DNA of 41,519 bases from a phage. The stretch lies in the sequence record NC_093711.1; one strand, given 5' to 3'. The notes below the pieces were generated by a model. That model was not told the origin of the DNA. It did not search any database and saw nothing but the letters and a program-made list of their open reading frames with translations. The translations under genes were made by a program, and so were the position numbers. This document shows positions 1 to 41,519 of this stretch, piece after piece. Within the stretch, counting starts at the first letter, position 1, and each line of letters starts with the position of its first letter.

Positions 1-2184
1 TTAAAGGNGTTNTANATGGCGTANNCCATNTACCCCCATGGCGACAGGTATTGTACGGTTAGGAGTTGCTCCGTATTTGAAATCACGTGATACGTACGGG
101 TGGTCTTCAATCTTTATCCGGTAGCTATATAAGTCAGCCGGATGCCCATCATGTTTGTACCATAACTTCGCACTGTTATCCCCTATGCTCCAGGGAGAGA
201 AGAAGTCTTCCCCACCAAAGATATAGTACAACCAGCCATCTTTAACACAGACCGAGCCGACGCCGACATTAGTGTTAACGATATGACCCTGGTATATTTG
301 GTCGGTAATATTAAACCACTGAACATCATCTAAAGATGAAGGCCAGGACGACACATTAACTTTGCACATAAAGGTCCGCGGATACGAACCTTCATAGCGG
401 CTGTCCTGCTCGCCACCTTCCCACTCACCAAAGGCACGTTCTGTACCAAAGATGTAGAGATAGTCACCTACTTTAGCGAACGGAAGATTGGAGTGATGTA
501 CATTGTTCGGAAATCGCAAGTAGCTCCAGTTTTGCCCAGAATCGGTGCTCATCGCCAGTGTAGAGCCAGGGGAAGTAGGTAATGTGCCGCGTGTGGTAAG
601 GTATAACACACCACCATAACTTTTCACGCACGGCTCAGAAGCGTTATCAGCGTATGCCTGGGCGACAGTGCGACGAACGAATACGCCGGGATTGTCATAC
701 ACGTTACTAAAATACAAGACACCGAGACGCCGAGGGGACACATCGCCGTTGTGATAGCCGACAGCGATAGTGTAGTTAACATCATCTATAACCGCAAAAC
801 TATGTGTCTCCGTGACACACAAATCAGCGTTAGTGGAGTATGCTACCTCAGGCAATTCGGTAATTTCCCACGGGCTGTCCCAGAATCGCGTTGCGAAGTT
901 CCAGGTAACACCCGCATTGTTTATGGTGGAACTCGCCGGGCTTGAGAGCGTAACAGTGAACGTATTTCGGTTAATTATAGACGAAACCGTCATATTACCC
1001 GATACGCCAGTTGCCGATGTATTAGAGAAGTTAACCGCATCTCCTGCTTTTAGGCCATGATTTTCTATGACAATGGTAGCAGTAGTGGAGCCAGAACTAA
1101 TAGTTATTCCGCCGGTTGGGTGTCTAAAATACGGCATTGGGCGTGACCAAAGTTCTGCCTTCTTCATCCGCATATTAGATAAGTAGCGGGTTTCTATAAC
1201 TGCATATAATCGGTTGCCGCACGTACCCATGCTCATGCAGTGGTAGTTAACTCTGTCCGCGGAAACACTAGCATTATAGTCAGCATGGATTGGGGTCAAC
1301 CACTCAGGCATTGACCAAGTCTGCCCGTCGTCACCAGAGCGAACCCAAGCTACATGTAAGTTTTGAACGCCATGTCGTTCGCCTGCCATAAACGGAGCGT
1401 AAATAACATTGTCGTAGACGAAAGTTTTATCCTGCGTCCATGCGTTGTAGAACGGGGTATCCGTCACCTTAGTTAGTGAGCTGTTAAAGAAGCCATCAGC
1501 TACATAAGTAAGCGGTTGCCCGGCTACGCGCTCGTAAACGAATGCAGCATTCTTAAATTTACTAATGTCGGGTAATTGGGAAACTTTATAAGTCAAGCCC
1601 CTGCCGTCTATAATCCAATTGTTGGGTGAAGCGGCTAATACATTAAAAATAGATTGGGTATCATCAGTTACGCCGTCGCCCACGGCGCCCCATGCGCGCG
1701 GGTCGTATTCGTCCTTCCATCGCGCCACATGTAAATCTGGGTACAGAATTGCGCCGTTCGCATTAGATATTTGCTGCCTCAGTACGACCGACCCGGCGCG
1801 TTGCCAGGCCCCTTCGGACACGCCTCCTGTAGACTGCGGAGAAGATGACGCCGGGATAGTTTTTGGCAGAGCGCCCAACCAATAGTACCAATCCCCGTCA
1901 CCGCCAGAGGACGACGGCCACAAAACTGCGGTGTTTCGGTCGTTAGCGGATAGTGTACCGCCTGACGTGAAATCAAAATCTGCCAGTTTAAAACCAGCAT
2001 CACGCAACACGGCAGGTAACGTCTTCTGGGTCTGTCCAGTAACCTGATTTGTCGCGTAATCAATATCGGCACCACCGGCGACACCGCCGGATTTGCCAGT
2101 GATAACCTCGGCCTCGAAAATCTGATGTTTCTTGGCGGTTTGTAAATCCGCCAGGCTTAAAACGTCACCGCATCCGCTTGACAT
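1..2184 (-). CDS. tailspike / receptor-binding protein with sialidase-like beta-propeller domain
   Basis: 727-aa ORF. Two Asp-box (BNR) motifs S-x-D-x-G-x-T/N-W (SGDDGQTW, STDSGQNW), typical of sialidase-fold glycosidases. Last gene of the tail cluster. Ambiguous bases (n) at positions 8-30 fall in the C-terminal codons. Confidence 0.6.
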   Translation of the reverse strand: MSSGCGDVLSLADLQTAKKHQIFEAEVITGKSGGVAGGADIDYATNQVTGQTQKTLPAVLRDAGFKLADFDFTSGGTLSANDRNTAVLWPSSSGGDGDWYYWLGALPKTIPASSSPQSTGGVSEGAWQRAGSVVLRQQISNANGAILYPDLHVARWKDEYDPRAWGAVGDGVTDDTQSIFNVLAASPNNWIIDGRGLTYKVSQLPDISKFKNAAFVYERVAGQPLTYVADGFFNSSLTKVTDTPFYNAWTQDKTFVYDNVIYAPFMAGERHGVQNLHVAWVRSGDDGQTWSMPEWLTPIHADYNASVSADRVNYHCMSMGTCGNRLYAVIETRYLSNMRMKKAELWSRPMPYFRHPTGGITISSGSTTATIVIENHGLKAGDAVNFSNTSATGVSGNMTVSSIINRNTFTVTLSSPASSTINNAGVTWNFATRFWDSPWEITELPEVAYSTNADLCVTETHSFAVIDDVNYTIAVGYHNGDVSPRRLGVLYFSNVYDNPGVFVRRTVAQAYADNASEPCVKSYGGVLYLTTRGTLPTSPGSTLAMSTDSGQNWSYLRFPNNVHHSNLPFAKVGDYLYIFGTERAFGEWEGGEQDSRYEGSYPRTFMCKVNVSSWPSSLDDVQWFNITDQIYQGHIVNTNVGVGSVCVKDGWLYYIFGGEDFFSPWSIGDNSAKLWYKHDGHPADLYSYRIKIEDHPYVSRDFKYGATPNRTIPVAMGVXXXRHXXXL

Positions 2185-2196
2185 ATAGAGTCCTCT

Positions 2197-4752
2197 TTAA
2201 TTAAAACCATTGCTGAATCCGTCGGAGAAACCGCTGCCGTATGGCGCGACGCCGTCGTATTTGTAGAATCCGTCGTCATAGTTGTAGCCAGTAATCTTGA
2301 CCGTGCGGTCGTCGCCAGGGTCGATTGAAGAAACAACTATCTTCTGAGCATTATGCCTTGCTTCGTTGCCGAATGAAAACTCAGTTTTTAGTGCGCTATT
2401 CCCCGTGTAGATTGCTTCTTCCGGCGCGGAGAGCATAATCACTTCGCGGTCGTGGCTTCCTTTGATAACGGAGATACTCTGTACAGAGCCATCGCGCTTC
2501 TTGAGGATGATGGAGTGGTCATCACCCGGAGTAAACGTAACCGGCTGTGACAGTGTCAGCGTAAGCCCATTAACGGCAGCAACATAGCCGTCCTGTGGCG
2601 CAATACGCGAGCCTTTAACTACGCTGATTACACCGCCTGGAGTAGCGAGCGCACCTTCTTCGGTAGCTTCAAACTCTACGACAACTTTACTTAACGCATT
2701 GCGCTGATAGCGACGCCACGCCAGCCAATACGCCTGCTGATAGTTACGTACGCCCTTCGATTCGTATTCCTCTGTATTTGCCCCGAGTTCTTCCGGGATA
2801 TAAATCGTTTCCTGTACATTAGTATCCGGGTCGATGTACGAGAACGACAGGCTATCGTAGGTCGTAGAATCGTTGAACGTGCGGGTCCATTTCTCCGTAC
2901 CGGTCGTCTTACTACGGTGGGTGAACACCATTTCAGGCCCTGCAACCGGACGGTCGAAACGCAGCATAATGTCCGCGCCTTTACGGTACGCAGTACAGAA
3001 CACGGCTTCAGCTATGGTCTGAACAATGTCCTGCATCGTCGTGTCGTAGTCGTCGAACGTGTAGCAGAATTGCCCGGCTAATTCGCTGCCAAAATAAGAT
3101 TCAATCTCTTCCTGCACGGCGAGTAACTTGTCCATGTTTGCCGTTGTCAGCTCCAGATTACCAACCGCCGGGTCACGCGCCAGTCTGATTAGCGACTGCA
3201 CCGCCTGTGTATTAGGCGTCATTACTGGGTCGAATACCCCATTACCCAGATATTTGTAGCACATCTCGGTCGCAATCATGCGCAGTTCTGGGTTGTCGAT
3301 ACTGGCGGCACGCGGCGTCTGTTTACGTGCGCAATGCACGGTAGTTCGGTTGCCGTAGTGTGGGGTTGTGTCCAGCGACTGCCCGTACAGGTTGATGAAG
3401 GTTATCTCGTCGCTTACTGTACCGTTGTAGTCCTTATCAAAATTCGTTATACGGCGCATACGGGCGCGGAAACGCGATGCAGTAGGCAATTGCCCGTAGA
3501 TAGACGTACCGACGTAATCCGTGCTATTACCGGTAATTGTAGCCTGTACTGTGTAAATATCGCTCAATGGGTTGCGCCGAGAGTCAATCATCTGGTACTG
3601 GAGTTCTACCGTTACGCCGGTGCGATTATAGCCGCCGTCGTATTTGTAGAGGCCGTTCTGCCCGGCAACGTTAGCAAGTACTCGGTCAACTTCTCCGCGC
3701 ACCATGTAATACCAGTCCGTAAGAGATACGTCATAGGTGTTGCTCGGGCCGATAAACGTATCCGAACGCTCTGTTAGGGCGTACGTTTGCCCGCTGGTCA
3801 ACGCTGCCCAGTTAGACGCGCCGTTTACGGCTAATCTCACTTCGAAGTCGTCAACGTATAAAACCTCAAACGAACCATTCAGGTTAGTCACATCGGCAAC
3901 GTCGAAGTTGCTCAGAACCGCGACATCCCCGACGCTAAGAAACTCAGAAAAAGCAGAGTCCCCTGACGGGTCATAAATGTAGCCGGTGTTTGAAATACGT
4001 TTAGCTGTGCCGTCGGCGCTTGGGTTAGCTCCAATGTCGTTTGGCGCTTTCAGTACAATACCGTCAACGTCGTCGTTAGAGTACGTCACATAGAGTTTCT
4101 GGTCGATGACGTCGCCGATTTGTAGTTGCGGCGATGTGGTGTTGTTCGGTGACGTATACGGCGCGTATACGGCAACAGAGGAACCTGTGATGTCGCTTAT
4201 CAGGGTGTCGCCCTCTGTGACGCCATCAGCCTCAATATGCAGATGTCCGCGCCCTGCGTCATAGTACGAATACTCCAGCAAAGCACCAGTGGAGTTGAAC
4301 GCCTTATACGTCTGCATCAGGTCGTTAGGGATTGTCTGCACAGTCCCGCAGATGTCATAAGAGCGCTCGTAAGGACGCGGCTTGTTTGAGCGGTCGGTAA
4401 GGCTGTTATTTGGCGATGTTGTCTGGTTGTTAGTCGCCGTATAGTTGGCGTTTGCGGACATGTTCAGGCCAAACAACTTAGCGATTGGCTTAAGGATAAA
4501 ACCGAATACCTTACTAACTGCACCAAGCGCCCCGCTACCCGCACCCTCAATAATATGGTACACGGCGTCTTCGTCTTTAAGCGCTTCGAAGTCGTCTGTA
4601 ACATCAGTATCATCGCCAATCTCGCCGAGGTAGACGCGCACCGGCACGCCGTCCGGGATACGGTTAACGACAAACTCCATCGGCATCCCGACGTGTTTTG
4701 TACGGTCGAAAGCGCCATCAGCGTTTCGCGTGTAGTGCAGGATTATCGCCAA
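2197..4752 (-). CDS. tail tip / central fibre protein (lambda gpJ-like host specificity protein)
   Basis: 851-aa ORF immediately after gpK/L/M-like genes and the tape measure gene, in lambda-like order. Assignment by size and position only. Confidence 0.5.
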   Translation of the reverse strand: MAIILHYTRNADGAFDRTKHVGMPMEFVVNRIPDGVPVRVYLGEIGDDTDVTDDFEALKDEDAVYHIIEGAGSGALGAVSKVFGFILKPIAKLFGLNMSANANYTATNNQTTSPNNSLTDRSNKPRPYERSYDICGTVQTIPNDLMQTYKAFNSTGALLEYSYYDAGRGHLHIEADGVTEGDTLISDITGSSVAVYAPYTSPNNTTSPQLQIGDVIDQKLYVTYSNDDVDGIVLKAPNDIGANPSADGTAKRISNTGYIYDPSGDSAFSEFLSVGDVAVLSNFDVADVTNLNGSFEVLYVDDFEVRLAVNGASNWAALTSGQTYALTERSDTFIGPSNTYDVSLTDWYYMVRGEVDRVLANVAGQNGLYKYDGGYNRTGVTVELQYQMIDSRRNPLSDIYTVQATITGNSTDYVGTSIYGQLPTASRFRARMRRITNFDKDYNGTVSDEITFINLYGQSLDTTPHYGNRTTVHCARKQTPRAASIDNPELRMIATEMCYKYLGNGVFDPVMTPNTQAVQSLIRLARDPAVGNLELTTANMDKLLAVQEEIESYFGSELAGQFCYTFDDYDTTMQDIVQTIAEAVFCTAYRKGADIMLRFDRPVAGPEMVFTHRSKTTGTEKWTRTFNDSTTYDSLSFSYIDPDTNVQETIYIPEELGANTEEYESKGVRNYQQAYWLAWRRYQRNALSKVVVEFEATEEGALATPGGVISVVKGSRIAPQDGYVAAVNGLTLTLSQPVTFTPGDDHSIILKKRDGSVQSISVIKGSHDREVIMLSAPEEAIYTGNSALKTEFSFGNEARHNAQKIVVSSIDPGDDRTVKITGYNYDDGFYKYDGVAPYGSGFSDGFSNGFN

Positions 4753-5108
4753 AATTCAATCTCCGTGTACGTGTCTCTGAGGTCCGCCAGCCTGTCAAGC
4801 CGTACCTGACGTGAAGCAAGTTCGCAATGGCTAACCATCCCGTCGAAGTAAACTCCCGCGTGCCACACAATACGACCGCCACGGCGATACCCCATAAGCA
4901 CCGCACAGAAGTTTTCAGGCTTATCAATTTTCGTAAGCCCCTTCGTGTTGCGGTGGCCTTCGTCAAACGCGTCGTTAATTGCCGTTGGGCTTGTAACGTC
5001 GAACGCCGGGGTTTCTAACCCGGCATCCGCGCGGACAATGCGCACGTGATGCCAGCAATTGCGCTTGCGAAAGTCGTAAGGTATGCCCGTGTAGTCGTTA
5101 ATATTCAT
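4743..5108 (-). CDS. tail assembly protein, NlpC/P60-like (lambda gpK-like)
   Basis: 121-aa ORF with Cys/His pattern (NCWHH...H...HC) and position between gpL-like and gpJ-like genes. Confidence 0.4.
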   Translation of the reverse strand: MNINDYTGIPYDFRKRNCWHHVRIVRADAGLETPAFDVTSPTAINDAFDEGHRNTKGLTKIDKPENFCAVLMGYRRGGRIVWHAGVYFDGMVSHCELASRQVRLDRLADLRDTYTEIEFWR

Positions 5109-5635
5109 GTGGTCAACAGGCCGCGCAATAACGGTATCTCTTTAGGTGTCATCAGTATACCAGTGCTCCGTTGGTTCAGCATAGGTGTACCGACATCTGC
5201 GGAGAACTCGCCTTTCTCCTGGTTGATAGCCTGTAACTCGTACACGACCGGGCCGTCCGCCGGATAAGACAGGTCGGTACTGACATAACGGCGGAAGACG
5301 AATTTCGGCAACTCGGTGTTACTCATCGGGATTTTATCCATCTCATCATCCAGTTGATTGAGAATATCCGGTAGAGTAAACGTGGTAGTCTGGTCCATAT
5401 CACTGTTGTTAGCAGCCCCCGACGCTTCCATCGGGGTGGGTTCGAATGTGATAGTTTCGCCGGTTTCCAGTGTCGCCGTAAGTTCCTGCAGCCCGCGCAC
5501 AAGATAGTACGTCTTCGACAGCAACGGGTGGCTGATTTGCAACGTTACGTAGTCCATCTCGCCGTCTGGATTTGATGCCAACTTACGGCGATAGGCAGCT
5601 TCTACTGATTCCTGGCTCATTGCATCGGGTCCCAA
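5105..5635 (-). CDS. minor tail protein (gpL-like)
   Basis: 176-aa ORF, coupled to neighbours in the tail tip cluster. Positional assignment. Confidence 0.4.
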   Translation of the reverse strand: MGPDAMSQESVEAAYRRKLASNPDGEMDYVTLQISHPLLSKTYYLVRGLQELTATLETGETITFEPTPMEASGAANNSDMDQTTTFTLPDILNQLDDEMDKIPMSNTELPKFVFRRYVSTDLSYPADGPVVYELQAINQEKGEFSADVGTPMLNQRSTGILMTPKEIPLLRGLLTT

Positions 5636-6117
5636 ATTCGTGGAAACGTTGATTGTGCAGTTCCGTAGGCTTTAAGGAAACACCCCAGCCCGTCACCATA
5701 GCAACCGTACAAATCCGGCAGATTGTTAATCAGGCACTGGTTCTCGAGGTCCTGGAACGGTGATTTCTCAGCGGTTGCCGTGAAGGTAATTGTCCAGTTA
5801 ATCCCGTCTTCGGTAGACTCGGCGATGGTTGACGTGATTGTTACCTGGTAGTCCTCAATACCCATGCCGAAGTCGTGCGCCATCCAGAAACTTGACGCAC
5901 CGCCGTCTACTTTTTCGAGAAACGACAGAAACGCCTGTCGGCCCATTGCGGATGTAATCAGGGTTACGCTTATCGGGAACACGTCGTAATACGTGTCGCG
6001 CCCCTGACGTACACCGCCACCAGCTAAATCAACGCTCCAGACGTTGTTGCGTCTGGTCATTGAGTATCCTTTTGATACGATAGGCTTAAGGCTACGTGGG
6101 AAATATAAGTCGCTCAT
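5617..6117 (-). CDS. minor tail protein (gpM-like)
   Basis: 166-aa ORF directly downstream of the tape measure gene. Positional assignment. Confidence 0.4.
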   Translation of the reverse strand: MSDLYFPRSLKPIVSKGYSMTRRNNVWSVDLAGGGVRQGRDTYYDVFPISVTLITSAMGRQAFLSFLEKVDGGASSFWMAHDFGMGIEDYQVTITSTIAESTEDGINWTITFTATAEKSPFQDLENQCLINNLPDLYGCYGDGLGCFLKAYGTAQSTFPRIWDPMQ

Positions 6118-8444
6118 TATTTAAACCCCGGCGCGTTTCTTGTGGCCTTGCGAGCCTTGCTAATCTTACTGTTGCTGTTCTGCAAAGACGCGGCAACCTG
6201 TTCTTCAATGATGATACGCAAACGGCCCTCATCATCTTGCTCAGTGGATACGTTGCCGATTTGAGAACTCGTGTTGTTTACGATAGTAACATTGGACGGT
6301 CCGGAAGAAGACCCGTTTTGCCCCATAATTTCTTTCATCTGCTGCGCGGTGCGCACACGCGATGCGCCAGCGGGCATGATAACTTCGGGTTTACCGCGTT
6401 CTGCGATGGTGGAAGCCTGCCCTGCGGATAACTGTCCCCCCTGTTCACGCGCGGACCTGATAGCGGAAATCTGCGCCATACCCGCCCCAACGGCAGCGGC
6501 AGCGGCTACGGGGGCCAGGAACGGGCCAACTACAGGGATAGCCGCCGTTGACTTGTACGCCTCGATAGCTGCGGTGTACGTGGCTATAGTGGCCTGTACG
6601 ATAGCGAATGCCTTGTACGCGCCAGAAGCCTCACCCAACGCAGACCCGATGTTTGAGGCCATGTTGCCAAAGGCCGTTGCCGTTGCGTCGGCACGTTTCG
6701 TGGCGTACTGCTCGTTGATGGCGTTAAGCGCGGCCTGATACTGCGTCTCACTAATAAGCCCCTGCTCACGGTACTTATCCGCGACCGCCAGTTTCTGCTG
6801 TTCCTGGATGTCTAGAAGCTCAAGCTCAGTGGCATTCTGGCCCATAATCTGAGCCATGAAGTCGTCGCCTTTCTGCTGCTTCTCCTGGGCTTCTTTTCTT
6901 TTCTTATCCAGTTCTTCCTGTCTGGCCTGCTCGGCTGTGAGCATAATTTGAGTTTTGGCGTTTTCGTATTGCTGCTGGCTTATCGTTCCTGCGCGGTTGA
7001 ACTCTTCAAGTTTCGCCAGTTTCTGTTCTTCTGCCGCTGTAATACGTGAAATTTCGTCTCCGGTTGTGCGGTCGACAGTAGCCAGGAAATCTTCCGCCGC
7101 TTTTTTCTGACGTTGTGCCGCCGTTTCTTCACGTTTGGCCTGCGCCGCCAGACGTTTCTCGTTAGATTTAGCCTCGCGGTCTGCCTTCTCTTTCTCGGTC
7201 TTGTCAATGCGGGCGATGTCTTGCTGCGCTTCCGCGTCACGGGCGGCGTTATACGCGGCTATCTGTTCTTTGGTGACAGCTTCACGTTTAGCAAACGCCT
7301 GCTTATCCAGTTCAGCTTGCGCCTGGATACGCTCACGGTCGCTTAAGATGGCGATTTGCTGGTTTTTGACGATAGCTTCGTTCTGTTCCTGGAATCTCTG
7401 CGTGGTTGAGTTGACGTTACGGCCGAGATTCTTTTGGGCCTCCGCCACCGCGTTTGCCGACTTCTCCGCGTTCTCCAGTGCCGTGGCGTTCTTGTTGGCG
7501 TTGTCAGTCAGGCGGATAAGTTCCGGGTTCAACTGTTTTGTATTACCTAGCCAGTCAGTAAACACATCGGCGATACGGCGTGCATTCTCGGCGGTTGGCT
7601 CTTTGTTAAACGCGCTCTGCGCCGCTATCATCTCCAGCGCCCGGTCGCGGTTAACCCCAAACTTACTGCTAAGCTCTGCGATATTCTGCGCCAGCATGTT
7701 GACACCTACGATGTTGCCTTCGTAAGTGCCGCCGAGTTTTTCTAATGTGTCGCCTACATCCGCGCCCTTAGATACCAGTGCATCGTACTGGCTGATCGCC
7801 GATGCCGTGGAGGCTTTCCATGTTTCCCACGATTCTGCGTCCTCACGAACGGCTTTAGCTGTTTGCTGTGCGATAAGGTCAGCGTTAGCCTTAGCCAAAG
7901 CAAGCTGAGTCTCCGCCGCTTCTCTGCTGATTTGGGTAAGCTGGATAAGGCCGTCTGTCAGTTCAAGAGAACCGGATGCCGTTTGCTGGAAAGTATCTTT
8001 TAACTGTTTCTGTGCGGCTTCGAGGTCTTTTGAACTCCCCTCCGCCTCTGTTAGCGACTTGTACAGGACCCCGCCGATTGCGGACGCAAGAGCAATTACA
8101 GCCCCAAGCACCGCACCACCTGGGCCGAAGGCACCCGCAAGCTGCGAACCTTGTTGCCCGATTGCTACGAATGCGGACGTACCAGATTGCAACTGGACAA
8201 CCATGTCCTGCACCTGGAAGCCTACCTGCCCGGCGGCGTTACGGAACTTGGCAAAACCATCGGACGCGGCTTTAGAAGTAGCTGTGTTAGCTTTATTAAC
8301 ATCCGGCGTTAGTTTGTTTACAGATGTGTCCGCTCGGTCTGCGGATGCCGCCATAGCGTCAAGCTGTTTGGCAGCGACGTCAGCCCCTTCAGTTTTTACT
8401 CTGGCGATTAGGGAAGCCGTATCAGCCATCTTCTCTGCCCTCAA
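6117..8444 (-). CDS. tail tape measure protein
   Basis: 775-aa ORF with Ala/Gln/Lys-rich helical composition and a Gly-rich hydrophobic segment (GAFGPGGAVLGAVIALASAIGG). Lies downstream of the chaperone pair. Confidence 0.85.
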   Translation of the reverse strand: MRAEKMADTASLIARVKTEGADVAAKQLDAMAASADRADTSVNKLTPDVNKANTATSKAASDGFAKFRNAAGQVGFQVQDMVVQLQSGTSAFVAIGQQGSQLAGAFGPGGAVLGAVIALASAIGGVLYKSLTEAEGSSKDLEAAQKQLKDTFQQTASGSLELTDGLIQLTQISREAAETQLALAKANADLIAQQTAKAVREDAESWETWKASTASAISQYDALVSKGADVGDTLEKLGGTYEGNIVGVNMLAQNIAELSSKFGVNRDRALEMIAAQSAFNKEPTAENARRIADVFTDWLGNTKQLNPELIRLTDNANKNATALENAEKSANAVAEAQKNLGRNVNSTTQRFQEQNEAIVKNQQIAILSDRERIQAQAELDKQAFAKREAVTKEQIAAYNAARDAEAQQDIARIDKTEKEKADREAKSNEKRLAAQAKREETAAQRQKKAAEDFLATVDRTTGDEISRITAAEEQKLAKLEEFNRAGTISQQQYENAKTQIMLTAEQARQEELDKKRKEAQEKQQKGDDFMAQIMGQNATELELLDIQEQQKLAVADKYREQGLISETQYQAALNAINEQYATKRADATATAFGNMASNIGSALGEASGAYKAFAIVQATIATYTAAIEAYKSTAAIPVVGPFLAPVAAAAAVGAGMAQISAIRSAREQGGQLSAGQASTIAERGKPEVIMPAGASRVRTAQQMKEIMGQNGSSSGPSNVTIVNNTSSQIGNVSTEQDDEGRLRIIIEEQVAASLQNSNSKISKARKATRNAPGFK

Positions 8445-8808
8445 ATATTCCGTCTAAGCCCATGATAACCTCGGCTTCGAACAAACTTATGCCGTAACCG
8501 GCGACATCACGAAACGCTACCAAATCTTGCCATTTGAGCGCGTCGCGCGGGATTATAACGATAGTATCATCTGTTTCGCGCTGTAGGAATTTAATGGCAC
8601 GGTATTTCTCGAACACATCGATAAGAGAAACGGGGCATTCTGGCCCCGTCGCTTCTTTCATCTGCGGTTCTTTAATCACGCCCATTGCAATCAAAGCCGC
8701 CTGGTGGCCCGCCGCGATGTCGTCAAATTGCTTACGCTTATGGCGGTCAACAAAACACCATTGCGCAAATTCATACAGCGCTTTTACTTTTCCGAGAGTT
8801 TCTCGCGG
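8422..8808 (-). CDS. tail assembly chaperone extension (T-like part of a putative G/GT -1 frameshift product)
   Basis: This frame is open from about 8808 to 8422 and is -1 relative to the upstream chaperone gene, overlapping its last ~25 nt. No ATG or Shine-Dalgarno is present; the ORF track starts it at a TTG (8694). Overlaps the tape measure start. Confidence 0.4.
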   Translation of the reverse strand, partial: PRETLGKVKALYEFAQWCFVDRHKRKQFDDIAAGHQAALIAMGVIKEPQMKEATGPECPVSLIDVFEKYRAIKFLQRETDDTIVIIPRDALKWQDLVAFRDVAGYGISLFEAEVIMGLDGIFEGREDG

Positions 8809-9200
8809 CTATCGGTGTGGTGCTTAACTACGGCTTCTGCCAGTCCGCTGTACTGGTCGAACAGGTTAGCCAGCGCCTCTTTGCTGAACGGCTCATCGAA
8901 TGACCAACCGGTGACGATTTCCACGGCAAGCTGCTTGTTCAGGTCCATCACCCGCCAGCCCTTCTCGTCGTTATAGCGCGCCCAGTTATTCAGCGCCTCA
9001 CACTCTTTATCTAATGGCGCGAGTTCTTCCGTAAGGCGTCTAATTGCCGTTGTGTAGGCGCGGCCTGCACGAACACCTGCATCACAATCAGGGCCTATGA
9101 CCTGCAACCATTCGCCGGAGTCTTTACCGCTCGGCAGAAGGATAGGCATTTTAGTACCAGCAGCGTGGCGGTCAGCAAAATAAAAATCAGAAAGTTTCAT
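8784..9200 (-). CDS. tail assembly chaperone (G-like)
   Basis: 138-aa ORF between the major tail protein region and the tape measure gene, followed by an overlapping -1 frame ORF. Confidence 0.55.
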   Translation of the reverse strand: MKLSDFYFADRHAAGTKMPILLPSGKDSGEWLQVIGPDCDAGVRAGRAYTTAIRRLTEELAPLDKECEALNNWARYNDEKGWRVMDLNKQLAVEIVTGWSFDEPFSKEALANLFDQYSGLAEAVVKHHTDSREKLSEK

Positions 9201-9307
9201 TCTTTAATCCTTTGGTTAAGAGGTTACGGGTTAAGGTTAATGCGCCAGACGGGAACCACCCGCTTTTCGTGTGCGACACTAGGCGCAAACTTATTCTAGC
9301 ACACTAC

Positions 9308-9337
9308 TTGCACACCCCAATATAATAGGGTACTATT
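9308..9337 (+). promoter_or_regulatory. sigma70-like promoter TTGCAC-N17-TACTAT with palindromic operator AATAG-N4-CTATT (9324-9337)
   Basis: -35 TTGCAC at 9308-9313, -10 TACTAT at 9331-9336. The palindrome overlaps the -10. About 30 nt upstream of the 9365 start with a GAGGG Shine-Dalgarno. Confidence 0.5.
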
Positions 9338-9364
9338 CACCTGTAACTTACTGAGGGAACAATT

Positions 9365-9691
9365 ATGCGTAAATTAGTATTAGCTCTGGGGCTTATGTCT
9401 TTTGCTACTTTTGGGGCCCCGTGCGAACAGGTATTTAGTGAATCTGTTCTTATGACTTCTGGTGTGCTTGAGAAAGCCGACCCTACTATTGTAAAGGCAT
9501 TTAAGGACTCTACAGTTCGCGAGTGTGAGGCCGCCGTAGAGGTTGGTAAATCGGGCCTACCCCCGCAAGCCGTAACCTACACGGTAATACGTTCTGTAGA
9601 GAAAAACGGAGATGCATTCTACAGCCTACTGACAGCCACACGTCTGCAAATGGTAATGACCGGATGGGCAATAGGTGCAGAAAGTAAATAG
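9365..9691 (+). CDS. secreted (periplasmic) protein, unknown function
   Basis: 108-aa ORF with an N-terminal signal peptide (MRKLVLALGLMSFATFGAP). Not a canonical lipobox (Pro at -1). First gene of the plus-strand insert. Confidence 0.6.
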   Translation: MRKLVLALGLMSFATFGAPCEQVFSESVLMTSGVLEKADPTIVKAFKDSTVRECEAAVEVGKSGLPPQAVTYTVIRSVEKNGDAFYSLLTATRLQMVMTGWAIGAESK

Positions 9692-9756
9692 TCGCCTTTA
9701 TTTAAAGGAATGCACTGTGGTTAAATAGGACAAATCCTAAACACGAGGAAGTAAGC

Positions 9757-10887
9757 ATGGCCCAGAAGAAAATAACCGACGAACAGTTGCAGGAAGAATT
9801 GAACGCCGGTATGAAGAATATCGACATCGCCCGTAAATACGGCATCTCCGACCGCGTTATTCGTATCCGTAAAGCGAAGCTGGCTAAGAAAGGTGTAGGC
9901 CACGGGCGTGACGTTAGTTACCTTGTACCGGACGGCTACAAGATTAAAGGAACGTCATCACTGGTGGATGAGTTTGGCAACACCAAGTTGCAATGGGTTA
10001 AGACCGACACCGATGCCGAACGTCAGGTTGAATTGATGAAAGCCGTAATCGAAGGCATGAAGTCGGAGATTACACCAGTTGCACCTGTTAAAGCCGTTCG
10101 CGCCAAACGTGACGACAAGCTGCTAAATCTTTACACTGTATCTGATTTCCATCTCGGTATGCTGGCCTGGGCCGACGAGAGCGGCGACGACTGGGATATG
10201 AAAATCGCGGAAGACCTGTTCTCTCGATGGTTCGATGCTGCGTTTCAGAAAGCGCCAGATGCAGGAACAGGAGTTATTAACCTGCTAGGCGACCTTGCGC
10301 ACTTCGATAGTCTGGACGCCGTTACACCTGCAAGCGGTCACGTTCTTGACGCTGACACCCGCTATCAGAAACTTGTACGCTACATGATTCGTATGGTGCG
10401 TCGTGTTATCGATATGGCCCTCGTTAAGCATAAAAATGTTCGCTTGCTTATTGTGCAAGGGAACCACGACGAGAGCGGAATGATTTGGTTAGCTGAGATG
10501 TTCAGTACGCTGTACGACAATGAGCCGCGTGTGTTCGTCGATACGTCGCCGGATGTTTACAAGATGGTGCAACACGGCAAAACGACGCTGTTCTTCCATC
10601 ATGGGCATAAAGCACGATTCGACGCTATCGAACCGGTTATGATCGCCAAGTTCCGCAAAGCGTTCGGCGAGAGTGTTTACAGCTACGCCCACGTGGGTCA
10701 CCTGCACCACCAAAAGATTGTAGAAAGCCGTAACATGATTGTTGAGCAACACCGCACTCTCGCGGCTAAAGATGCATATGCCTCCCGCGGTGGGTGGATG
10801 TCGGGCCGCAGTGCAAACGTAATTACTTATAGCGCCGAATATGGCGAGGTCGCACGTTTAACTATTTCACCGGAGATGCTTGGATGA
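9757..10887 (+). CDS. calcineurin-like metallophosphoesterase with N-terminal HTH-like domain
   Basis: 376-aa ORF with five metallophosphoesterase motifs in order (DFH, GDLAH, GNHDE, HHGH, GHLHH). The N-terminal ~110 aa carry an HTH-like segment (NIDIARKYGISDRVIRIRKAKL). Stop overlaps the next start (ATGA). Confidence 0.7.
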   Translation: MAQKKITDEQLQEELNAGMKNIDIARKYGISDRVIRIRKAKLAKKGVGHGRDVSYLVPDGYKIKGTSSLVDEFGNTKLQWVKTDTDAERQVELMKAVIEGMKSEITPVAPVKAVRAKRDDKLLNLYTVSDFHLGMLAWADESGDDWDMKIAEDLFSRWFDAAFQKAPDAGTGVINLLGDLAHFDSLDAVTPASGHVLDADTRYQKLVRYMIRMVRRVIDMALVKHKNVRLLIVQGNHDESGMIWLAEMFSTLYDNEPRVFVDTSPDVYKMVQHGKTTLFFHHGHKARFDAIEPVMIAKFRKAFGESVYSYAHVGHLHHQKIVESRNMIVEQHRTLAAKDAYASRGGWMSGRSANVITYSAEYGEVARLTISPEMLG

Positions 10888-11369
10888 AAGATATTGTGAT
10901 TTTCGATTTAGACGGGACATTGGCAGATGGTACTCATCGTTTACACCTGCTGCCGAAAGATAACTACGGCGAAACCTGGGCGTGGAAACCATTTAACATG
11001 GCGTGCAAAGACGATGCACCCATTAAAGATAACATCGAACTGTGTAACGCCCTTAATCGTCGCTATGCCGTTATTATCTTAACAGGCCGTAGTGATGACG
11101 CGGAAAAAGAAACCAGAATGTGGTTGCAGCGCCACCGCGTCGAATTTTATCAGTTAATCATGCGCAGCAAACACGACAACAGAAAAGACATCGTAATTAA
11201 AGAAGAGGTGTTGCGTGCTATTGGGCCGGAGAGAATCTTGTGTGCATTCGACGACTCTCCAGCGGTAATAAAGCATTTCCGCGGACTCGGTATAACCACT
11301 CACGCGGTTACTGAATACGACTGTAACGGGAACTCTACTCACTTAAAACCGCACGGGAGCGATAAATAA
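10884..11369 (+). CDS. HAD-superfamily phosphatase (polynucleotide 3'-phosphatase / 5'-nucleotidase-like)
   Basis: 161-aa ORF with an N-terminal DxDGT motif (FDLDGTLADG) and downstream acidic motifs (AFDDSP). Translationally coupled on both sides. Confidence 0.7.
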   Translation: MKDIVIFDLDGTLADGTHRLHLLPKDNYGETWAWKPFNMACKDDAPIKDNIELCNALNRRYAVIILTGRSDDAEKETRMWLQRHRVEFYQLIMRSKHDNRKDIVIKEEVLRAIGPERILCAFDDSPAVIKHFRGLGITTHAVTEYDCNGNSTHLKPHGSDK

Positions 11370-11923
11370 TGGCTAAGGTAATTATTCTTAATGGTCCTGC
11401 TGGTTGCGGGAAAGACACTCTTGCTATGGCGCTGGTAGAAATGGGCTTTGCAAAAGGAACTGCCAGTTTCAAGACTCCAATGTTCAATATTGCTTTGGCA
11501 GCGTTAGGCCCGGATGTTTACCACGAGTTTCTCGACGGCTACGACGACCGAGCGCGGAAAGAAAAGCAGGAAGGCTTCCTTAATGGTTTGTCGCGACGTC
11601 AGTTCATGATTGCTATCTCTGAACAATTCATTAAACCGGTGCTTGGTAGTGATTATTTCGGTAAGTATCTTGCTGAAAACTTGCCCGACGGCAACGAAGT
11701 TTTTGTAGTGTCCGACGGTGGATTCGCCAGCGAAGTAGCCCCTATCGTTGCCGCAGGGCATGATGTGAGAATCGTTCGCTTGCACAGAGACGGCTATACG
11801 TTTGAAGGGGACAGCCGTGGTTACCTGTACGATATTGATGGTGTAAAAGATTATGACACCTACATCATACCGGGTTACGTTAAATCGAACGCTATAGGTA
11901 TTGCTTTAATATTAGGTTTGTAA
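11369..11923 (+). CDS. P-loop kinase (dNMP kinase-like or polynucleotide kinase-like)
   Basis: 184-aa ORF with a Walker A motif GPAGCGKDT near the N-terminus. The GKDT variant is recalled from T4-type dNMP kinase. Start overlaps the upstream stop (TAATG). Confidence 0.65.
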   Translation: MAKVIILNGPAGCGKDTLAMALVEMGFAKGTASFKTPMFNIALAALGPDVYHEFLDGYDDRARKEKQEGFLNGLSRRQFMIAISEQFIKPVLGSDYFGKYLAENLPDGNEVFVVSDGGFASEVAPIVAAGHDVRIVRLHRDGYTFEGDSRGYLYDIDGVKDYDTYIIPGYVKSNAIGIALILGL

Positions 11924-11925
11924 GA

Positions 11926-11950
11926 AAAAGGCCCCGAAAGGGGCCTTAGT
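11926..11950. terminator. bidirectional rho-independent terminator
   Basis: GC hairpin GGCCCCGAAAGGGGCC flanked by an A-run and a T-run, between the convergent kinase gene (+) and major tail gene (-). Confidence 0.7.
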
Positions 11951-11951
11951 T

Positions 11952-13124
11952 TTATGCGTAGGTGATGCGCTGAATAACAATAGACGACTGGTACTGGTTA
12001 CCAGTAGCCTGGCCTTCGATGGACTGAGTGATTGACTCAGGCCCGCCAATCTCAGGTGTAACCGCGGTAAGTTCTGCACGTTTCAAGCTGAAAGACATAG
12101 CCCCGTTTACCCCCGCCAGAATAGAGTTAATCTCCACCTGCTGCTCGTTGATAAACTTCTGAATCATCGCCATGTCGTACAGCTTACCGGAGATGGAGAA
12201 GGTGTTAGCTGCTCGGCTACGCTCCACAAACGCTACGTTAGTGTTGCCGAGTTCGAACTGTGCGGACGCGCTGTTGTCGTTGGTGATGGTCAGGCTGTCG
12301 CAACGCAACGGCGTAGAACCGTCGAACACAGAAACATCGACCGAGGAGAATGGCTCGTCACCAAACGTAACAGAGGAGAAATCAGAACCAGACGGCTGCG
12401 TGGTGAGAATCTCCTGACTGCGACCGATGAACGGGAAGCTGCCAGTTACCATAGCGTTAACAGCCTGTTCGATGGTAAAACCAGAAACTTCCACGCCTTT
12501 GGTTAGTGTGTACGCGTCAGTCCCGCCGCACTGGCCTTTGTACCAGGTGAGAATAGAGAACGTCTTGCACTGGCTTCCCGTTTCCAGTTTATCCCCTGTC
12601 TTAGCGGCGGTAGTTACTGTCTCTGTGGTCAGGGTATGCTGGATACCCGCCCCGGTCACTACCAGTGCCTCTACTGCAGTTACGATAAACGGTTTTGCGT
12701 TGTCACCGGTTAAGTCGGTAAACGCAATCAGGTCGCCCACTTCAACGCCGTCAGAAATAAAGCTACCTTCGGCACGGGTAAAGGTCTTGCCTGCAGGCGC
12801 GACGGTAATTGATAGCCCGGTCAGAGAACTACCGGATTGCCATGTAGAGCCTAAAGCACCCGCCAGCCAGTCGTCCTGGCTTTTCGAGCTAAGCTCAATA
12901 GCGTATTCTCCGCTAACCTGCTTGTTACCGGTGCGGATTGACGTAGTTTCACGGCTGCCGTCCAGTTCGTTGGAGGTCAGCGTGTCGCGGGTAATGGCAG
13001 GAACGCCACCTGTGTTACGCAATGGCGACCAGACCGGGTTAGTCGGTGTTACGCCCGGGGTAGTTTCTGCCACATAGAATTGCGCAGTATTCGCGCCCTT
13101 AAAAGGAGTTGTAGCCATATTCAC
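11952..13124 (-). CDS. major tail protein
   Basis: 390-aa ORF in the canonical position after the tail terminator-like gene. Thr/Ser/Gly-rich, beta-rich composition. Confidence 0.55.
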   Translation of the reverse strand: MNMATTPFKGANTAQFYVAETTPGVTPTNPVWSPLRNTGGVPAITRDTLTSNELDGSRETTSIRTGNKQVSGEYAIELSSKSQDDWLAGALGSTWQSGSSLTGLSITVAPAGKTFTRAEGSFISDGVEVGDLIAFTDLTGDNAKPFIVTAVEALVVTGAGIQHTLTTETVTTAAKTGDKLETGSQCKTFSILTWYKGQCGGTDAYTLTKGVEVSGFTIEQAVNAMVTGSFPFIGRSQEILTTQPSGSDFSSVTFGDEPFSSVDVSVFDGSTPLRCDSLTITNDNSASAQFELGNTNVAFVERSRAANTFSISGKLYDMAMIQKFINEQQVEINSILAGVNGAMSFSLKRAELTAVTPEIGGPESITQSIEGQATGNQYQSSIVIQRITYA

Positions 13125-13537
13125 AGCCTCTTGGTGAATGCAATAAAGTTAATTGACAATGGTCGTTTGGCCCATCCGTTTTCTACAATCAGCGGCCCCA
13201 GGCTAACCGATTGAACCTCGGCGCAGATGTCGTTACGTGAAAATGACTTACCTGCTTTAAACGCCGTGTTAAGTAAGTCTGCCATTTTATTGATTGGCGC
13301 GCTACCTTTCACCGATGCGTAGTTAATGTCGACCTGATAAACACCTGAGCGTTGTTCCGTGAAGAACAAGTCCGCCTGTTCTGTATCCGCCAGCAGCATG
13401 TAACTTGCCAGATACGGCGTATCAGTTGACGTCGGTGCGTCGATGTTTTCAAGCGCGACCTTGATGCCGTTGGTTGTCCCGAAGGCTACCAGCGGCGCAT
13501 CAAACGCTTTTGTTAAGTCCTCAAAGTAACCCATCAT
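13121..13537 (-). CDS. tail completion / tail terminator-like protein
   Basis: 138-aa ORF, positional assignment within the head-tail joining cluster. Confidence 0.35.
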   Translation of the reverse strand: MMGYFEDLTKAFDAPLVAFGTTNGIKVALENIDAPTSTDTPYLASYMLLADTEQADLFFTEQRSGVYQVDINYASVKGSAPINKMADLLNTAFKAGKSFSRNDICAEVQSVSLGPLIVENGWAKRPLSINFIAFTKRL

Positions 13538-13929
13538 TTCACCTTGTTGGCTTCTTCGTTAATGAGTTGCTGGAAGCGGGACACGTTAGTCCTGACCATG
13601 CCTTGCGGCGCCTGTTGCGACCAGCCATACTCCAGCCGTTGTGCATACGGCAGATTATTTGTCAGCGTGAACTCGCGCCAGTCGGCGGCTTTCAGTACGA
13701 AACTCGTGGCGTTTCCGGCTGCCGTGTTTCCTGATTTATCCCTAGCGTCCGTAATCCCGGAAGCAGGTGTACCCCCAGACGCCATCCAGTTCATACGGAA
13801 TCGGCCTGTATCTACCGGACTCGCCTTTATGATAGCGGAAAACAGCTTGATAGACACCTGACGCATCACCTTCTCAGGGTTCTTCTTCGCCTTTTCTACG
13901 AACTTAGATACATCAAGCGCGAAACTCAT
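13534..13929 (-). CDS. head-tail joining protein (HK97 gp10-like neck protein)
   Basis: 131-aa ORF, positional assignment. Confidence 0.35.
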   Translation of the reverse strand: MSFALDVSKFVEKAKKNPEKVMRQVSIKLFSAIIKASPVDTGRFRMNWMASGGTPASGITDARDKSGNTAAGNATSFVLKAADWREFTLTNNLPYAQRLEYGWSQQAPQGMVRTNVSRFQQLINEEANKVK

Positions 13930-14384
13930 TTTCTCACCTGAATAAAGTAGGCCACGACATCATCGTTAACCATCTTCTTCTCAATAGCTACGATGGACCA
14001 TTGCTCGCCGCCGAATTGTACCTTGTCTTCCATCTTCGGAACGACGCTGTAATTGGCTTTAACAACCATGTCGCCAGCCTGAATCGTCGTACCGTTTACC
14101 AGTCCCGCGTTTACCGGAACCGGAACCGCTTTCAACGGCAACACTTCATCCGCAGACCAGACGTACTCACCGAGAACTTCATCCCACACTTTCGAGCCAG
14201 CGCGAATCAGAGATACCGTGCTACCGAATTTGGTTAGAAGGCGTGTACCAACGCCTTGCATACGTTTACTGAAAGCGGTGCTCATCAGGCGGCCTCCAGT
14301 CTCGAGATAACCAGTAATGCGGATGGTGTTATCAGGGAGGTTCGCACCGATAAGGGTGAACATCTCTGTTTTAGTTTTCGCCAT
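13926..14384 (-). CDS. head closure / head-tail adaptor protein
   Basis: 152-aa ORF, positional assignment. Confidence 0.35.
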   Translation of the reverse strand: MAKTKTEMFTLIGANLPDNTIRITGYLETGGRLMSTAFSKRMQGVGTRLLTKFGSTVSLIRAGSKVWDEVLGEYVWSADEVLPLKAVPVPVNAGLVNGTTIQAGDMVVKANYSVVPKMEDKVQFGGEQWSIVAIEKKMVNDDVVAYFIQVRK

Positions 14385-14386
14385 TT

Positions 14387-14899
14387 TTAACCCCGGTACA
14401 CGTTAAACGAGAAGCCATTGTTAAGACCGCCGCACAGTAACGGGCGTAATGCGTCGTCAGCAGCGGTAATCGAAGTTGTGGCGCCACTGTTGCCGTTGTT
14501 GAAGTATGTCACTGTCACAGCACCCTCAACACGCTCAGTCTGCACGGAACGCCCATCTGAGTTAGCCCGAACATCAGTACCCGCACCATACGTAACCGCA
14601 GCGATTACTTGTGCCCGGATTAACTGCGACGGGATAACATTATCCGCTACGGTGAAGCCGTTTAGTGTTGTTCCTGTACGTGGGTACGCCAGAGACTGTT
14701 CAGCGGATACGCGACGCCCGCACATCTGAGGTTCTGCAAGCCCAACATAAGTAGCACCGTTGCGCAGGGCCACCTCTGCGGCGGTATCGTCTGCCGGCAA
14801 CACAAGACCGTAATTAGCCGCTAACGCGCGGGCGTCGGCCAGACTAACGTAACTGTCGGCATCAGGTACTATCGACCCATCTTCCACGATTAGCGGCAT
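14387..14899 (-). CDS. head-tail connector protein (gp6-like)
   Basis: 170-aa ORF between the capsid region and neck genes. Confidence 0.45.
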   Translation of the reverse strand: MPLIVEDGSIVPDADSYVSLADARALAANYGLVLPADDTAAEVALRNGATYVGLAEPQMCGRRVSAEQSLAYPRTGTTLNGFTVADNVIPSQLIRAQVIAAVTYGAGTDVRANSDGRSVQTERVEGAVTVTYFNNGNSGATTSITAADDALRPLLCGGLNNGFSFNVYRG

Positions 14900-14902
14900 A
14901 AA

Positions 14903-15079
14903 TTATTCCTCTGATTTCGCCTGGCGCTGGCGGCGCTGGCGGCGTGGTGTCTCTTCTTTAGCCGATTCTACCACGGTGCCTTCTGGTGCGAAACGAGCAT
15001 CTACCACACGGAACCCCTGACGGTTATACTCGCGCTTCTGCTCGATGGTAATCGGCATTGGTACGTATTTAATTTCCAT
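14903..15079 (-). CDS. small basic protein (58 aa), not in the ORF track
   Basis: Start MEIKYVPMPITIEQ is preceded by an AGGAG Shine-Dalgarno ~9 nt upstream; Arg/Gln-rich C-terminus. Lies between the capsid terminator and the connector gene. Below the 60-aa track cutoff. Confidence 0.4.
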   Translation of the reverse strand: MEIKYVPMPITIEQKREYNRQGFRVVDARFAPEGTVVESAKEETPRRQRRQRQAKSEE

Positions 15080-15095
15080 TTTAATTTCTCCTAGT

Positions 15096-15123
15096 AAAAA
15101 GGGGCCGTAGCCCCTTTGTTTTT
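15096..15123 (-). terminator. rho-independent terminator/attenuator downstream of the major capsid gene
   Basis: Minus-strand hairpin GGGGCTACGGCCCC followed by a T-run. Confidence 0.6.
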
Positions 15124-15136
15124 ACCACTAACGGTA

Positions 15137-16123
15137 TCACTTGTCCGCGTCGGCGATTGCCAGAGTACCGAGGGTGTGCTTGTTCTCGGCAACAGCTTTG
15201 TCCCAGTTGGTCCCGGTGAACAGTTCTGCGTCCAGCGGAGATTTACCGCCGTTGGCGACATCCCAGCTATAGCCTTTCAGTTTCAGGCCGAAGCTGTAAT
15301 CCGCCTGCCAGGTGGTCTGGATGCGGGTGTTACCGTTGCTGGTATCAATGTTGCTGATAATGTCAGAAGCATTATCAACGATGATGCCGTTTGCAACTAC
15401 GGACAGGACCTTAGTCTTGTTCGGAGCACCGGCCTTGTTCGGAGCACCGGCCTCGTACAGCGCAGGAATGTCAGAGATTACGTAACGCTTGCCGAGAACA
15501 TCGACAACCATAACGTTACCGGCAACGAACAGCTGGTTTGCGTTAGTCAGCGCTTTATCTACCAGCGTGTGATAAGCAGCACCAGTCATGATGTCGGTAA
15601 TCAGCAGCTGAGACTGGTCGCCGAATTTAGCGTGGCTGTTGTTCAGCACGTTCAGGGACAGACCCACGGTTGCAGATACGTCGTTAACCAGCGAGGCCTG
15701 ACCAGATACCGCCGCAACAGCTGCGCCAACAGCGGTGTTGAGCTGGTCTGCTAACAGCGCATCGGAGAAGCCTTCGGAAATAGCACGAATCGCGCTTGCC
15801 GGGTCTTCGTTAAGCCAGGTCATTTGCGCAGGCTCGAACAGTACCGGTCCGAAGCCGCCAGCGACTTTAACGCCCACATGCTCGCCCTGAGTCAGCGCGG
15901 TAGCTGCCTGAGACTCGATAGCGGCGTAACGGTCAACGCGGCGTTTAGCGGAGGCAATCTGGTTAAAGAAAGACTCACGGGAGAAGTCACCGCGCCATGA
16001 AGCGGTAGACAGTACAATTGCGCCACCGGAGGCTGCGTTAAACTGGTCAGTTTTCTGGCCAAGCAGTTCGATAGTGGTACCGACGATATCGTCGTTATAA
16101 ACCTTCATATCTGACAGAGACAT
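15137..16123 (-). CDS. major capsid protein
   Basis: 328-aa ORF directly downstream of the scaffold gene and followed by a terminator. Contains a perfect 18-bp tandem duplication (15417-15452). Confidence 0.75.
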   Translation of the reverse strand: MSLSDMKVYNDDIVGTTIELLGQKTDQFNAASGGAIVLSTASWRGDFSRESFFNQIASAKRRVDRYAAIESQAATALTQGEHVGVKVAGGFGPVLFEPAQMTWLNEDPASAIRAISEGFSDALLADQLNTAVGAAVAAVSGQASLVNDVSATVGLSLNVLNNSHAKFGDQSQLLITDIMTGAAYHTLVDKALTNANQLFVAGNVMVVDVLGKRYVISDIPALYEAGAPNKAGAPNKTKVLSVVANGIIVDNASDIISNIDTSNGNTRIQTTWQADYSFGLKLKGYSWDVANGGKSPLDAELFTGTNWDKAVAENKHTLGTLAIADADK

Positions 16124-16129
16124 ATTCTG

Positions 16130-16756
16130 TTATCCTCGTTTGCCGTATTTGGCGTTAAGTTTTTGCTGGATTACGTCCGCACCACCGGCCCCGCCAGTAG
16201 AATTTTTGTTACCGGAAGCCCCGCCGCCGGTTGCTGCATCTGCTTTAATCAGATGCGAAAATGCTTTGTGCTCACGCAGATACTTTTTAAATTGCTCTGC
16301 GTCGGTGGTGATGACATTACCGTCTGCACCTGTGAACTTGGTCACAACGTCATCGCCGTCAAATTCGGTCTTGACCATCATAGCGATAATATCCGCTGCG
16401 CTCTCATCAATCAACATTCCAGACAACTGGCTGATAACTGATTTACGTTCCGCGCCGAGGATACGCTCAGCCATTTTGCTAATCTTACCGTCTTTCTCGG
16501 CGAGTACTGGCTCATACTGACTGCGCAACGTTTTCTCGAATGCCTCAAGTTCGCCGTTCTGTTTTGCGCGTTCCTGTTCGGCTTTCAGCTTCGCATCTGC
16601 GGCTTCTTTCGCGGCAGCGGCGGCAGCTTTCTTTTCAGACAAGAGTTTCTCGTTGTTAGCTTTAAGACCGGATACCAGCGCGTCAACTTCTTCTTTGGTA
16701 AACGTGGTCTTAGTCTCTTGTTGTTCGATAGTTTCGTCTTTCACTTCTTCGCTCAT
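16130..16756 (-). CDS. scaffolding protein
   Basis: Acidic N-terminus and Ala/Lys/Glu-rich coiled-coil-like middle. Likely start is the internal Met (MSEEVKDE) with an AGGGGA Shine-Dalgarno; the track ORF extends to 16807. Confidence 0.6.
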   Translation of the reverse strand: MSEEVKDETIEQQETKTTFTKEEVDALVSGLKANNEKLLSEKKAAAAAAKEAADAKLKAEQERAKQNGELEAFEKTLRSQYEPVLAEKDGKISKMAERILGAERKSVISQLSGMLIDESAADIIAMMVKTEFDGDDVVTKFTGADGNVITTDAEQFKKYLREHKAFSHLIKADAATGGGASGNKNSTGGAGGADVIQQKLNAKYGKRG

Positions 16757-16835
16757 CAGTATGTCCCCTGGACGTTGGAATCCGGGCCACCCGGATTTAC
16801 ATGTCAAGAATAAATTATTCCAACATACAAGGCAA

Positions 16836-17099
16836 CTATTCCAGAATATTCCTCACGTAATCCTGCAACATGAACACTTTAAGTCTCAGTTGCCGTACAC
16901 ATTCTGCGTTCTGGACGTCAATAGCTAAATCCTCGTCCGCGTCGTTACTTGGCAGTGCCAGTTTGCACGGCGGCTGCATCATCGTCGTATCCGGGGATGG
17001 AATTGGCGTTTGCGACGGCGCGGGACTTGAGCTGCACGCGCTCAGGGTCAAAAGTGCACACGCTGCGGCCAGGCGTTTTAATGTACTTAACGACTTCAC
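16836..17099 (-). CDS. o-spanin (Rz1-like outer membrane lipoprotein)
   Basis: 87-aa ORF in a different frame overlapping the 3' end of the Rz-like gene. Lipoprotein signal with lipobox (LLTLSAC), then a Pro-rich segment. Confidence 0.6.
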   Translation of the reverse strand: MKSLSTLKRLAAACALLTLSACSSSPAPSQTPIPSPDTTMMQPPCKLALPSNDADEDLAIDVQNAECVRQLRLKVFMLQDYVRNILE

Positions 17100-17331
17100 G
17101 GGTGATTACCTCTGATTTCGTCTTGCCTTCGTTATCAGCGGCGGCGGCCTTCGATTCATCCTGCTGCTGCCGTTGTGTTTTCTTCGCTAACTCAGCCAGC
17201 GCCTTCTGCTGTTGCTGCGAAACGAGATTCTCCCGGCCTTCGTTCCAGCCGATGCGGTATTGATAATAGCCGTGAGCGTATAACAGGATGATGAAACATG
17301 CTCCCGCTACGACAGTTGCTTTAAGATTCAT
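16945..17331 (-). CDS. i-spanin (Rz-like)
   Basis: 128-aa ORF with an N-terminal transmembrane helix (ATVVAGACFIILLYA) followed by a Gln/Lys/Ala-rich coiled-coil region. Confidence 0.6.
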   Translation of the reverse strand: MNLKATVVAGACFIILLYAHGYYQYRIGWNEGRENLVSQQQQKALAELAKKTQRQQQDESKAAAADNEGKTKSEVITREVVKYIKTPGRSVCTFDPERVQLKSRAVANANSIPGYDDDAAAVQTGTAK

Positions 17332-17355
17332 GTTTCTCCTTTCTCGATAAGTAAA

Positions 17356-17375
17356 GCCCCGCTTTAAGGCGGGGC
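17356..17375 (-). terminator. terminator-like hairpin in the leader ~25 nt upstream of the Rz start
   Basis: Minus-strand GCCCCGCC-TTAAA-GCGGGGC followed by TTTACTT. Possible attenuator. Confidence 0.4.
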
Positions 17376-17410
17376 GCTAGTCCTTATCATTTAAACATAG
17401 AAACGGCGTA

Positions 17411-17600
17411 ATCTCAGTAAACCAGTTACTTTTTACACAAGCAATAGAGTATGGCCCTTCCGAACGCGTCAGCGTAACTACACTCAGGACTTACGTCCCG
17501 CTCCGTTACCTGCCCGCGCCGCGGTCGCTTGTTCATACTTCACAAGCTCAGGTGGAGCTTATCATATTTTTAGTGAAAAGTCAACTATTCGAATAGTTTA
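17411..17600. other. conserved non-coding element, copy A (paralogous to 29440-29630)
   Basis: ~190-bp intergenic block. A 34-nt stretch (17518-17551, CCGCGGTCGCTTGTTCATACTTCACAAGCTCAGG) is identical to 29550-29583. No conserved ORF on either strand. Confidence 0.6.
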
Positions 17601-17644
17601 TTCCGACATTTACAATTGAGTGGAATAACTGGAATAATCACAGG

Positions 17645-17668
17645 CACTAAAAAGCCCCTTTCGGGGCT
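17645..17668 (-). terminator. rho-independent terminator after the Ig-like protein gene
   Basis: Minus-strand hairpin GAAGCCCCGAAAGGGGCTT followed by TTTTT. Confidence 0.65.
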
Positions 17669-17673
17669 TCAGT

Positions 17674-18135
17674 TTATTCTGGCTTAGTAACCTTCGCCGC
17701 TTTACTGACGGCCTCTACCCCATCGGCATCGGTGACTTTAACGAAGTATTCACCGACAGCATTAACCGTCAGAGACAAAGCCTCTTCTGGGGCGTTTACC
17801 ACTTCCTTGCCGTCTTTGTACCAGGTCAACGCGTAAGGTGCTTTTCCCGCCTTAACTTCGACAGTGATAGTTGCGCTGCCGTCTGCCAGTTCAGCGTCCT
17901 GCGGTTGCGCAGAGAAGTACACATCACCAGCGTCCGCCAGATACGGAATTTCATAAAGCATACCCGCCGCGGACAGCGAAATACCGGTTTTATCTGCAAA
18001 CGGCATATCGTCTACAGGTGTACCTAGTACACTTTCGTCCCCAATAGACACCACGTTCTCCCCGGATCCGGACACGCGAGCAAACTGGACTACACGACGC
18101 GACGGCACATCAGTTACTTTGAAAAATCCCATCAT
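17674..18135 (-). CDS. Ig-like domain protein (possible head decoration protein)
   Basis: 153-aa ORF with a beta-rich C-terminal half. Lies between head morphogenesis and scaffold/capsid genes. Confidence 0.4.
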   Translation of the reverse strand: MMGFFKVTDVPSRRVVQFARVSGSGENVVSIGDESVLGTPVDDMPFADKTGISLSAAGMLYEIPYLADAGDVYFSAQPQDAELADGSATITVEVKAGKAPYALTWYKDGKEVVNAPEEALSLTVNAVGEYFVKVTDADGVEAVSKAAKVTKPE

Positions 18136-19211
18136 TATTCCCCTTTCAGATAATCAGCAACACGTTTATCGAGTTCCGCCATCTGCTTAAGCGTGAGCGG
18201 ATTCCCAAAACCATCTACAGATATTACGCGAAACTCTTCCGGCGATATACCGCTGTTACGGAAAATCTTACCTCGCACCGGGCCGAGCGCCTGGTCCTGA
18301 AACCATGCAGGTTGTTGTTTAAGGAACTCGTAATAAGTGGTGTCCGCGCTTACCTGAGTACCTCCGTCTGCACCTTTAGCCGCGCGTTTTGCGCCCTTAT
18401 CGAGGAAGTCGAACTCCGAACTGATTACAGGCGCAGTGGTGCTTCTGCACCCAAAATGGGCGGGGGGCATTGGCCCTTTACCGATTTCCCACGTCATTCC
18501 GTCTCTGGCTCTGCAAATCGTACTGGTACGGCTGTCCAGCGTTGACACCCACTCGTACTTCTCGATGATGTCGTCGTTCTGGCGGTACGTCTCGTTACGG
18601 GCTTCGTTGGACACGTGAGACAGCGCGGTGCGGATTACGGTAGCGGCATTACGTTCAGAGATGTCCGCCAGTCCGCCAGCGCCTACGATATTCTTAACAA
18701 TCTGCCGTGTGGTTTGGCCCTGCACAAAGCCCATCTTAACGCCGGTTACCAGGCGCGATACTTCGGTTTCACCCCAGCCGGACATCAGCTTAGTGAAATC
18801 AACGGGCTTGTCGCTTAACGATAAGGGCTGAAACTCGGCAGCGGCCCACACCTGCTCGGCGGTGGGTGTAACAAATTCCGCGTTAACGTTGGTGGTAAGT
18901 GTCTTTACGTTCCACTCAGCCTCATACGCCGCCAGTTCCTTGAGGTCTTCTGTCAGCTTTGTTTGCCAGTCACCTGTAAGTCCTGCCAGTGCGTCTTCCA
19001 GGTCACGTAACAGTTTATTCAGTCGCGCAGTGCTACGACCGTCGTCGCCGAATAACAGCACCTGCTGTTTTATTTCATCCCGCATCTCCTGAATAAACGG
19101 CGTAAGGTCTTTCACTTCGCCGGATGCGGTGCGTTGCAGCCATATCTGGTGGCTGATTAGAGATGTAAGTAAGCTCATAGATAAACCCTGTGGTACTAAA
19201 GTTAATAGCAT
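18135..19211 (-). CDS. head morphogenesis protein (Mu gpF / SPP1 gp7-like minor head protein)
   Basis: 358-aa ORF immediately downstream of the portal gene. Conserved-looking block TSTICRARDG...HFGCRST. Confidence 0.65.
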   Translation of the reverse strand: MLLTLVPQGLSMSLLTSLISHQIWLQRTASGEVKDLTPFIQEMRDEIKQQVLLFGDDGRSTARLNKLLRDLEDALAGLTGDWQTKLTEDLKELAAYEAEWNVKTLTTNVNAEFVTPTAEQVWAAAEFQPLSLSDKPVDFTKLMSGWGETEVSRLVTGVKMGFVQGQTTRQIVKNIVGAGGLADISERNAATVIRTALSHVSNEARNETYRQNDDIIEKYEWVSTLDSRTSTICRARDGMTWEIGKGPMPPAHFGCRSTTAPVISSEFDFLDKGAKRAAKGADGGTQVSADTTYYEFLKQQPAWFQDQALGPVRGKIFRNSGISPEEFRVISVDGFGNPLTLKQMAELDKRVADYLKGE

Positions 19212-19247
19212 ACTATAAGAAAGCCCCTTTCGGGGCTATATGTGAAC

Positions 19248-20846
19248 TTACGGCTGAGTGGTGTCCTGTTGCTGCGCCGACTGCGGAATCTCCCCCGCCA
19301 CCTGGGTAACAGCACCTAACGGCAGCGGCGCATCCTCGATAGCGTTCTGAATGTCCTCGTCTGTCCAGTCAGTTACCCCCGCCTTACGCAACGCAGCATA
19401 GTAAGCGGTAGCCGGTAACAGGCCCGCGTTAATATCCGCCATCCACTGAGCGCGGTCCTGGGCGGTCATTGGTTGCAGGAAGAACTCCATGTTCAGTTTG
19501 AACTCAATTTCAGTGCCGTCGCTAAGCCCAAGCATACCAGCAACCCACTTCAGCGCATCGGTATACGCCATGCTTACGTTACGTGCGATTGTTGCCATGA
19601 CGGACGTATCAGCGCCGCGTTGCAGGCGTGCCGATTCCGCGGTGATTTGCTGCGTCGGGGTAATAAGCTGTGCACCAATCTGGATTGCCTGGTTCTCTTT
19701 ATCCAACATGTTCTGCTTGGCTAGGTTGTTCTCACCGGCCTGGACCAGAAACGCATTGCCGCCGTAACCGATGTTATGGCCAGAACGTGACCCCATACGC
19801 ACTCCGTGAGGGTTAGCTTCTTTCCACTGCGCCATGCTCATATTCTCACCGGGGGCGATGAACAGAGTAGGCTGGCCCACAACGAAGCTGGACTCCTCAT
19901 TGTCCGCGCTGTTGCGGAAGTGCCCGATATTAAGTTCAGCCAACGGCAGCAAAGGTGCATCGTCAGGGGTTGGGTCGTTATTTCCCGCGCCGATGAACGT
20001 GAACGGAATCACCCCGACCGGAATATTACCGAGTTTCGGGAATATTTCGATATAGCCACCTTCCGTCAGTGCACCTTTCTGGTTAAAGCGGTACAGACGC
20101 TGGCGATACTGGCCTTCGAAAATATCAAGGACTCGGTATTGCTCGCCGTAGTTGGGGCTGAACTCATCCGCGCCATCGGTGTACTCGTATTCCTCACGCA
20201 ATACAACCATAACCACACGATTAACAGACCCGACGCGCTGGAGACGCCAGTTGATGATATTCTCTGCGGTGTAGAAAGCGATTGTTGGGTTTAGTAAACC
20301 CTCGTTTTGCTCTGCCATGGTAGCTACTTCTACCGCGGGGGCGTCAACCAGCAAACCACCGCGACCAACGGCATCAATCTCATACAGAGTATCCTGTGCG
20401 TGCTGCCACAGGCCAACGCCCGACCCGTCACAGTTAGTGGTCAGGTATTCCATCTGAGACGGAATAATCATCTCGGGGTCTTTGCGCATTACGCTGCCGA
20501 CCATGCCTGAAAGCGTTCGCTTGGTGAAGTTGTAGCAAATTGCCCCCGCTTCGTATTCAGCCTGACGCTGGCGACCGTAAACCGGGTCCGGCTCGTTCTT
20601 ACTGACGTCACGTAGATACGATGTCAGGTCGCCAGAAAGCGCATGTCGCACCTTCTGCCACTTAGGGAAATACTCTTCGTACTGGCGGTGGCGGGTTTTA
20701 ACGTTCCTCCCTTTGTAGTAGATAGATGTCAGGTCGCCAGAAAGCGCATGTCGCACCTTCTGCCACTTAGGGAAATACTCTTCGTACTGGCGGTGGCGGG
20801 TTTTAACGTTCTGCCCTTGCCCTGCGTTAATGTTTGCGGAAACCAT
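19248..20846 (-). CDS. portal protein
   Basis: 532-aa ORF immediately downstream of the large terminase gene. The N-terminus carries a 105-bp (35-aa) in-frame tandem duplication. Confidence 0.8.
   Translation of the reverse strand: MVSANINAGQGQNVKTRHRQYEEYFPKWQKVRHALSGDLTSIYYKGRNVKTRHRQYEEYFPKWQKVRHALSGDLTSYLRDVSKNEPDPVYGRQRQAEYEAGAICYNFTKRTLSGMVGSVMRKDPEMIIPSQMEYLTTNCDGSGVGLWQHAQDTLYEIDAVGRGGLLVDAPAVEVATMAEQNEGLLNPTIAFYTAENIINWRLQRVGSVNRVVMVVLREEYEYTDGADEFSPNYGEQYRVLDIFEGQYRQRLYRFNQKGALTEGGYIEIFPKLGNIPVGVIPFTFIGAGNNDPTPDDAPLLPLAELNIGHFRNSADNEESSFVVGQPTLFIAPGENMSMAQWKEANPHGVRMGSRSGHNIGYGGNAFLVQAGENNLAKQNMLDKENQAIQIGAQLITPTQQITAESARLQRGADTSVMATIARNVSMAYTDALKWVAGMLGLSDGTEIEFKLNMEFFLQPMTAQDRAQWMADINAGLLPATAYYAALRKAGVTDWTDEDIQNAIEDAPLPLGAVTQVAGEIPQSAQQQDTTQP
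20620..20810. repeat. 105-bp tandem direct duplication inside the portal gene
   Basis: An 86-nt segment at 20620-20705 is repeated exactly at 20725-20810 (period 105 nt), duplicating ...KGRNVKTRHRQYEEYFPKWQKVRHALSGDLTS in frame. Confidence 0.85.
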
Positions 20847-20857
20847 TTGTTGTCCTC

Positions 20858-22108
20858 TTAAAGTGCGAAAGTCACCGGGATGTTGATTACTGGTTTAACC
20901 ACCGGCATCTCGTAAACTACAGGATAGCCGAGAGCATCCGCCATATGGTCAATGATGCCGTCTTTAGCTGGCTCTCCGTTATCATCGTATGCCTGCTGCT
21001 CCAGCGTCTTCGCTATCTCGGGGCATAAGTGGTCGTTAACCCACAGCTTACCTTTTTCCAGTGCGGTATTCACGGCTAAAACACGGTCTTTAACCGGAGG
21101 GTTGGCGGATTTAGCGCGAACATCTAAACCTGCCTGCTGGAGTAACGCAATATCTGAGATTGACGCCGAGTTGGTCTTGCGGTTCTTGCCGCTGGCGTCC
21201 GGGTAAACGACTATGCGGTGGCCCTGCGACTTCCACTTCTCAGTAATTACGCGCACGGTATCCGGTGTATCGAACAGGCCTTTCAGTTCTGCTACCGCGT
21301 GCCAGCCGTCTTTACGTTGCACATACACGGCGCTTGCGTTCTTCGTAACGTTGAAGTCCTGCCCGATGTACAACGTGTCACCCGGTTGAATTACCTCTTT
21401 GCTGCGGTGCTTACGGCGGTCATATGCGTAATACACGCTGCCGGAGGTAAGGTTGACGAACTCACCATTCAGATACGCGTTAATCAACTGCGCCGGATAA
21501 GTCTCGGTCAGCGAACTAATGTAGTCAGGTGGCAGGAATCGCGCGTTCTCGTGTGTAGAAGCCTGCACCATCGAGTAACTCGGCGTCGGGTTCTCTTTGA
21601 ACTTGGCGTAGACGAACTTGAACCCTTCCGGTGTCGTGGTGACAGAGATGTGGTTAGTTACGCCGGGGATAACCAGACGCATACGGGCGACTATTTTGTT
21701 CCACGCCAGCTCAGCTTTCTCACGGCTCAATACATCAAGCTCATCCACGACCGCAGCAGCGATTTTGAAGCCGACTATCGAGCCTGGGTTATCCATAGAA
21801 CGGCAGATAACTGTACCGAGCACCGTCTTACCGCGAGTAACCACGACTTCTTTGTCGCCAGATTTAACCAGCACATCGAGGCCGAGCAGGTTAGCGGCTT
21901 CCTCAAATGTCGGGTAGAAGATGTCACGGATAGCCGGGTATGTCGGGCCGAAGTAACCCAGGCGCGTACCTGGATGCTTGAGCATAAACGTAAGCAGGTC
22001 AAGGCAGCCAACAAATGTCTTTCCGCTGCCGAAGCCGCCGACATATGCCTTATATTTGTTATCACAATTCAGGAACAGCGCCTGCGGTGCGGATAGCTGA
22101 ATACTCAT
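20858..22108 (-). CDS. terL: terminase large subunit
   Basis: 416-aa ORF with Walker A-like GGFGSGKT near the N-terminus and an acidic C-terminal nuclease-like region. Start overlaps the upstream stop (ATGA). Confidence 0.85.
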   Translation of the reverse strand: MSIQLSAPQALFLNCDNKYKAYVGGFGSGKTFVGCLDLLTFMLKHPGTRLGYFGPTYPAIRDIFYPTFEEAANLLGLDVLVKSGDKEVVVTRGKTVLGTVICRSMDNPGSIVGFKIAAAVVDELDVLSREKAELAWNKIVARMRLVIPGVTNHISVTTTPEGFKFVYAKFKENPTPSYSMVQASTHENARFLPPDYISSLTETYPAQLINAYLNGEFVNLTSGSVYYAYDRRKHRSKEVIQPGDTLYIGQDFNVTKNASAVYVQRKDGWHAVAELKGLFDTPDTVRVITEKWKSQGHRIVVYPDASGKNRKTNSASISDIALLQQAGLDVRAKSANPPVKDRVLAVNTALEKGKLWVNDHLCPEIAKTLEQQAYDDNGEPAKDGIIDHMADALGYPVVYEMPVVKPVINIPVTFAL

Positions 22109-22650
22109 TCCTCTACCTCACCCATATTCGTTGTTACAATTTTACCTACAGGCTCTGCAACACTAAAAATAATCTCGGTCGGTGCCGTTTCTTCGGTGGA
22201 TTCAACTGGTTTCTCTTTGCCGAGGCCCAGCTTAGCGGCAGCAAATGTAGCCGAGATGCCCGCGGCCCCCGTCTCAGTGAAGTATGCCTCTTCCAGTGCC
22301 TGTGCGGTCTCCCAGGCTTCTGCGAATGCTGGAATCTCACGCAGCCATAGCTTAATAATAGGGATAGTGGCGCCGATGTGTAAGGCAAAGCGGGCCAGTG
22401 ACGGAGGTTTATCCTGAATCAGCGGGCGTTCGTCACCCTTAGACGTAGGCACGAGTTCCCACGACGTGCGGTCGAAGAACTCGATTAGCGCGTCGCAATA
22501 ATCCGGGTCCCACAGCGCGGCGGAATTACGGGATGATTGATAAAGGCTCTGTTTACCGCGCGGTCGTTTACGTCGGCGGTTTGCGCTAACAGCTTCTTCA
22601 TGTGCAGCTTGCACCACCTCTGGCGATGGCTGCTTGAGTTTCAGCTTCAT
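22105..22650 (-). CDS. terS: terminase small subunit
   Basis: Immediately upstream of and coupled to terL. Likely start MKLKLKQ with an AAGGGGA Shine-Dalgarno; the track ORF extends to 22689. Confidence 0.55.
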   Translation of the reverse strand: MKLKLKQPSPEVVQAAHEEAVSANRRRKRPRGKQSLYQSSRNSAALWDPDYCDALIEFFDRTSWELVPTSKGDERPLIQDKPPSLARFALHIGATIPIIKLWLREIPAFAEAWETAQALEEAYFTETGAAGISATFAAAKLGLGKEKPVESTEETAPTEIIFSVAEPVGKIVTTNMGEVEE

Positions 22651-22746
22651 ATAATCCCCTTGCATATGCGTCTGACCATCAGAGCGCACCAGACGCGCCC
22701 TACGCGTCTAAAGGGATTATATAAGGTGATTGGGCAGGATGTACAG

Positions 22747-22768
22747 AAAAGCCCTCGGTAGAGGGCTT
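22747..22768 (-). terminator. rho-independent terminator between the early leftward region and the packaging genes
   Basis: Minus-strand hairpin AAGCCCTCTACCGAGGGCTT followed by TTTCTG. Confidence 0.55.
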
Positions 22769-22869
22769 GTATCAGTTATATAGGCCGTGGCGTGGTGCTC
22801 TTTTACCATCGCCGCCGTAATGGTCGTTAGCTACGGGAATGGCCCAGGCGTTAGGGATGATTAGTAGTC

Positions 22870-23028
22870 TCATTTGAAGAAACCATCCTTGACAAGCTGA
22901 CGGTATAGTTTAGCTGCGTAACGCTCTGCCTGGCCTTTGCGCCGAAATATTTTCCCATTAACTGAATACTTATTTAACTCTGGCTCGTACCAAACTTGGT
23001 TGTCGATGAACTCCAGAATACTAATCAT
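22870..23028 (-). CDS. small hypothetical protein (~52 aa), not in the ORF track
   Basis: Start overlaps the stop of the upstream gene (ATGA). MISILEFIDNQVWYEPE... Confidence 0.3.
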   Translation of the reverse strand: MISILEFIDNQVWYEPELNKYSVNGKIFRRKGQAERYAAKLYRQLVKDGFFK

Positions 23029-23261
23029 TCCCCACTCCCCTCTTTAGCAATACGTTGCTCTGTTTTAGTGATACCCCGGCGTGTGAATAACACCGGGCTT
23101 GTCTTAACGTGCGTCATCAGACGGTTGTTATAAATTACATGGCGCTCGCAGTTAACGTCTTTGCTGTACTTGGCAATCGTCATTTCGTTGATGCCGGTTT
23201 GTCGGCATGTCTCAGCCATCGTGCCAAATTCTTTAATCAGGTTTGGAATGCTGGTAATCAT
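23025..23261 (-). CDS. small HTH DNA-binding protein
   Basis: HTH-like segment ETCRQTGINEMTIAKYS. Probable start at the internal Met (MITSIPN); the track ORF extends to 23285. Confidence 0.45.
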   Translation of the reverse strand: MITSIPNLIKEFGTMAETCRQTGINEMTIAKYSKDVNCERHVIYNNRLMTHVKTSPVLFTRRGITKTEQRIAKEGSGE

Positions 23262-23430
23262 CCTAAGAAATTCCTCGTTGTCCACATCGCATTCGGATAT
23301 TTGTTATCGCGGTCCTGCACTACGGCAACCATGTTACCGCGTTGCACCAGGCAAAAGTGCCGTTGTTGCTCGCCGTTGTAACGACGCCAGATTGCCTCTT
23401 CGATTGCTGCGTTGATGTCACTGAACATAT

Positions 23431-23613
23431 TCATCCCACTATCTCATCACCGAGCCACGCCGTTTCTCGTATATCGTCGACCACACAAGCGGCGTGCTCA
23501 CGGCTAATTGCAAAAATGTAGAAGCTGAACTTCTTCCCGTCGGCGTCGATGTGGTTAACCGAGTATGGTTTCCACAGGACGCCATCGATAACTACGGGTT
23601 CAGGCGCTTTCAT
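23431..23613 (-). CDS. hypothetical protein
   Basis: 60-aa ORF within the chain of coupled early ORFs. Confidence 0.4.
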   Translation of the reverse strand: MKAPEPVVIDGVLWKPYSVNHIDADGKKFSFYIFAISREHAACVVDDIRETAWLGDEIVG

Positions 23614-23848
23614 ACGCTTTACCGCATTTTAAGCATGTGACTCGATGCTCCCCATCAACTAAATGCAGGCGGTAATCATGCTCGCAGGCGTTCATCTTTT
23701 CCTCTTCTCCTCTCAACAACATGAGAAGAACCTTAAATGCGGCTAACTGGTACTCACCGTTAATCGACAGTTGCCCGCCTAACGTCTGTTTCTCCGACTC
23801 AAGCACCAGAATACGGCGCTCGAGCGATGCGATTGTGATTTTAGGCAT
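23600..23848 (-). CDS. small zinc-ribbon protein (CEH...CxKCG family)
   Basis: C-terminal motif CEHDY-x10-CLKCG. Probable start MPKITIASLE; the track ORF extends to 23911. Confidence 0.45.
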   Translation of the reverse strand: MPKITIASLERRILVLESEKQTLGGQLSINGEYQLAAFKVLLMLLRGEEEKMNACEHDYRLHLVDGEHRVTCLKCGKAYESA

Positions 23849-24086
23849 GACGCTGTACCCCGCATTTAATACACTGCCCATACATATCCTTCGGATTGTA
23901 GTCGAACTCATGTTCGCACTTGTTCAGGTTGAAGCGGTTAATCAGTTCACGGCGCGTCTCATAAAGCGACTCAACCATTTGCTCAGCTACCGCGATTTTA
24001 GTATTCAGGACGTGCATCACGTGTCCGATGTCTACGCCGCCGTTAACAGCCTCTACCATCATCTTTTCGTATTCGCGGTCAGTCAT
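23841..24086 (-). CDS. small zinc-ribbon protein (CEH...CxKCG family)
   Basis: 81-aa ORF with C-terminal CEHEF-x10-CIKCG, paralogous to the downstream gene. Confidence 0.5.
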   Translation of the reverse strand: MTDREYEKMMVEAVNGGVDIGHVMHVLNTKIAVAEQMVESLYETRRELINRFNLNKCEHEFDYNPKDMYGQCIKCGVQRHA

Positions 24087-24241
24087 TCTTTACGCTCTCC
24101 CCACATGCGATTAAGATACTTGTTCTTGTCCGGCCCAGGGAAACTGTTACGTTTCATCAGTTCCTCTCGTGTCGGGAACGGGGTGCGGTTGACTTTCTTC
24201 CCGGCGGATGGTGTCGTGATATTTCCTTCTGACTCGCTCAT
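24083..24241 (-). CDS. small hypothetical protein (~52 aa), not in the ORF track
   Basis: AGGAG Shine-Dalgarno; stop overlaps the next start (ATGA). Confidence 0.3.
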   Translation of the reverse strand: MSESEGNITTPSAGKKVNRTPFPTREELMKRNSFPGPDKNKYLNRMWGERKE

Positions 24242-24387
24242 TTCTTCTCTCCTGCGTAAGCTGCTTTAAGTGTCTGCATCGCAGCGAACCAGAACGCGTC
24301 CGCTGGAATGCTGTTGCTCAGGTTACTAACGGCGATGCGTGCCATCAGTTGTGCGTCTTTGAATGCTTCGATGTCTGTGATTTTCAT
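24238..24387 (-). CDS. small hypothetical protein (~49 aa), not in the ORF track
   Basis: AAGGGG Shine-Dalgarno; coupled to the downstream ORF. Confidence 0.3.
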
Positions 24388-24544
24388 TTTCCAAACACCC
24401 CTTTAGCTTTCAGATTATTGCGGTAGAACTGCATCACATGCTCATTATGAAAGTTACTCATCTTCTCTACTCCGTTCTCGTTGTCGATGGAGTAAATATA
24501 ATAGGGTCTAAGGTAATAGTCAACTAGTCATTACAGAAAACAGA

Positions 24545-24576
24545 TAAAAAAAATCCCGGCTGGGTCAGGGCCGGGA
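24545..24576 (-). terminator. strong rho-independent terminator downstream of the lysis cassette
   Basis: Minus-strand hairpin ATCCCGGCCCTGACCCAGCCGGGAT followed by T8. Confidence 0.7.
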
Positions 24577-24808
24577 TAAAACTGGAGAGCAGAGGGATGG
24601 AACAGGAGGTGATTTAAGTATCGGCGGATTAGTCTCAGGTGTCAATTGGTAAAATAAAACCCGGATTCGCGGTCCAGGTTTCGGTCATAAGCCCCTGAAC
24701 CCTACGCAGTCTCCACCGCTTGGGCTGCTGCTTCGGGTTTACCGGGGCTTAGTATGCAAGCACAAGCAGCGTAGGGATAAGTTTACTAAACGCCTTCGTA
24801 TTCGTCCA

Positions 24809-25294
24809 TCATTTAACAGCCCTCCCAATAGCCTCAGCCTCTTGCCACGGTTTACCGTCGAACAGCGCCAGACGCCCGGCTGTACGGCGACGCAGGCCAA
24901 GTAGTGGTTTGCCGTTCTGGTTGATGAACAGCGCCAGCTTAGCCCGCAGTGTTGCAGTATCACCAGAACGCAGTGCCTTGCCTGTGCCCGTAGTAGACGC
25001 AATCACGCCAGCACCTGCGTTATACACCAGGTCACACACCGCATCGAACTGTGCCTGTGTAAGCGAATGGTGCGCCGCGGCATCAACCGCAGCTACGGCT
25101 TTAGACATATCGCGATTCAGTAACAGGAGGCCTTGCCCCGGGGTGATGGTCTTACCCGGGGTTACGTCCGGTCCGTAGTGCCCGTAGCCAATAGTCAGGT
25201 ACTTCTCGTTCGACGTAGCACGATACGCAGTTCCACGGAACCCCTCGAACGCGGCGGTAAAATGCAATCCATTATCTGAAATGTTTCGAGACAT
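24809..25294 (-). CDS. endolysin, phage lysozyme family (T4/P22 gp19-like muramidase)
   Basis: Catalytic-region pattern FEGFRGTAYR...YLTIGYGHYG and downstream helical domain. Probable start MSRNISDNG with a GGAGGG Shine-Dalgarno; the track ORF extends to 25345. Confidence 0.75.
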   Translation of the reverse strand: MSRNISDNGLHFTAAFEGFRGTAYRATSNEKYLTIGYGHYGPDVTPGKTITPGQGLLLLNRDMSKAVAAVDAAAHHSLTQAQFDAVCDLVYNAGAGVIASTTGTGKALRSGDTATLRAKLALFINQNGKPLLGLRRRTAGRLALFDGKPWQEAEAIGRAVK

Positions 25295-25544
25295 GCTTAT
25301 GCCCTCCGTATGACAGCCACGCCTGGCGAATCTGGCGCAGCGCAACTAATGTGATTAACGTCTCAGGCAGCGTCGGCGACATGCCGCCTTGTAACAGGTG
25401 GATACATCCGGCGGCGCAGACGATAGCAGTCAGGATATAGAGCACCCGACCGAACAGCCCGTCGTCCACGCTGGGGTGATATACATTAAACAGCGATGTG
25501 CCCCCGATTGCCAGCATACCGCCGAACCAGAATAACTCATTCAT
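25272..25544 (-). CDS. small membrane protein (holin/antiholin-like, 2 TM)
   Basis: From the internal Met MNELFWFGG: two hydrophobic helices and a charged C-terminus. Lies between the holin and endolysin genes. Confidence 0.5.
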   Translation of the reverse strand: MNELFWFGGMLAIGGTSLFNVYHPSVDDGLFGRVLYILTAIVCAAGCIHLLQGGMSPTLPETLITLVALRQIRQAWLSYGGHKHVSKHFR

Positions 25545-25845
25545 CCGGGCCTCCTCGACGTGCGATGTATTCTCCGGCGACGATACCAGAGAGGCGGGAA
25601 TAGATAGGCATCCAGAGAATAGCGATGATGAATCCGAGGCCAGCGATTTCACGGTCGCCCGTGATGCCAAACCATTGAGCCGCGAGAGGGGCGCCAAATA
25701 CGGCGCAGGTAAAGCCGGTTGCAATAAAGCAGAAGCCATCGATAGGGCCAGAAATAACGGACTTATGTTGTCGTAGTCCGATGACCCCTCCGGCGAGTGC
25801 GGCAGCGAGAAGCCAGCCTGTCACTGTTTCAGTAAATTTATCCAA
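25537..25845 (-). CDS. holin (3 predicted TM segments)
   Basis: 102-aa ORF with three hydrophobic segments and a charged C-terminal tail, immediately upstream of the lysis genes. Confidence 0.55.
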   Translation of the reverse strand: MDKFTETVTGWLLAAALAGGVIGLRQHKSVISGPIDGFCFIATGFTCAVFGAPLAAQWFGITGDREIAGLGFIIAILWMPIYSRLSGIVAGEYIARRGGPDE

Positions 25846-25904
25846 GATGAATCCTCCAGGTGCGTATTAAGTATGCAGTAACTGGAGGATACCACGGGTA
25901 GGAA

Positions 25905-26345
25905 TTATCCTAATAGTTGTTTGGTAATAATCTTGCCGCCGGTGTTAGTGTCAAACTTCGATGCGACGGCTACACCACCATGTGCCGAATACCCGCATTC
26001 CATAGCTGCTAATGCATAAGGAGAACCGGAGCCAACGGCGGCAAAGCCGTCTGCAATTGGAATAACCGAACTAAGTGCACAATCCCAAGATTTGTAGAAC
26101 GCGACTTTATACACCTTTTCTGTGTCTTTCACGAACACCAGGGCTTCGAAATCGAAGTCGTAGTGCCGTGCCTGAAGAATACCCTGACAATCGATAAGCA
26201 TAGTGCCTACCCCCGCATCGCCAGCTACCCCGATAACAGCAAAATCATTCTCATATATCTTTGTGTCTGTGTTGTAACAGTTACTCCCACACACAACACG
26301 CGTATCACAGGCCATTGTCTTTCCGTCAAACGCGATAGTAGTCAT
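25905..26345 (-). CDS. HslV / proteasome beta-subunit-like Ntn-hydrolase
   Basis: 146-aa ORF starting MTTIAFDG (Thr right after Met), with internal GD and a GSGSPYA motif resembling the HslV GSGGPYA motif. Shorter than HslV (~175 aa). Confidence 0.55.
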   Translation of the reverse strand: MTTIAFDGKTMACDTRVVCGSNCYNTDTKIYENDFAVIGVAGDAGVGTMLIDCQGILQARHYDFDFEALVFVKDTEKVYKVAFYKSWDCALSSVIPIADGFAAVGSGSPYALAAMECGYSAHGGVAVASKFDTNTGGKIITKQLLG

Positions 26346-26635
26346 TTATGTCTCCAGATGTATTGCCGTCTCTGCGGTTTCGTCGGAATATCATCGTATC
26401 CGAGCGATTTCCAGTAATTAAATAGCCGATTAGCGATTGCGGCGCGTTCCTGTGTTTTAAACTCACCAAGATTCACGGCCTTCCCGTTCTGGAATCCACA
26501 GGCTCGGATAGCTTTACGTCGGGCCTGAATCTCAGGGTACAGAGCGTTACGGCGGCGCTTGTATACCCGTGTTTTAGCTCTCGGCGCCAGCGGCGCAAGG
26601 CCGCTTCGTTTCAGGATGTCAGTTGCGAGGCTCAT
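26342..26635 (-). CDS. hypothetical basic protein
   Basis: 97-aa Arg/Lys-rich ORF; its stop overlaps the start of the HslV-like gene. Confidence 0.4.
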   Translation of the reverse strand: MSLATDILKRSGLAPLAPRAKTRVYKRRRNALYPEIQARRKAIRACGFQNGKAVNLGEFKTQERAAIANRLFNYWKSLGYDDIPTKPQRRQYIWRHK

Positions 26636-26697
26636 TCACATACACGCCATAAGAAACATACATACGCCAAGTATGGATAGCACAACTATAAGCCCCA

Positions 26698-26886
26698 TCA
26701 CTCCACCCCTTCCACATGTGTAACTGACCCACAGTTCGCGCACTCGACGTAATCCGGGAACTGGTCTTTGTATTTCTGTAACTCAGCTTCGAGTTTCGCG
26801 TAATCTTCGTAAAGCACTAACACGCCCTCAACATCAGGAGTAAACCCGAATATCTGGTCGTAGGTATATCTCTGTACCATAATCAC
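26698..26886 (-). CDS. hypothetical protein
   Basis: 62-aa ORF with an AGGAG Shine-Dalgarno and a C-terminal CANCG. Confidence 0.4.
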   Translation of the reverse strand: MIMVQRYTYDQIFGFTPDVEGVLVLYEDYAKLEAELQKYKDQFPDYVECANCGSVTHVEGVE

Positions 26887-27082
26887 TTCTCCTGATTGCC
26901 AAGTCGCTTAGGTGAGCAGATAGCGCGTACCTCTGAATCGTTGGGCTTGTCGCCCTGAAACAGGAAGTGTGCGTTCTCTGCGGCGCGTGCCGCTGACTGG
27001 CACGCCTCCATCGAATAAAACGTTTATGATGCCGCTAGTTGCATCTGGCCAGCAGTTAGCACCCAGATAAATAAGATGCTGG

Positions 27083-27631
27083 TCATGTCGTCTCTCCACA
27101 TCTGCGGCACACAAAATAATCCTCGTCGGCATCAAGAACCCAATCATGATCACATTCCTGAGTATCGTTTTTCGGTTTATATTCCTTGTCGTCCCACTCA
27201 CGTTTACCACATTTAGAGCAAAGCTCGCTACCAGGAACGTTGTTCGGATTGCCTTCGCTGAGAAACAACCCAGGCATAATAATCCAAGAGTGCTCGCATT
27301 CCTGGGTATCTTCTTTACGGCAACCAGATTGCTCCGGCGGTACAGGCGTCTGGGTGCACCGACAATTTACCGTTGGCCCGGGCGCATGTTCGCCAACCAC
27401 GTAGCTCTGGCCCCTAGAAATGTACCCACCCTTACGCACAAGTTTGTAAGCCTCTACATCCCCGGTGGCGGTAGCCAGCGCCATATGTAACCCCTTAATC
27501 TGCACCGAAGCATCACGTAACTGATTCTTAAGTGACTGCACCTCATGAGCCAGGTCTTCGCTCCGGCTGTTATTTACCTGCTGCCGTAGCTGGTCGATCA
27601 GGTACTCGAATATTTCGTTTTTGTTACTCAT
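27083..27631 (-). CDS. Cys-rich protein with two CEH/CDH...CxxCG zinc-ribbon repeats
   Basis: N-terminal coiled-coil-like region, then QECEHSW...CSKCG and QECDHDW...CRRCG. Probable start MSNKNEIF, coupled to a 45-aa upstream ORF. Confidence 0.5.
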   Translation of the reverse strand: MSNKNEIFEYLIDQLRQQVNNSRSEDLAHEVQSLKNQLRDASVQIKGLHMALATATGDVEAYKLVRKGGYISRGQSYVVGEHAPGPTVNCRCTQTPVPPEQSGCRKEDTQECEHSWIIMPGLFLSEGNPNNVPGSELCSKCGKREWDDKEYKPKNDTQECDHDWVLDADEDYFVCRRCGETT

Positions 27632-27761
27632 CAGCTTCACCCCTTTTCTCATCCACCCCGACTAGCAGCGATTTAGTGTCGCCGTCACACACCGAAGCGC
27701 TACTAATTATTTCGTAAGCGTCTACCAGTTCGCCTAAAGTCCAGCTACCGTACCAGCCCAT
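27624..27761 (-). CDS. small hypothetical protein (~45 aa), not in the ORF track
   Basis: GAGGAGAG Shine-Dalgarno; stop overlaps the start of the Cys-rich gene. Confidence 0.3.
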   Translation of the reverse strand: MGWYGSWTLGELVDAYEIISSASVCDGDTKSLLVGVDEKRGEADE

Positions 27762-27827
27762 CTCTGTCTCTCCTCTCGCTTGTGTAAATGAATAGTAGCC
27801 TATTCTATCTTAGTGTGCAAGTAAATT

Positions 27828-28001
27828 TTATTGGTGTGTTATGGAGTCGATGAATGCCAGTAACTCCCTTTCCGCTTCTGCCTCTCTTTCTTCAAGCGAC
27901 CAGGTAGCGGATTCCTCTGTCGCCGTTGCTAAATCGGTTTTCGCATCAACCATCGTGTCGATTAACGTGATTAGTCGTTCAGCCTGTTCTTTAGTAATCA
28001 T
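27828..28001 (-). CDS. small acidic helical protein (~57 aa), not in the ORF track
   Basis: AGGAG Shine-Dalgarno 8 nt upstream of ATG; MITKEQAERLITLIDTMVDAK... Preferred over the antisense Ser/Ala-rich plus-strand ORF 27841-28071. Confidence 0.35.
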   Translation of the reverse strand: MITKEQAERLITLIDTMVDAKTDLATATEESATWSLEEREAEAERELLAFIDSITHQ

Positions 28002-28144
28002 TGTTGCATCTCCTGCAATAGTCGCTTCGATTGTTGCGTTTGTTGCGTTTGATGAAAGTGTCGCCTTTTGACGACACTAAGTTAAAGTTGTACGCTGCTG
28101 TGTAGCAGCGTAAGTCACTCAGTAAAATCCCAAACTATTGAACA

Positions 28145-28345
28145 TCACACTTCTGGCGGCTCGGGTAACGGCATCCAGTGCGTCACGTACTTATCGTAGT
28201 GATTCCAGAAAGGCTTTCTCCCGTCATCAGGAACTATGTAATAATCGTGCTGAACTGCGTTATTTAACGTTTCATACACCAGGAACTCTTTATCCGTATA
28301 CCCATTACCCGGCAGCATCTCACTACACTTAATCCACTCACCCAT
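28145..28345 (-). CDS. DUF551-like phage protein
   Basis: 66-aa ORF with MGEWIKCSEMLP... and C-terminal THWMPLPEPP, a pattern recalled from DUF551-type phage proteins. Confidence 0.45.
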   Translation of the reverse strand: MGEWIKCSEMLPGNGYTDKEFLVYETLNNAVQHDYYIVPDDGRKPFWNHYDKYVTHWMPLPEPPEV

Positions 28346-28493
28346 ACCTCACACCTCTTTCAATCAAGGATTGCACACCAGCTTTCCACGCCCGCCACGC
28401 AAGACGCGTCTTAACGTTCAGGTACTCTTTCTTTGAACCCTTGTTAACCGGCAGACCCTCGACCACAGCCCACCGTTCAAATGCTTCTCTCAT
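28338..28493 (-). CDS. small hypothetical protein (~51 aa), not in the ORF track
   Basis: Coupled by overlapping start/stop to both neighbours. Confidence 0.3.
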   Translation of the reverse strand: MREAFERWAVVEGLPVNKGSKKEYLNVKTRLAWRAWKAGVQSLIERGVRYG

Positions 28494-28645
28494 ACCAGAA
28501 CCTCACATTCATCCCGATACACGAACAATAACGACCCTTTGTACTCAATCATAAAACCATAATGGTTGCTGCTGAACGCCGGAAAAACATCACCTACCGA
28601 GATACCGAAATCTATAAGCCTGCGGTCAGTTATTCGGATTCTCAT
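28490..28645 (-). CDS. small hypothetical protein (~51 aa), not in the ORF track
   Basis: Coupled by overlapping start/stop; GAGGA Shine-Dalgarno. Confidence 0.3.
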   Translation of the reverse strand: MRIRITDRRLIDFGISVGDVFPAFSSNHYGFMIEYKGSLLFVYRDECEVLV

Positions 28646-28648
28646 AGC

Positions 28649-28891
28649 TCAGTCCTCATCATCTTCTAAGTCTGGGTACACTATGAAATCTCCAACCCTT
28701 TGCAACTCCGCACCCGCCATAAAATAGCCAAGTGCTTCGGCTCTTTCGGAATCGGTTTTAAACTCAGACAAAGGATATCTTTCGTAGAACTTGTTAATTA
28801 ATAACGCCTGGTCAAACTTAGTCGCATCATAATTTTTCATACCAACCCCCCGCAACGCGCACACCACATGAACGGTTAAAGTATTATTCAT
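28649..28891 (-). CDS. hypothetical protein with acidic C-terminus
   Basis: Probable start MNNTLTVH; the track ORF extends to 28927. Ends ...YPDLEDDED. Confidence 0.4.
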   Translation of the reverse strand: MNNTLTVHVVCALRGVGMKNYDATKFDQALLINKFYERYPLSEFKTDSERAEALGYFMAGAELQRVGDFIVYPDLEDDED

Positions 28892-29072
28892 GGCAACCTC
28901 CCTCAGAGTCGTCGGCGCGAGCATCATGATTCGATGCCGTTTGCTCCCGCACTTCTACCATCCTTCCTACCACTGCGGCATAATACACATACCGCTTTAT
29001 TGCGTAATCTTTATTACTTGTCGTCTCTGTTATGACCCCGTCGACGTATACGTCGTAAATTAATTCCCCCAT
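28884..29072 (-). CDS. hypothetical protein
   Basis: ~62 aa, coupled to the upstream ORF (ATGA). Confidence 0.4.
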   Translation of the reverse strand: MGELIYDVYVDGVITETTSNKDYAIKRYVYYAAVVGRMVEVREQTASNHDARADDSEGGCHE

Positions 29073-29254
29073 CACTTCGCCCCTTTGAATTTAAAATTGT
29101 TGCCGATGAGTTCTAAATTATCGTGACGAACATAACCATGTTTCCTCCGTATAAGGCCAAATACGGCGACAACACCATATTCATCCTCGTCTTTGGTAAC
29201 TATTACGTGTTGCCGGCTGCGCTTTGTTTTCACCAACTGACCATTCTTAAACAT
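29072..29254 (-). CDS. hypothetical protein, first gene of the leftward early operon
   Basis: ATG at ~29254 with a GAGGAG Shine-Dalgarno; the track ORF starts at an upstream GTG (29263). Confidence 0.45.
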   Translation of the reverse strand: MFKNGQLVKTKRSRQHVIVTKDEDEYGVVAVFGLIRRKHGYVRHDNLELIGNNFKFKGAK

Positions 29255-29287
29255 AACCCTCACTCCTCTGTCTCGTTTCGATAAGTG

Positions 29288-29317
29288 AATAGTATCCTAT
29301 TATGTTGAGGTGCGCAA
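29288..29317 (-). promoter_or_regulatory. leftward early promoter TTGCGC-N17-TACTAT with palindromic operator AATAG-N4-CTATT (29288-29301)
   Basis: Minus strand: -35 TTGCGC (rc at 29312-29317), 17-nt spacer, -10 TACTAT (rc at 29289-29294). Operator overlaps the -10. Confidence 0.5.
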
Positions 29318-29439
29318 GAGATTAGTTACGTTGCCGTTGTGATTCTTTTGTTTAATGGGGTAGCGAGCGAAACGAAACGAACGTGGTGCCGAAGGCACCA
29401 AGAGTGAGTGAGTGAGCTTGCGGTTCTAACCTACGGCAA

Positions 29440-29630
29440 ATCAGTAACTTAGATAATTAGACAGGAATTACAATAGACTTTGGTCCTTCCGAATGCGCCA
29501 GCGAGACTCACTCCACACGTCGAGACGTGCTCGTTTCGCCTGCCGCGCACCGCGGTCGCTTGTTCATACTTCACAAGCTCAGGACGAGCTTACCATATTT
29601 CTTAGTAAAAGTCAATACCAATAGCATCTT
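29440..29630. other. conserved non-coding element, copy B (paralogous to 17411-17600)
   Basis: Lies between the leftward early promoter and the rightward promoter. 34-nt identity at 29550-29583 with 17518-17551; hairpins at equivalent positions. Confidence 0.6.
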
Positions 29631-29660
29631 TTGTATCTTAGTAACTTTGTGTGGTGTTTT

Positions 29661-29689
29661 GGTTGCTTTTACATTCCCGCTATCCTATA
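29661..29689 (+). promoter_or_regulatory. rightward sigma70-like promoter TTGCTT-N17-TATACT
   Basis: Upstream of the HTH gene; CAGGAG Shine-Dalgarno follows at ~29709. Confidence 0.5.
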
Positions 29690-29722
29690 CTCGGTTCCAC
29701 CAAACAAACAGGAGATATGAAA

Positions 29723-29905
29723 ATGCCGCATTACATGACACAGAATGAAGTAGCTGAACGTATCGGGGTGACACGTCAGACAATTAATAACTGGCTGCGC
29801 AGTGGTAAATTCCCGGATTGCTGTATTAAGGTTATGGGTCGCCGTTTACCGGGAACATTCGACCGTAATAAAGTTGAAGCATGGATTAAGGAGAACGTGA
29901 AATGA
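29723..29905 (+). CDS. small HTH DNA-binding protein (AlpA/excisionase-like fold)
   Basis: MPHYMTQNEVAERIGVTRQTINNWLRSGKF is a typical HTH. An alternative ATG lies at 29717; the track ORF starts at 29651. Confidence 0.55.
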   Translation: MPHYMTQNEVAERIGVTRQTINNWLRSGKFPDCCIKVMGRRLPGTFDRNKVEAWIKENVK

Positions 29906-30114
29906 TTGGGCGTATGGGTTGTTACTTTGAAAACGGTAAAGTTAAATACTGGTTTAAGTTTGCGTCAGAAATTACTGACAGCGGATTCTATGCAGAAATA
30001 TGTAAGCCTAATCATTTGTCGGAACCGACGCGCATTATTAAGATGCCAGTAGATGTGTTAAGTAAATGCCGTTTCTATGATTCCGAGCGCGCGTGGTTTT
30101 CTGGTTGTAAATAA
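29902..30114 (+). CDS. hypothetical protein
   Basis: 70-aa ORF coupled to the HTH gene (ATGA). Confidence 0.4.
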   Translation: MIGRMGCYFENGKVKYWFKFASEITDSGFYAEICKPNHLSEPTRIIKMPVDVLSKCRFYDSERAWFSGCK

Positions 30115-30182
30115 AAGAAACCCCAACGCCAGAACGTCGGGGTTGAAGCACAAATCATCAAAGTAAGCCCAAGGATTATACA

Positions 30183-30311
30183 ATGACAAAGTTAATAGTT
30201 CCACAGCTACGCCGCCAGAAACACGGCGCTGATTTCTTCGCACCAGTAAAGATGAACCGCGCAATGCGCCGTATGCAGGAAGCCTTAGAACGTGCGGAGA
30301 AAAAGAAATGA
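30183..30311 (+). CDS. small basic protein (~42 aa), not in the ORF track
   Basis: AAGGA Shine-Dalgarno; stop overlaps the primase-helicase start. Confidence 0.3.
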   Translation: MTKLIVPQLRRQKHGADFFAPVKMNRAMRRMQEALERAEKKK

Positions 30312-32569
30312 ATATTGTTTTTGCGACGCTGCGTAACACATTCGATAAAAACCCTGTAGCGCGTGAAATGCCGCTGGAGCAGTTTGTGGAGTATGTCTGC
30401 GATACATCGAAGCGTTTATCCGTGGATCCGTCGTGGTCTAAGGAAGAGTACGACGCTGCCAAGATTAAGCAGAAAGCTATCGCGCCTGTTGGGGGTCGCC
30501 GTAAAAACGCTATCCTTGAAGACAGTGTGGTTAAGTTCGACTTCGACCATCTCAACCGTACTCAGTACCGCGACCTGACACGCAAATTCAAGAACGCGAC
30601 GTTCTTCAACATTCTGCACACAACGGCATCGCATCAGCATGCGTGTAAAAACGGGGATTACGCATTCCGCGTTCTGGTTCCAGCTCGCACGCCGTTTAAC
30701 TCTAACGACGCGTGGATGGTGCAACGTGCTATTTGTGCCGAGTTAGAAATAGATGAATCGCTGCGCGACCACTGCACGGAAGACGGCAACCGCCTCATCT
30801 ACCTGCCACATAAAGAGTCTAAGATAACGGTTACAGAAGGGCGTGTTATCCGTGCGGAGCGGTACATCAAGAAAGCCGAAGAGATGGGGCTGCGTAAACG
30901 CGAGGCTAAGACACTTGCCGCCGATGAGCACGGGCTTAACGCAGATATAGCTCATTTCTGCGAAGCCGAGCTGGGCCTTGACGCTTTATCTTCCGGCCGA
31001 GGGTATGAAGTGCCATGCCCTAATGAACATCTGCATACAGGCAAAGGCTCCACCAGCATCATGCTTGACGGTAAAGAGGTGCGCTTCGTGTGCCAGCACA
31101 CAAACAACGGCGCTTGTACCGAGCTTAACCGTCGGCAACATTTGGCCTTGCGTATGTGCGGCCTGCCCGACGAGCTTAACGTAGACAAGCAACCTATCAG
31201 TATTAACAGCATTCGTGCGGCTTTGCCTGACTTACCGGACGAAGAGATTGAAGAACTGCACCGCACAGAGAACGAGGAGCCTGTAACTTGTACGCTTGAA
31301 GACCTCGAAGACGAGCCGGAAGTAGAAAAAGAACCTGCTTACCCCGTAGTAGACGGCCTTATGCAGACCAACGAATCGTTCTACATTTGCGCAAAGTCCC
31401 ACACTGGTAAGTCAACATTTAGTATGGCGATTGATGCTGCTATCGCCGCCGAAAAAAGATATGCGTTCGGTGGTGCTGAGGTCGCAGAAGGTCATGCATT
31501 TATCTTCGCGGGCGAAGGTGCGCAGTCGTTCGAGAGACATAAAAAATCTTTGCAGATTGCACTTGGCGATAGCCTCGACCGCTTACACATTATCGATTGT
31601 GTTGCAGATGGGTGTAACCTCCTCGACGAAGCATGGCGTCGCCAGGCGGTGAGAATGATGCGCCGTGTTGCCGGTGAAGAGAAAATTGTAAAGGTTACGT
31701 TTGATACTCTACAAACTTGCATACCGGGCTTCGACGAGAACGACAACCGGTCTATGAAAGAAGCAGCGCAGGCGCTTAACGAAATAGCATCGACGCTTAA
31801 CGCCGCGGTAGGTGCAATGGTGCACCCGACTAAAAACATCGACGAAACCGTACCATCCGAGAACGGCATGATGCCGAAAGGTGGTAGTGATTTTCACAAC
31901 TCCATCGATAACGGGATGTTTCTGCATAAACCGGACAACGATAACAACTTAGAGATAAACCTGTACCACATAAAGAACCGAAACGGAGAACGGCAGAAAG
32001 CCAGAGGATTCGTAATACAGAAGATTCAGATAGCGGAACCACCAGAAAAGAAAGAACCAACTCACAACTTCATGGGTCTTCCAGAAGGGTACAGTAGCGA
32101 CGATGTGCGCGATTTTGACGCGGGAAATCCGCATATTGATGTCTTTGTCAACTTCAACGCCTTCTCTGTCTTCGTGAAGAAAGTAGAAGGTATGACCGAC
32201 GAACAGAAGGAAGCCGTTAAAGAAAAGGTAGGCCAGTTCGAGAAACTGGATTCCAAAGAGGCTACGGTTATTTACGCATTGGGTAAATTGCAGGAGCAGG
32301 GTGACGACAAGCGCGGGTTTTCTATGTCCGCTATCGTCAAAGCGGCGAAAGAAGATAGTTACGGCGTACCGATTAACGCTAATAACGACCTTCGAAAGAA
32401 ACTGGAAGAGATGCATGAGGCCGGGATTATCGTCTCGGGTCTGGATAACAACAACAGGCCCATACCTAAGCAGTACCGGCTGCCGTGGGGCATAAACGAC
32501 AACAAGATTCCGAAGACAATATACGAACCGAATGAAATGCTGGTGGTGACAGAGGAGGATTTGGAATAG
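30308..32569 (+). CDS. DNA primase-helicase (zinc-binding primase-like N-terminal region + RecA-like P-loop ATPase)
   Basis: 753-aa ORF with a Cys/His cluster (CPNEHLHTGKG...CQHTNNGAC) and Walker A (YICAKSHTGKST) followed by Walker B-like FIFAGEG. Ends ...VTEEDLE. Confidence 0.7.
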   Translation: MNIVFATLRNTFDKNPVAREMPLEQFVEYVCDTSKRLSVDPSWSKEEYDAAKIKQKAIAPVGGRRKNAILEDSVVKFDFDHLNRTQYRDLTRKFKNATFFNILHTTASHQHACKNGDYAFRVLVPARTPFNSNDAWMVQRAICAELEIDESLRDHCTEDGNRLIYLPHKESKITVTEGRVIRAERYIKKAEEMGLRKREAKTLAADEHGLNADIAHFCEAELGLDALSSGRGYEVPCPNEHLHTGKGSTSIMLDGKEVRFVCQHTNNGACTELNRRQHLALRMCGLPDELNVDKQPISINSIRAALPDLPDEEIEELHRTENEEPVTCTLEDLEDEPEVEKEPAYPVVDGLMQTNESFYICAKSHTGKSTFSMAIDAAIAAEKRYAFGGAEVAEGHAFIFAGEGAQSFERHKKSLQIALGDSLDRLHIIDCVADGCNLLDEAWRRQAVRMMRRVAGEEKIVKVTFDTLQTCIPGFDENDNRSMKEAAQALNEIASTLNAAVGAMVHPTKNIDETVPSENGMMPKGGSDFHNSIDNGMFLHKPDNDNNLEINLYHIKNRNGERQKARGFVIQKIQIAEPPEKKEPTHNFMGLPEGYSSDDVRDFDAGNPHIDVFVNFNAFSVFVKKVEGMTDEQKEAVKEKVGQFEKLDSKEATVIYALGKLQEQGDDKRGFSMSAIVKAAKEDSYGVPINANNDLRKKLEEMHEAGIIVSGLDNNNRPIPKQYRLPWGINDNKIPKTIYEPNEMLVVTEEDLE

Positions 32570-32576
32570 ATAAAAA

Positions 32577-32596
32577 GAAAGGGGCATTAAGCCCCT
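32577..32596. terminator. hairpin terminator between the convergent primase-helicase and repressor genes
   Basis: AAAGGGGC-ATTAA-GCCCCTT; a T-rich tract follows on the minus strand. Confidence 0.5.
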
Positions 32597-32802
32597 TCAC
32601 CTAGCGCCAGCCACTTGGCGTCTACTTCCAGCACTTCCGCCAGTTTAAACAGCGTTGCCGGGCGGACGTCTTGGGTTACCCCAAGTGCCAGCTGGTTAAT
32701 TGCGCCCTGGGAAACCCCGGTCAGGGCAGCCAGACGGCGCTGGGAGATGCCGAGTTCTTTACGGCGTTGTTCTACACGGATACCTAGTTCAGATGGTTGC
32801 AT
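32587..32802 (-). CDS. XRE-family (Cro/CI-like) HTH transcriptional regulator
   Basis: 71-aa ORF with a canonical HTH (ELGISQRRLAALTGVSQGAINQLALG). Divergent from the 32928 gene, with operator palindromes between them. Confidence 0.75.
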   Translation of the reverse strand: MQPSELGIRVEQRRKELGISQRRLAALTGVSQGAINQLALGVTQDVRPATLFKLAEVLEVDAKWLALGEGA

Positions 32803-32832
32803 GTCAGTTACTCCTTAGTTAGTTGATATGTG

Positions 32833-32896
32833 AATAGTACCATATTAATTATTTTATAAAAGCCCATTGACAACCTGAATAGTTAGCTATTATAGT
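32833..32896. promoter_or_regulatory. divergent promoter/operator region with two AATAG-N4-CTATT-type palindromes
   Basis: Imperfect palindrome at 32833-32846 overlaps the -10 for the minus-strand regulator gene. A perfect palindrome at 32878-32891 sits in the plus-strand promoter TTGACA (32867-32872)-N18-TATAGT (32891-32896). Confidence 0.55.
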
Positions 32897-32927
32897 TAGC
32901 CCATACCAAACGAGAGGAGAGAAACAA

Positions 32928-33416
32928 ATGTTAGAACAATTTTTAAAATTACTGGAACGTTTCGTAGTTGCGCACGAACTGATTGCCGCGAATAGCGTGA
33001 AACAACCTGTGTATGAACTTAAGGCAGATGTAAACATCGCAGATAGTGTTCGTGATGTTGTTGTGAAAGAAGTAACGAAAGAAATCCCGGTAGAAGGTGA
33101 AGACACCGTTGACACTAAACCAGAAGAAGAAGAGAAGCCGAAGCGCAAGCCGCGTAAAGCTAAAGTAGAGGGGCCAACGCCAGAGCCGGAAGAAGAGAAA
33201 GAAGAAGTCGATTACCAGTCTCTGCGCGACCAGATTCAGGCTATCGACGATGCGATTAACGAAGGCCCAAGCGATGCCGCGTGCGACGATTCTGACGAAC
33301 TGCTGGAAGAGTTTACCGGTAAGAAGATGAAGATTGCAGCGATTAAAGACGAAGACCTGGCTGAGTATCTGGAGCGCCTGACAGCAATCAAGAACAAGTA
33401 TTTCGAAGAAGAATAA
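32928..33416 (+). CDS. highly acidic protein, unknown function
   Basis: 162-aa ORF with a strongly Glu/Asp-rich central and C-terminal region. First gene of the operator-controlled rightward operon; GAGGAG Shine-Dalgarno. Confidence 0.5.
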   Translation: MLEQFLKLLERFVVAHELIAANSVKQPVYELKADVNIADSVRDVVVKEVTKEIPVEGEDTVDTKPEEEEKPKRKPRKAKVEGPTPEPEEEKEEVDYQSLRDQIQAIDDAINEGPSDAACDDSDELLEEFTGKKMKIAAIKDEDLAEYLERLTAIKNKYFEEE

Positions 33417-33459
33417 CTATCCCGCGGCCTTCGGGCCGCTTTAACTCAGGGTCGGAATT

Positions 33460-33663
33460 ATGGCTATTTTAGCTAAGAAAAGTGGTCTTATGATTTCAGG
33501 GCGAGTTATAGAAGAAACAGATAACTTTGTATGCTTCCACGCTGTAGATAATAAACGCCCTACGTATGTACAAAAGTCGGATAAAACACAAAAAGTTTTC
33601 GACGGTGATTTTTCTATGGATGACGTTTTCGCGTGGGTGGATTCTGTGAGGGTAAAGAAATGA
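33460..33663 (+). CDS. hypothetical protein
   Basis: 67-aa ORF coupled to the downstream gene (ATGA). Confidence 0.45.
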   Translation: MAILAKKSGLMISGRVIEETDNFVCFHAVDNKRPTYVQKSDKTQKVFDGDFSMDDVFAWVDSVRVKK

Positions 33664-33938
33664 TTTACCAACTCTACCGCGCCGTAGACAGGCGGGATAG
33701 CACCGAGGCGTTGTGGCTGTTGCGTGCGCCGTCCGGTGCGCACCAGATGGAAGAGATGGCGTACTTAGGCAAAGTACCACTACCTAAAGATATAGGTCGT
33801 CACGTGTCGCAGATTAAGCGCACGACATTCGCCAAACCTGACTTTTATGTCTTCGAGTCGATGTATGGTTGGGCTATGCATTGCCATCACCAGACACGAC
33901 ATTTAATTGACCAGTGGGAGAGCAGAGCATGTTTGTAA
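33660..33938 (+). CDS. hypothetical protein
   Basis: 92 aa from the ATG at 33660; the track ORF starts at 33633. Confidence 0.45.
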   Translation: MIYQLYRAVDRRDSTEALWLLRAPSGAHQMEEMAYLGKVPLPKDIGRHVSQIKRTTFAKPDFYVFESMYGWAMHCHHQTRHLIDQWESRACL

Positions 33939-34069
33939 TTATGTATTCAATCGGTGAGGAAGAGTACGAACATAGTAGATACCTTACATCCGCAGAGGCC
34001 GAGAATATGATACACGAACTTGACGCTGACAGTTTCGACTACGCATGGATTGAGGAGATTGCGGAATGA
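33929..34069 (+). CDS. small acidic protein (~46 aa), not in the ORF track
   Basis: Stop overlaps the nuclease start (ATGA). Confidence 0.3.
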   Translation: MFVIMYSIGEEEYEHSRYLTSAEAENMIHELDADSFDYAWIEEIAE

Positions 34070-35307
34070 TTCTTAAAGAACGCGGTGGAAATAACGATGT
34101 TCACGCATTACTGTCGCCGTCTGGGGCTAAAAAGTGGCTAAGCTGTGCCGCATCACTGGCCTGTGAGAAAGATATTCCTAACTCGTCCGGCAAAGCTGCC
34201 GTATTAGGTACAGCAATGCACACCATAGCAGAGATGCATCTTAACCAGTACATCAAAGGCACTGCGCTGCCGTTAGAGCGCGAAGTCGGGGCTTACGTGC
34301 TGGATGAAGGTAAAGGCCAGATTAAGGCTCTAATCAGCCCGATGAAAGGCGCGGTACTTATTACGGCGGACATGATTGAACAGGTGCGCAAGTACACCGA
34401 CTATTGTAAGGCGATTATCGATGTAGCGACTTACGCTAAGCTGGAAATGCGCGTCAATCTTACTGAGGTATTGCATCCGGGTTATGAAGGCGTTGAGACG
34501 TTCGGAACCGCTGACATCGTTGCCATACAGGAACTGGCGAACACCGACGAACACATGCTTATCATCGGCGACCTGAAAACCGGGCGGCATCGTGTCGAAG
34601 CGAAAGAAAACAAGCAGCTTATGCTTTACGCTCCCGGTGTTTATCGCCGACTCAAGAGACGTTATAACATAACAACCGTTCGTCTGGTCATCTTCCAGCC
34701 GTATGCTGGCGGTGCGTCGGAGTGGGACATCTCGGTTGAAGGTCTGGAACTGTTCGCTAAGTTTGCACATAAACGCGCGCTGTTAGCCCTTGATGCGTAT
34801 TTCCGTGGCAAGAAGAATCTGAAAGCGTCGGATTTCAGGCCGTCGGTCGATGGTTGTCAGTGGTGTCGGTTCTCTGAACAATGTGCCGCGCGTACAAAGA
34901 CGGTTAATTCTGTACTGGCGGAAGAACTAGAAGACGACTTTGTGCTGGAACTTACGCCGGAGCAACTCGTAGCTGAGTATGAGAAGTTGCCGTTGTTGCG
35001 CCAGCACATCGACAAGGTTGAAAAAGCGATGGCAGCCGCTTTGCATTCCGGTAAGAAAGTGCCGGGTTACAAGCTGGTTGAAGGTCGCCAGGGTAATCGT
35101 GCGTGGAAAGACGCGGAGAAAGTAACAGAACTCTACGGCGACAAGCTGACTAAAGAAGTGCTCATGTCACCTACCGAAGCTGTTAAAGTCATACCGGAAG
35201 AAGAACTGAAAGACTTCATTACCCGTAAGCCGGGCGCACCATGTGTCGCAACGGCAGACGACAAACGTCCTGAGTGGAATCAGGTAACAGAGGAGGATTT
35301 AGAATGA
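34066..35307 (+). CDS. PD-(D/E)XK nuclease, Cas4/RecB-like exonuclease
   Basis: 413-aa ORF with nuclease-core motifs (GTADIVAI, IGDLKTG, QLMLYA) and a C-terminal Cys cluster CQWCRFSEQC typical of Cas4-like nucleases. Ends ...VTEEDLE. Confidence 0.7.
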   Translation: MILKERGGNNDVHALLSPSGAKKWLSCAASLACEKDIPNSSGKAAVLGTAMHTIAEMHLNQYIKGTALPLEREVGAYVLDEGKGQIKALISPMKGAVLITADMIEQVRKYTDYCKAIIDVATYAKLEMRVNLTEVLHPGYEGVETFGTADIVAIQELANTDEHMLIIGDLKTGRHRVEAKENKQLMLYAPGVYRRLKRRYNITTVRLVIFQPYAGGASEWDISVEGLELFAKFAHKRALLALDAYFRGKKNLKASDFRPSVDGCQWCRFSEQCAARTKTVNSVLAEELEDDFVLELTPEQLVAEYEKLPLLRQHIDKVEKAMAAALHSGKKVPGYKLVEGRQGNRAWKDAEKVTELYGDKLTKEVLMSPTEAVKVIPEEELKDFITRKPGAPCVATADDKRPEWNQVTEEDLE

Positions 35308-35459
35308 GTACGATTCAGGAATTACATAAAAGCTACTTACAACAACACCGAAACGGCGCCAAGCTGGGCAGGAGCAAAACAATATACCGGGTATTCAGGA
35401 TGGTAATTAGGGATGAGTCGGCTAAAATTATACGTATGACAAAAGAAACGTTTAAATAA
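35304..35459 (+). CDS. small basic protein (51 aa)
   Basis: ATG overlaps the nuclease stop; a GAGGAGG Shine-Dalgarno lies in the nuclease 3' end. The track ORF starts at 35274. Confidence 0.4.
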   Translation: MSTIQELHKSYLQQHRNGAKLGRSKTIYRVFRMVIRDESAKIIRMTKETFK

Positions 35460-35463
35460 AGTG

Positions 35464-35493
35464 TTGACACCTGAATAGTAAGCTATTATAGTT
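35464..35493 (+). promoter_or_regulatory. promoter TTGACA-N18-TATAGT with palindromic operator AATAG-N4-CTATT (35474-35487)
   Basis: Upstream of the SSB-like gene. Confidence 0.5.
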
Positions 35494-35546
35494 CTAATCA
35501 CTGGCCGGGCAGCTTCCCGGAGTAAACTTAAAAGCGAGAAATCACG

Positions 35547-36173
35547 ATGGGTATTAAACTGAATCTGCGTAAAGTAAACACTGCATGGGTTAACGTATTC
35601 GAACGCGAAAAAGACCGTGAAAACGATGATGGCTCGATCACTAAAGGCCAGTACAGCGCGACTATCATCCTGCCGTCTGACCACGCACAAATCGACGCGC
35701 TCTACGACACCGTTTACGCTGTGGTTGAAGAAGCGTTGGGCGCAGCTGCCGCTGAGAAGTGGATGAAGTCCAACTACGGCGAAGGTAAGCACATGGATAA
35801 ATGTGCGATTAAAGACATTGCCGAGCGCGACAATCCGTTTGAAGACTTCCCGGAAGGCTTCTACTTCAAGGCGAAGGCACAGAAACAGCCACTGATTGTA
35901 ACCTCTAAAAAAGGCGAGACTCAGGTAGAACAGGACTTCAATGTAGACGGCGAACAGATTGAAGGTGAACAGGTTTACAGCGGCTGCGTCGCTAACGTAA
36001 GCGTTGAAATCTGGTTCAGTAAGAAATATAAAGTCCTCGGCGTTAACCTGCTGGCGATTAAATACATTGGCGAAGGCAAAGCGTTTGGCGGTTCTAATGT
36101 CGCTGCCAGCGTAAATGACCTGGAAGACGACGAAGAAGATGAAGCACCGCGCCGCGAGCGTCGTCGTCGCTAA
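35547..36173 (+). CDS. ssDNA-binding / annealing-type protein with acidic C-terminal tail
   Basis: 208-aa ORF ending in an acidic tail (DLEDDEEDEAP) followed by an Arg-run. Adjacent to the Cas4-like nuclease. Confidence 0.45.
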   Translation: MGIKLNLRKVNTAWVNVFEREKDRENDDGSITKGQYSATIILPSDHAQIDALYDTVYAVVEEALGAAAAEKWMKSNYGEGKHMDKCAIKDIAERDNPFEDFPEGFYFKAKAQKQPLIVTSKKGETQVEQDFNVDGEQIEGEQVYSGCVANVSVEIWFSKKYKVLGVNLLAIKYIGEGKAFGGSNVAASVNDLEDDEEDEAPRRERRRR

Positions 36174-36192
36174 TATCTGAATCAATTTAACT

Positions 36193-36216
36193 AAGGCCCT
36201 TCATTGGGCCTTTTTA
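36193..36216 (+). terminator. rho-independent terminator after the SSB-like gene
   Basis: AAGGCCC-TTCATTG-GGCCTT followed by TTTT. Confidence 0.55.
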
Positions 36217-36232
36217 CTAAGGGTCAAAAATA

Positions 36233-38413
36233 ATGAGTTACCTGTTCTTAGACTTTGAAACATTCTCCGAAGCCGATTTGAAGAAAGTCGGCTCCTACGC
36301 TTACGCCGAACATCCAACCACCGAAGTTCTAATCTGCACATATGCTTTTGACGACGAGCCTGTGCAGGTATGGGATTGCACCAACGGCAGCGACATGCCG
36401 GGGGATTTGCACCGCGCACTGCGCCGCCTGGTGAAGCCAAACAGTCGCATTAAGATGGTGTGGCACAACGGCTCAATGTTCGACAGGCTCATAATGAAGC
36501 ATTGCTGGGACTTTGATATTCCGGTAAGCAACACCATTGATACGATGATTTGGGCGTTTCGTCACGCGCTGCCGGGTTCTCTTGATGCGCTGTGTGAAGT
36601 GCTTGGCGTGTCCGCAGACAACGCGAAAGACAAACGAGGCAAAGCGCTTATTCAGCGTTTTTCTAAACCGACACCGAAGAACTACAAAATCCGCCGCTAC
36701 ACTGCTGAAACGCACCCGGATGAGTGGGCGCTGTTCATCAGGTACGCCGTTAGCGACATCACCGCGATGCGTGAAGTGTTCCATAAGCTGCCACGTTGGG
36801 GCAACTCCGAGTTCGAAGACCGTGTGCTGGAACTGGACCAGTTAATCAACGACCGCGGGTTTAAGGTTGACGTTGCACTGGCGGAGGCCGCGATTGAAGC
36901 CGTGGAGAAACACAAAGCGCAGTTACAGGAAGAAGCCCAACGTAAATACGGCGGCTCGCTTACCGGAAAGGACTTCCTGCCGATTCTGCGTGAACTGGCG
37001 CCTGCTCATCGCATCCACAACGCGCAGAAGTCTACGCTTAACGACCTGCTTGCTGACGATGATTTACCGGACGACGCCCGCACGATTATAGAAATGCGCC
37101 TCGGGGCGGCATCCACTGCGTCAACGAAATATAACCCGCTGCTGTTAGGCCGCTCGTCTGACGACCGCCGTCGCGGTTGCATCCAGTATGGTGGAGCTAA
37201 ACGTACGTTACGATTTGCGGGTAAAGGCTTCCAGCCGCAGAACCTGGCGCGTGGGTACTATCACGATGATGAACTGGATAAAGGTATTTCAGCATTACTT
37301 AAGGGCCGAGCACATCGCCGTTTTGATGTAGCCAAGCTAACGGCATCTACGGTTCGCAGCTGCATTATCCCGGAAGCCGGACATAAGTTTGTCGTCGCCG
37401 ACTACTCGAACGTTGAAGGCCGCGGTTTGGCGTGGCTGGCTGGCGAAGAAACCGCGCTTGATACGTTCCGTGCCGGGCTGGATATTTACTGCGTAACCGC
37501 AGGCAAGATGTTCGGCATGGAGCCGGATTACATTAAGAAAGAACGTAAAGACTTACGCCAGATTGGTAAGGCATGCGAACTTGGACTTGGCTACGCGGGT
37601 GGTGTCGGCGCATTCGTACAGTTCGCCAAGAACCTCGGCCTTGACCTTGTTGATATGGCAAAAACAATGGACGGGACTTTCCCCGACCACATCTGGGCTG
37701 CTACCGCACGTGGATATGAGTGGGCGCGTATTCAGGAAGCCAAGAGACCGCCACGTCCCGGTGAAAAAGATGACCGACCATCATATATTCTGGACAAGAA
37801 AGTGTGGCGTACCTGCGACGCTATCAAGCGTATGTGGCGCGAGTCTCATCCTGAAACAGTAGCTTTCTGGCGAGATATTGAAGACGCAGCTATGGCGGCT
37901 ATCCGCAATCCAGGTAAAGAGTTCACTGCAGGTCCGCGCGGCGTTAAGTTTTCGCGTAACGTAGAGACAGACAACAACGGCAACAAAGTCGCCGGTTGGT
38001 GGTTGCGTATGACGTTGCCGTCTGGTCGAGTTATGTCATACCCTGGCGTCGGGTTAAGCGTGTCGAAAGAGACAGACGAAGACGGGAAGGTGTCTACCAA
38101 CGTGCGCATCAAGTACCAGGGCGAAAACCAGTTAACCCGTCAGTGGGGCTTCCAGTACACCTACTCTGGTAAACTGGTGGAAAACTGCACTCAGGCGCTG
38201 TGCCGTGATTTGTTGGCTAATGCACTGCTGAACGTCGAAGCAAACGGCTACCCGATTGTGCTTCATGTTCACGATGAGATTATCTGCGAGACACCAGATT
38301 TACCAGAATACAATGTCGCAGAACTGGAACGATTGATGTGCGAATTACCAGAGTGGGCCGAGGGGTTCCCTCTTGTAGCAGAAGGCGCGGAGATGAAGCG
38401 TTATGCCAAGTAA
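36233..38413 (+). CDS. DNA polymerase, family A (Pol I-like) with 3'-5' exonuclease domain
   Basis: 726-aa ORF with exo motif I (FLDFETFS), polymerase motif A (VVADYSNVEGRGLA), motif B (RQIGKACELGLGYAGG) and motif C (HVHDEI). Confidence 0.85.
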   Translation: MSYLFLDFETFSEADLKKVGSYAYAEHPTTEVLICTYAFDDEPVQVWDCTNGSDMPGDLHRALRRLVKPNSRIKMVWHNGSMFDRLIMKHCWDFDIPVSNTIDTMIWAFRHALPGSLDALCEVLGVSADNAKDKRGKALIQRFSKPTPKNYKIRRYTAETHPDEWALFIRYAVSDITAMREVFHKLPRWGNSEFEDRVLELDQLINDRGFKVDVALAEAAIEAVEKHKAQLQEEAQRKYGGSLTGKDFLPILRELAPAHRIHNAQKSTLNDLLADDDLPDDARTIIEMRLGAASTASTKYNPLLLGRSSDDRRRGCIQYGGAKRTLRFAGKGFQPQNLARGYYHDDELDKGISALLKGRAHRRFDVAKLTASTVRSCIIPEAGHKFVVADYSNVEGRGLAWLAGEETALDTFRAGLDIYCVTAGKMFGMEPDYIKKERKDLRQIGKACELGLGYAGGVGAFVQFAKNLGLDLVDMAKTMDGTFPDHIWAATARGYEWARIQEAKRPPRPGEKDDRPSYILDKKVWRTCDAIKRMWRESHPETVAFWRDIEDAAMAAIRNPGKEFTAGPRGVKFSRNVETDNNGNKVAGWWLRMTLPSGRVMSYPGVGLSVSKETDEDGKVSTNVRIKYQGENQLTRQWGFQYTYSGKLVENCTQALCRDLLANALLNVEANGYPIVLHVHDEIICETPDLPEYNVAELERLMCELPEWAEGFPLVAEGAEMKRYAK

Positions 38414-38769
38414 ACTGATTATCGCGGTACTGGCGGGATTTGCTGCCGGTGTCTACTGTCACGAGGGTCAATACGGCATGATGGTTGCTATATTGGGTAT
38501 GTTCATCGCAATTTATCTGTGGGTGCTGGAATGAAAATCTACTGGTTTTATGAAGAAGACTGTCGAATCTGTCCGCGCTGCGGTATTGGACATACGAAAC
38601 GTGAGGGGTGCGTATTATGACAATGTTTGTATTTTGGACGATAGTAACCATGCTCGCACTGCTACTCGGCGCAGGAATAGCCGCGTTGTTCTGTTACGGT
38701 CTGTTCTTTAAGTTTGTTGGCGTTGCTGTTCTTGGCGGGGCTTTCATTACCTGGATTCCGCGGTCATGA
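38403..38769 (+). CDS. three overlapping coupled micro-ORFs (~43, 29 and 50 aa): two small membrane peptides flanking a Cys-rich peptide
   Basis: Approximate boundaries 38403-38534, 38531-38620 and 38617-38769, each joined by ATGA-type overlaps. Hydrophobic stretches in the first and third; CRICPRCG in the middle one. Not in the ORF track. Confidence 0.3.
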
Positions 38770-39050
38770 CTAAAGAGGGCCGCGTACAGAAATACGCAAA
38801 GGAGCGATTCGAGGCCATCGGCGGCCTCGTTCGTAAGCTCTCCTACGAAGGACGTTCGGGTGCTCCTGACCTGCTGGTAATTCTCCCCGGCGGCATAGTC
38901 TGGTTCGTCGAGATGAAGAAAGACGAAAACACGAAGCCAGACCCGCACCAGATACGTGAGCACGAGCGGATGCGTAAACGTGGTGCGAATGTTTTTGTCG
39001 TTGGTTCGTTTAAACAGGTTGACGACCTAATAGCGAGCTATTATAGTTAA
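38766..39050 (+). CDS. VRR-NUC domain nuclease
   Basis: 94-aa ORF with PD-(D/E)XK-type core (GAPDLLVILPGG...FVEMK) and a downstream QIREHERMRKRGA motif. Confidence 0.55.
   Translation: MTKEGRVQKYAKERFEAIGGLVRKLSYEGRSGAPDLLVILPGGIVWFVEMKKDENTKPDPHQIREHERMRKRGANVFVVGSFKQVDDLIASYYS
39019..39047 (+). promoter_or_regulatory. promoter TTGACG-N17-TATAGT with palindromic operator AATAG-N4-CTATT (39029-39042)
   Basis: Embedded in the 3' end of the VRR-NUC gene, ~35 nt upstream of the 39081 start. Confidence 0.45.
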
Positions 39051-39080
39051 TCACACACCAACAATATAAGGAATTGAGAA

Positions 39081-39272
39081 ATGAAACACGAATATGACCG
39101 CAAACCAGCACGTGACATCGTACCTGGCGATATGATTTTCAACGTTAAGACCCGCCACCCTGTTGCCGTTGATACGGTGTACGTCGAGTCAAACGGTAAA
39201 CTGGTTATCGAAGATGTAACAGGAAACGTTACGGCGTTCGGGCGTAAGGAACTGGTTCTGGTGGCGAAATGA
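39081..39272 (+). CDS. hypothetical protein
   Basis: 63-aa ORF coupled to the helicase gene (ATGA). Confidence 0.4.
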   Translation: MKHEYDRKPARDIVPGDMIFNVKTRHPVAVDTVYVESNGKLVIEDVTGNVTAFGRKELVLVAK

Positions 39273-40693
39273 GTAAGTTTCAAAGGCGCGAGTACCAGAA
39301 GCTCATGACTTCGTTCATGCTGCGGCACCATCGCTGTAATATTTGGGCAAGCATGGGCGCCGGGAAGACTGGCAGCGTACTGTGGGTATTAAACCGACTG
39401 TTACGTAATGGTCAGCTTAATGATGACGACCGCGTGTTAATCCTCGCCCCGCTGCGCGTTGCGTCCGGCACATGGCCCGCAGAACAAGAGAAATGGCGAT
39501 TCCCGTGCCTGCGTGTCGTAGATGCGACAGGTTCAGAGAAACGCCGCATCGCGGCGCTGGAGTCAGATGCTAACGTGGTGTGTACCAACTACGAAGTTAT
39601 CGAGTGGCTGATTGACTACTACGGCAAAGACGACTGGCCTTTTACCGTTATCGTTGCCGACGAGAGCACGAAACTGAAATCGTTCCGCAGCCGTTCTGGT
39701 GGCAGCAAGCGCGCGAAGGCACTCAGCAAAGTGGCATTCGGTAAGGTTAAGCGTTTCATTAACCTGACAGGCACACCGTCGCCGAACGGCCTCAAGGACT
39801 TGTGGGGGCAGAACTGGTTTATCGACGCTGGCGAGCGCCTTGGTTCTTCGTACACGGCATTCACAGACCGCTGGTTTAACTCGGTACAGAAAGGGAAATC
39901 CGCGATGGCGCGGGAGTATCACGCACGACCGGGTGCGGATAATGAGATTCATCAGAAGATGAAAGACATTAGTCTCACGATTGACGCCGCCGAGTGGTTT
40001 GGTTGCGAAGCGCCGATTATTGTACCGGTTGAAATCGACCTGCCGAAGAAGGCGCGTCAGGCGTACATCGATATGGAGGAAAAGTTATTCGCGGAACTGG
40101 AAAGCGGAGAAGTTGAAGCGGCTAACGCCGCGGCAAAGACGTCAAAGTGTTTGCAGATTGCTTCTGGTGCTGTGTATGTATCAGGGCCAGACGGAGAAGC
40201 AACCAAAGACTGGGAGAAAGTGCACGACACGAAACTGGATGCGCTGGAGTCAATTGTTGAGGAGTTACAGGGTGCTCCGCTACTGGTAGCCTATCAGTTC
40301 AAGCACGAACTGGAGCGTATCCTGAAACGTTTCCCGCAGGCGCAGGCATTCGCGAAAGGTGCTAAGGGTAATAAGCAGATGGAAGCATGGAACCGCGGCG
40401 AAATCGAAATCTTATGCGTGCATCCTGCGTCGGCCGGACATGGTTTGAATTTACAGGACGGCGGACATCATCTGGCATTCATCTCGCAAGGCTGGAACCT
40501 TGAGCACTATTTGCAGGTTGTCGAGCGCATAGGCCCAGTTCGCCAGAAGCAGGCAGGCCACGAACGCCCGGTGTTCCTGTATCACATCGTTGCTAAAGAC
40601 ACACTGGACGAGGTTGTTGCCGCGCGTACCGACGAGAAGAAATCGGTACAGGAAGAGTTGCTTAACTACATGAAGAGACGAGGTAAGAAATGA
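39269..40693 (+). CDS. SNF2/DEAD-like superfamily II helicase
   Basis: 474-aa ORF with Walker A (GAGKTG), DEAH-like box (VIVADESTKL), motif III (LTGTPSPNGLKDLW) and a C-terminal helicase-domain motif (SAGHGLNLQ). Confidence 0.8.
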   Translation: MSKFQRREYQKLMTSFMLRHHRCNIWASMGAGKTGSVLWVLNRLLRNGQLNDDDRVLILAPLRVASGTWPAEQEKWRFPCLRVVDATGSEKRRIAALESDANVVCTNYEVIEWLIDYYGKDDWPFTVIVADESTKLKSFRSRSGGSKRAKALSKVAFGKVKRFINLTGTPSPNGLKDLWGQNWFIDAGERLGSSYTAFTDRWFNSVQKGKSAMAREYHARPGADNEIHQKMKDISLTIDAAEWFGCEAPIIVPVEIDLPKKARQAYIDMEEKLFAELESGEVEAANAAAKTSKCLQIASGAVYVSGPDGEATKDWEKVHDTKLDALESIVEELQGAPLLVAYQFKHELERILKRFPQAQAFAKGAKGNKQMEAWNRGEIEILCVHPASAGHGLNLQDGGHHLAFISQGWNLEHYLQVVERIGPVRQKQAGHERPVFLYHIVAKDTLDEVVAARTDEKKSVQEELLNYMKRRGKK

Positions 40694-40827
40694 ACATAAT
40701 AGTCCCGATTCCGGCATTACAAAAACGTATCAAGGAACTTGAAGAAGAGGTTCTACGACTACGGCAGCAAAGAGACGCCGCTAATGCGCAACTGGCGTTT
40801 GTACTGGAGAAGTTATCAGAAGAGTAG
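40690..40827 (+). CDS. small coiled-coil protein (45 aa), not in the ORF track
   Basis: ATG overlaps the helicase stop; followed by a terminator. Confidence 0.35.
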   Translation: MNIIVPIPALQKRIKELEEEVLRLRQQRDAANAQLAFVLEKLSEE

Positions 40828-40831
40828 AGAA

Positions 40832-40858
40832 AAGGCCCCGTTTGGGGCCTTAGTTTTA
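40832..40858. terminator. bidirectional rho-independent terminator
   Basis: GGCCCCGTTTGGGGCC hairpin with flanking A-run and T-run, between the convergent plus-strand replication operon and minus-strand tail fibre gene. Confidence 0.65.
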
Positions 40859-41519
40859 TTTATCTTCTAGTGCTGCCAGCCTCTTCTCGAACTCGCGCAT
40901 CTTCTTACGCTGATAGGCAATCTCTATGAAGAACATCTGGTCCGCCCTAACCCCCCATCTGCCGCCGGGAGGGGATACTTGTACAGTCTGGCCATCTTCA
41001 TCAATATCATACGCGGCTTCAATTGAGTCGTAGCACAAGAAAGCATATTTACAATCGGTAGAATCTTTCTCCATAAGCCCATGGTCGACCAAGATGTCTC
41101 GCACATCTTGGGCTATCACACCGAAGTGTATCCTTGCAGTGTCACCCTTGATTGCTAGGCTTTCAAGCCACTTAAAAGATATTACATGTATATCCTCCCA
41201 TGCGGTAAGGAGTTGTCCCTCAATTTCCTCTTTGTTCGTCTTAAGTGTACCATCAGACGTGTTTATCGTACCGGTGGCCGCGTACACCGTAGTCCACCTA
41301 TTACCTGCCGAACCTAAAGACACTTGCGAGTCTAAGTAAGGAAGAAAATTGTTGTATGAGTAGAAGCCTCCTGACGCATACATAATAGCCCTGTTAGGCG
41401 TTGCATGGTTTGCCCCGTACAGTTGCAGCAACGCACCATCGGAACGGGATGCACCATCACCACCGCTAACTATCAGTCTTTGACCCGATGGGGTTTTAGT
41501 GGGGACTGTTTTTGAAATC
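40856..41519 (-). CDS. tail fibre C-terminal region with intramolecular chaperone domain (peptidase S74-like); partial, N-terminus beyond the window
   Basis: The frame is open from 41431 to the window edge. C-terminal pattern TSDGTLKTNKEEIEG...FGVIAQDV resembles the autoproteolytic chaperone domain of tail fibres and endosialidases. Confidence 0.55.
   Translation of the reverse strand, partial: ISKTVPTKTPSGQRLIVSGGDGASRSDGALLQLYGANHATPNRAIMYASGGFYSYNNFLPYLDSQVSLGSAGNRWTTVYAATGTINTSDGTLKTNKEEIEGQLLTAWEDIHVISFKWLESLAIKGDTARIHFGVIAQDVRDILVDHGLMEKDSTDCKYAFLCYDSIEAAYDIDEDGQTVQVSPPGGRWGVRADQMFFIEIAYQRKKMREFEKRLAALEDK

Follow-up and report, generated by a model that had tools for sequence, protein, structure and literature searches.

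What are four plus-strand genes doing in the middle of a minus-strand tail gene cluster, and do they work together? The question is raised by the window, a stretch of phage DNA of 41,519 nucleotides (NC_093711.1) that belongs to a K1H-like Kagunavirus and carries a plus-strand block of four ORFs at 9365-11923, between the tail assembly chaperone and major tail protein genes (Table 1). The first-pass annotation had described this block as an insert encoding a secreted protein and three enzymes that resemble polynucleotide end-healing modules. The coordinates and the placement of the genes between the minus-strand tail genes were confirmed. The four ORFs all have strong homologues and are genuine genes, and a GGAG-type ribosome-binding site precedes every start. 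The three enzyme genes are translationally coupled, as had been proposed, with start/stop overlaps ATGA (ORF2/ORF3) and TAATG (ORF3/ORF4).

The whole region shares 96.5% nucleotide identity with Escherichia phage K1H, where ORF15-18 (gp17-gp20 of NC_027994) correspond to them gene by gene and in location, with no essential difference. There they are annotated as a hypothetical protein, a DNA repair exonuclease, a polynucleotide kinase and an ATP-binding protein, and the same four-gene block is also present in other Kagunavirus genomes. The four-gene cassette of K1H-like coliphages has thus already been annotated, but no functional study of its genes was found in the literature. The term "insert" is right as to position but not as to history, since the same slot is used in Jerseyvirus SETP7, which makes the plus-strand arrangement ancestral to Guernseyvirinae. 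The operon is kept in Guernseyvirinae phages in the orientation opposite to that of the surrounding tail block.

Table 1. Features of the plus-strand block and its surroundings (positions in the window)
Feature	Position	Strand	Description
Tail assembly chaperone	8784-9200	-	Flanks the plus-strand block
Intergenic control region	9201-9364		Conserved; candidate promoter, inverted repeat and chaperone-gene leader
Tail chaperone gene leader and ribosome-binding site	within 9201-9364	-	From sequence
Imperfect inverted repeat	9269-9281 / 9292-9304		13 nt, 77% complementary
Candidate plus-strand promoter	-35 TTGCAC 9308-9313, -10 TACTAT 9331-9336	+	N17 spacer; conservation with Jerseyvirus
Promoter-like site	9347->9319	-	Consensus scan
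ORF1	9365-9691	+	108 aa, probable Sec-exported small protein
ORF2	9757-10887	+	376 aa, predicted HTH-fused binuclear metallophosphoesterase, nuclease clade
ORF2 HTH	aa 8-44, 9778-9888	+	Three-helix bundle in the predicted model
ORF2 beta-hairpin/helix middle domain	aa 61-104, 9937-10068	+	Predicted model
ORF2 catalytic domain	aa 119-376, 10111-10884	+	Metallophosphoesterase fold
ORF3	10884-11369	+	161 aa, predicted stand-alone HAD (DxDxT) phosphatase, T4 Pnkp 3'-phosphatase type
ORF4	11369-11923	+	184 aa, predicted P-loop (GCGKDT) nucleotide kinase, T4 gp1 dNMP-kinase type
Predicted bidirectional intrinsic terminator	11928-11947	both	Hairpin, 8 bp stem, 6 G-C pairs
Major tail protein	11952-13124	-	Flanks the plus-strand block, convergent with it

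The intergenic region upstream of ORF1 is 96% identical among ORF1-type Kagunaviruses. The operator-bearing promoter claimed for it was sustained only in part. Conservation points to TTGCAC-N17-TACTAT as the candidate promoter, with a predicted start near 9343, CTTGCA and TA.TAT being invariant as far as SETP7, but the consensus promoter scan of the region reported no plus-strand promoter, and the sole operator candidate that we can put forward is the 13-nt imperfect inverted repeat, of just 77% complementarity. The more obvious TATAAT at 9321-9326 was rejected as the main -10 element, being absent in SETP7 and having a -35 match of just 3/6. The predicted terminator behind ORF4, AAAAAGGCCCCGAAAGGGGCCTTAGTTTTAT, with an A-run on its 5' side and a T-run on its 3' side, was rated a terminator on either strand by the terminator scan, in agreement with the first-pass annotation; it would serve the plus-strand operon as well as the major tail protein gene, which converges on it.

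ORF1 starts with MRK followed by a 14-residue hydrophobic stretch, a Sec-type N-terminus that bears out the earlier description of the protein as secreted, and its mature part contains two Cys. It was also considered as a lipoprotein and rejected, as the G-A-P ahead of Cys20 is not a lipobox. ORF1 matches phrog_14165 (1.1e-55), a family of unknown function; Pfam (even at E <= 1), NCBIfam and PADLOC gave no match. Its homologues are confined to Guernseyvirinae (98 records), it is present in 5 of 16 Kagunavirus loci, and its GC3 of 0.404 is the lowest in the region. In relatives, the slot is filled by an Imm_superinfect (PF14373) membrane protein: the Kagunaviruses K1G and K1ind1-3 have a 68-aa protein of this kind instead of ORF1, and the same-slot proteins of K1ind1 and SETP7 match PF14373 at 2.4e-13 and 4.8e-15. 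ORF1 itself has no match to this superinfection immunity family. It is interchangeable cargo, its slot being taken in relatives by a superinfection-immunity gene, and the protein is probably periplasmic and acts at the cell envelope, in superinfection exclusion or a similar process, independently of the enzymes.

The domains named for the three enzymes at first pass (HTH and metallophosphoesterase, DxDGT HAD, GKDT P-loop) proved broadly right in profile searches and predicted structures. ORF2 contains all five metal-binding motifs (DxH, GD, GNH(D/E), H, GHxH) of the binuclear, calcineurin-like metallophosphoesterase superfamily, and its D130, H132, G178, D179, N236, H237, H282 and H317 are invariant among 40 diverse members. 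The Pfam metallophosphoesterase scores are sub-threshold (21.6 vs 27 and 18.9 vs 21.5), and the fold was confirmed by fold comparison, in which nucleases are the best matches and PPP-type folds reach only about 9. Motif II reads GDLAHFD, that is, the Mre11-like GDLxH with the motif-II histidine. Profile searches of PDB sequences gave marginal Mre11/SbcD and HTH matches only, the Mre11/SbcD similarity having E = 0.013. The HTH extension had been thought unusual; it is in fact usual in this phosphoesterase family, which comprises about 4,600 clusters and in which matches to Sigma70_r4_2, GerE and HTH_8 occur (the diversity was drawn from a representative-library search, two of three large searches yielding only near-identical Guernseyvirinae proteins). 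The motifs and the predicted model place ORF2 in the Mre11/SbcD/PolD-DP1 nuclease clade, as a metallophosphoesterase with an intact catalytic site and an N-terminal DNA-binding HTH. In lambda-phosphatase-type enzymes motif II is GDxxDRG, unlike in ORF2, and the assignment of ORF2 to the lambda-phosphatase-type phosphoesterases, like that of Clostridium thermocellum Pnkp (CthPnkp), was rejected on account of the fold clade.

ORF3 matches PF25109 (HAD_PNKP) at 1.6e-19, with 70.9 bits against a cutoff of 27.6 and over positions 2-140 of the 143 in the profile, and phrog_415 at 1.8e-66; of the 295 positions in phrog_505, the family of full-length Pnkp, it aligns with 162-292 only. Its PDB matches are Pnkp1 (4xrp) and T4 Pnkp (5uj0, 1ltq), with only the C-terminal half of 1ltq being matched. 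The DxDxT motif, D8-L-D10-G-T12, is equivalent to T4 D165/D167/T169, and the alignment with 1ltq also equates R19 with R176, T67-G-R69 with S211-G-R213, R94 with R246, D102 with D254, K106 with K258 and D123/D124 with D277/D278. In T4 Pnkp, D165 is the nucleophile and D167 the general acid/base of the phosphatase, and Ser211, Lys258 and Asp277/278 are phosphate and Mg ligands (PMC3592404). The P-loop kinase domain that lies N-terminal of the phosphatase in a bifunctional Pnkp is absent from the 161 residues of ORF3, which by its sequence is a T4-Pnkp-type 3'-phosphatase domain standing alone.

ORF4 is a predicted deoxynucleoside monophosphate kinase of the T4 gp1 type. By two fold-search methods its closest solved fold is T4 gp1 (PDB 1DEK), with no polynucleotide kinase among the top fold matches. 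ORF4 and T4 gp1 match the same PHROG, phrog_139, at 1.2e-44 and 1.8e-65, respectively, over overlapping profile regions. Sequence and profile searches against the PDB gave generic P-loop matches only, and the hhalign alignment with T4 gp1 covers the P-loop only. Pfam DNMK (PF21448) has no match in ORF4, and one of 33 family members matches it weakly (0.0038). A kinase of the T4 Pnk type was defined by a GxxGxGK[S/T] P-loop and, behind strand 2, an Asp that acts as general base (T4 Asp35); the P-loop of ORF4 is GCGKD, outside this pattern, and residues 30-45 (TASFKTPMFNIALAAL) contain no acidic residue, the invariant residue there being K35. The likeness to end-healing modules therefore holds for the HAD protein but fails for the gp1-like kinase and the nuclease-clade phosphoesterase.

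Relatives of each of the three enzyme genes are present in roughly 1,500-2,000 sequenced phage genomes. Of 80 kinase loci, 25 have the order MPE, HAD, kinase; AAS23 (Drexlerviridae) and Era103 (Autographiviridae) are among them, the proteins of Drexlerviridae and Era103 in this order having 41-59% identity with those described here. HAD and kinase lie on the same strand, at most 2 kb apart, in 54/80 loci; the gap between them is 0.7-2 kb in 27 loci, and a kinase without HAD occurs in 26/80. The phosphoesterase stands alone in SETP7, in the same slot, and in Shfl1/T1, Psq-1, a Vibrio phage and Dhillonvirus. In T1 the HAD/kinase pair is about 35 kb away from it, with no RNA ligase annotated, and in T1-like phages homing endonucleases and small ORFs are inserted between the genes. 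Among Drexlerviridae, the phosphoesterase persists in 508 of 522 phages, and the arrangement is given as 'DNA repair exonuclease, PNK, dNMP kinase' (PMC13164509). The HAD/kinase pair is the commonest cargo directly after the phosphoesterase in this family. In the window, ORF2 has native GC3, and the GC3 of ORF1, HAD and kinase is lower. Several groups of siphoviruses have ORF2 among their core genes, and the three enzyme genes need not occur together; ORF3 and ORF4, which follow ORF2 and are coupled to its translation, make an accessory pair. As the three can clearly act on their own, there is no need to assume a concerted pipeline.

We tentatively favour, at somewhat short of an even chance, the view that the block is a small metabolic operon for DNA and nucleotides, made up of one core gene and accessory cargo and engaged in DNA turnover and nucleotide salvage. 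We infer the substrates of ORF2-ORF4 from fold and family. The HTH-nuclease would degrade or resect DNA, either the host's or that of replication and recombination intermediates of the phage, and so release 5'-dNMPs, the phosphatase would clear 3'-phosphates from DNA ends or 3'-mononucleotides and let exonucleolysis and priming proceed, and the kinase would turn the freed dNMPs into dNDPs, which the host nucleoside diphosphate kinase would convert to dNTPs for phage replication. The neighbours of the kinase and HAD genes, which belong to DNA or nucleotide metabolism, argue for this reading: Era103 has the order exonuclease, endonuclease VII, trio, ATP-dependent DNA ligase, Navette has exonuclease, DNA ligase, kinase, dUTPase, the Bas87 kinase gene overlaps an exonuclease gene, and a stand-alone HAD gene overlaps nrdB in FL38. 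The authors of the KanT1 study independently proposed 'enhancing nucleotide supply', and manipulation of the nucleotide pool is the best fit among the roles suggested at first pass. Several observations speak against salvage: Pnkp-type phosphatases are best known from polynucleotide end healing, the trio is often unlinked, as the solitary kinases and the distant T1 phosphoesterase show, and a sequence-type HTH on a bulk-degradation nuclease has no ready explanation. The literature search turned up no accessible account of whether Kagunavirus degrades the DNA of its host.

It is also conceivable, if unlikely, that the genes have no joint function, the HTH-phosphoesterase being a core replication, recombination or regulatory factor and HAD, kinase and ORF1 independent cargo at a permissive operon end. 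Every sub-combination is found in nature, and the insertions between the genes of T1-like phages and the distinct GC3 of the phosphoesterase are consistent with this. However, the MPE-HAD-kinase order with start/stop overlaps recurs in three unrelated phage groups, and the preference of the Drexlerviridae pair for the position directly after the phosphoesterase also argues for a functional connection.

Healing of DNA nicks and gaps appears rather unlikely. The phosphatase and kinase would make 3'-P/5'-OH breaks left by damage or by defence nucleases ligatable, the nuclease would trim damaged ends, and host LigA, or the phage ligase in Era103, would seal the breaks. T4 Pnkp acts on DNA ends in vitro and its eukaryotic homologues are dedicated DNA end-healers (PMC3592404). 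The HTH of ORF2 suggests DNA binding, the Era103 trio directly precedes the ligase gene and follows those of two nucleases, and the Navette kinase gene comes directly after DNA ligase, but it also adjoins dUTPase. In T7-like DNA-metabolism blocks, ligase and nucleotide-kinase genes adjoin without forming one pathway, which counts against reading such adjacency as an end-healing route. The kinase, moreover, has the gp1 fold and no Pnk-type general base, and Kagunavirus itself lacks a ligase: as had been noted at first pass, none is visible, the window having no ligase-sized unexplained ORF and the K1H annotation no ligase. In an improbable variant, ORF3 and the gp1-fold ORF4 would form a split end-healing enzyme recruited for 5'-OH polynucleotide ends, which together with the HTH-nuclease would mend DNA or RNA broken by host defences, a host ligase (in Era103, the phage ligase) sealing the ends; the trio would then be a mobile anti-defence cassette across unrelated phage families.

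The RNA repair role suggested at first pass fared worse and is quite improbable. Here the HAD protein would remove 2',3'-cyclic or 3'-phosphates and the kinase would phosphorylate the 5'-OH ends that anticodon nucleases leave on tRNAs, with the phosphoesterase as an extra cyclic phosphodiesterase and a ligase sealing the product. No catalytic residue of the T4 Pnkp phosphatase is missing from ORF3, and HAD and kinase are translationally coupled here and closely linked in the 54 loci counted above. Against this stand the gp1-like kinase (by both fold-search methods and PHROG), with GKD in the P-loop and no acidic residue at the position of Pnk Asp35, the nuclease-clade phosphoesterase and the loci in which the kinase lacks a HAD partner. 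The tRNA and Rfam scans were both empty, and the genome has no tRNA gene and no RNA ligase. Host RtcB, an RNA ligase, takes 3'-P or cyclic-P ends together with 5'-OH ends as its substrates, and healed ends would be unusable for it.

A further anti-defence reading, in which the phosphoesterase cleaves cyclic (oligo)nucleotide second messengers and HAD and kinase alter signalling or depleted nucleotide pools, is very improbable: the best fold matches of ORF2 are nucleases and it carries a DNA-binding HTH, the PADLOC defence scan gave no matches, literature support was not found, and core-gene status in several families suits a housekeeping role better. DNA hypermodification, with the kinase phosphorylating a modified dNMP, as gp1-type kinases do in T4 and other modified-base phages (T4 gp1 annotation; PMC13326640), and HAD removing the canonical one, can practically be dismissed, since restriction-modification systems act strongly on Kagunavirus isolates (PMC11990801), and neither the window nor the K1H annotation contains a thymidylate synthase homologue or a base-modifying enzyme, for example a hydroxymethylase.

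Should the salvage model hold, the cassette would lead from DNA breakdown to dNDPs by a compact and mobile route, and experiments would best be aimed at the HTH-nuclease, which persists as a core gene in T1-like phages. For annotation, it matters that stand-alone HAD proteins are widely labelled '3'-phosphatase, 5'-polynucleotide kinase' despite the missing kinase domain. Kagunaviruses serve as small synthetic-biology chassis, and for phage engineering ORF1, ORF3 and ORF4 are accessory and ORF2 is core. Current concepts are unchanged by these findings.

Compared with known systems, ORF2 has the nuclease-clade fold and the GDLxH motif in common with Mre11/SbcD and archaeal PolD DP1, but differs from both in its N-terminal HTH followed by a beta-hairpin middle domain. 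It lacks the capping domain and the Rad50/SbcC ATPase partner of Mre11/SbcD, and no SMC-like ORF is present in the window or in the K1H annotation. CthPnkp shares with the cassette the pairing of a P-loop kinase with a binuclear metallophosphoesterase, which in CthPnkp is of the lambda-phosphatase type (PMC2190708); there, kinase, metallophosphoesterase and ligase-like domains make up one protein, whereas here the proteins are separate and have no adenylyltransferase domain. Of the T4 Pnkp/PseT phosphatase domain, ORF3 retains the nucleophile, general acid and Mg-binding Asp pair, the Ser/Thr and Lys that bind phosphate, and equivalents of Arg176, Arg213 and Arg246; Arg279 is replaced by Ser. 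In T4 Pnkp the kinase is fused; ORF3 has no kinase domain and no partner RNA ligase, and adjoins a kinase from another family. That kinase, ORF4, has 18% identity with the T4 gp1 dNMP kinase (PDB 1DEK) and is 57 residues shorter. The setting also differs: the Drexlerviridae block adjoins the lysis cassette and Era103 gp26-28 lie in a DNA-metabolism block followed by a ligase, whereas in the K1H-like phages the genes are located inside the tail cluster.

The first-pass annotation placed four plus-strand genes between the minus-strand genes of the tail assembly chaperone and the major tail protein, and all four were found exactly there (see table). The window is an essentially complete genome of a K1H-like Kagunavirus (Guernseyvirinae), and the four-gene region is 96.5% identical to that of Escherichia phage K1H over the full length. 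The endosialidase tailspike gene encodes End_N_terminal, End_beta_propel, End_beta_barrel and End_tail_spike domains and a Peptidase_S74 chaperone domain; it is split by the window ends, so the window represents the whole genome, circularly permuted, of a phage specific for the K1 capsule. The genes, their families and synteny are already recorded in RefSeq and the literature, K1H ORF18-15 being annotated as hypothetical protein, DNA repair exonuclease, polynucleotide kinase and ATP-binding protein. All in all, the four genes make up an accessory metabolic cassette of an ordinary kind.

Features of the four-gene region and related loci (window coordinates)
Feature	Position	Strand	Remark
Endosialidase tailspike gene	1-2184 and 40856-41431	-	split over both window ends
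Tail assembly chaperone	8784-9200	-	
Conserved promoter-like site	9308-9313 and 9331-9336	+	TTGCA(C/T)-N17-TA(C/T)TAT
Promoter-like site	9347->9319	-	GTTACA-17-TATATT
ORF1, small protein, predicted exported	9365-9691	+	
ORF2, HTH + metallophosphoesterase	9757-10887	+	
ORF3, HAD phosphatase	10884-11369	+	
ORF4, P-loop kinase	11369-11923	+	
Hairpin terminator	11928-11947	both	A-run 5', T-run 3'; terminator score both ways
Major tail protein	11952-13124	-	

K1H has a DNA methyltransferase gene at 24972-25796, between the gp34 ORF, which adjoins the Holliday-junction resolvase gene, and the SNF2 helicase gene. No ORF of that size exists anywhere in the window, where 38413-39269 holds only small ORFs (43, 53, 53, 94 and 63 aa), so this strain appears to lack the gene. 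The stretch at ~27700-29500 contains only ORFs of 61-92 aa, has the lowest GC of the genome (0.43-0.46) with a strongly negative GC skew (-0.18 to -0.27) and, by rough coordinate mapping, matches an unannotated 2.1-kb K1H stretch (34646-36759). Early small genes, an origin or a regulatory region could lie here.

The proposed translational coupling is borne out by the overlaps ATGA (ORF2/ORF3) and TAATG (ORF3/ORF4), and all four starts have a GGAG-type ribosome-binding site. The terminator hairpin was scored on both strands, in agreement with its predicted bidirectionality. The suggested operator-bearing promoter stands only in part: an alignment including Jerseyvirus revealed a conserved promoter-like site, but a consensus scan of the region found no plus-strand promoter, and the sole candidate operator is a 13-nt inverted repeat, 77% complementary. 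The hexamer TATAAT at 9321-9326 was rejected as the main -10 element, with a -35 match of just 3/6 and no conservation in Jerseyvirus. The intergenic region 9201-9364, conserved as far as Jerseyvirus, carries GGTTA repeats across the minus-strand leader of the chaperone gene, a hairpin CGGG-AACCA-CCCG followed by CTTTTC, and a minus-strand promoter-like site opposing the candidate plus-strand promoter. Transcription of the tail chaperone and tape-measure genes may be restarted in this region, beyond the bidirectional terminator.

The N-terminus of ORF1 is of the Sec type, and the mature part contains two cysteines. Pfam, PHROG and other profile scans revealed no family beyond one PHROG of unassigned function, and homologues are confined to Guernseyvirinae. 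In K1ind1 and SETP7, a two-helix Imm_superinfect protein occupies the slot, downstream of the same conserved upstream region. The best reading of ORF1 is that of exchangeable cargo directed to the envelope, and its slot hints, by analogy, at a possible role in superinfection exclusion.

ORF3 matches Pfam HAD_PNKP well over threshold across the whole profile, but its match to the full-length Pnkp family phrog_505 is confined to the C-terminal phosphatase part; in the PDB, only Pnkp1 and T4 Pnkp are related to it. By the 1LTQ alignment and the DxDGT motif, T4 D165/D167, R176 and S211-G-R213 correspond to ORF3 D8/D10, R19 and T67-G-R69; the alignment also pairs R246, D254, K258 and D277/D278 with R94, D102, K106 and D123/D124. 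ORF3 is thus a complete Pnkp-type 3'-phosphatase domain lacking a kinase domain, which makes the database label '3'-phosphatase, 5'-polynucleotide kinase' an over-annotation. Stand-alone HAD proteins of 160-180 aa are widely given this name, or 'polynucleotide kinase', in many phage records.

The Pfam scores of ORF2 are under threshold. Its binuclear-metal motifs are all invariant among Kagunavirus, Jerseyvirus, T1-like, Dhillonvirus, Vibrio and Sinorhizobium phages, and also in 40 diverse cluster representatives; the evidence argues strongly for a working enzyme. The family is very large: clustering at 50% identity leaves 4,628 representatives, almost all of them 370-420 aa long. The HTH extension, thought unusual at first, proved typical of the family, since it is a three-helix bundle in the model and various members match Sigma70_r4_2, GerE or HTH_8. 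In the fold comparison, cyclic-nucleotide and other phosphodiesterases scored 12-14, against about 9 for PPP/lambda-phosphatase-like enzymes of the bacterial Pnkp type. Motif II reads GDLAH, as in Mre11; no Rad50/SbcC partner for ORF2 was found.

Sequence methods recognised only the P-loop of ORF4. The PHROGs comparison assigned it to phrog_139, 'deoxynucleoside monophosphate kinase' (1.2e-44), which T4 gp1 also matches (1.8e-65). The AlphaFold2 model, with 33 diverse homologues as input, was confident (pLDDT 93.6); T4 Pnkp was missing from both top lists of the fold searches, and fungal RNA kinases scored only about 9.3. The P-loop GCGKDT agrees with SGKDT of gp1. In T4 polynucleotide kinase, Asp35 is the general base acting on the 5'-OH (PMC3592404); across the ORF4 family, the equivalent segment contains no acidic residue and Lys35 is invariant. 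Taken together, the PHROG, the fold, the P-loop and the missing Asp35 equivalent mark ORF4 as a gp1-type nucleotide kinase by family. Relatives of this kinase are variously labelled as ATPase, replication factor C, phosphomevalonate kinase or UvrD helicase.

From these established family assignments we infer substrates, order of action and cooperation. The favoured reading, at somewhat less than an even chance, is that the trio is a DNA-turnover and nucleotide-salvage cassette. The HTH-nuclease ORF2 would digest or resect DNA to 5'-dNMPs, ORF3 would clear 3'-phosphate blocks or 3'-mononucleotides, and ORF4 would make dNDPs for the host nucleoside diphosphate kinase. In Drexlerviridae, an 'exonuclease' persists in 508 of 522 genomes, and the commonest genes right after it, 'PNK' and 'dNMP kinase', were read as enhancing nucleotide supply in a 2026 paper (PMC13164509).

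The trio is not an obligate unit, and a lack of any joint function is unlikely without being far-fetched. The phosphoesterase occurs alone in Jerseyvirus SETP7 (identical tail-module slot), T1-like Shfl1 (beside lysis genes), Dhillonvirus Psq-1 (ahead of terminase genes) and a Vibrio phage; in T1 some 35 kb separate it from the HAD-kinase pair. Among 80 loci encoding a kinase relative, 25 have the contiguous phosphoesterase-HAD-kinase order (16 Kagunavirus, 9 others), 27 carry HAD and kinase at a distance of 0.7-2 kb and lack a phosphoesterase in the vicinity, two have only an adjacent HAD-kinase pair, and 26 have the kinase alone. The full order recurs in the unrelated Pantoea phage AAS23 (Drexlerviridae) and Erwinia phage Era103 (Autographiviridae). 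GC3 is native in the phosphoesterase (0.565) and lower in HAD (0.506), kinase (0.454) and ORF1 (0.404), which fits a core gene with later cargo.

In T1, one homing endonuclease lies between HAD and kinase and another directly 3' of the phosphoesterase (locus L089, 5465-5959 and 42014-42496); mobile endonucleases seem to land preferentially at these genes. In loci that lack HAD and kinase, an ORF of 70-76 aa overlaps the phosphoesterase stop (SETP7 locus L005, 4628-4858; Psq-1 locus L004, 3822-4034). This ORF may encode a small conserved partner, or its position may be just a coincidence; the SETP7 ORF had no significant Pfam match (weakest hit E = 0.1).

Neighbourhoods elsewhere all belong to DNA or nucleotide metabolism. 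Era103 has exonuclease, endonuclease VII, the trio and then an ATP-dependent DNA ligase; Navette (Chaseviridae) has exonuclease, HNH, DNA ligase, kinase and dUTPase; the kinase gene of Bas87 (Kuravirus) overlaps an exonuclease gene, and a stand-alone HAD overlaps the nrdB end in FL38 (Krischvirus). The ligase adjacency in Era103 and Navette favours healing of DNA nicks with a DNA ligase, on balance a rather doubtful explanation. As initially noted, no ligase is visible: all window ORFs of at least 170 aa are accounted for, and the K1H annotation contains none. That the genes form a split end-healing system based on the fold of a dNMP kinase is improbable. RNA end-healing, the original proposal, is quite improbable, as the kinase is of the wrong type, the phosphoesterase is of the wrong clade, no RNA ligase is present, and the host RNA ligase RtcB requires unhealed ends. 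Degradation of nucleotide signals is very improbable, and DNA hypermodification, also raised initially, is hardly credible given the high sensitivity of Kagunaviruses to restriction-modification systems (PMC11990801).

What is new here is the assignment at residue and fold level, along with the result that the analogy with Pnkp end-healing is valid for one of the three enzymes only: ORF3 is a phosphatase of the Pnkp type, but the kinase resembles T4 gp1 and the phosphoesterase belongs to another clade.

Follow-up and report, generated by a model that had tools for sequence, protein, structure and literature searches.

The locus considered here raises the question of why a phage should carry the same intergenic DNA twice, in the same orientation, and what the repeated segment does. 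The DNA analysed was a stretch of 41,519 nucleotides (sequence record NC_093711.1, referred to as the window), in which an earlier note, made from the letters alone, had described two non-coding blocks at 17411-17600 (copy A) and 29440-29630 (copy B). The blocks indeed align over about 190 bp in the same orientation, and their 34-nt core, CCGCGGTCGCTTGTTCATACTTCACAAGCTCAGG, is identical between 17518-17551 and 29550-29583. Over a 70-nt stretch without gaps the copies are 87% identical. With 3 mismatches allowed, 21 nt of the core still matched exactly two places, against 0 occurrences expected from 100 shuffles. The non-coding nature of the element was also borne out, as no open reading frame is common to both copies: a GTG-started frame has 19 aa in copy A and 41 aa in copy B, and an ATG-started frame 36 aa and 19 aa, respectively, the best frames swapping lengths because of indels of 1-2 nt. 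Several records annotate small 'hypothetical proteins' over the element, and these annotations are thereby corrected.

BLAST with either block placed the window, DNA of an E. coli phage, among the Kagunaviruses, which are K1G-like virulent siphoviruses in the Guernseyvirinae subfamily, and gene identities were taken from annotated relatives and from PHROG scans. The minus-strand (leftward) order starts with small early genes and continues with holins and endolysin, terminase, portal, head morphogenesis and a Hoc-like protein, followed by copy A, the i- and o-spanins, scaffold, the major head protein and the head-tail and tail genes. Copy B is located at the far right end of this leftward unit, in a divergent region opposite plus-strand HTH, primase-helicase and polymerase genes. 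Terminator-like hairpins are dotted along the leftward unit (19237, 17669, 15117, 11947 and 8650); a tRNA/tmRNA scan found none.

The duplicated unit and its promoter

The right-hand third of each copy is well supported, by sequence conservation, as a sigma-70 extended -10 promoter on the minus strand, with the form TTGACT-17 nt-TGnTAAGCT. In the window, the motif TTGACT-N14-TGnTAAGCT occurs at the two copies only, against 0.28 matches expected. Among 73 related elements collected from IMG/VR, metagenomes and GenBank, which comprise 27 distinct promoter sequences, TG and TAAGCT never change (73/73) and 71 have TTGACT, but the spacer, constant in length at 17 nt, differs in sequence at several positions. 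Fixed hexamers around a variable spacer are the classical conservation pattern of a promoter. In diverged homologues the -10 region reads TGtTACGCT (Jersey type, complete promoter TTGACT-17 nt-TGtTACGCT) or TGaTAACCT (Cornell type), so that T-A-x-x-C-T is kept together with TGn, and in the PVP-SE2 record a predicted promoter is annotated at the same site of the element. The hexamer TAAGCT is weak, matching the consensus at 3 of 6 positions, and was missed by a simple promoter scanner for this reason; the matched positions are the critical T1, A2 and T6, and the promoter relies on the TG extension. The hallmarks of a sigma-70 extended -10 promoter are thus all present (a -35-like hexamer, a 17-bp spacer, TGn and T1/A2/T6), and both activity and start are predicted from the sequence. 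Assuming a start about 7 nt past the -10 hexamer, +1 would fall near 17549 in copy A and near 29580 in copy B. On this numbering, the duplicated unit spans about -45 to about +150 of the predicted transcript and the identical core -2 to +32. Two plus-strand candidates returned by the scan were rejected: TTCACA-18-CATATT inside the element, which the Jersey type lacks, and TTTACA-18-AATAAT upstream, which belongs to the TTATTCC repeat region and faces a terminator.

Copy A is flanked by terminator-like hairpins on both sides (Table 1). The downstream one directly precedes the ribosome-binding site and the ATG (17331) of the i-spanin, with no room for a further promoter between hairpin and ribosome-binding site. 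The upstream one is annotated as a terminator in phage Shashou and would insulate the copy A promoter. Given this hairpin just upstream, the spanin, scaffold and capsid genes appear to depend on the copy A promoter, and their transcription must consequently pass the leader and its hairpin. The hairpins downstream of the leaders are likewise presumed to terminate transcription. Upstream of the copy A -35 hexamer we found direct repeats of TTATTCC and a GGAATAA inverted relative to them. Comparable repeats lie upstream of the Jersey- and Cornell-type promoters and are absent upstream of copy B; their occurrence at the copy A, Jersey and Cornell promoters suggests an activator-controlled late promoter. 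The earlier note had proposed an upstream activator platform as a role for the shared part, but the repeats lie outside the duplicated segment and at copy A only, so the proposal is not supported for the shared part.

Between the copy B hairpin and the first early-left gene (ATG region 29263) lies a separate promoter (Table 1), so that the early-left genes are independent of copy B. This second promoter, with its AATAG-N4-CTATT palindrome, is also found in K1G, a phage without copy B. The element was counted at 222 places in 180 records, which puts copy B in 42 of the 180 and leaves 138 without it. The copy B site is a mosaic hot-spot, where K1G and other phages lacking the copy have an unrelated near-consensus promoter (TTGACA...TAAAAT), and copy B is for this reason regarded as an accessory acquisition. 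The proposal of paired replication-origin hairpins is not supported, in view of the 138 relatives that lack copy B and of the position of copy A inside a structural operon. The two loci exchange sequence: at least one A-locus copy (L010) carries the interior of a B2 copy (L023), which shows gene conversion between them.

Table 1. Positions of the promoter, leader and hairpin features predicted around copies A and B (window coordinates).
Feature	Position	Strand	Details
Terminator-like hairpin ending the upstream portal/head-morphogenesis/Hoc-like block	17649..17678	-	AAGCCCCGAAAGGGGCUUUUU on the minus strand
Upstream DNA repeats, copy A only	17585..17637	-	Candidate activator/operator sites, outside the duplication; TTATTCC twice 17622-17637; GGAATAA 17598-17604; palindrome CTATTCGAATAG 17585-17596
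Copy A -35 hexamer TTGACT	17579..17584	-	Motif matches only at the two copies; in 71/73 related elements
Copy A extended -10 TGaTAAGCT	17556..17564	-	TG at 17564-17563; hexamer at 17561-17556
Copy A leader, conserved domain	17439..17549	-	Covariance model match 136 bits; RNAalifold, pair counts, unconstrained folds; P1 17527-17547; P2/P2a/P3 long stem about 17456-17524; tail GGAAGGGCCAUACUCUAUUG
Copy A apical hairpin P3 GGGAC-GUAA-GUCCU	17486..17499	-	Covarying hairpin
Terminator-like hairpin GCCCCGC-cuuaaa-GCGGGGC then UUUACUUAUC	17356..17375	-	7 G-C pairs; about +175 to +194 of the copy A transcript
Copy B promoter TTGACT-17 nt-TGgTAAGCT	29587..29615	-	Motif search and related elements
Copy B leader, conserved domain	29468..29580	-	Covariance model match 113 bits; unconstrained fold with the architecture of copy A
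Terminator-like hairpin UGGUGCC-uuc-GGCACCA then CGUUCGUUUCGUUUCG	29384..29400	-	About +180 to +196 of the copy B transcript
Separate sigma-70-like promoter TTGCGC-17 nt-TACTAT	29277..29325	-	Carries the palindrome AATAG-N4-CTATT

Fold and conservation of the leader RNA

From 25 distinct sequences, which fall into the three classes A, B1 and B2, RNAalifold derived a consensus of four helices, P1, P2, P2a and P3. The folded leader, of about 92-95 nt, opens with the 5' hairpin P1, continues with a long, irregular stem formed by P2, P2a and P3, and has GGAAGGGCC as its tail. P1 spans +3 to +23 and has 6 bp (GCUUGU-9 nt-ACAAGC); in the long-range helix P2, CCG.GGYGC pairs with GCRUUCGG, while P2a forms the inner helix and P3 the apical hairpin. 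P1 corresponds to the CTTGT/ACAAG hairpin already noticed in both copies, its extent now being 6 bp (GCTTGT/ACAAGC), and P3 to the position-equivalent hairpins that had been seen to differ, which read GGGAC-GTAA-GTCCT in copy A and CACGT-CTCG-ACGTG in copy B on the minus strand. The compensatory change proposed for this variable hairpin is strengthened by related phages, which add at least three stem versions, giving at least five (GGGAC/GUCCU, CGGAC/GUCCG, GGUGC/GCACU, GGGGC/GCCCU and CACGU/ACGUG).

Across the 25 sequences, 96.8% of the sequence-by-pair cells are paired, compared to 30-46% when the 3' partners are slid, and none of 500 column shuffles matched the observed covariation score or count of double-sided changes, the independent substitution events behind this covariation being few (about six sequence types, plus gene conversion between copies). 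In P2, the column pair 32/89 changes from C-G to U-A in 9 of the 25 sequences, with both states present within the A and B1 lineages. Thermodynamic z-scores are modest (-0.8 to -3.1). Unconstrained folding of 10 representative K and Jersey variants gave the same two-domain shape in all 10, and in every one of them the sense strand folded more stably, by 1 to 11 kcal/mol over its reverse complement. The G.U pairs in P2 and P3, which would be A.C mismatches on the other strand, likewise favour the minus strand as the functional one. A conserved RNA fold with compensatory changes and minus-strand polarity is therefore shown by sequence comparison. The second hairpin claimed for both copies, AAGCTC/GAGCTT, does exist as an inverted repeat in each, but it spans the -10 hexamer to +6 and is not kept in Jersey- and Cornell-type homologues, so that it probably forms no RNA helix.

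At the gathering threshold, Rfam gave no match anywhere in the window, and in permissive mode only weak sub-threshold matches. A classical attenuator or riboswitch was given low weight, since no alternative pairing of the conserved domain or tail with the downstream hairpin was seen by eye; the spacer between the conserved domain and tail and that hairpin is variable and differs in sequence between types.

With respect to its distribution, the Hoc-like/spanin gene pair that flanks copy A is found in 488 phage records. The K-type element is present in 180 records at 95-99% identity, and 269 records, mostly of Salmonella Jerseyvirus, have a diverged, single-copy Jersey version. A covariance-model search of relatives, as the earlier note had advised, was successful, the K-type model matching the Jersey version with E ~1e-8 in an unfiltered search. 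The Jersey P1 (UACGCU-uuc-AGCGUA) differs from the K type on both sides in 5 of 6 pairs and still forms all 6, the outer P2 and the GGAAGGGYC tail are kept, and the inner helix (GGUCGCG/CGCGACC) and P3 (GGGCGU/ACGCCC), though both different in sequence, give the same architecture. In phages of the Cornell, TS33 and Shemara types the locus is occupied by other GC-rich leaders, with a TGnTAACCT-like promoter and a 5'-proximal hairpin; for four Cornell/TS33-type leaders, too few for the purpose, the consensus fold was ambiguous. The B2-, Jersey- and Cornell-type leaders have a downstream hairpin with a poor U-tract or none, and an immediate terminator is hence not a universal partner of the leader.

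Compared with Jerseyvirus FSL SP-101, the 100-bp bins over the element are 95, 100 and 91% identical, whereas identity falls to 60-91% in the spanin, Hoc-like and head-morphogenesis genes on either side and the capsid region can hardly be aligned. The copy A element is the best-conserved stretch of its neighbourhood across genera, and this degree of conservation in non-coding DNA, together with the compensatory substitutions, argues for selection as a folded RNA. Outside phages, the element was absent from 5,426 E. coli genomes searched by BLAST, and a scan for the core in bacterial genomes and metagenomes returned phage contigs only; the single 'plasmid' match is a phage genome, and one further match (L048) is a chance 21-mer inside a coding region that scores 10.8 bits with the model. 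Published temporal RNA-seq of a related phage is given per gene only and is silent on this intergenic region (PMC12645636). In the literature searched on these phages the element is not described, the reports being limited to predicted promoters, the AATAG/CTATT motif and gene-level RNA-seq. It is accordingly classed here as a new RNA family, a putative cis-regulatory leader linked to its promoter.

Function of the leader

That each copy combines a promoter with a structured 5' leader that is non-coding, both on the minus strand, is well supported by the comparisons above, and the suggestion of a conserved RNA structure or leader heading both leftward transcription units agrees with the presence of promoter and fold at each. 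Regarding its function, we tentatively prefer, at somewhat less than an even chance, cis-acting control of elongation by analogy with the antitermination of nut and put sites. Each copy would be a portable unit in which an extended -10 promoter for host sigma-70 is joined to the initial 110-150 nt of the leftward transcript. The nascent RNA would fold into two domains, P1 from +3 and, after a linker of 0-2 nt, an irregular stem of about 70 nt (P2, P2a and P3), followed by a single-stranded GGAAGGGYC...UCUAUUG tail. The folded leader may act in cis on the polymerase transcribing it, by itself in the manner of put or together with a factor from phage or host in the manner of nut. So modified, the polymerase would run through the hairpin terminator some 190 nt further on and through the later terminator-like hairpins of the leftward operon, the leader in this way presumably counteracting the downstream hairpins. 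Copy A would be ancestral, serving the spanin/scaffold/major-capsid block of Guernseyvirinae as promoter and leader, and copy B a secondary duplication that, in the minority of Kagunaviruses that have it, probably displaced an ordinary early promoter reading leftward, with sequence exchange between the copies apparently ongoing.

Antitermination is favoured by the promoter-proximal position, the two co-oriented copies at block heads, the downstream hairpins, the two-stem shape from +3 and a copy A layout like that of lambda PR'. It is weakened by the lack of put homology, of boxA and of a recognisable Q, N or tracking protein, by the dispensability of copy B and by the poor U-tracts. Scans with PHROG and Pfam found no antiterminator family (Q, N or other) among 10 small early proteins, no Q-family protein is listed in the annotations of K1G, Shashou and Jersey, and no protein was found to track the leader type across the window, K1G, SP-101 and Jersey. 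The best tracking candidate, the 51-aa basic product of 28338-28493, was rejected for the absence of a clean co-occurrence with leader type: it is found in 142 records, including the Jersey-type-leader phage celemicas, and in only 26 Salmonella records, compared to 65 Salmonella-phage records with the K-type leader.

The main rival to antitermination is stabilisation or processing of the mRNA, which we consider a serious though rather unlikely explanation. The leader would be a 5'-UTR element acting with an unmodified polymerase, its 5' hairpin protecting the strongly expressed scaffold/capsid mRNA from 5'-end-dependent decay and its stem serving as an RNase III-type processing site or in the tuning of translation. 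In agreement with this, P1 always starts within 1-3 nt of the predicted 5' end and has a wholly different sequence in the K, Jersey and Cornell types, as expected if any stable 5' hairpin suffices. The copy A operon encodes the most abundant virion proteins, the hairpin beside the ribosome-binding site is often without a U-tract in the other leader types, and the long stem, interrupted by internal loops, is reminiscent of RNase III substrates such as those of T7 mRNAs and the lambda N leader. A generic stabiliser, however, leaves unexplained the 100% identity of 34 nt between the copies and the 95-100% across genera, as well as the conserved internal loops and the GGAAGGGYC tail common to K and Jersey types; copy B, moreover, is about 300 nt and one further promoter away from the first gene.

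Considering that the length from promoter to hairpin is similar in A and B1 (about 195-205 nt), that the lambda PR'-tR' unit yields an RNA of 194 nt and that the early genes after copy B have an independent promoter, each copy could also be a stand-alone small RNA gene of about 200 nt, trans-acting or protein-sequestering, with the downstream genes transcribed from other promoters or by read-through. We regard this as improbable: copy A is the sole recognisable promoter for the spanin, scaffold and capsid genes, with a terminator-like hairpin just upstream, and the hairpins of the B2, Jersey and Cornell types lack a proper U-tract. In addition, the 3' half of the RNA differs between copies A and B, and no single-stranded seed-like region was identified except the tail.

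Very improbable, in our estimation, is that the conserved part acts as DNA, be it a regulator site over the -10 and start, a Q/qut-type pause or loading site, or an initiation, origin or packaging signal. Compensatory changes together with the asymmetric G.U pairing point to a single strand, of one polarity, that folds on itself. The arms of AAGCTC/GAGCTT are invariant around a 5-nt spacer that varies (CACCT, GTCCT, AGCCT), as a protein-binding palindrome might be, but the -10 hexamer and the P1 arm already account for them, and the palindrome is not kept in the Jersey and Cornell types. The identical core, at -2 to +32, also covers the region in which Q-type loading and pause elements lie, but no Q-family protein was found in the scan of 10 small early ORFs. 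The phage encodes its own primase-helicase, as would suit an origin; against this, most relatives lack copy B, and copy A lies in the structural block, 5 kb from the terminase genes. Finally, that the shared segment is merely a recently duplicated promoter with a functionless transcribed part is hardly credible, in spite of the sporadic copy B (42/180) in a mosaic hot-spot that holds an unrelated consensus promoter in other phages and of a gene conversion (L010 versus L023) that could keep the copies alike, since the transcribed part of copy A is the most conserved of its region across genera, the helices show compensatory change even in the deeply diverged Jersey type, and the duplication boundaries take in the whole folded domain.

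Returning to antitermination, its more specific form, in which the leader represents a new family of polymerase-modifying antiterminator RNAs, independent of put in sequence, that drives the capsid/late operon of virulent Guernseyvirinae siphoviruses of E. coli and Salmonella through multiple terminators, appears unlikely to us; copy B would then serve the early-left operon in some Kagunaviruses. If this were true, and the RNA acted alone on the host polymerase, processive antitermination by RNA only would be known from just two phage cases, this being the second; the unit would also provide a compact, portable promoter-plus-leader part for engineering. Should the antitermination reading hold, the RNAs able to reprogram bacterial RNA polymerase, of which very few are listed, would gain a second, unrelated family. 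Guernseyvirinae (Kagunavirus and Jerseyvirus) are among the phages most often isolated for E. coli and Salmonella therapy. A promoter-plus-RNA unit in front of the capsid genes offers a concrete handle on late-gene control with host polymerase alone, its natural leader variants preserving the fold and the unit being locally better conserved than the flanking genes.

Comparison with known systems

The put-like antitermination suggested in the earlier note stands as a reasonable functional analogy, but membership of the put family does not, given the outcome of the homology test. As in HK022, the genome has two similar copies, and each follows a promoter and reads in the direction of the operon that it heads (PMC9378689); here these are 17439-17584 and 29468-29615 on the minus strand. 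Both elements are non-coding and, in the present case by prediction, transcribed in cis ahead of terminators; the predicted fold resembles the two stems of put, with their bulges and internal loops, and putL begins at +3 of its transcript, as predicted for the present leader (PMC9378689). The pairs putL/putR and nutL/nutR stand at the heads of two co-oriented blocks, as copies A and B do (PMC9378689). In contrast, the put element has about 72 nt and the leader described here about 92 nt, two-domain in 10/10 variants and counted from a predicted start; its stem I is a short 6-bp hairpin without sign of the put triple helix. HK022 is, furthermore, a lambdoid temperate phage, whereas in this virulent siphovirus one copy heads a late structural block and not an early operon. 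The put RNAs suppress terminators in cis with no protein factor and depend on the beta' zinc-binding domain of the polymerase. Run against the complete genome of HK022, the covariance model R1 gave no match up to an E of 10, and in the regions downstream of HK022 PL and PR inverted repeats and pairwise alignment did not locate putL and putR cleanly for direct comparison.

The nutL and nutR sites of lambda are also two copies of a short, identical, hairpin-bearing RNA segment just downstream of promoters. They confer resistance to terminators with the help of a phage protein, the arginine-rich N, which binds the boxB hairpin; an N-like protein was not recognised among 10 small ORFs. Allowing up to 1 mismatch, boxA (CGCTCTTA or TGCTCTTTA) is found inside neither copy, and window-wide it occurs 33 times against 35 expected. 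The P1 hairpin, invariant in all K-type copies and across the 25-sequence set, has a loop of 9 nt (3 nt in the Jersey type) and not a boxB-type pentaloop, and the element is much larger than nut.

Leaders processed by RNase III in phages (the T7 R sites and lambda N) and ompA-type hairpins resemble the element in having an extreme 5' hairpin or a long irregular stem in an untranslated leader of strongly expressed genes. Unlike it, they are normally neither ultra-conserved nor duplicated together with a promoter. In layout, copy A resembles the late region of lambda, where PR' is followed by the 194-nt 6S RNA, tR' and the lysis and head genes: at copy A, the predicted promoter is followed by a leader of about 195 nt, a hairpin and, in one long co-oriented unit, the spanin and head genes and further terminator-like hairpins. 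Lambda Q, however, acts through a DNA site at the promoter and a sigma-dependent pause, with no folded leader, whereas the conserved feature at this locus is a covarying RNA fold.

Exchange between the two leader loci

Comparison of related phages bears on the history of copies A and B, the two minus-strand units of promoter and folded leader. In one metagenomic phage (L010), the interior of the leader at the A locus, comprising the inner helix P2a and the apical hairpin P3, is exactly that of a copy of the B2 sequence class (L023:1610-1721), which lies at the B locus of a different phage. This identity shows that gene conversion or recombination has taken place between the A and B loci.

The ORF for the major head protein has a match in PHROG 247 and contains a perfect 18-nt tandem repeat. 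When K1G, SP-101 and Jersey were searched with it by tblastn, none gave a match, and this part of the window can hardly be aligned to SP-101. On these comparisons, the capsid allele has apparently been swapped in the phage studied here. Within the portal ORF, a 94-nt repeat (98% identity, 105-nt period) represents a tandem duplication of 35 codons that keeps the reading frame, although it may instead have arisen as an artefact of assembly.

Records and gene calls

The element was matched at two places, with 99.3% identity, in the PLSDB record CP088689.1 (44,086 bp, labelled 'E. coli plasmid'), which, judged from its size and content, appears to be a Kagunavirus genome submitted as a plasmid. 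Short 'hypothetical protein' CDSs are annotated over the leader in Shashou, Jersey, PVP-SE2, f2SE and other GenBank records. Since their reading frames differ between copies and leader types and are not conserved, these are probably false gene calls.

Hairpins, repeats and promoter palindromes

Near-verbatim terminator hairpins recur at several gene-block boundaries of the window, and some of them could be bidirectional. A hairpin downstream of copy B is flanked by a long-range inverted repeat; a related hairpin, TTACGGCAAC...GTTGCCGTAA, was observed in Cornell-type leaders (L085-L088) and near the early-left region of K1G. The repeats preceding copy A are candidate sites at which an activator of late genes could bind. 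Equivalent repeats also lie upstream of the promoters of Jersey and Cornell type at this locus; copy B lacks them.

The palindrome AATAG-N4-CTATT occurs six times in the window against 0.01 expected, in every case inside a sigma-70-like promoter (TTGACA-17-TATAGT or TTGCAC-17-TACTAT) that points toward neighbouring genes. Since the relatives examined have no annotated phage RNA polymerase, the palindrome seems to be an operator at which a phage regulator would act, and not a promoter for a phage polymerase. It agrees with tgAATAGTa-ccTATTat-T, the published Kagunavirus 'phage promoter' consensus (PMC9825357).

Coordinates of features in the window and, where prefixed, in related records
Feature	Position	Detail
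AATAG-N4-CTATT	9324-9337, 27791-27804, 29288-29301, 32878-32891, 35474-35487, 39029-39042	
Portal ORF	19248-20846	532 aa
Portal repeat	20620-20818	
Major head protein ORF	15137-16123	
18-nt repeat	15416-15451	
CDS calls over leader	L001 3547-3657; L081 2041-2232; L089 225-344	
Inverted repeat GTTGCCGT / ACGGCAA	29330-29337 and 29433-29439	
Terminator hairpin AAAGCCCCTTTCGGGGCT	17651-17668 and 19220-19237	two occurrences
Terminator hairpin AAAAGGCCCCGAAAGGGGCCTT	11926-11955; near-copy 40830-40859	near-copy loop GTTT, versus GAAA
Two TTATTCC, inverted GGAATAA, palindrome CTATTCGAATAG	17585-17637	immediately upstream of copy A -35

Follow-up and report, generated by a model that had tools for sequence, protein, structure and literature searches.

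The in-frame tandem duplication of 105 bp recorded in the portal gene of Escherichia phage G AB-2017 is very probably an untrimmed terminal overlap of the assembly, joined by a linker of N's that was later filled in, and not part of the phage genome. The first-pass annotation of this DNA had left two readings side by side, a real, recent duplication within an essential structural protein and an artefact of assembly or sequencing. The second is strongly favored by the comparison with relatives, the position of the repeat at the midpoint of the record, its garbled junction, the published joining of contig ends with N's and the scars found in five sibling records, and the first was not upheld.

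The window (the whole stretch of DNA analyzed, 41,519 bp) was identified as the genome of phage G AB-2017, GenBank KY295895, a K1H-like Kagunavirus. Its portal and terminase proteins match AQN31782.1 and AQN31783.1 of this phage exactly, and it is approximately 95% identical to Kagunavirus K1H, with which it is collinear in reverse complement. KY295895 and the ENA sample ERS1810220 are both assigned to phage G in Supplementary Table S1 of the original publication (PMC5582158).

An Exact In-Frame Repeat at the Start of the Portal Gene

It had been noted beforehand that a segment of 86 nt recurs exactly 105 nt further on, and that this constitutes an in-frame duplication of 35 residues at the N-terminus of the portal protein. 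Both observations were confirmed. A k-mer scan of the window extended the exact direct repeat to 87 nt (20620-20706 and 20725-20811), with a start-to-start distance of 105 nt, and an approximate repeat search stretched it to 94 nt at 98% identity. Tandem Repeats Finder reported the same region (20612-20818, period 105, 2.0 copies, score 393), and no other tandem repeat in the window came close to it in size. The junction pattern, defined as the end of the core, 0-30 nt and the start of the core, was matched in none of 100 shuffled sequences and once in the window, which was the positive control; therefore, the exact repeat of 87 nt did not arise by chance.

The repeat unit is in frame within the minus-strand ORF 19248..20846, which starts with MVSANINAGQGQNVKTRHRQYEEYFPKWQKVRHALSGDLTSIYYKGRNVKTRHRQYEEYFPKWQKVRHALSGDLTSYLRD, and adds 35 residues without introducing a stop codon, so that the ORF stays open over 532 aa. 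In gene orientation, the N-terminus of the recorded protein reads MVSANINAGQ-GQNVKTRHRQYEEYFPKWQKVRHALSGDLTS-IYYK-GRNVKTRHRQYEEYFPKWQKVRHALSGDLTS-YLRD. Outside the repeat, the flank of the copy nearest the start codon, with the ATG at 20846, does not differ from that of the relatives. The coordinates of these features, together with those of the scars described below for the sibling genomes, are collected in Table 1.

The assignment of this ORF to the portal family is supported by significant matches to PHROG phrog_145 "portal protein" (E=3.8e-153, covering residues 47-524 of the 532-aa ORF) and to Pfam PF13264 (DUF4055; E=1.6e-23, 83.8 bits against a cutoff of 25), by the adjacent gene of the large terminase subunit (TerL) and by the RefSeq annotation of the K1H orthologue (YP_009168835.1). 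Since the phrog_145 alignment starts only at residue 47, the extra copy lies outside the profile. When positions 20620-20724 were deleted in silico, a portal of 497 aa was obtained, identical to the K1H portal at 488 of 498 positions and throughout the first 100 aa. The true portal of phage G is almost certainly an ordinary protein of 497 aa and not one of 532 aa.

Table 1. Coordinates of the features of the phage G window and of the mid-record repeats in phage G and its sibling genomes.
Feature	Record length or midpoint	Position	Strand	Exact repeat	Period	Offset from midpoint (nt)	Remarks
Low-quality record start, putative artificial cut point from swapped contig halves		1..30	.				Six N's at 8, 12, 15, 24, 25, 30
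Portal gene as recorded, 532 aa		19248..20846	-				AQN31782.1 "putative structural protein"; DUF4055; phrog_145
Second repeat copy (gene orientation)		20620..20706	-				Contiguous with the remainder of the portal gene
Garbled junction, read as a filled-in N linker		20707..20724	-				Encodes the non-native peptide IYYKGR
Repeat copy nearest the start codon (first in gene orientation)		20725..20811	-	87 nt, identical to 20620-20706			Continues from the true 5' gene end
Large terminase (TerL) gene		20858..22108	-				Pfam Terminase_6N/6C; AQN31783.1; immediately precedes the portal gene in gene order
Repeat in phage G	Length 41,519			87 nt	105	-44; +9 when restored	35 extra aa in the portal
Repeat in phage L, KY295896	Length 41,039	20436-20495 / 20540-20599			104 (105 before a 1-nt loss in copy 2)	-9	
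Repeat in phage P, KY295898	Length 41,184	20520-20587 / 20599-20666		68 nt	79	+1	
Repeat in phage F, KY295894	Midpoint 19,650	19565-19752		87 nt	101	+8.5	
Repeat in phage B, KY295891	Midpoint 22,009	21935-22085		64 nt	87	+1	
Repeat in phage D, KY295893	Midpoint 22,465.5	22296-22457		62 nt	100	-89	

The Duplication Is Confined to the Deposited Phage G Genome

The comparison with the portal genes of related phages proposed in the first-pass annotation gave a uniform result: all 18 full-length relatives in the phage collection carry a single copy, and the region of the repeat spans 696 nt in each of them versus 801 nt in the window. An alignment with K1H, fKuEco01, BUCT789, ULINTec2, L, and P located a clean insertion of 105 nt in the window only. 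At the protein level, the 532-aa portal was found on one contig only, and the other full-length members of its 90% cluster, among the matches listed, measured 494-497 aa.

Additionally, the exact junction, as well as any junction of the form core end, 0-30 nt and core start, was searched for in IMG/VR, the JGI metagenomes, and the GTDB genomes, without a match; the negative result in IMG/VR is weak alone, given that this collection holds only 3 exact wild-type boundaries. An independent assembly of the phage G reads was also sought by exact protein look-ups in the Logan and ENA contigs, and none that was usable emerged. The exact look-up of the 358-aa Mu-F ORF of phage G in this collection found no record. 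Among ten other phage G proteins, eight were present in the collection and two were absent, most of the former being found only on the NCBI contig, and these look-ups recovered a sole Logan contig, a fragment of 1 kb belonging to the unrelated run SRR14509860.

Other Small Repeats in the Window

The major capsid gene (ORF 15137..16123, minus strand) contains an exact tandem duplication of 18 nt, CTTGTTCGGAGCACCGGC in 2.1 copies, at 15416-15453. It adds six residues, giving AGAPNK-AGAPNK versus AGTPNK in K1H, and the extra 18 nt were absent from all 18 relatives in the phage collection. As it is not at the midpoint of the record, this duplication is not a scar of circularization and may be a real in-frame insertion. 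Moreover, two tandem repeats with a 9-nt unit, at 14918-14944 (GGCGCTGGC, 2.4 copies) and at 28031-28051 (TTGTTGCGT, 2.3 copies), coincide with 9-nt insertions relative to K1H, and both look like ordinary length variation of the slippage type.

Anatomy of the Junction

The junction between the two copies (CTGACATCTATCTACTACAAAGGGAGGAACGTT) reads, in gene orientation, (C)TATCTAC-TA-CAAAGGGAGG, with 18-19 nt between the cores. Its first part, TATCTAC, corresponds to the normal 3' flank of the core, GTATCTAC, minus one G. Its last part, CAAAGGGAGG, corresponds to the normal 5' flank, CAAGGGCAG, but has an additional A and differs by two substitutions. Overall, the 18 nt of the junction comprise a deletion and an insertion of one base each, two substitutions, and two nucleotides that were assigned to neither flank. 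All of the differences between the two units lie within 20707-20724, and none was found in the two cores of 87 nt.

These features bear directly on the possibility that replication slippage or illegitimate recombination recently produced a genuine tandem duplication within the lineage of phage G, and that its junction was remodeled by later mutations. A recent natural duplication is disfavored because the joint is not a clean head-to-tail one, and an old one because the differences are clustered instead of being spread over both copies. The insertion is indeed in frame and free of stop codons, the start codon and the ribosome-binding region are intact, the N-termini of portal proteins lie outside the conserved profile, and phage G has another unique in-frame duplication, the one in the capsid gene away from the midpoint, which may be real. 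However, later mutation would have had to place about five changes, including a compensating pair of -1 and +1 indels, in a junction of 18-19 nt and none in 2 × 87 nt. The duplication is also absent from all of the relatives examined and from the three sequence collections searched, its site is the midpoint of the record, the sibling records are scarred at midpoints of their own, and the published joining procedure predicts exactly such an artefact (PMC5582158). Neither a clean joint nor evenly spread divergence was observed, and no independently obtained isolate, assembly or set of reads was found to carry the duplication. A natural origin of this kind is thus considered very improbable.

Published Assembly Procedure and Proposed Origin of the Repeat

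A circular or circularly permuted genome is returned by de Bruijn assemblers as a linear contig that carries one and the same stretch at either end. The repeat in the portal gene was examined against the procedure by which the deposited genomes were obtained. Nine historic K1 phages had been sequenced on a MiSeq instrument and assembled with SPAdes 3.6.2, which yielded one contig each (Baig et al., 2017; PMC5582158). These contigs were "circularised", that is, a short run of N's was placed between the end and the beginning of each, and bases from remapped reads then took the place of these N's (PMC5582158).

An untrimmed overlap would have passed through these steps as follows. The contig would have been cut mid-way and its halves swapped, which would bring the join of the old ends to the center of the record. 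If the terminal overlap was left untrimmed before joining, the reference would have consisted of overlap, linker, and overlap, an arrangement that no real read holds. Reads mapped from each side would then have carried the true following or preceding flank into the linker, and the consensus called there would be an error-laden blend of both flanks. As the unit happens to measure 105 nt, or 35 codons without a stop, gene calling would have given a portal of 532 aa.

Damage of the kind that consensus calling leaves was seen in several places: the errors in phage G are confined to the linker, the junction of phage D retains an N, phage L has lost one base and N's stand at the start of the window. 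The periods of the scars were also compared with the standard SPAdes k values (77, 99, and 127) plus an N linker of fixed length; the observed values of 105, 105/104, 79, 101, 87, and 100 fit no single scheme of this kind, a point against the proposed origin.

Record Midpoint, Record Ends and Genome Sizes

The midpoint of the phage G record is at 20,759.5 and the center of the junction at 20,715.5, which gives the offset of -44 nt. Between the end and the start of the window, 106 nt of the endosialidase tailspike gene are absent in comparison with K1H, L, and P. With these 106 nt put back, the junction lies at +9 nt from the midpoint, and the offset of -44 nt is explained only by their loss from the start of the record. 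The end and the start of the window both fall in the tailspike gene, and in K1H, L, and P they lie next to each other except for the missing 106 nt. From this adjacency, it follows that the halves would have been swapped. Since the record begins and ends inside this gene with 106 nt missing, the deposited tailspike is split and incomplete.

The window contains six N's, all of them within its first 30 positions. N's at this place are what a remapping consensus gives at the artificial end of a reference, and they fit a contig that was cut mid-way, with its halves swapped and its old ends joined centrally. That the repeat in phage G sits where the contig ends were joined is therefore indicated by the published N-join, by the junction close to the midpoint and by the adjacency of the window ends in relatives.

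The size of the phage G genome given in the paper is 41,624 bp (PMC5582158, Table 1), and exceeds the GenBank record by exactly 105 bp, the period of the scar. A third copy of the unit, or a mistaken trim, was entertained as the source of this gap and rejected, as the gap at the record ends is 106 nt and not 105 nt. For the podoviruses, the sizes in the paper exceed those in GenBank by 289 bp (R, B, and C), 288 bp (D), 250 bp (K), and 165 bp (F), which equal the reported lengths of their terminal repeats. Among the other siphoviruses, the two sizes differ by 1 bp for P and by 0 bp for L.

Scars in Sibling Genomes From the Same Pipeline

Genomes that had gone through the same pipeline provided the decisive control. 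The search for repeats was carried out over the whole record for the three siphoviruses (G, L, and P) and for K1H, and over the central ~3 kb for the podoviruses. Each of G, L, and P has exactly one large tandem repeat, located at its own midpoint and at a different locus in each genome, and no such repeat was found in the whole-record scan of K1H, which had been sequenced independently. With the podoviruses included, scars were recorded in L, P, F, B, and D, with exact cores of 60-87 nt and periods of 79-105, each at the midpoint of its own record and at unrelated loci (Table 1). By chance, a junction would fall no more than 10 nt from the midpoint of a record of ~41 kb with a probability of ~5e-4 per record, and coincidence is ruled out because midpoint scars recur across records at different loci.

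The scar in L (20421-20599) includes a garbled junction of ~30 nt, with 1 nt lost in the second copy, and splits the endolysin gene into two overlapping CDSs, L_34 (20266-20496) and L_35 (20460-20855). The scar in P is located inside the Rz spanin gene, and the corresponding CDS, P_25, is truncated to 219 nt versus 387 nt in K1H. The insertions in L and in P are each absent from the other three siphovirus genomes. Additionally, the ends of both records are seamlessly contiguous in the other genomes, as is predicted by swapped halves. Of the three scars in coding sequence, that of G keeps the reading frame and those of L and P do not, in line with the chance expectation of one in three. The scar in G looks like a tolerated duplication because this one-in-three chance fell on it.

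Regarding the podoviruses, an N is retained in D at 22358, precisely at the junction, which also holds an inverted copy of nearby sequence, and the 100-nt insertion of D is absent from the near-identical sibling R. No overlapping CDS is annotated at the scars of F and B, and the scar of D slightly overlaps D_33. No scar was found in R and C within the central ~3 kb scanned. The mid-record repeat of B was also observed to include a poly-A run of 20 nt.

A repeat of a more complex kind than the sibling scars was observed in phage K (KY295897), where 58 nt are repeated exactly at 18830-18887 and 19266-19323, with a spacing of 436. The first copy ends exactly at the midpoint of the record (18,887.5), and the repeat lies in a non-coding stretch of ~940 nt between the genes at the endosialidase end and the helicase gene. 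It probably marks the place where the terminal-repeat region was joined.

The distribution of the scars also bears on whether the ends of the phage G contig were real genome ends, with the assembler having put at the contig ends either a direct terminal repeat of short length or a packaging start inside the portal gene. Real terminal repeats are indeed present in the podovirus siblings; they measure 165-289 bp, equal to the size gaps between the paper and GenBank, and the gap for phage G is 105 bp. However, in the terminase phylogeny of the paper, G, L, and P group with phages that package by the headful mechanism and lack fixed ends (PMC5582158). The scars of the closely related L and P are in other genes (endolysin and spanin), which leaves no conserved terminus, and the copies of a true terminal repeat would match right to the boundary, without a garbled junction inside an essential gene. 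Real ends at this site are accordingly regarded as hardly credible.

A chimera formed during library preparation or sequencing, or a minority variant of the stock, could have been picked up independently of circularization. Very deep Nextera sequencing can give chimeric reads, and the raw depth was estimated at thousands-fold before subsampling to about 200x (PMC5582158). However, such an event would leave unexplained both the location at the midpoint and the recurrence in five sibling records, and a minority variant is not expected to dominate a consensus of ~240x, all of which makes this origin exceedingly unlikely.

Finally, the 105-bp duplication could be physically present in the historic Smith and Huggins stock of phage G, with the repeat itself having set the break of the assembler and, in this manner, the location at the midpoint. 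The chance of this being so is judged to be very slight. If it were true, a siphovirus portal would assemble and function with a 35-residue tandem repeat at its N-terminus.

Meaning for Databases

An untrimmed overlap with a filled linker, the origin favored here, has no biological import, as the portal would be of ordinary length, and the value of the result is one of data hygiene. The protein entry AQN31782.1 (UniRef100_A0A1Q1PUK7) would carry 35 spurious residues, and erroneous sequence would be present in at least six GenBank records (that of G and those of at least five siblings) and in the protein entries derived from them. These historic therapeutic phages are used as reference genomes, and the scars can thus spread into comparative and annotation work. 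A tandem repeat of approximately the k-mer length at the midpoint or the ends of a record may be used as a quick diagnostic for this class of artefact.

Comparison With Known Systems

Once one repeat unit is removed, the portal of phage G resembles, at 497 aa, those of the Guernseyvirinae and Kagunavirus (phrog_145, DUF4055; e.g., YP_009168835.1 of K1H). As deposited, it differs from the K1H portal by 35 extra residues after residue 11, outside the alignment with the family profile.

Genuine in-frame tandem duplications in phages are likewise arranged head to tail, in frame and within a structural gene. However, they have a clean junction and no reason to lie at the midpoint of a record, whereas the repeat of phage G shows errors clustered at its junction and is accompanied by scars in sibling records.

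A further likeness is to the terminal-overlap artefact of de Bruijn assemblers, in which contig ends that repeat each other leave a tandem duplication when they go untrimmed before circularization. As in that artefact, each scarred genome described here has a single tandem repeat close to the k-mer in size (79-105 nt), situated where the original contig ends meet; the scars are absent from relatives and appear in several genomes processed identically. Unlike the plain form of the artefact, they contain an N linker filled by remapped reads, with a garbled junction of 11-38 nt in place of a clean head-to-tail joint, and they are found in the middle of the record and not at its ends, owing to the swapped halves.

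Follow-up and report, generated by a model that had tools for sequence, protein, structure and literature searches.

Introduction

Zinc ribbons and rubredoxin-like knuckles (e.g., A2L_zn_ribbon, PF08792; Zn_Ribbon_1, PF13240; DZR, PF12773) are the described domains closest to the phage module analyzed here. Like the module, they are about 25-35 residues long, have a beta-hairpin (a predicted one in the module) between two ligand pairs, end in a classic C-x-x-C-G knuckle as the second pair, and can occur in tandem. The two pairs of the phage module lie 10-23 residues apart, in the two-pair ligand arrangement of the zinc ribbon class. In contrast to the ribbon families, the first pair in all modules is C-x-H with an invariant aromatic residue rather than a CPxCG-type knuckle; the CxxCG knuckle is confined to the second pair. 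No Pfam model reached its gathering score for the three proteins that carry the module in this phage (A, B and C). The best match was A2L_zn_ribbon, with 12.8 bits for B and 12.2 bits for C against a cut-off of 22.9.

DksA/TraR proteins (PF01258), including the TraR-like proteins of phages and plasmids, are small proteins in which a zinc site accompanies a helical or coiled-coil part. The phage proteins likewise have a helical hairpin or coiled coil adjoining a putative zinc site. However, DksA/TraR has a C4 motif (CxxC-x17-CxxC) where the phage module has C-x-H...CxxC, and the PF01258 HMM did not match even at E <= 10. Lar (PF14354), P2 Ogr/Delta and Mu Com are also short zinc-binding proteins from phage accessory or regulatory regions. 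They are single-domain proteins, not modular cassettes, and their HMMs did not match A, B or C. A neighboring gene, D, gave a sub-threshold match to Lar (E 0.09; 13.4 bits, cut-off 28.6).

The minimal zinc ribbons of eukaryotic RanBP2-type/NZF arrays have a conserved Trp and act as independent protein- or RNA-binding heads, in tandem and in variable copy number. Their likeness to the phage module is one of functional analogy only. The ligand pattern is different (W-x-C-x2-C...C-x2-C), the lineages are eukaryotic and not phage, and there was no significant sequence match (Vps36-NZF-N, E 0.17).

Results

Three minus-strand genes carry a Cys-His module

We analyzed a stretch of 41,519 nucleotides (the window; NC_093711.1) that is the DNA of Escherichia phage G_AB-2017 (Guernseyvirinae, Kagunavirus-like). 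Genes A, B and C (Table 1) are present where an earlier note on this DNA had placed them, all on the minus strand, and the starts given there agree with how homologues begin (MPKITIA.., MTDREYEK.. and MSNKNE.., respectively). The product of gene B matches 'hypothetical protein G_32, Escherichia phage G_AB-2017' at 100% identity. Genes B and A share 8 nt at the start of A. The pair sits between the genes for endolysin and terminase and is preceded by a terminator-like hairpin and a sigma-70-like promoter; gene C lies upstream of the lysis cassette. The promoter- and terminator-like sites (whole context 24495..24575) are consensus matches only, and sites of this kind were no more numerous in the region than in shuffled sequences. 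A search of the literature and databases found no expression data for the three genes and nothing bearing on their function.

Table 1. Positions of genes, modules and other sequence features in the window.
Feature	Position	Strand	Description
Gene A	23600..23848	-	82 aa; phrog_9023; N-terminal helical hairpin, then one C-terminal CHCC module
Module of A	23621..23686	-	CEHDY-x12-CLKCG; six-frame motif scan
Gene B	23841..24086	-	81 aa; phrog_1402; helical N-terminus, then one C-terminal CHCC module
Module of B	23859..23918	-	CEHEF-x10-CIKCG; motif scan; inside a discrete 70-nt segment missing from close relatives
Sigma-70-like promoter	24523 to 24495	-	TTGACT-17-TATATT; consensus match; after the hairpin, upstream of the B/A block
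Terminator-like hairpin	about 24546-24575	-	with T8 run; consensus match; upstream of the block with B and A
Gene D	26698..26886	-	62 aa; phrog_29624; CxxCG half-site only, without full module in the window
Gene C	27083..27631	-	182 aa; phrog_6094; helical N-terminus, variable middle, conserved linker, two CHCC modules
Module 2 of C	27095..27154	-	CDHDW-x10-CRRCG; motif scan and alignment; other module types here in relatives
Direct repeat, copy 1	27134..27172	-	intragenic; linker and first knuckle of module 2
Module 1 of C	27206..27298	-	CEHSW-x21-CSKCG (long-loop type); motif scan and alignment
Direct repeat, copy 2	27278..27316	-	intragenic; linker and first knuckle of module 1
Linker of C	27299..27334	-	EQSGCRKEDTQE; conserved; directly before module 1
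Carrier region of C	27431..27625	-	residues 3-67; helical, coiled-coil-like (AlphaFold2)
Gene E	27828..28001	-	57 aa; phrog_653; without module in the window

We found that the pattern C[ED]H..CxxCG occurs exactly four times in a six-frame scan of the 41.5 kb, each time inside A, B or C. In 300 dinucleotide-preserving shuffles, the loose form of the pattern occurred 0.047 times on average (maximum, 2). A strict form, with an aromatic residue after the His and K/R in the knuckle, was absent from all 300. The spacer between the two halves of the motif is 10 residues in B, as previously noted; that in A is 12 residues and not the 10 claimed.

The module has the signature (Q)-E-C-x-H-x-[WYF]...C-x-K-C-G (also C-x-[K/R]-C-G), with a loop of 8-21 residues. 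Our alignments covered 24 sequences of the A family, 32 of the C family and a pool of 35 modules, each picked for carrying the motif; in these, C, H, C, C and G were invariant together with the aromatic residue after the His, and the loops varied. C55, H57, C72, C75 and G76 of A were invariant in the 24 module-bearing orthologues selected for alignment. In the 32 two-module orthologues of C selected in the same manner, the invariant residues were C112, H114, W116, C138 and C141 in module 1, and C160, H162, W164, C175, C178 and G179 in module 2, which has a hypervariable loop. The signature is a specific one that related phages conserve, so the motif is not a generic chance CxxC pair. In one common variant, EWPYRFYYVVTDG..CKTCG, the C-x-H pair is gone, and this form is nevertheless kept in many phages, indicating that a four-ligand site is not always required.

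The likeness among A, B and C is confined to the module

As the earlier note had proposed, the motif aligns across the three proteins (pairwise BLAST E 0.001-0.08). Profile comparisons with hhalign gave a probability of 86% for A and C (E 5e-6), 82% for B and C (E 1e-5) and 31% for A and B (E 5e-4). The alignable stretch among the profiles was limited to 23-30 module columns. We detected no relationship among the N-terminal helical parts, including by profile comparison. A, B and C matched three separate PHROGs over essentially the whole profiles (phrog_9023, E 4.1e-47; phrog_1402, E 3e-35; and phrog_6094, E 1.6e-62, respectively), and their orthologues often have no module. The description of the three as a paralogous family, made in the same note, therefore does not hold at the level of whole proteins. 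What A, B and C have in common is a mobile mini-domain of 26-30 residues, not gene ancestry.

The module is optional and exchangeable

We found that closely related genes differ in whether they carry the module. For each of A, B and C, the family sample was the top 120 matches of a search and not a random draw. Gene A had 280 homologues, and among the top 120 the module was intact in 69 and an acidic tail was present in 40. Only 10 of the 120 listed homologues of B had an intact module; the remainder had one of four alternative tails. In isolate-genome records, the carrier of A was found in 115 and its module in 51, the carrier of B in 362 and its module in 164, and the carrier region of C in 223 (phage records) and its module in 109. 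Of the 164 records with the B module, 152 were Salmonella phages, and this lineage-following presence could reflect phylogeny rather than adaptation.

The cassette boundaries in gene B are clean. In phages K1H (L003) and L019, 10 nt encoding GDTN stand in place of the 70-nt segment, and the flanks are near-identical and rejoin at the ATG of gene A.

Gene C varies in the number and type of its modules. There were 1316 homologues, of which the best 120 span 133 to 291 aa. Among these 120, 5 had no module, 27 had one, 52 had two, 33 had three and 3 had four, in 31 spacer-defined arrangements with at least 17 sequence types. The identity profile of the gene is mosaic and drops sharply over module 2, where DNA identity to the relatives L004 and L007 is 43-56% compared with 93-100% just downstream. 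The linker has three residues (Q101, C104 and D108) that were invariant across 50 diverse C-family members. The two copies of the 39-nt direct repeat are 74% identical and are a possible substrate for unequal recombination.

The module also occurs on other carriers. Four relatives (P0400, P0438, P0452 and P0481) combine a D-type N-terminus with a C-terminal CHCC module, and P0461 combines an E-type N-terminus, the linker EQSGCRKED and the module CEHDWAFYDTSASMMCRICG. The linker of C recurs before modules in P0400 and P0461. In the 40 loci longer than 6 kb, modules were found in A, B and C genes only. Searching 1.84 billion representatives with a profile of 35 modules placed the module in about 30 unrelated small proteins, and the distant module-bearing proteins matched phrog_7696, phrog_4188, phrog_5568 and phrog_18748 through it. 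All PHROGs matched by A, B, C and the module are annotated 'unknown function'. The module itself had no family match in Pfam, NCBIfam or the PDB; profile matches to PDB entries (ribosomal-protein zinc ribbons and RPB12) covered the CxxCG half only.

Predicted structure and selection

The predicted fold of the gene A protein is a helical hairpin that leads into a small beta-ribbon. The AlphaFold2 model had a mean pLDDT of 83, with helices at 6-22 and 29-53 (pLDDT >90). Strands at 59-64 and 67-72 and a short third element were placed with moderate confidence (pLDDT 66-79). The model of C was poor overall (mean pLDDT 50.6; module 1 below 50; modules ranging from below 50 to about 70). Its helices at 3-21, 24-56 and 59-67 (pLDDT 65-79) support the helical character of the N-terminus, earlier described as coiled-coil, and sequence matches of this carrier to the PDB were weak and to coiled-coil proteins only.

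The module is translated and under purifying selection. In gene A, its dN/dS was about 0.23, compared with about 0.06 for the N-terminal helix. Being below 1, these values give no indication of positive selection through point mutation, and the diversity of modules could come from recombination and drift.

Discussion

The module has invariant ligand-like residues, is optional and swappable, and belongs to no curated family. On balance, we favor the view that this lineage-enriched, zinc-ribbon-like CHCC mini-domain is an exchangeable ligand-binding head on small helical carriers. It is a self-contained unit of 20-35 residues (Cys-x-His...Cys-x-x-Cys) that, in the Guernseyvirinae, behaves like a recombination cassette at the C-terminal end of unrelated small helical carriers. 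The present genome has three of these carriers (A, B and C), and relatives add at least two (D and E). The tandem arrays on carrier C comprise 0-4 modules, whose number and type differ between phages. Each module may bind one zinc ion via C, H, C and C, and the variable hairpin would be a binding surface. The helical carriers, probably oligomeric, would present these heads to host or phage macromolecules. Such a role would be accessory, specific to host or strain and directed at host takeover, counter-defence or competition between phages, and would not belong to core replication or assembly. The view in the earlier note of the three as early genes and candidates for host takeover or anti-defence is conjecture. 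Kagunaviruses are reported to be highly sensitive to restriction-modification systems (10.1101/2024.09.12.612763), which makes a broad anti-restriction activity unlikely and gives no sign of a strong function of that kind.

Two alternatives concern the origin of the likeness. It seems quite improbable that A, B and C arose by duplication of one ancestral zinc-ribbon gene and make up a single family that shares one function. In favor of this, A and B are neighbors of equal size (82 and 81 aa) and built alike, with a helical N-terminus and a C-terminal module, and the module can be aligned across all three proteins. However, nothing is similar beyond the module columns, even profile against profile, the proteins fall into three PHROGs (9023, 1402 and 6094), each carrier has module-less orthologues, and the module is found on two further unrelated N-termini. 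A coincidental recurrence of Cys and His in small Cys-rich ORFs is far less credible still, although small zinc ribbons are common in phage genomes and the pairwise BLAST E-values are weak. Four occurrences were observed and 0.05 expected, the strict pattern was found in 0/300 shuffles, profile-profile probabilities reached 82-86% and the signature is kept in hundreds of homologues. The shuffles, the profile-profile matches and the conservation of the pooled modules effectively refute a chance or generic motif.

Other alternatives concern what the module does. The proteins might be nucleic-acid-binding regulators with DNA- or RNA-binding zinc ribbons, i.e., small phage transcription or translation regulators like P2 Ogr, Mu Com or TFIIB/TFIIS-type ribbons, or RNA-polymerase binders like DksA/TraR. 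In favor of this, a helical region combined with a C-terminal zinc site is an arrangement like that of DksA/TraR, Pfam gave weak matches below threshold to A2L/TFIIB-like ribbons (E 0.1-0.15), the PDB profile matches extend to ribosomal-protein and RPB12 ribbons at the CxxCG knuckle only, and the genes are in operons beside consensus promoters and terminators. We regard such a function as doubtful. It is also rather unlikely that the module is a neutral or stabilizing appendage, a cheap self-folding C-terminal cap (e.g., against C-terminal proteolysis) that has no ligand of its own and spreads and decays by recombination. Consistent with a cap, the module is dispensable in many orthologues, short tails can replace it, the variant without the C-x-H pair persists, its dN/dS, still below 1, is four times more relaxed than that of the carrier, and the families containing it are all without known function. 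In contrast, at least 19 sequence types show strict conservation of the ligand residues, the aromatic residue and the KCG knuckle, and tandem arrays with as many as four different modules are difficult to account for as a cap. The tails found in place of the module are conserved acidic-aromatic peptides in their own right, suggesting that the C-terminus serves as a functional display site.

An extension of the exchangeable-head reading, which we consider unlikely but worth stating, is that the modules form a combinatorial 'plug-and-play' library kept by Guernseyvirinae phages. Each module type would recognize a host protein, defence protein or nucleic acid of its own, and recombination at the conserved linker (EQSGCRKED / KPKNDTQE) would shuffle heads among several helical carriers and into arrays of 0-4, making one small gene a multi-target, rapidly re-programmable inhibitor. 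This would be a protein-level counterpart of cassette-based host-range switching, with intracellular targets instead.

If the module were only a stabilizing cap, the finding would be an ordinary one. The link among three PHROGs corrects annotation practice: PHROGs 9023, 1402 and 6094 are kept as separate families, and neither the common mini-domain nor its copy-number variation is recorded there. Because the mini-domain that joins them is in no curated library, a dedicated domain model would reveal such cassettes in other phage groups. Should the modules be target-binding heads, the locus would supply dozens of natural minimal binders, each of ~25 residues, on one common scaffold. Hundreds of closely related phages already display the polymorphisms, with modules present, absent or swapped, so that the mapping of module to phenotype (e.g., host genus, strain defences or growth on K-12 with cryptic prophages) is directly testable. 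Suitable systems are Kagunaviruses of the BASEL collection (Bas70-76) and CM001, a model phage of synthetic biology.

The shared module and its carriers

We found that genes A, B and C, three minus-strand genes of the phage (see table), encode a common C-terminal module of about 25 residues with the pattern C-x-H...C-x-x-C-G. The three ORFs and the four motif copies (one in A, one in B and two in C) lie exactly where an earlier note on this DNA had placed them, except that the A spacer has 12 residues rather than the 10 it gave. The pattern is absent elsewhere from the six-frame translation of the window. In 300 dinucleotide-preserving shuffles, the loose pattern averaged 0.047 occurrences per shuffle and a stricter form gave 0.

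The motif aligned across A, B and C by both pairwise BLAST and profile-profile comparison. The BLAST alignments (E 0.001-0.08) extended over only ~25-35 residues surrounding the motif. Comparisons of the family alignments were each limited to 23-30 module columns: A versus C gave a probability of 86% (E 4.8e-6), B versus C 82% (E 1.1e-5), and A versus B 31% (E 5e-4). The earlier note had treated the proteins as one paralogous family. That reading did not hold: their N-terminal parts are unrelated and each falls in its own PHROG (9023, 1402 and 6094, respectively). The feature that the motif marks is instead a swappable CHCC zinc-ribbon-like mini-domain with striking cassette polymorphism.

AlphaFold2 predicted a confident helical hairpin for A (residues 6-22 and 29-53, pLDDT >90), followed by a small beta-ribbon bearing the putative ligands (pLDDT 66-79). 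For C, it predicted N-terminal helices (residues 3-67) and then poorly resolved modules (mean pLDDT 50.6). Across aligned members, all of them chosen because they contain the motif, no variation occurs at the C, H, aromatic, C, C and G positions, while the hairpin between them is freely variable.

Features of the region containing genes A, B and C
Feature	Coordinates	Strand	Remarks
TerL	20858-22108		the leftward block holding A, B and C runs towards it
TerS	22105-22689		the leftward block holding A, B and C runs towards it
NinH-like ORF	23025-23285	-	matches phrog_268 positions 38-117
Gene A	23600-23848	-	phrog_9023
Gene B	23841-24086	-	phrog_1402
Unannotated ORF	24461 to 24387	-	25 codons; overlaps start of next gene
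Intergenic region	24388-24808	-	420 nt, after endolysin gene; two hairpin plus T-run terminator-like sites, a sigma-70-like promoter after each
Sigma-70-like promoter	24523-24495	-	TTGACT-17-TATATT; in the intergenic region
Sigma-70-like promoter	24645-24617	-	TTGACA-17-GATACT; in the intergenic region
Endolysin gene	24809-25345		breaks the leftward block, as do the HslV-family peptidase gene and two holin genes
HslV-family peptidase gene	25905-26345	-	phrog_1040, E 1.7e-35; between C/D genes and holin genes
Gene D	26698-26886	-	62-aa ORF, phrog_29624; ends ..DYVECANCGSVTHVEGVE, CxxCG half-site only
Gene C	27083-27631	-	phrog_6094
Gene E	27828-28001	-	
66-aa ORF	28145-28345	-	phrog_924
Divergent control region	~29.3-29.5 kb		start of the leftward small-gene block (A, B, C and neighbors), which runs on the minus strand towards the terminase genes
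Module variant EWPYRFYYVVTDGSAPFGTKVCKTCGEYF	around 2664 of locus L001 (Bas73)	-	also in P0024, P0044, P0088 and P0109

Comparison with known families

Searching Pfam, NCBIfam and PHROG with A, B, C and the genes beside them found no curated family, only PHROGs of 'unknown function'. No Pfam or NCBIfam model reached threshold; the best Pfam match, A2L_zn_ribbon, scored 12-13 bits (cut-off 22.9). Models of DksA/TraR, Ogr and Lar did not match A, B or C. PDB searches with C-family and module profiles returned only coiled-coil noise and matches to the CxxCG knuckle (C2H2 fingers and ribosomal zinc ribbons). A putative zinc-ribbon variant is the most fitting description of the module, with C-x-H as its first ligand pair and an aromatic residue after it.

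Two known groups offer the closest functional likenesses. RanBP2/NZF fingers would resemble the module as minimal zinc-ribbon arrays with independent binding heads and variable copy number, and DksA/TraR would do so as helix-plus-zinc proteins. Membership of the module proteins in either group was ruled out by motif and HMM tests. A search of the literature on Kagunavirus and Guernseyvirinae, G_AB-2017, Jerseyvirus transcriptomes and zinc-ribbon anti-defense found nothing on the A, B and C genes.

The module behaves as a cassette

Copy number varies widely in the C family. Among the best 120 of 1316 C homologues (133-291 aa long), five have no module, 27 have one, 52 have two, 33 have three and three have four. 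The homologues listed contain 31 spacer-defined arrangements and, at the clustering threshold used, 17 module sequence types. A conserved linker, EQSGCRKEDxQE or KPKNDTQE, precedes each C-family module, and the handful of positions that never vary across the entire family include linker residues Cys104, Gln101 and Asp108. Some C orthologues (P0072, P0106, P0361 and P0415) have a ~55-aa domain (VEKSWIEHAGAACPVPDDTVVDIKFRNG..WWSWG..YEIVAYRV) between linker and modules; in style, it recalls the separate 66-aa ORF (see table).

In the A and B families, the module is often replaced by another tail. An intact module is present in 69/120 listed A homologues and an acidic tail (..QKLLLSPEFDYGVDDESA) in 40/120. 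Only 10/120 listed B homologues have the module; the others have a very short tail or end in ..DDFDGDYRNGDFYEGAE, ..GDTNAIDAGKISGVKLED or ..GDGYESA. Among deposited phage genome records, the carrier N-terminus is found in 223 for C (module in 109), 115 for A (module in 51) and 362 for B (module in 164). The B module is mostly in Salmonella phages (152/164 records). The census set came from a metagenome scan; IMG/VR searches gave 5-7 loci.

Replacement tails in A and B orthologues (e.g., P0197, P0249 and P0251) include conserved acidic-aromatic peptides (..SPEFDYGVDDESA; ..DDFDGDYRNGDFYEGAE). Their conservation at the position of the module suggests a general use of the C-terminus for displaying interaction motifs. 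Such tails may resemble the acidic, protein-recruiting C-termini of SSB and T7 gp2.5.

The boundaries of exchange are sharp in B. In K1H and one metagenomic relative, 10 nt take the place of the 70 nt that encode CEHEFDYNPKDMYGQCIKCGVQRH, with near-identical flanks that rejoin exactly at the A start codon. Compared with its close relatives, gene C is a mosaic: identity is 100% upstream and over the first 110 nt, drops to 36-56% in the middle, recovers to 80-90% across the linker and module 1, falls to 43-56% across module 2 and returns to 93-100% downstream. Its two linker/first-knuckle junctions make a 39-nt direct repeat (74% identity), a plausible substrate for unequal exchange.

Module diversity arises by whole-module replacement. 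We found no signature of positive selection by point mutation in 12 distinct A genes recovered from the loci; in these genes, whose pairs are not independent, dN/dS was ~0.06 across the N-terminal helix, compared with ~0.23 across the 25-codon module. The latter value indicates that the module is translated and constrained, under selection four times more relaxed than that on the carrier. Some C genes contain A-like (CEHDYRL..) and B-like (C.HEFDY..) modules. Recent DNA transfer between these and the modules of A and B was not evident, since nearly every codon differs synonymously.

Distribution of the module

Searching 1.84 billion representative proteins with a profile of 35 modules (E <= 0.001) matched 173 proteins. 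About half were eukaryotic C2H2 arrays, which were discounted as matching the knuckle only. Small proteins (<=300 aa) that are not C2H2 arrays made up 63 of the top 150 listed matches and include C-family members. Others join the module to an N-terminus like that of D (P0400, P0438, P0452 and P0481) or E (P0461), often through the linker EQSGCRKED, as in the C family. A further ~30 of the top 150 are unrelated small proteins, some consisting of two modules only (~73 aa), some membrane-anchored, and some with a helical N-terminus and one module; through the module they match the same PHROGs, and none matches a Pfam family. In 40 related loci >6 kb, modules are found in A, B and C genes only, and by tblastn against 50,697 phage records the array of the type in the window is confined to Guernseyvirinae.

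In relatives (P0116, and the end of the C gene in related locus L052), the C-family linker is joined to another Cys-rich unit (LPVCSCIPAHCGTYYGNTVVCDNCGSVTHVEGVE), whose second knuckle is the ending seen in D. There may thus be a second type of cassette, distinct from the first, of which D would be a remnant or half. Separately, four proteins with lipoprotein signals (P0404, P0418, P0437 and P0463) have 4-6 tandem repeats of H-x-W-x3-C-x2-P-x-T-C-x2-CG-x-T-EG. Besides the module profile, they match Pfam C1_1 weakly, and they may form an extracellular repeat family whose likeness to the module is due either to distant kinship or to convergence.

Genome setting

The region is 87-95% identical in DNA to Kagunavirus/Jerseyvirus siphophages (K1H, K1G, K1ind, Bas73 and others), and the product of B has the same sequence (100% identity) as 'hypothetical protein G_32 [Escherichia phage G_AB-2017]'. 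The window is the complete genome of that phage, a member of Guernseyvirinae. A terminator-like hairpin and the promoter-like TTGACT-17-TATATT precede A and B, which are located between the endolysin gene and the terminase genes; site counts in the promoter and terminator scan were not above those in shuffles. The phage HslV-family peptidase gene occurs without HslU. Residues 1-41 of B match phrog_268 positions 1-41. From these matches and those of the NinH-like ORF, phrog_268 seems to include proteins in which a B-type N-terminus is fused to a NinH-like domain, another sign of domain shuffling in the block around B.

Proposed role

Every module probably coordinates a single zinc ion and would offer its variable hairpin as a binding surface. 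The helical carriers would display one such head (A and B) or an array (C). A strong functional claim is weakened by a common variant, EWPYRFYYVVTDGSAPFGTKVCKTCGEYF, that lacks the C-x-H pair of its intact counterpart ECKHSFYYVITDGSAPFGTKVCKTCGEYF and keeps only the CxxCG knuckle, with a linker Cys 8 residues upstream. It is also weakened by the reported high sensitivity of Kagunaviruses to restriction-modification systems and their reported variable sensitivity to the Old defense system (10.1101/2024.09.12.612763). The observation in the earlier note is confirmed, and its interpretation is partly supported; the early expression and the host-takeover or anti-defense function that it proposed are conjectural. 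The CHCC mini-domain is described in no curated library. Its optional presence, structured by lineage, suggests that its role in these phages is accessory and specific to host or strain rather than core.

Follow-up and report, generated by a model that had tools for sequence, protein, structure and literature searches.

The window analysed here, 41,519 bp long, represents the whole genome of Escherichia phage G AB-2017, a Kagunavirus of the Guernseyvirinae. On its minus strand lies an open reading frame (ORF) whose product begins MTTIAFDG, as the original prediction described it, and which was deposited as AQN31795.1, 'hypothetical protein G_38'. We assign this protein to the PPH family of proteasome-like Ntn (N-terminal Thr) hydrolases, and refer to it hereafter as PPH (Table 1). 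The gene belongs to the leftward arm of the genome and runs in the same direction as the lysis, terminase and structural genes; this position does not establish the early-region label of the original prediction. Its ATG (26345..26343) shares bases with the stop codon (TGA, 26344..26342) of a 97-aa ORF that lies upstream, and a GGAG Shine-Dalgarno sequence is located 6 nt 5' of the ATG, at 26355..26352. A holin gene begins 59 nt downstream, followed by a second holin gene and then a lysozyme-family endolysin gene, which places PPH just upstream of the holin/endolysin cassette, where it had been said to lie.

Table 1. Features of the PPH locus of phage G, in coordinates of the window.
Feature	Coordinates	Strand	Properties and basis
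PPH-family proteasome-like Ntn hydrolase gene	25905..26345	minus	146 aa + stop; ORF table
ATGA overlap of PPH start and 97-aa ORF stop	26342..26345	minus	sequence, ORF table
97-aa basic ORF	26342..26635	minus	pI 11.2; phrog_9632/4947; core Guernseyvirinae gene
Thr2 codon, predicted nucleophile (mature Thr1)	26340..26342	minus	Thr in 97% of 106 homologues
Asp14 codon (proteasome/HslV Asp17)	26304..26306	minus	invariant; aligned to HslV D17
Lys29 codon (Lys33)	26259..26261	minus	invariant; aligned to HslV K33
Gly42 codon (oxyanion-hole Gly47 of 20S beta)	26220..26222	minus	invariant; aligned to beta5i (A/S)-G
H1 remnant and loop replacing the end of H1 and all of H2 (residues 46-65)	26151..26210	minus	DSSP, hhalign
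Gly105-Ser106-Gly107 codons	26025..26033	minus	G105 and G107 invariant, S106 92%; aligned to HslV GSGGPYA
Asp132-Thr133-Asn134-Thr135 codons	25941..25952	minus	aligned to RDxxSGG of 20S beta
PPH-holin spacer	25846..25904	minus	hairpin pairing the holin Shine-Dalgarno; RNA fold, alignment
Holin gene	25537..25845	minus	phrog_2359; 59 nt downstream of PPH

RNA folding of the spacer between PPH and the holin gene revealed a hairpin (CCUCCAG...CUGGAGG; dG -23.6 kcal/mol, z -3.84 against shuffles) within which the GGAGG Shine-Dalgarno sequence of the TTG-initiated holin is paired. The stem and loop are identical in the PPH-less phages fKuEco01 and K1ind1, with two differences in the remainder of the spacer. 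This hairpin may serve as a translational brake on the holin. A scan for promoters and terminators returned sites no commoner than in shuffled sequence (7 versus 10.4 and 9 versus 8.1), the promoter-like sites of the PPH region included, and did not discriminate between early and late expression. One sigma-70-like site (25927-25954, minus strand) falls within the 3' end of PPH, ~80 nt upstream of the holin start; it comprises a perfect TTGACA -35 element, a 16-nt spacer and GATTAT, and it would be absent from PPH-deleted phages.

The original prediction had coupled PPH to the basic 97-aa protein. The ATGA overlap and a pI of 11.2 bear this description out, but a reading of the two as partners is weakened because the 97-aa gene is commoner (493 phage records by tblastn, versus 299 for PPH) and occurs alone in sister phages. 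The 97-aa ORF is a neighbour of PPH, not an obligate partner. It found no sequence match in Pfam, NCBIfam, PADLOC or the PDB, and an AP2-like reading of its GKxVNLGEFxT motif is unsupported. The 493 records that carry the gene are apparently nearly all from Guernseyvirinae. Jerseyvirus versions of the protein are longer, at 123 aa, with an extra Lys/Arg/Pro-rich insert, and depositors have named the ORF 'HNH endonuclease' or 'nucleotide kinase' on a basis that is not visible. Elsewhere on the same strand, a 189-aa ORF (27083-27652, minus; phrog_6094) contains two copies of TQEC[E/D]H[S/D]W ... C-x2-CG, a pattern that suggests an N-terminal region of coiled-coil type and, after it, a zinc-ribbon-like unit present in duplicate.

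Homology searches placed PPH among proteasome-type hydrolases. Its PHROG match is phrog_1040, 'peptidase HslV family' (E=1.7e-35), and the Pfam model PF00227 (Proteasome) scores it at 21.4 bits (E=2e-4), narrowly short of the 22.4 gathering score, the same model matching 72 of 136 family members at E<=0.01. Searched against the PDB, a family profile built from these 136 proteins matched 20S beta5/beta5i (E ~3e-12), HslV (9e-12) and BPH (6e-11), and an hhalign comparison of a 106-sequence alignment with E. coli HslV returned a probability of 97.6% (E=2.8e-12). Relatives are numerous, with at least 1500 among 1.84 billion cluster representatives (50%-identity clusters, E<=1e-3); with few exceptions they measure 135-155 aa (median 144 aa) and align from residue 1. 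Relatives are also encoded on 425 IMG/VR stretches with phage-like surroundings. GenBank labels on close homologues read 'peptidase HslV family', 'putative ATP-dependent protease' and 'NTN-hydrolase superfamily protein', and PADLOC returned no match for PPH. A literature match to phage JSS1_004 was set aside as irrelevant to PPH, since it concerns only transcription of host hslV.

The PPH family was described by Fuchs et al. (2021) as proteins of ~140 residues, encoded by Caudovirales phages and in regions of prophage origin, that radiate from the BPH cluster and retain the catalytic triad and Gly47 but have no propeptide and no S12/H5; only PPH and RPC are without helix H2 (PMC8665760). All of these published features recur in the phage G protein. 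It is 146 aa long, starts with MT, and ends its last strand at residue 143, leaving no S12/H5; it belongs to Group I with BPH as its nearest characterised relative; and it is encoded by a Caudoviricetes phage with a Kagunavirus genome. The placement is by features and not by direct clustering with the authors' representative, WP_042125023.1 (OC.1434257). The protein is already covered by a described family and by existing phage annotation; among the known proteasome-like hydrolases with an N-terminal threonine, PPH is the smallest type. Within the family, the Guernseyvirinae proteins form a divergent branch, ~30-40% identical to typical members, in which the family-conserved Trp53 and Pro61 are replaced by Cys and His, respectively, and seven residues are inserted at residues 77 and 80-85. 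Given these replacements and the insertion, the sequences suggest that the Guernseyvirinae copies may differ in properties from typical PPH.

To examine the fold we used an AF2 model computed from the 106-sequence alignment (pLDDT 95, pTM 0.90), after discarding a single-sequence AlphaFold model (pLDDT 36). The model is a proteasome/HslV-type Ntn fold. Both this and the hhalign probability agree with the homology for which the original prediction had proposed structure prediction and profile comparison as checks. The beta-sandwich Ntn fold, a Thr at the nucleophile position and the supporting residues are those of proteasome-like (T1) Ntn hydrolases.

The active site is complete. Among 106 diverse homologues, mostly 28-40% identical to phage G PPH, D14, K29, G42, G105, G107 and A111 are invariant. 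The GSGSPYA motif occupies residues 105-111 and lines up with GSGGPYA of E. coli HslV, as had been claimed; within it, Ser106 corresponds to proteasome Ser129 and HslV Ser124. Profile alignment further equates Asp132 and Thr135 with proteasome Asp166 and Ser169, and conservation in this segment is 97% for D132, 71% for T135 and 94% for G136. A Met-Thr start is found in 137 of 146 representatives of 50%-identity clusters. Methionine aminopeptidase (MetAP) removes the initiator Met before a small penultimate residue; by this rule, and by the example of HslV, the host enzyme would take off Met1 and expose the threonine. The conserved residues suggest that PPH would then cleave peptide bonds by proteasome chemistry. 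A complete conserved active site and purifying selection on the gene (see below) favour an active enzyme over an inert decoy, and PPH is probably an active threonine protease. Subunits of the proteasome type generally show no activity on their own, before a ring has assembled (PMC8665760, section 3.3), and if the truncation of PPH blocks assembly, its activity is not guaranteed. In the literature that we searched, no activity, oligomeric state, substrate, structure or phenotype is reported for any PPH.

The original prediction had described the protein as HslV/proteasome-like. The proteasome-like part of this description holds, with fold, profiles and active site all in agreement, but the HslV-specific part does not. 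PPH scores 14.7 bits against an NCBIfam equivalog cut-off of 157.75 for TIGR03692, and 13.9 against 137 for NF003964. As had been noted, it is also shorter than HslV (146 aa versus 176 aa), and part of the difference falls in the layer that HslU contacts: the C-terminal tails of HslU enter inter-subunit pockets of HslV, which are lined by F54, F57, A79, K80 and Q114 (PMC6429459). In the PPH model, DSSP assigns a 6-residue helix (residues 46-51) and a loop (52-65) in place of H1 and H2, while H3 (108-116) and H4 (121-131) are present and short. The hhalign alignment agrees, with gaps opposite HslV residues 60-62, 69-74, 77 and 82-90, at the end of H1 and in H2, and a 9-residue gap relative to HslV between H3 and H4. 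The HslV pocket residues F54, F57, A79 and K80 align with T48, I51, D63 and F64 of PPH. With H2 absent and H1 truncated, the apical H1/H2 pocket for the HslU tail is missing. We also found no HslU-type AAA+ ATPase linked to PPH in the phage G genome and no conserved ATPase neighbour across 80 related loci. From the low equivalog scores, the missing H1/H2 pocket and the absence of a linked ATPase, we conclude that PPH is not HslV; its sequence lies as far from HslV as from BPH and 20S beta. The loss of H2 and most of H1 makes it most likely that PPH acts without host HslU or a dedicated unfoldase, an independence that we infer from the model. The most variable patch among the Guernseyvirinae copies, at residues 44-60, lies where H1 and H2 would sit, and we speculate that this loop is a candidate recognition surface.

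Comparison with better characterised members of the superfamily places these features in context. HslV (ClpQ) shares GSGxPYA with PPH, and the MTTI N-terminus of PPH closely resembles that of E. coli HslV, but PPH is 30 residues shorter and has no adjacent hslU-like gene. BPH (PDB 5OVS/5OVT), the nearest characterised homologue, comprises ~185-200 aa, assembles into double rings of heptamers and possesses all of H1-H4 as well as a long, acidic loop at the pore, whereas PPH is without H2. The 20S beta subunits (PF00227, MEROPS T1) have the same fold and the full active-site set, including equivalents of Ser129, Asp166 and Ser169; PPH differs from them in being without a propeptide, H2, H5 and an alpha-subunit partner. 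The closest likeness is to the PPH family as described by Fuchs et al. (2021), in length (~140 residues, 146 in phage G), in the Met-Thr start and in the equivalents of Thr1, Asp17, Lys33 and Gly47. Connectase, an archaeal monomeric protein ligase (PDB 6ZW0), resembles PPH in having a proteasome fold that has lost part of the H1/H2 layer, and it shows that this fold can function outside a ring (PMC8665760; PMC7980362). Identity with connectase proper was rejected, as PPH does not combine a two-helix insertion between S3 and S4 over the active site with a complete absence of both H1 and H2. Fuchs et al. considered that truncated proteasome homologues possibly adopt unprecedented quaternary structures (PMC8665760).

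PPH is patchily distributed. By first organism word, the 299 records with PPH include 29 'Escherichia' and 258 'Salmonella' records, versus 107 and 359, respectively, for the 97-aa gene, and ~40% of Guernseyvirinae records are without PPH. In phages fKuEco01, K1ind1 and L AB-2017 the 97-aa gene is followed by 75 nt and then the holin gene, and a three-way alignment shows a clean gap that equals the PPH ORF. Phage L AB-2017 (KY295896.1 17500-21500) is the closest relative, with 94% nucleotide identity, and comes from the same historic K1 phage collection. At the junction, fKuEco01 and K1ind1 retain AAA CCG TTA TTA AGA TAA (KPLLR-stop), the counterpart of the five codons and stop with which PPH ends (KQLLG-stop in phage G, KQLLR-stop in KMB36). 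As terminal PPH codons remain at the junction, the sequences point to deletion of an ancestral gene in the sister phages, and not to an insertion in phage G. The viability of these sister phages indicates that PPH is non-essential and that the 97-aa protein is not an obligate partner. Where present, the gene is under purifying selection as estimated from aligned copies, with dN/dS of 0.03-0.17 among Guernseyvirinae at dS up to above 1. PPH is, in short, an accessory, moron-like gene. Some Kagunavirus genomes have truncated PPH products of 98-104 aa (for example phage M01, WKW35333.1) that share a 90%-identity cluster with full-length 146-aa proteins, a sign that in some lineages the gene is decaying or its start has been called wrongly.

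We then surveyed the position of PPH in other phages, using a 12-sequence alignment as query and examining 80 IMG/VR loci with PPH relatives by ORF clustering and PHROG annotation. No universal partner gene emerged, as no neighbour family occurred in more than ~19% of the 80 loci; two large neighbour 'clusters' proved to be antisense ORFs inside PPH itself and were discarded. In at least 14 loci PPH is flanked by the genes for the head-tail adaptor Ad1 (phrog_477) and the head closure protein Hc1 (phrog_161), or by those for Neck1 and the major head protein. Seven environmental siphovirus loci have it between Ad1 and Hc1 at approximately position 5000, and in loci of the Ad1/Hc1 type it often overlaps the Ad1 stop. 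A further ~18 loci have PPH beside TerS, TerL (some between the two) or portal, and unclassified small ORFs surround it in the remainder. Two more settings are a nin-type region resembling that of P22 and, on an Anaerolineae contig, a region of structural genes. The structural PHROGs of phage G are the same as in the Ad1/Hc1-type loci (portal 145, head morphogenesis 241, scaffold 206, Ad1 477, Hc1 161), and its own Ad1 (14387-14899) and Hc1 (13926-14384) genes are adjacent. From this bias toward positions in or near packaging, head and connector modules, we conclude that PPH has the behaviour of a mobile accessory gene that mostly sits within or alongside late modules. A search of genome contigs yielded only 6 loci (Bacteroidota, Bacillota, Proteobacteria and Planctomycetota), a sample too small to relate PPH to host hslU. 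The head module of phage G also contains an Rz-like spanin gene (16945-17331, minus; phrog_2536, E=1.8e-56), located between the Hoc-like decoration and scaffold genes and ~7.5 kb from the holin-endolysin cassette.

Taken as a whole, we consider it likely that phage G encodes a PPH-family T1 hydrolase that is independent of HslU, carried as an accessory gene for a conditional fitness benefit. Such an enzyme would act as a free oligomer or a non-canonical oligomer, without HslU or another unfoldase. In mid to late infection it would cut peptides, or else a single specific protein, or a small set of them, from phage or host; this cleavage would provide the conditional benefit. The original prediction had also raised a decoy that docks onto host HslU, so that HslV-like PPH rings would redirect degradation or block HslUV. 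The homology to HslV is real, the E. coli host has HslUV, and the GSGxPYA motif and MTTI N-terminus are close to those of E. coli HslV. However, the H1/H2 layer that forms the HslU tail pockets is largely deleted, the residues lining these pockets in HslV are not kept, there is no linked ATPase partner, and the protein falls far below the HslV equivalog score and is as distant from HslV as from BPH and 20S beta; a purely inert decoy is, in addition, disfavoured by the strict conservation of the catalytic set. Moreover, PPH is listed in Actinobacteria, where HslV is not (PMC8665760, Table 1). This docking proposal finds no support in the structure, and we regard it as quite improbable. A specialised role, as a sequence-specific processing enzyme or transpeptidase (ligase) in the manner of connectase with one defined phage or host target, is also unlikely, although several observations are consistent with it: part of the layer for ring stacking and regulator contact is lost, as in connectase; the variable patch at the H1/H2 position is what would be expected of a fast-evolving recognition surface; and the at least 14 of 80 loci with PPH between Ad1 and Hc1, with the ~18 more by TerS, TerL or portal, would suit a target such as a head or connector component, a host defence protein being another example.

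The same gene positions raise the question of a head-maturation (prohead or scaffold) protease, as family members are frequently within head or connector modules, and the phage G head module encodes scaffold and major head proteins but no recognisable prohead protease. Against this, L AB-2017, K1ind1 and fKuEco01 are viable natural deletions with the same head genes, PPH is missing from ~40% of Guernseyvirinae records, and in phage G it lies ~9.8 kb from the major head protein gene; the existence of viable PPH-less sister phages makes such a core morphogenetic role very unlikely here. SPP1-like scaffold-based heads are not known to need a protease. That PPH is instead a decaying remnant with no present function in phage G would fit its repeated loss in the subfamily and the truncated 98-104 aa variants, yet the ORF is intact, has every catalytic residue and a good Shine-Dalgarno sequence, and evolves at a dN/dS of 0.03-0.17 at dS up to above 1, so that we consider decay extremely unlikely. 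A more ambitious form of the HslU-independent reading, to which we assign a rather low probability, would make PPH a 'minimal proteasome' that needs no unfoldase and has a quaternary structure of a new kind. Produced together with the late or structural proteins, it would serve as a protease that is associated with the virion or injected, or else cleave or ligate at specific sites in the manner of connectase, with the H1/H2-replacing loop as its recognition surface. Its possible targets would be a host defence or quality-control protein, or a phage protein.

The PPH family is very abundant, with at least 1500 clusters at 50% identity, and learning what a proteasome homologue of 15 kDa without H2 does in a phage would extend the viral proteases by a new type. 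Its study could also reveal an unprecedented assembly of the proteasome fold. Phage G offers an entry point in a tractable host, with a clear catalytic residue to mutate and a PPH-less sister phage, such that phages G (with PPH) and L (without it) form a natural pair.

Follow-up and report, generated by a model that had tools for sequence, protein, structure and literature searches.

Dispersed 14-bp palindromes at the promoters of an Escherichia coli K1 phage as probable operators of its own 434 Cro-like protein

Between positions 32833 and 32896 of an Escherichia coli K1 phage genome, both promoters of a divergent pair carry a 14-bp palindrome, AATAG-N4-CTATT, which recurs at promoters throughout the genome. 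This arrangement raises the question of which protein, if any, binds the palindrome and what such binding would mean for transcription. The sequence that we analyzed in full (NC_093711.1, 41,519 nt; hereafter, the window) belongs to the genus Kagunavirus (Guernseyvirinae). Its nearest relative is Escherichia phage L AB-2017 (94% identical), phage K1H is also close, and the related phage records comprised 483 entries, the majority of them Salmonella phages of the genus Jerseyvirus.

Structural and lysis genes run leftward from ~27.6 kb, and a set of small early genes runs leftward from 29.3 kb. An operon that begins with an HTH_17 gene and includes the primase gene runs rightward from 29.7 kb, the XRE gene (32587–32802) is transcribed leftward, and the three replication units, again rightward, start at 32.9, 35.5 and 39.1 kb. 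The primase region (29723–32802) is mosaic relative to Shemara (L003, 35330–38169). Primases of Kagunavirus and Jerseyvirus are 26–31% identical, and each is preceded by HTH_17 and faced by a convergent XRE gene; the primase region of Cornellvirus lacks HTH_17, and its XRE gene lies upstream of the primase gene on the same strand. Some further features of the window were recorded. G+C-rich hairpin terminators of the AAAAGGCCCCGAAAGGGGCCTTAGTTTTAT type occur three times (11926–11955, 17649–17678 and 40830–40859), at module boundaries where gene direction switches, and are probably bidirectional. A 94-nt direct repeat within the portal gene 19248–20846 (20620–20713 and 20725–20818; 98% identical, spaced 105 nt) results either from the in-frame duplication of 35 codons or from faulty assembly; the portal protein has 532 residues in the window versus 497 in K1H. 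N bases at positions 8, 12, 15, 24–25 and 30, in the 3' end of the tailspike ORF (1–2184), suggest low-quality contig-end sequence at the start of the window.

Palindrome copies and promoter layouts

The preliminary description of this sequence had listed perfect copies of the palindrome at 9324, 27791, 29288, 32878, 35474 and 39029 and an imperfect copy at 32833. All six exact matches were found at these positions, compared with 0.01 expected in the window, and the copy at 32833 (AATAGTACCATATT) carries one mismatch; an example of the 14-mer is AATAGTAAGCTATT. When up to one mismatch was allowed, the window contained 10 matches (0.95 expected). In an unbiased count of all 5-Nk-5 palindromes, AATAG-N4 ranked first in the window with its six copies, and AATAG-N4-CTATT was also first in K1H (7 copies) and Golestan (8 copies) and joint first in Jersey (4 copies, as TAATAG-N4-CTATTA).

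The weight-matrix scan of the whole genome that the preliminary description had proposed was performed with a symmetric matrix trained on other genomes only, a cut-off of ≥10 bits and shuffled sequences as a control. It returned 10 sites, compared with 0.30 in the shuffles, and the scores showed a clean gap from 10.5 down to 7.2 bits. The motif is thus more common than in shuffled sequence. Nine of the 10 sites lie in non-coding DNA, which makes up 9.9% of the window, and the tenth lies within the last 22 nt of a gene. Three sites lie beyond those listed earlier (24515–24528, 19204–19217, whose status is uncertain, and the degenerate 17576–17589).

The palindromes overlap sigma-70-type core promoters in three registers, with centers at about –12.5 (class B), –18.5 (class A) and –33.5 (class C). 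In class A (32878, 35474 and 39029; all rightward), TTGACA/G is followed after 4–5 nt by the palindrome, whose final T opens the –10 hexamer TATAGT, and the spacer measures 17–18 nt. In class B (9324 rightward; 27791, 29288 and 32833 leftward), TTGCAC or TTGCGC is followed after 10 nt by a palindrome that contains the –10 hexamer TACTAT. In class C (24515, leftward), an imperfect palindrome contains the –35 hexamer of TTGACT-17-TATATT. The motif is slightly asymmetric (TGAATAGTAnnCTATTAT) and is oriented oppositely in classes A and B. Because it is inverted and shifted by 6 bp between these two classes, with a further shift of ~15 bp in class C, it is not a fixed promoter element. The earlier view that the palindrome overlies a –10 hexamer at every site accordingly holds for 9324, 27791, 29288 and 32833 (TACTAT), but not for the three rightward promoters, where the palindrome occupies the spacer and has one base in common with TATAGT.

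The two palindromes at the locus that opened this study, O1 and O2, form a divergent promoter pair and lie 45 bp apart. O1 (32833–32846) is the imperfect copy and belongs to the promoter of the XRE gene (32833–32862, AATATGGTACTATT on the minus strand), with the –10 TACTAT at 32834–32839 and a TG at 32841–32842. A –35-like hexamer had been assigned to this promoter as well; we found only CTTTTA, which is unusable, and an extended –10, TGG-TACTAT, in place of a real –35. As read from the sequence, the lone mismatch base of O1 (32842) is the T of the extended –10 TGn, and we attribute the retention of this imperfection in all Kagunavirus sequences to that role. O2 (32878–32891) lies in a class A promoter on the plus strand (32867–32896; –35 TTGACA at 32867–32872, 18-nt spacer, –10 TATAGT at 32891–32896) that precedes the genes at 32928–35307.

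The other two class A promoters are likewise on the plus strand. One (35464–35492; operator 35474–35487, 24.8 bits) precedes the DUF2815 and DNA polymerase genes, and the other (39019–39047; operator 39029–39042) lies in the final 22 nt of the gene 38766–39050 and drives 39081–40693, which includes the helicase gene. Two class B promoters are on the minus strand, namely that of the small early genes 29263–27828 (29288–29317; operator 29288–29301, –35 TTGCGC at 29312–29317, –10 TACTAT at 29289–29294) and that of the unit running into the lysis genes (27791–27820; operator 27791–27804, –35 TTGCAC at 27815–27820, –10 at 27792–27797). On the plus strand, a class B promoter (9308–9337; operator 9324–9337, –35 TTGCAC at 9308–9313, –10 TACTAT at 9331–9336) precedes an insert (9365–11923) whose genes, named from the K1H annotation, encode a small protein, an exonuclease, a polynucleotide kinase and an ATP-binding protein. 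The class C promoter (24495–24528, ACTAGTTGACTATT on the minus strand; –35 TTGACT at 24518–24523, –10 TATATT at 24495–24500) heads the leftward unit toward the NinH-like, terminase and structural genes; its imperfect operator (24515–24528, 10.5 bits) is kept in its imperfect form in both Kagunavirus and Jerseyvirus.

The possible extra site at 19204–19217 (AATAGCATACTATA, 17.6 bits), to which we assign no strand and whose function is uncertain, directly follows a terminator hairpin and covers the annotated start codon of the gene 18135–19211. The site at 17576–17589 (AAAAGTCAACTATT, 12.8 bits; no strand) is degenerate and is probably a remnant: relatives that have additional genes near the equivalent position carry a perfect site ~120 bp away (K1H, 4489; Golestan, 4884). 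An everted arrangement of half-sites, CTATTCGAATAG, had been reported inside one copy (A) of a conserved element. It instead lies at the edge of this element, a 70-nt repeat (17515–17584), and CTATTCGAATAG consists of the right half of the degenerate site and an adjoining partial half-site.

The 70-nt sequence is itself of note. Its two direct copies (17515–17584 and 29546–29615; 87% identical) contain a second palindrome, AAGCTC-N5-GAGCTT, with the center AGGTG in one copy and AGGAC in the other, embedded in the promoter-like TTCACA-18-CATATT. Copy B lies upstream of the HTH_17–primase operon, so the second palindrome may be the operator of a second regulator. The repeat is restricted to Kagunavirus (one copy in K1H, two in Golestan), with none in Jerseyvirus or Cornellvirus. 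The leader of the DUF2815–DNA polymerase unit contains a hairpin (35499–35520, CCGGG-CAGCTT-CCCGG) immediately after the 35474 promoter, and this hairpin has counterparts in Jersey (L002, ~22100–22130) and Shemara (L003, ~31370–31400). It is invariant in Kagunavirus and shows one compensatory change in Cornellvirus (CCTGG...CCAGG); its folding energy is ordinary (z = 0.17). In Golestan (L005, 38960–39000) and at several IMG/VR Kagunavirus loci, a perfect AATAG-N4-CTATT lies away from any promoter, and tandem, iteron-like repeats similar to GGTGTAACAGG flank it; repeats of this type have no copy in the window.

Conservation of the half-sites among relatives

Orthologous regions were collected by blastn with 70-nt flanks and aligned with MAFFT, with no requirement for the motif; this analysis replaces a regex-anchored version that was partly circular. 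Over ~40 related phages, the half-sites are nearly fixed, and the four central bases and the neighboring spacer are variable. For example, at the 39029 site (42 unique sequences), the entropies (×5) were 0, 2, 0, 0 and 0 in the left half-site, 4, 5, 7 and 3 in the center and 0, 0, 0, 1 and 0 in the right half-site. The half-sites of O2 showed zero variability, with variation in its center and in the upstream spacer. In class B, the center is fixed only at two bases, which belong to TACTAT. The region of the XRE promoter is nearly invariant (36 unique relatives). Because the left half-site of class A sits where sigma-70 reads no bases, something else must constrain it. In these alignments, the combination of fixed half-sites and a free center points to a bound dimer rather than to contacts of RNA polymerase alone.

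These data bear on the possibility that the palindrome has no dedicated binder and that a promoter cassette has been copied around the genome and retained for the –10 hexamers that it offers in both directions (TATTAT and TACTAT). Such copying could account for the up to 31 nt that sites have in common beyond the palindrome (family D1) and for the –10-like hexamer in each orientation of the motif, and papers based on PHIRE have named the sites promoters. However, the left half-site of class A is invariant within a spacer for which RNA polymerase has little preference, while its neighbors vary, and the two-fold symmetry is retained in three registers. In addition, the same type of palindrome is found beside homologous repressor genes in unrelated elements (see below). 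We therefore consider a copied cassette to be quite improbable.

The PHIRE-based papers reported a 'phage-specific promoter' or 'regulatory element' in the Kagunavirus fBC-Eco01 (tgAATAGTa-ccTATTat-T, 7 sites), Golestan (7 sites) and SGP-C (TAATAGTACCCTATTATGTT), which is the same DNA in the same places as the palindrome of the window (PMC9825357, PMC7203180, PMC8790156). They read the element as a promoter, in one case ascribing it to a phage RNA polymerase, and its two-fold symmetry, the three registers and a binding protein are unmentioned (PMC9825357, PMC7203180, PMC8790156). In our literature searches, the repeat appeared solely under the labels 'phage promoter' and 'regulatory element', with no operator or regulator assigned to it. 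We rejected promoters of a phage RNA polymerase: the annotations of two complete relatives, K1H and Golestan, include no RNA polymerase, and the orientation of the motif and its distance to the transcription start vary among classes A, B and C. Each ORF of more than 370 codons in the window matches, by position and size, an annotated K1H gene other than RNA polymerase.

Candidate binding proteins

The window encodes three HTH candidates: the XRE protein, the HTH_17 protein (60 residues) and a NinH-like protein. The two alternatives to XRE, which the preliminary description had also named, fare worse. The NinH-like protein is found in all three genera and shows no link to the motif, and its phyletic pattern does not speak against it. 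The XRE gene (32587–32802, minus strand) is monocistronic, with a terminator-like hairpin at its end (32578–32598), and its product of 71 residues is the proposed repressor. The protein matches Pfam HTH_3 (E = 3.9e-13, 49.7 bits; cut-off 23), and its PHROG label is 'transcriptional repressor'. Its nearest solved structures are 434 Cro, also of 71 residues (E = 8.5e-6), and the N-domain of 434 CI (E = 1.1e-5), both aligned over residues 6–68, and P22 C2. Its recognition helix, GVSQGAINQ, is of the class that goes with A(A/T)TAG operators. XRE is found in all three genera that have the motif or a variant of it (Kagunavirus, Jerseyvirus and Cornellvirus). A large protein search returned only Kagunavirus-type proteins (77–97% identical).

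Proteins of the 434 family bind 14-bp two-fold symmetric operators whose center is unread, and Gln28 of the 434 protein contacts an operator adenine. The likeness of the phage system to 434 Cro and CI is considerable. By sequence, the proteins belong to one fold family (E ~1e-5 in a full-length alignment). Like the 434 operators, the palindromes span 14 bp with two-fold symmetry and keep their outer bases while the center is free to vary. They lie over promoters that include the regulator's own, with a divergent pair carrying two operators beside the gene. The XRE helix keeps a Gln at position 2, and the operators begin with A. In contrast, the half-site is AATAG in the window phage and ACAA in 434 (ACAA-N6-TTGT). 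Moreover, 434 has six operators in two clusters, whereas the window phage has at least eight, distributed among all its transcription units and in three registers, and the window phage is regarded as virulent.

We also surveyed how the recognition helix and the half-site correspond in distant repressors. For this purpose, 90 homolog loci were aligned, and the residues equivalent to XRE 29–39 were read off. Where the helix was G[VI][ST]QGxIxQ, a perfect ATTAG-N4-CTAAT preceded the gene by no more than 250 bp at all 28 loci, on unrelated viral contigs. Many of these loci are interrelated, and the ~11 distinct operator sequences suggest nearer ten independent lineages. Two further entries had AATAG-N4-CTAAT. 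Other helices were paired with other half-sites in the same 5-N4-5 geometry (SQV.IQ with ATAAC, TQAAIGA with ACAAC, KQPSLAY with ATAGA, STMAIGD with TAAAG and SDSMLHK with TGTAG). The density of the TAG-N4-CTA core was 16-fold higher close to XRE-homolog genes. Among the IMG/VR loci L058–L142, every helix with Gln at position 2 goes with an A-initial half-site. At the distant loci of the first IMG/VR scan (G+C 0.46–0.63), XRE was the sole protein common with the window. A scan of bacterial genomes gave six loci, with no motif near the gene in the five that were scanned; the sixth (L086), which is Jerseyvirus-like, was left out. The rule relating helix to site is not clean within the subfamily: the XRE helix of Jerseyvirus differs (SQSLITH) with the same half-site, and the motif of Cornellvirus is only half-palindromic (ATTAGTnnnRTAWT); we count both points against XRE as the binder.

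The nearest relatives of XRE outside the subfamily are CI-type repressors on IMG/VR contigs such as L058 and L072, which combine an XRE N-domain with an S24 peptidase in ~230 residues. They are 31% identical to 434 CI over their full length and 40–45% identical to the XRE protein of the window. These proteins resemble XRE in having a SQGxIxQ helix and the same operator geometry, with ATTAG one base off AATAG; their operators are found on both sides of the gene, those upstream at a distance of 28–90 bp. They differ in being of the cleavable type, in apparently temperate elements, with few operators, all beside the repressor gene (within flanks of 2.5–10 kb). Our searches found no characterized phage with an ATTAG-type operator, and the nearest named relatives of these CI-type homologs were VarioGold, Burkholderia KL4 and 434.

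The main rival among the phage's own proteins is the HTH_17 protein (29723–29905), an Xis/AlpA/MerR-like product of the first gene of the primase operon, which might bind the palindrome, either repressing transcription or serving as a promoter-loaded factor. Kagunavirus and Jerseyvirus have both this protein and the perfect palindrome, and Cornellvirus has neither. Mapped by gene order, its gene is among the early genes of the K1B4 time course. One paper on the Jerseyvirus SGP-C guessed that it acts as 'cI' and XRE as Cro, with neither tied to the repeat (PMC8790156). HTH_17 seemed at first to track the palindrome, being absent from Shemara, SenTO17 and L053–L056, and was dropped as the binder after a relaxed pattern (A[AT]TAG-N4-[ACG]TA[AT]T, with the half-palindromic consensus given above) yielded eight variant copies in each of the two complete, HTH_17-free Cornellvirus-like genomes, at orthologous promoters, compared with 0.8–1.0 expected; an example is TTGACAtagcATTAGTACAGTATTatagtt ahead of the DUF2815 gene. 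Two other Cornellvirus palindromes were set aside: GAATA-N3-TATTC did not appear to be promoter-associated, and TATTA-N6-TAATA is the variant motif in another register.

Further observations count against HTH_17. Its helix is strongly diverged in K1H (VSPMTLNRW versus VTRQTINNW), yet K1H has seven perfect palindromes. No HTH_17 homolog was detected (tblastn, E up to 1e-3) at the loci of the first IMG/VR scan that have ATTAG-N4-CTAAT beside XRE homologs. The protein has no significant solved relative, with weak matches to the Xis-like gp37 and RppC; we know of no 14-bp two-fold operators for either. Binding of the palindrome by HTH_17 thus seems very unlikely to us.

That the host, E. coli or Salmonella, supplies the DNA-binding protein that recognizes the palindrome is the least plausible reading of all, and we regard it as extremely unlikely. 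The hosts are alike across the three phage genera, which would fit such a protein. However, this type of operator follows XRE homologs into elements of 0.46–0.63 G+C, whose hosts must differ considerably, and the half-site shifts with the helix of the phage protein.

Taken together, the footprint of conservation, the fold family and the match of helix to half-site support the proposal of the preliminary description that one dimeric HTH regulator controls a regulon, with XRE as the candidate. On this sequence evidence, we consider it probable that AATAG-N4-CTATT is the operator of the phage's own XRE protein, a relative of 434 Cro that would repress the promoters concerned.

Predicted regulation and related systems

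In the mechanism that we propose, an XRE dimer would place the recognition helix SQGAINQ on each 5-bp half-site and leave the four central bases unread. Because the operators overlap core elements of host sigma-70-type promoters, the bound protein should block RNA polymerase, and it would do so from over the –10 (class B), the spacer (class A) or the –35 (class C). XRE would be made from its own weak promoter, with its extended –10 and imperfect operator. As it accumulates, it would first lower the promoters that have perfect operators, namely those of the three replication units, the two leftward units and the insert at 9365–11923; at higher levels, it would lower its own promoter and the imperfect 24515 site. 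Nearly all transcription units would thereby come under negative feedback of a Cro-like kind, without a CI partner. The sequences show the sites, their promoter geometry, the selection on the half-sites and the match of helix to half-site across the family; binding by XRE, repression rather than activation and the order of promoter shut-off are inferred from them.

XRE could instead bind as an activator or dual regulator, for example turning class B on (–35 TTGCAC) and class A off. The –35 hexamers of class B are poor, the putative XRE gene and most of the 'middle' genes peak together, and shutting off all units looks counter-productive in a lytic phage. Nevertheless, the geometry is repressive in all three classes, and a dimer on the class B operator (–19 to –6) would collide with sigma region 2. 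We know of no 434-type protein that activates from this position, and activation by XRE therefore has little probability in our judgment.

Repression by XRE has its own difficulties. Were every unit repressed, including those that lead to the lysis and structural genes, a productive lytic cycle would be difficult to explain unless repression is partial. The only Kagunavirus transcriptome, that of K1B4, was sampled coarsely and classes 4 of its 57 genes as early, 42 as middle and 11 as late. We mapped its genes by order and names: the early 'Helix-turn-helix' gene 008 corresponds to HTH_17 and the middle 'specific DNA binding' gene 004 to XRE. Although a perfect operator precedes the DNA polymerase gene, this gene is reported as late, with a peak after that of the putative XRE gene. 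This is an ill fit to a simple shut-off, given coarse data and an inferred mapping.

Dispersed repressor regulons are known from temperate phages, as in the C1 operators of P1, the 'stoperators' of mycobacteriophage L5 gp71 and the conserved inverted repeats of phiC31. These systems are similar in that one small phage repressor acts on many dispersed operators at or near promoters. They differ in that the proteins belong to other families, the sites of P1 and L5 are asymmetric and the operators are used to maintain lysogeny. A bistable CI/Cro switch was not found: the annotations of K1H and Golestan include neither a CI-type (S24) repressor nor an integrase, and the only XRE protein of the window has 71 residues. 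Our comparison supports a 434-type repressor–operator system, a well-known kind that, judged by its DNA, would be unusual in being Cro-only and in being spread over nearly all promoters of a supposedly virulent phage.

A more far-reaching version holds that XRE might act as a global repressor of all mapped promoters (at least eight) and, in a family regarded as strictly virulent, support a non-integrated pseudolysogenic carrier state and superinfection immunity without CI or integrase. We consider this rather unlikely. The Jerseyvirus SGP-C has been described as forming turbid plaques and immune 'lysogens', possibly as an episome (PMC8790156). Global silencing, if true, would explain these turbid plaques, 'lysogens' and immunity, and it would matter for the use of Kagunavirus and Jerseyvirus phages in therapy and biocontrol.

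Phages of these two genera are common candidates for therapy, biocontrol and engineering, and their gene control has been undescribed. Reading the palindrome as an operator gives almost all transcription units a wiring scheme that is open to testing, and it sets right the published attribution to a phage RNA polymerase. The correspondence of helices and half-sites is useful for predicting the operators of uncharacterized 434-like repressors, and XRE with its operator may offer a compact repressor–operator pair for phage engineering.
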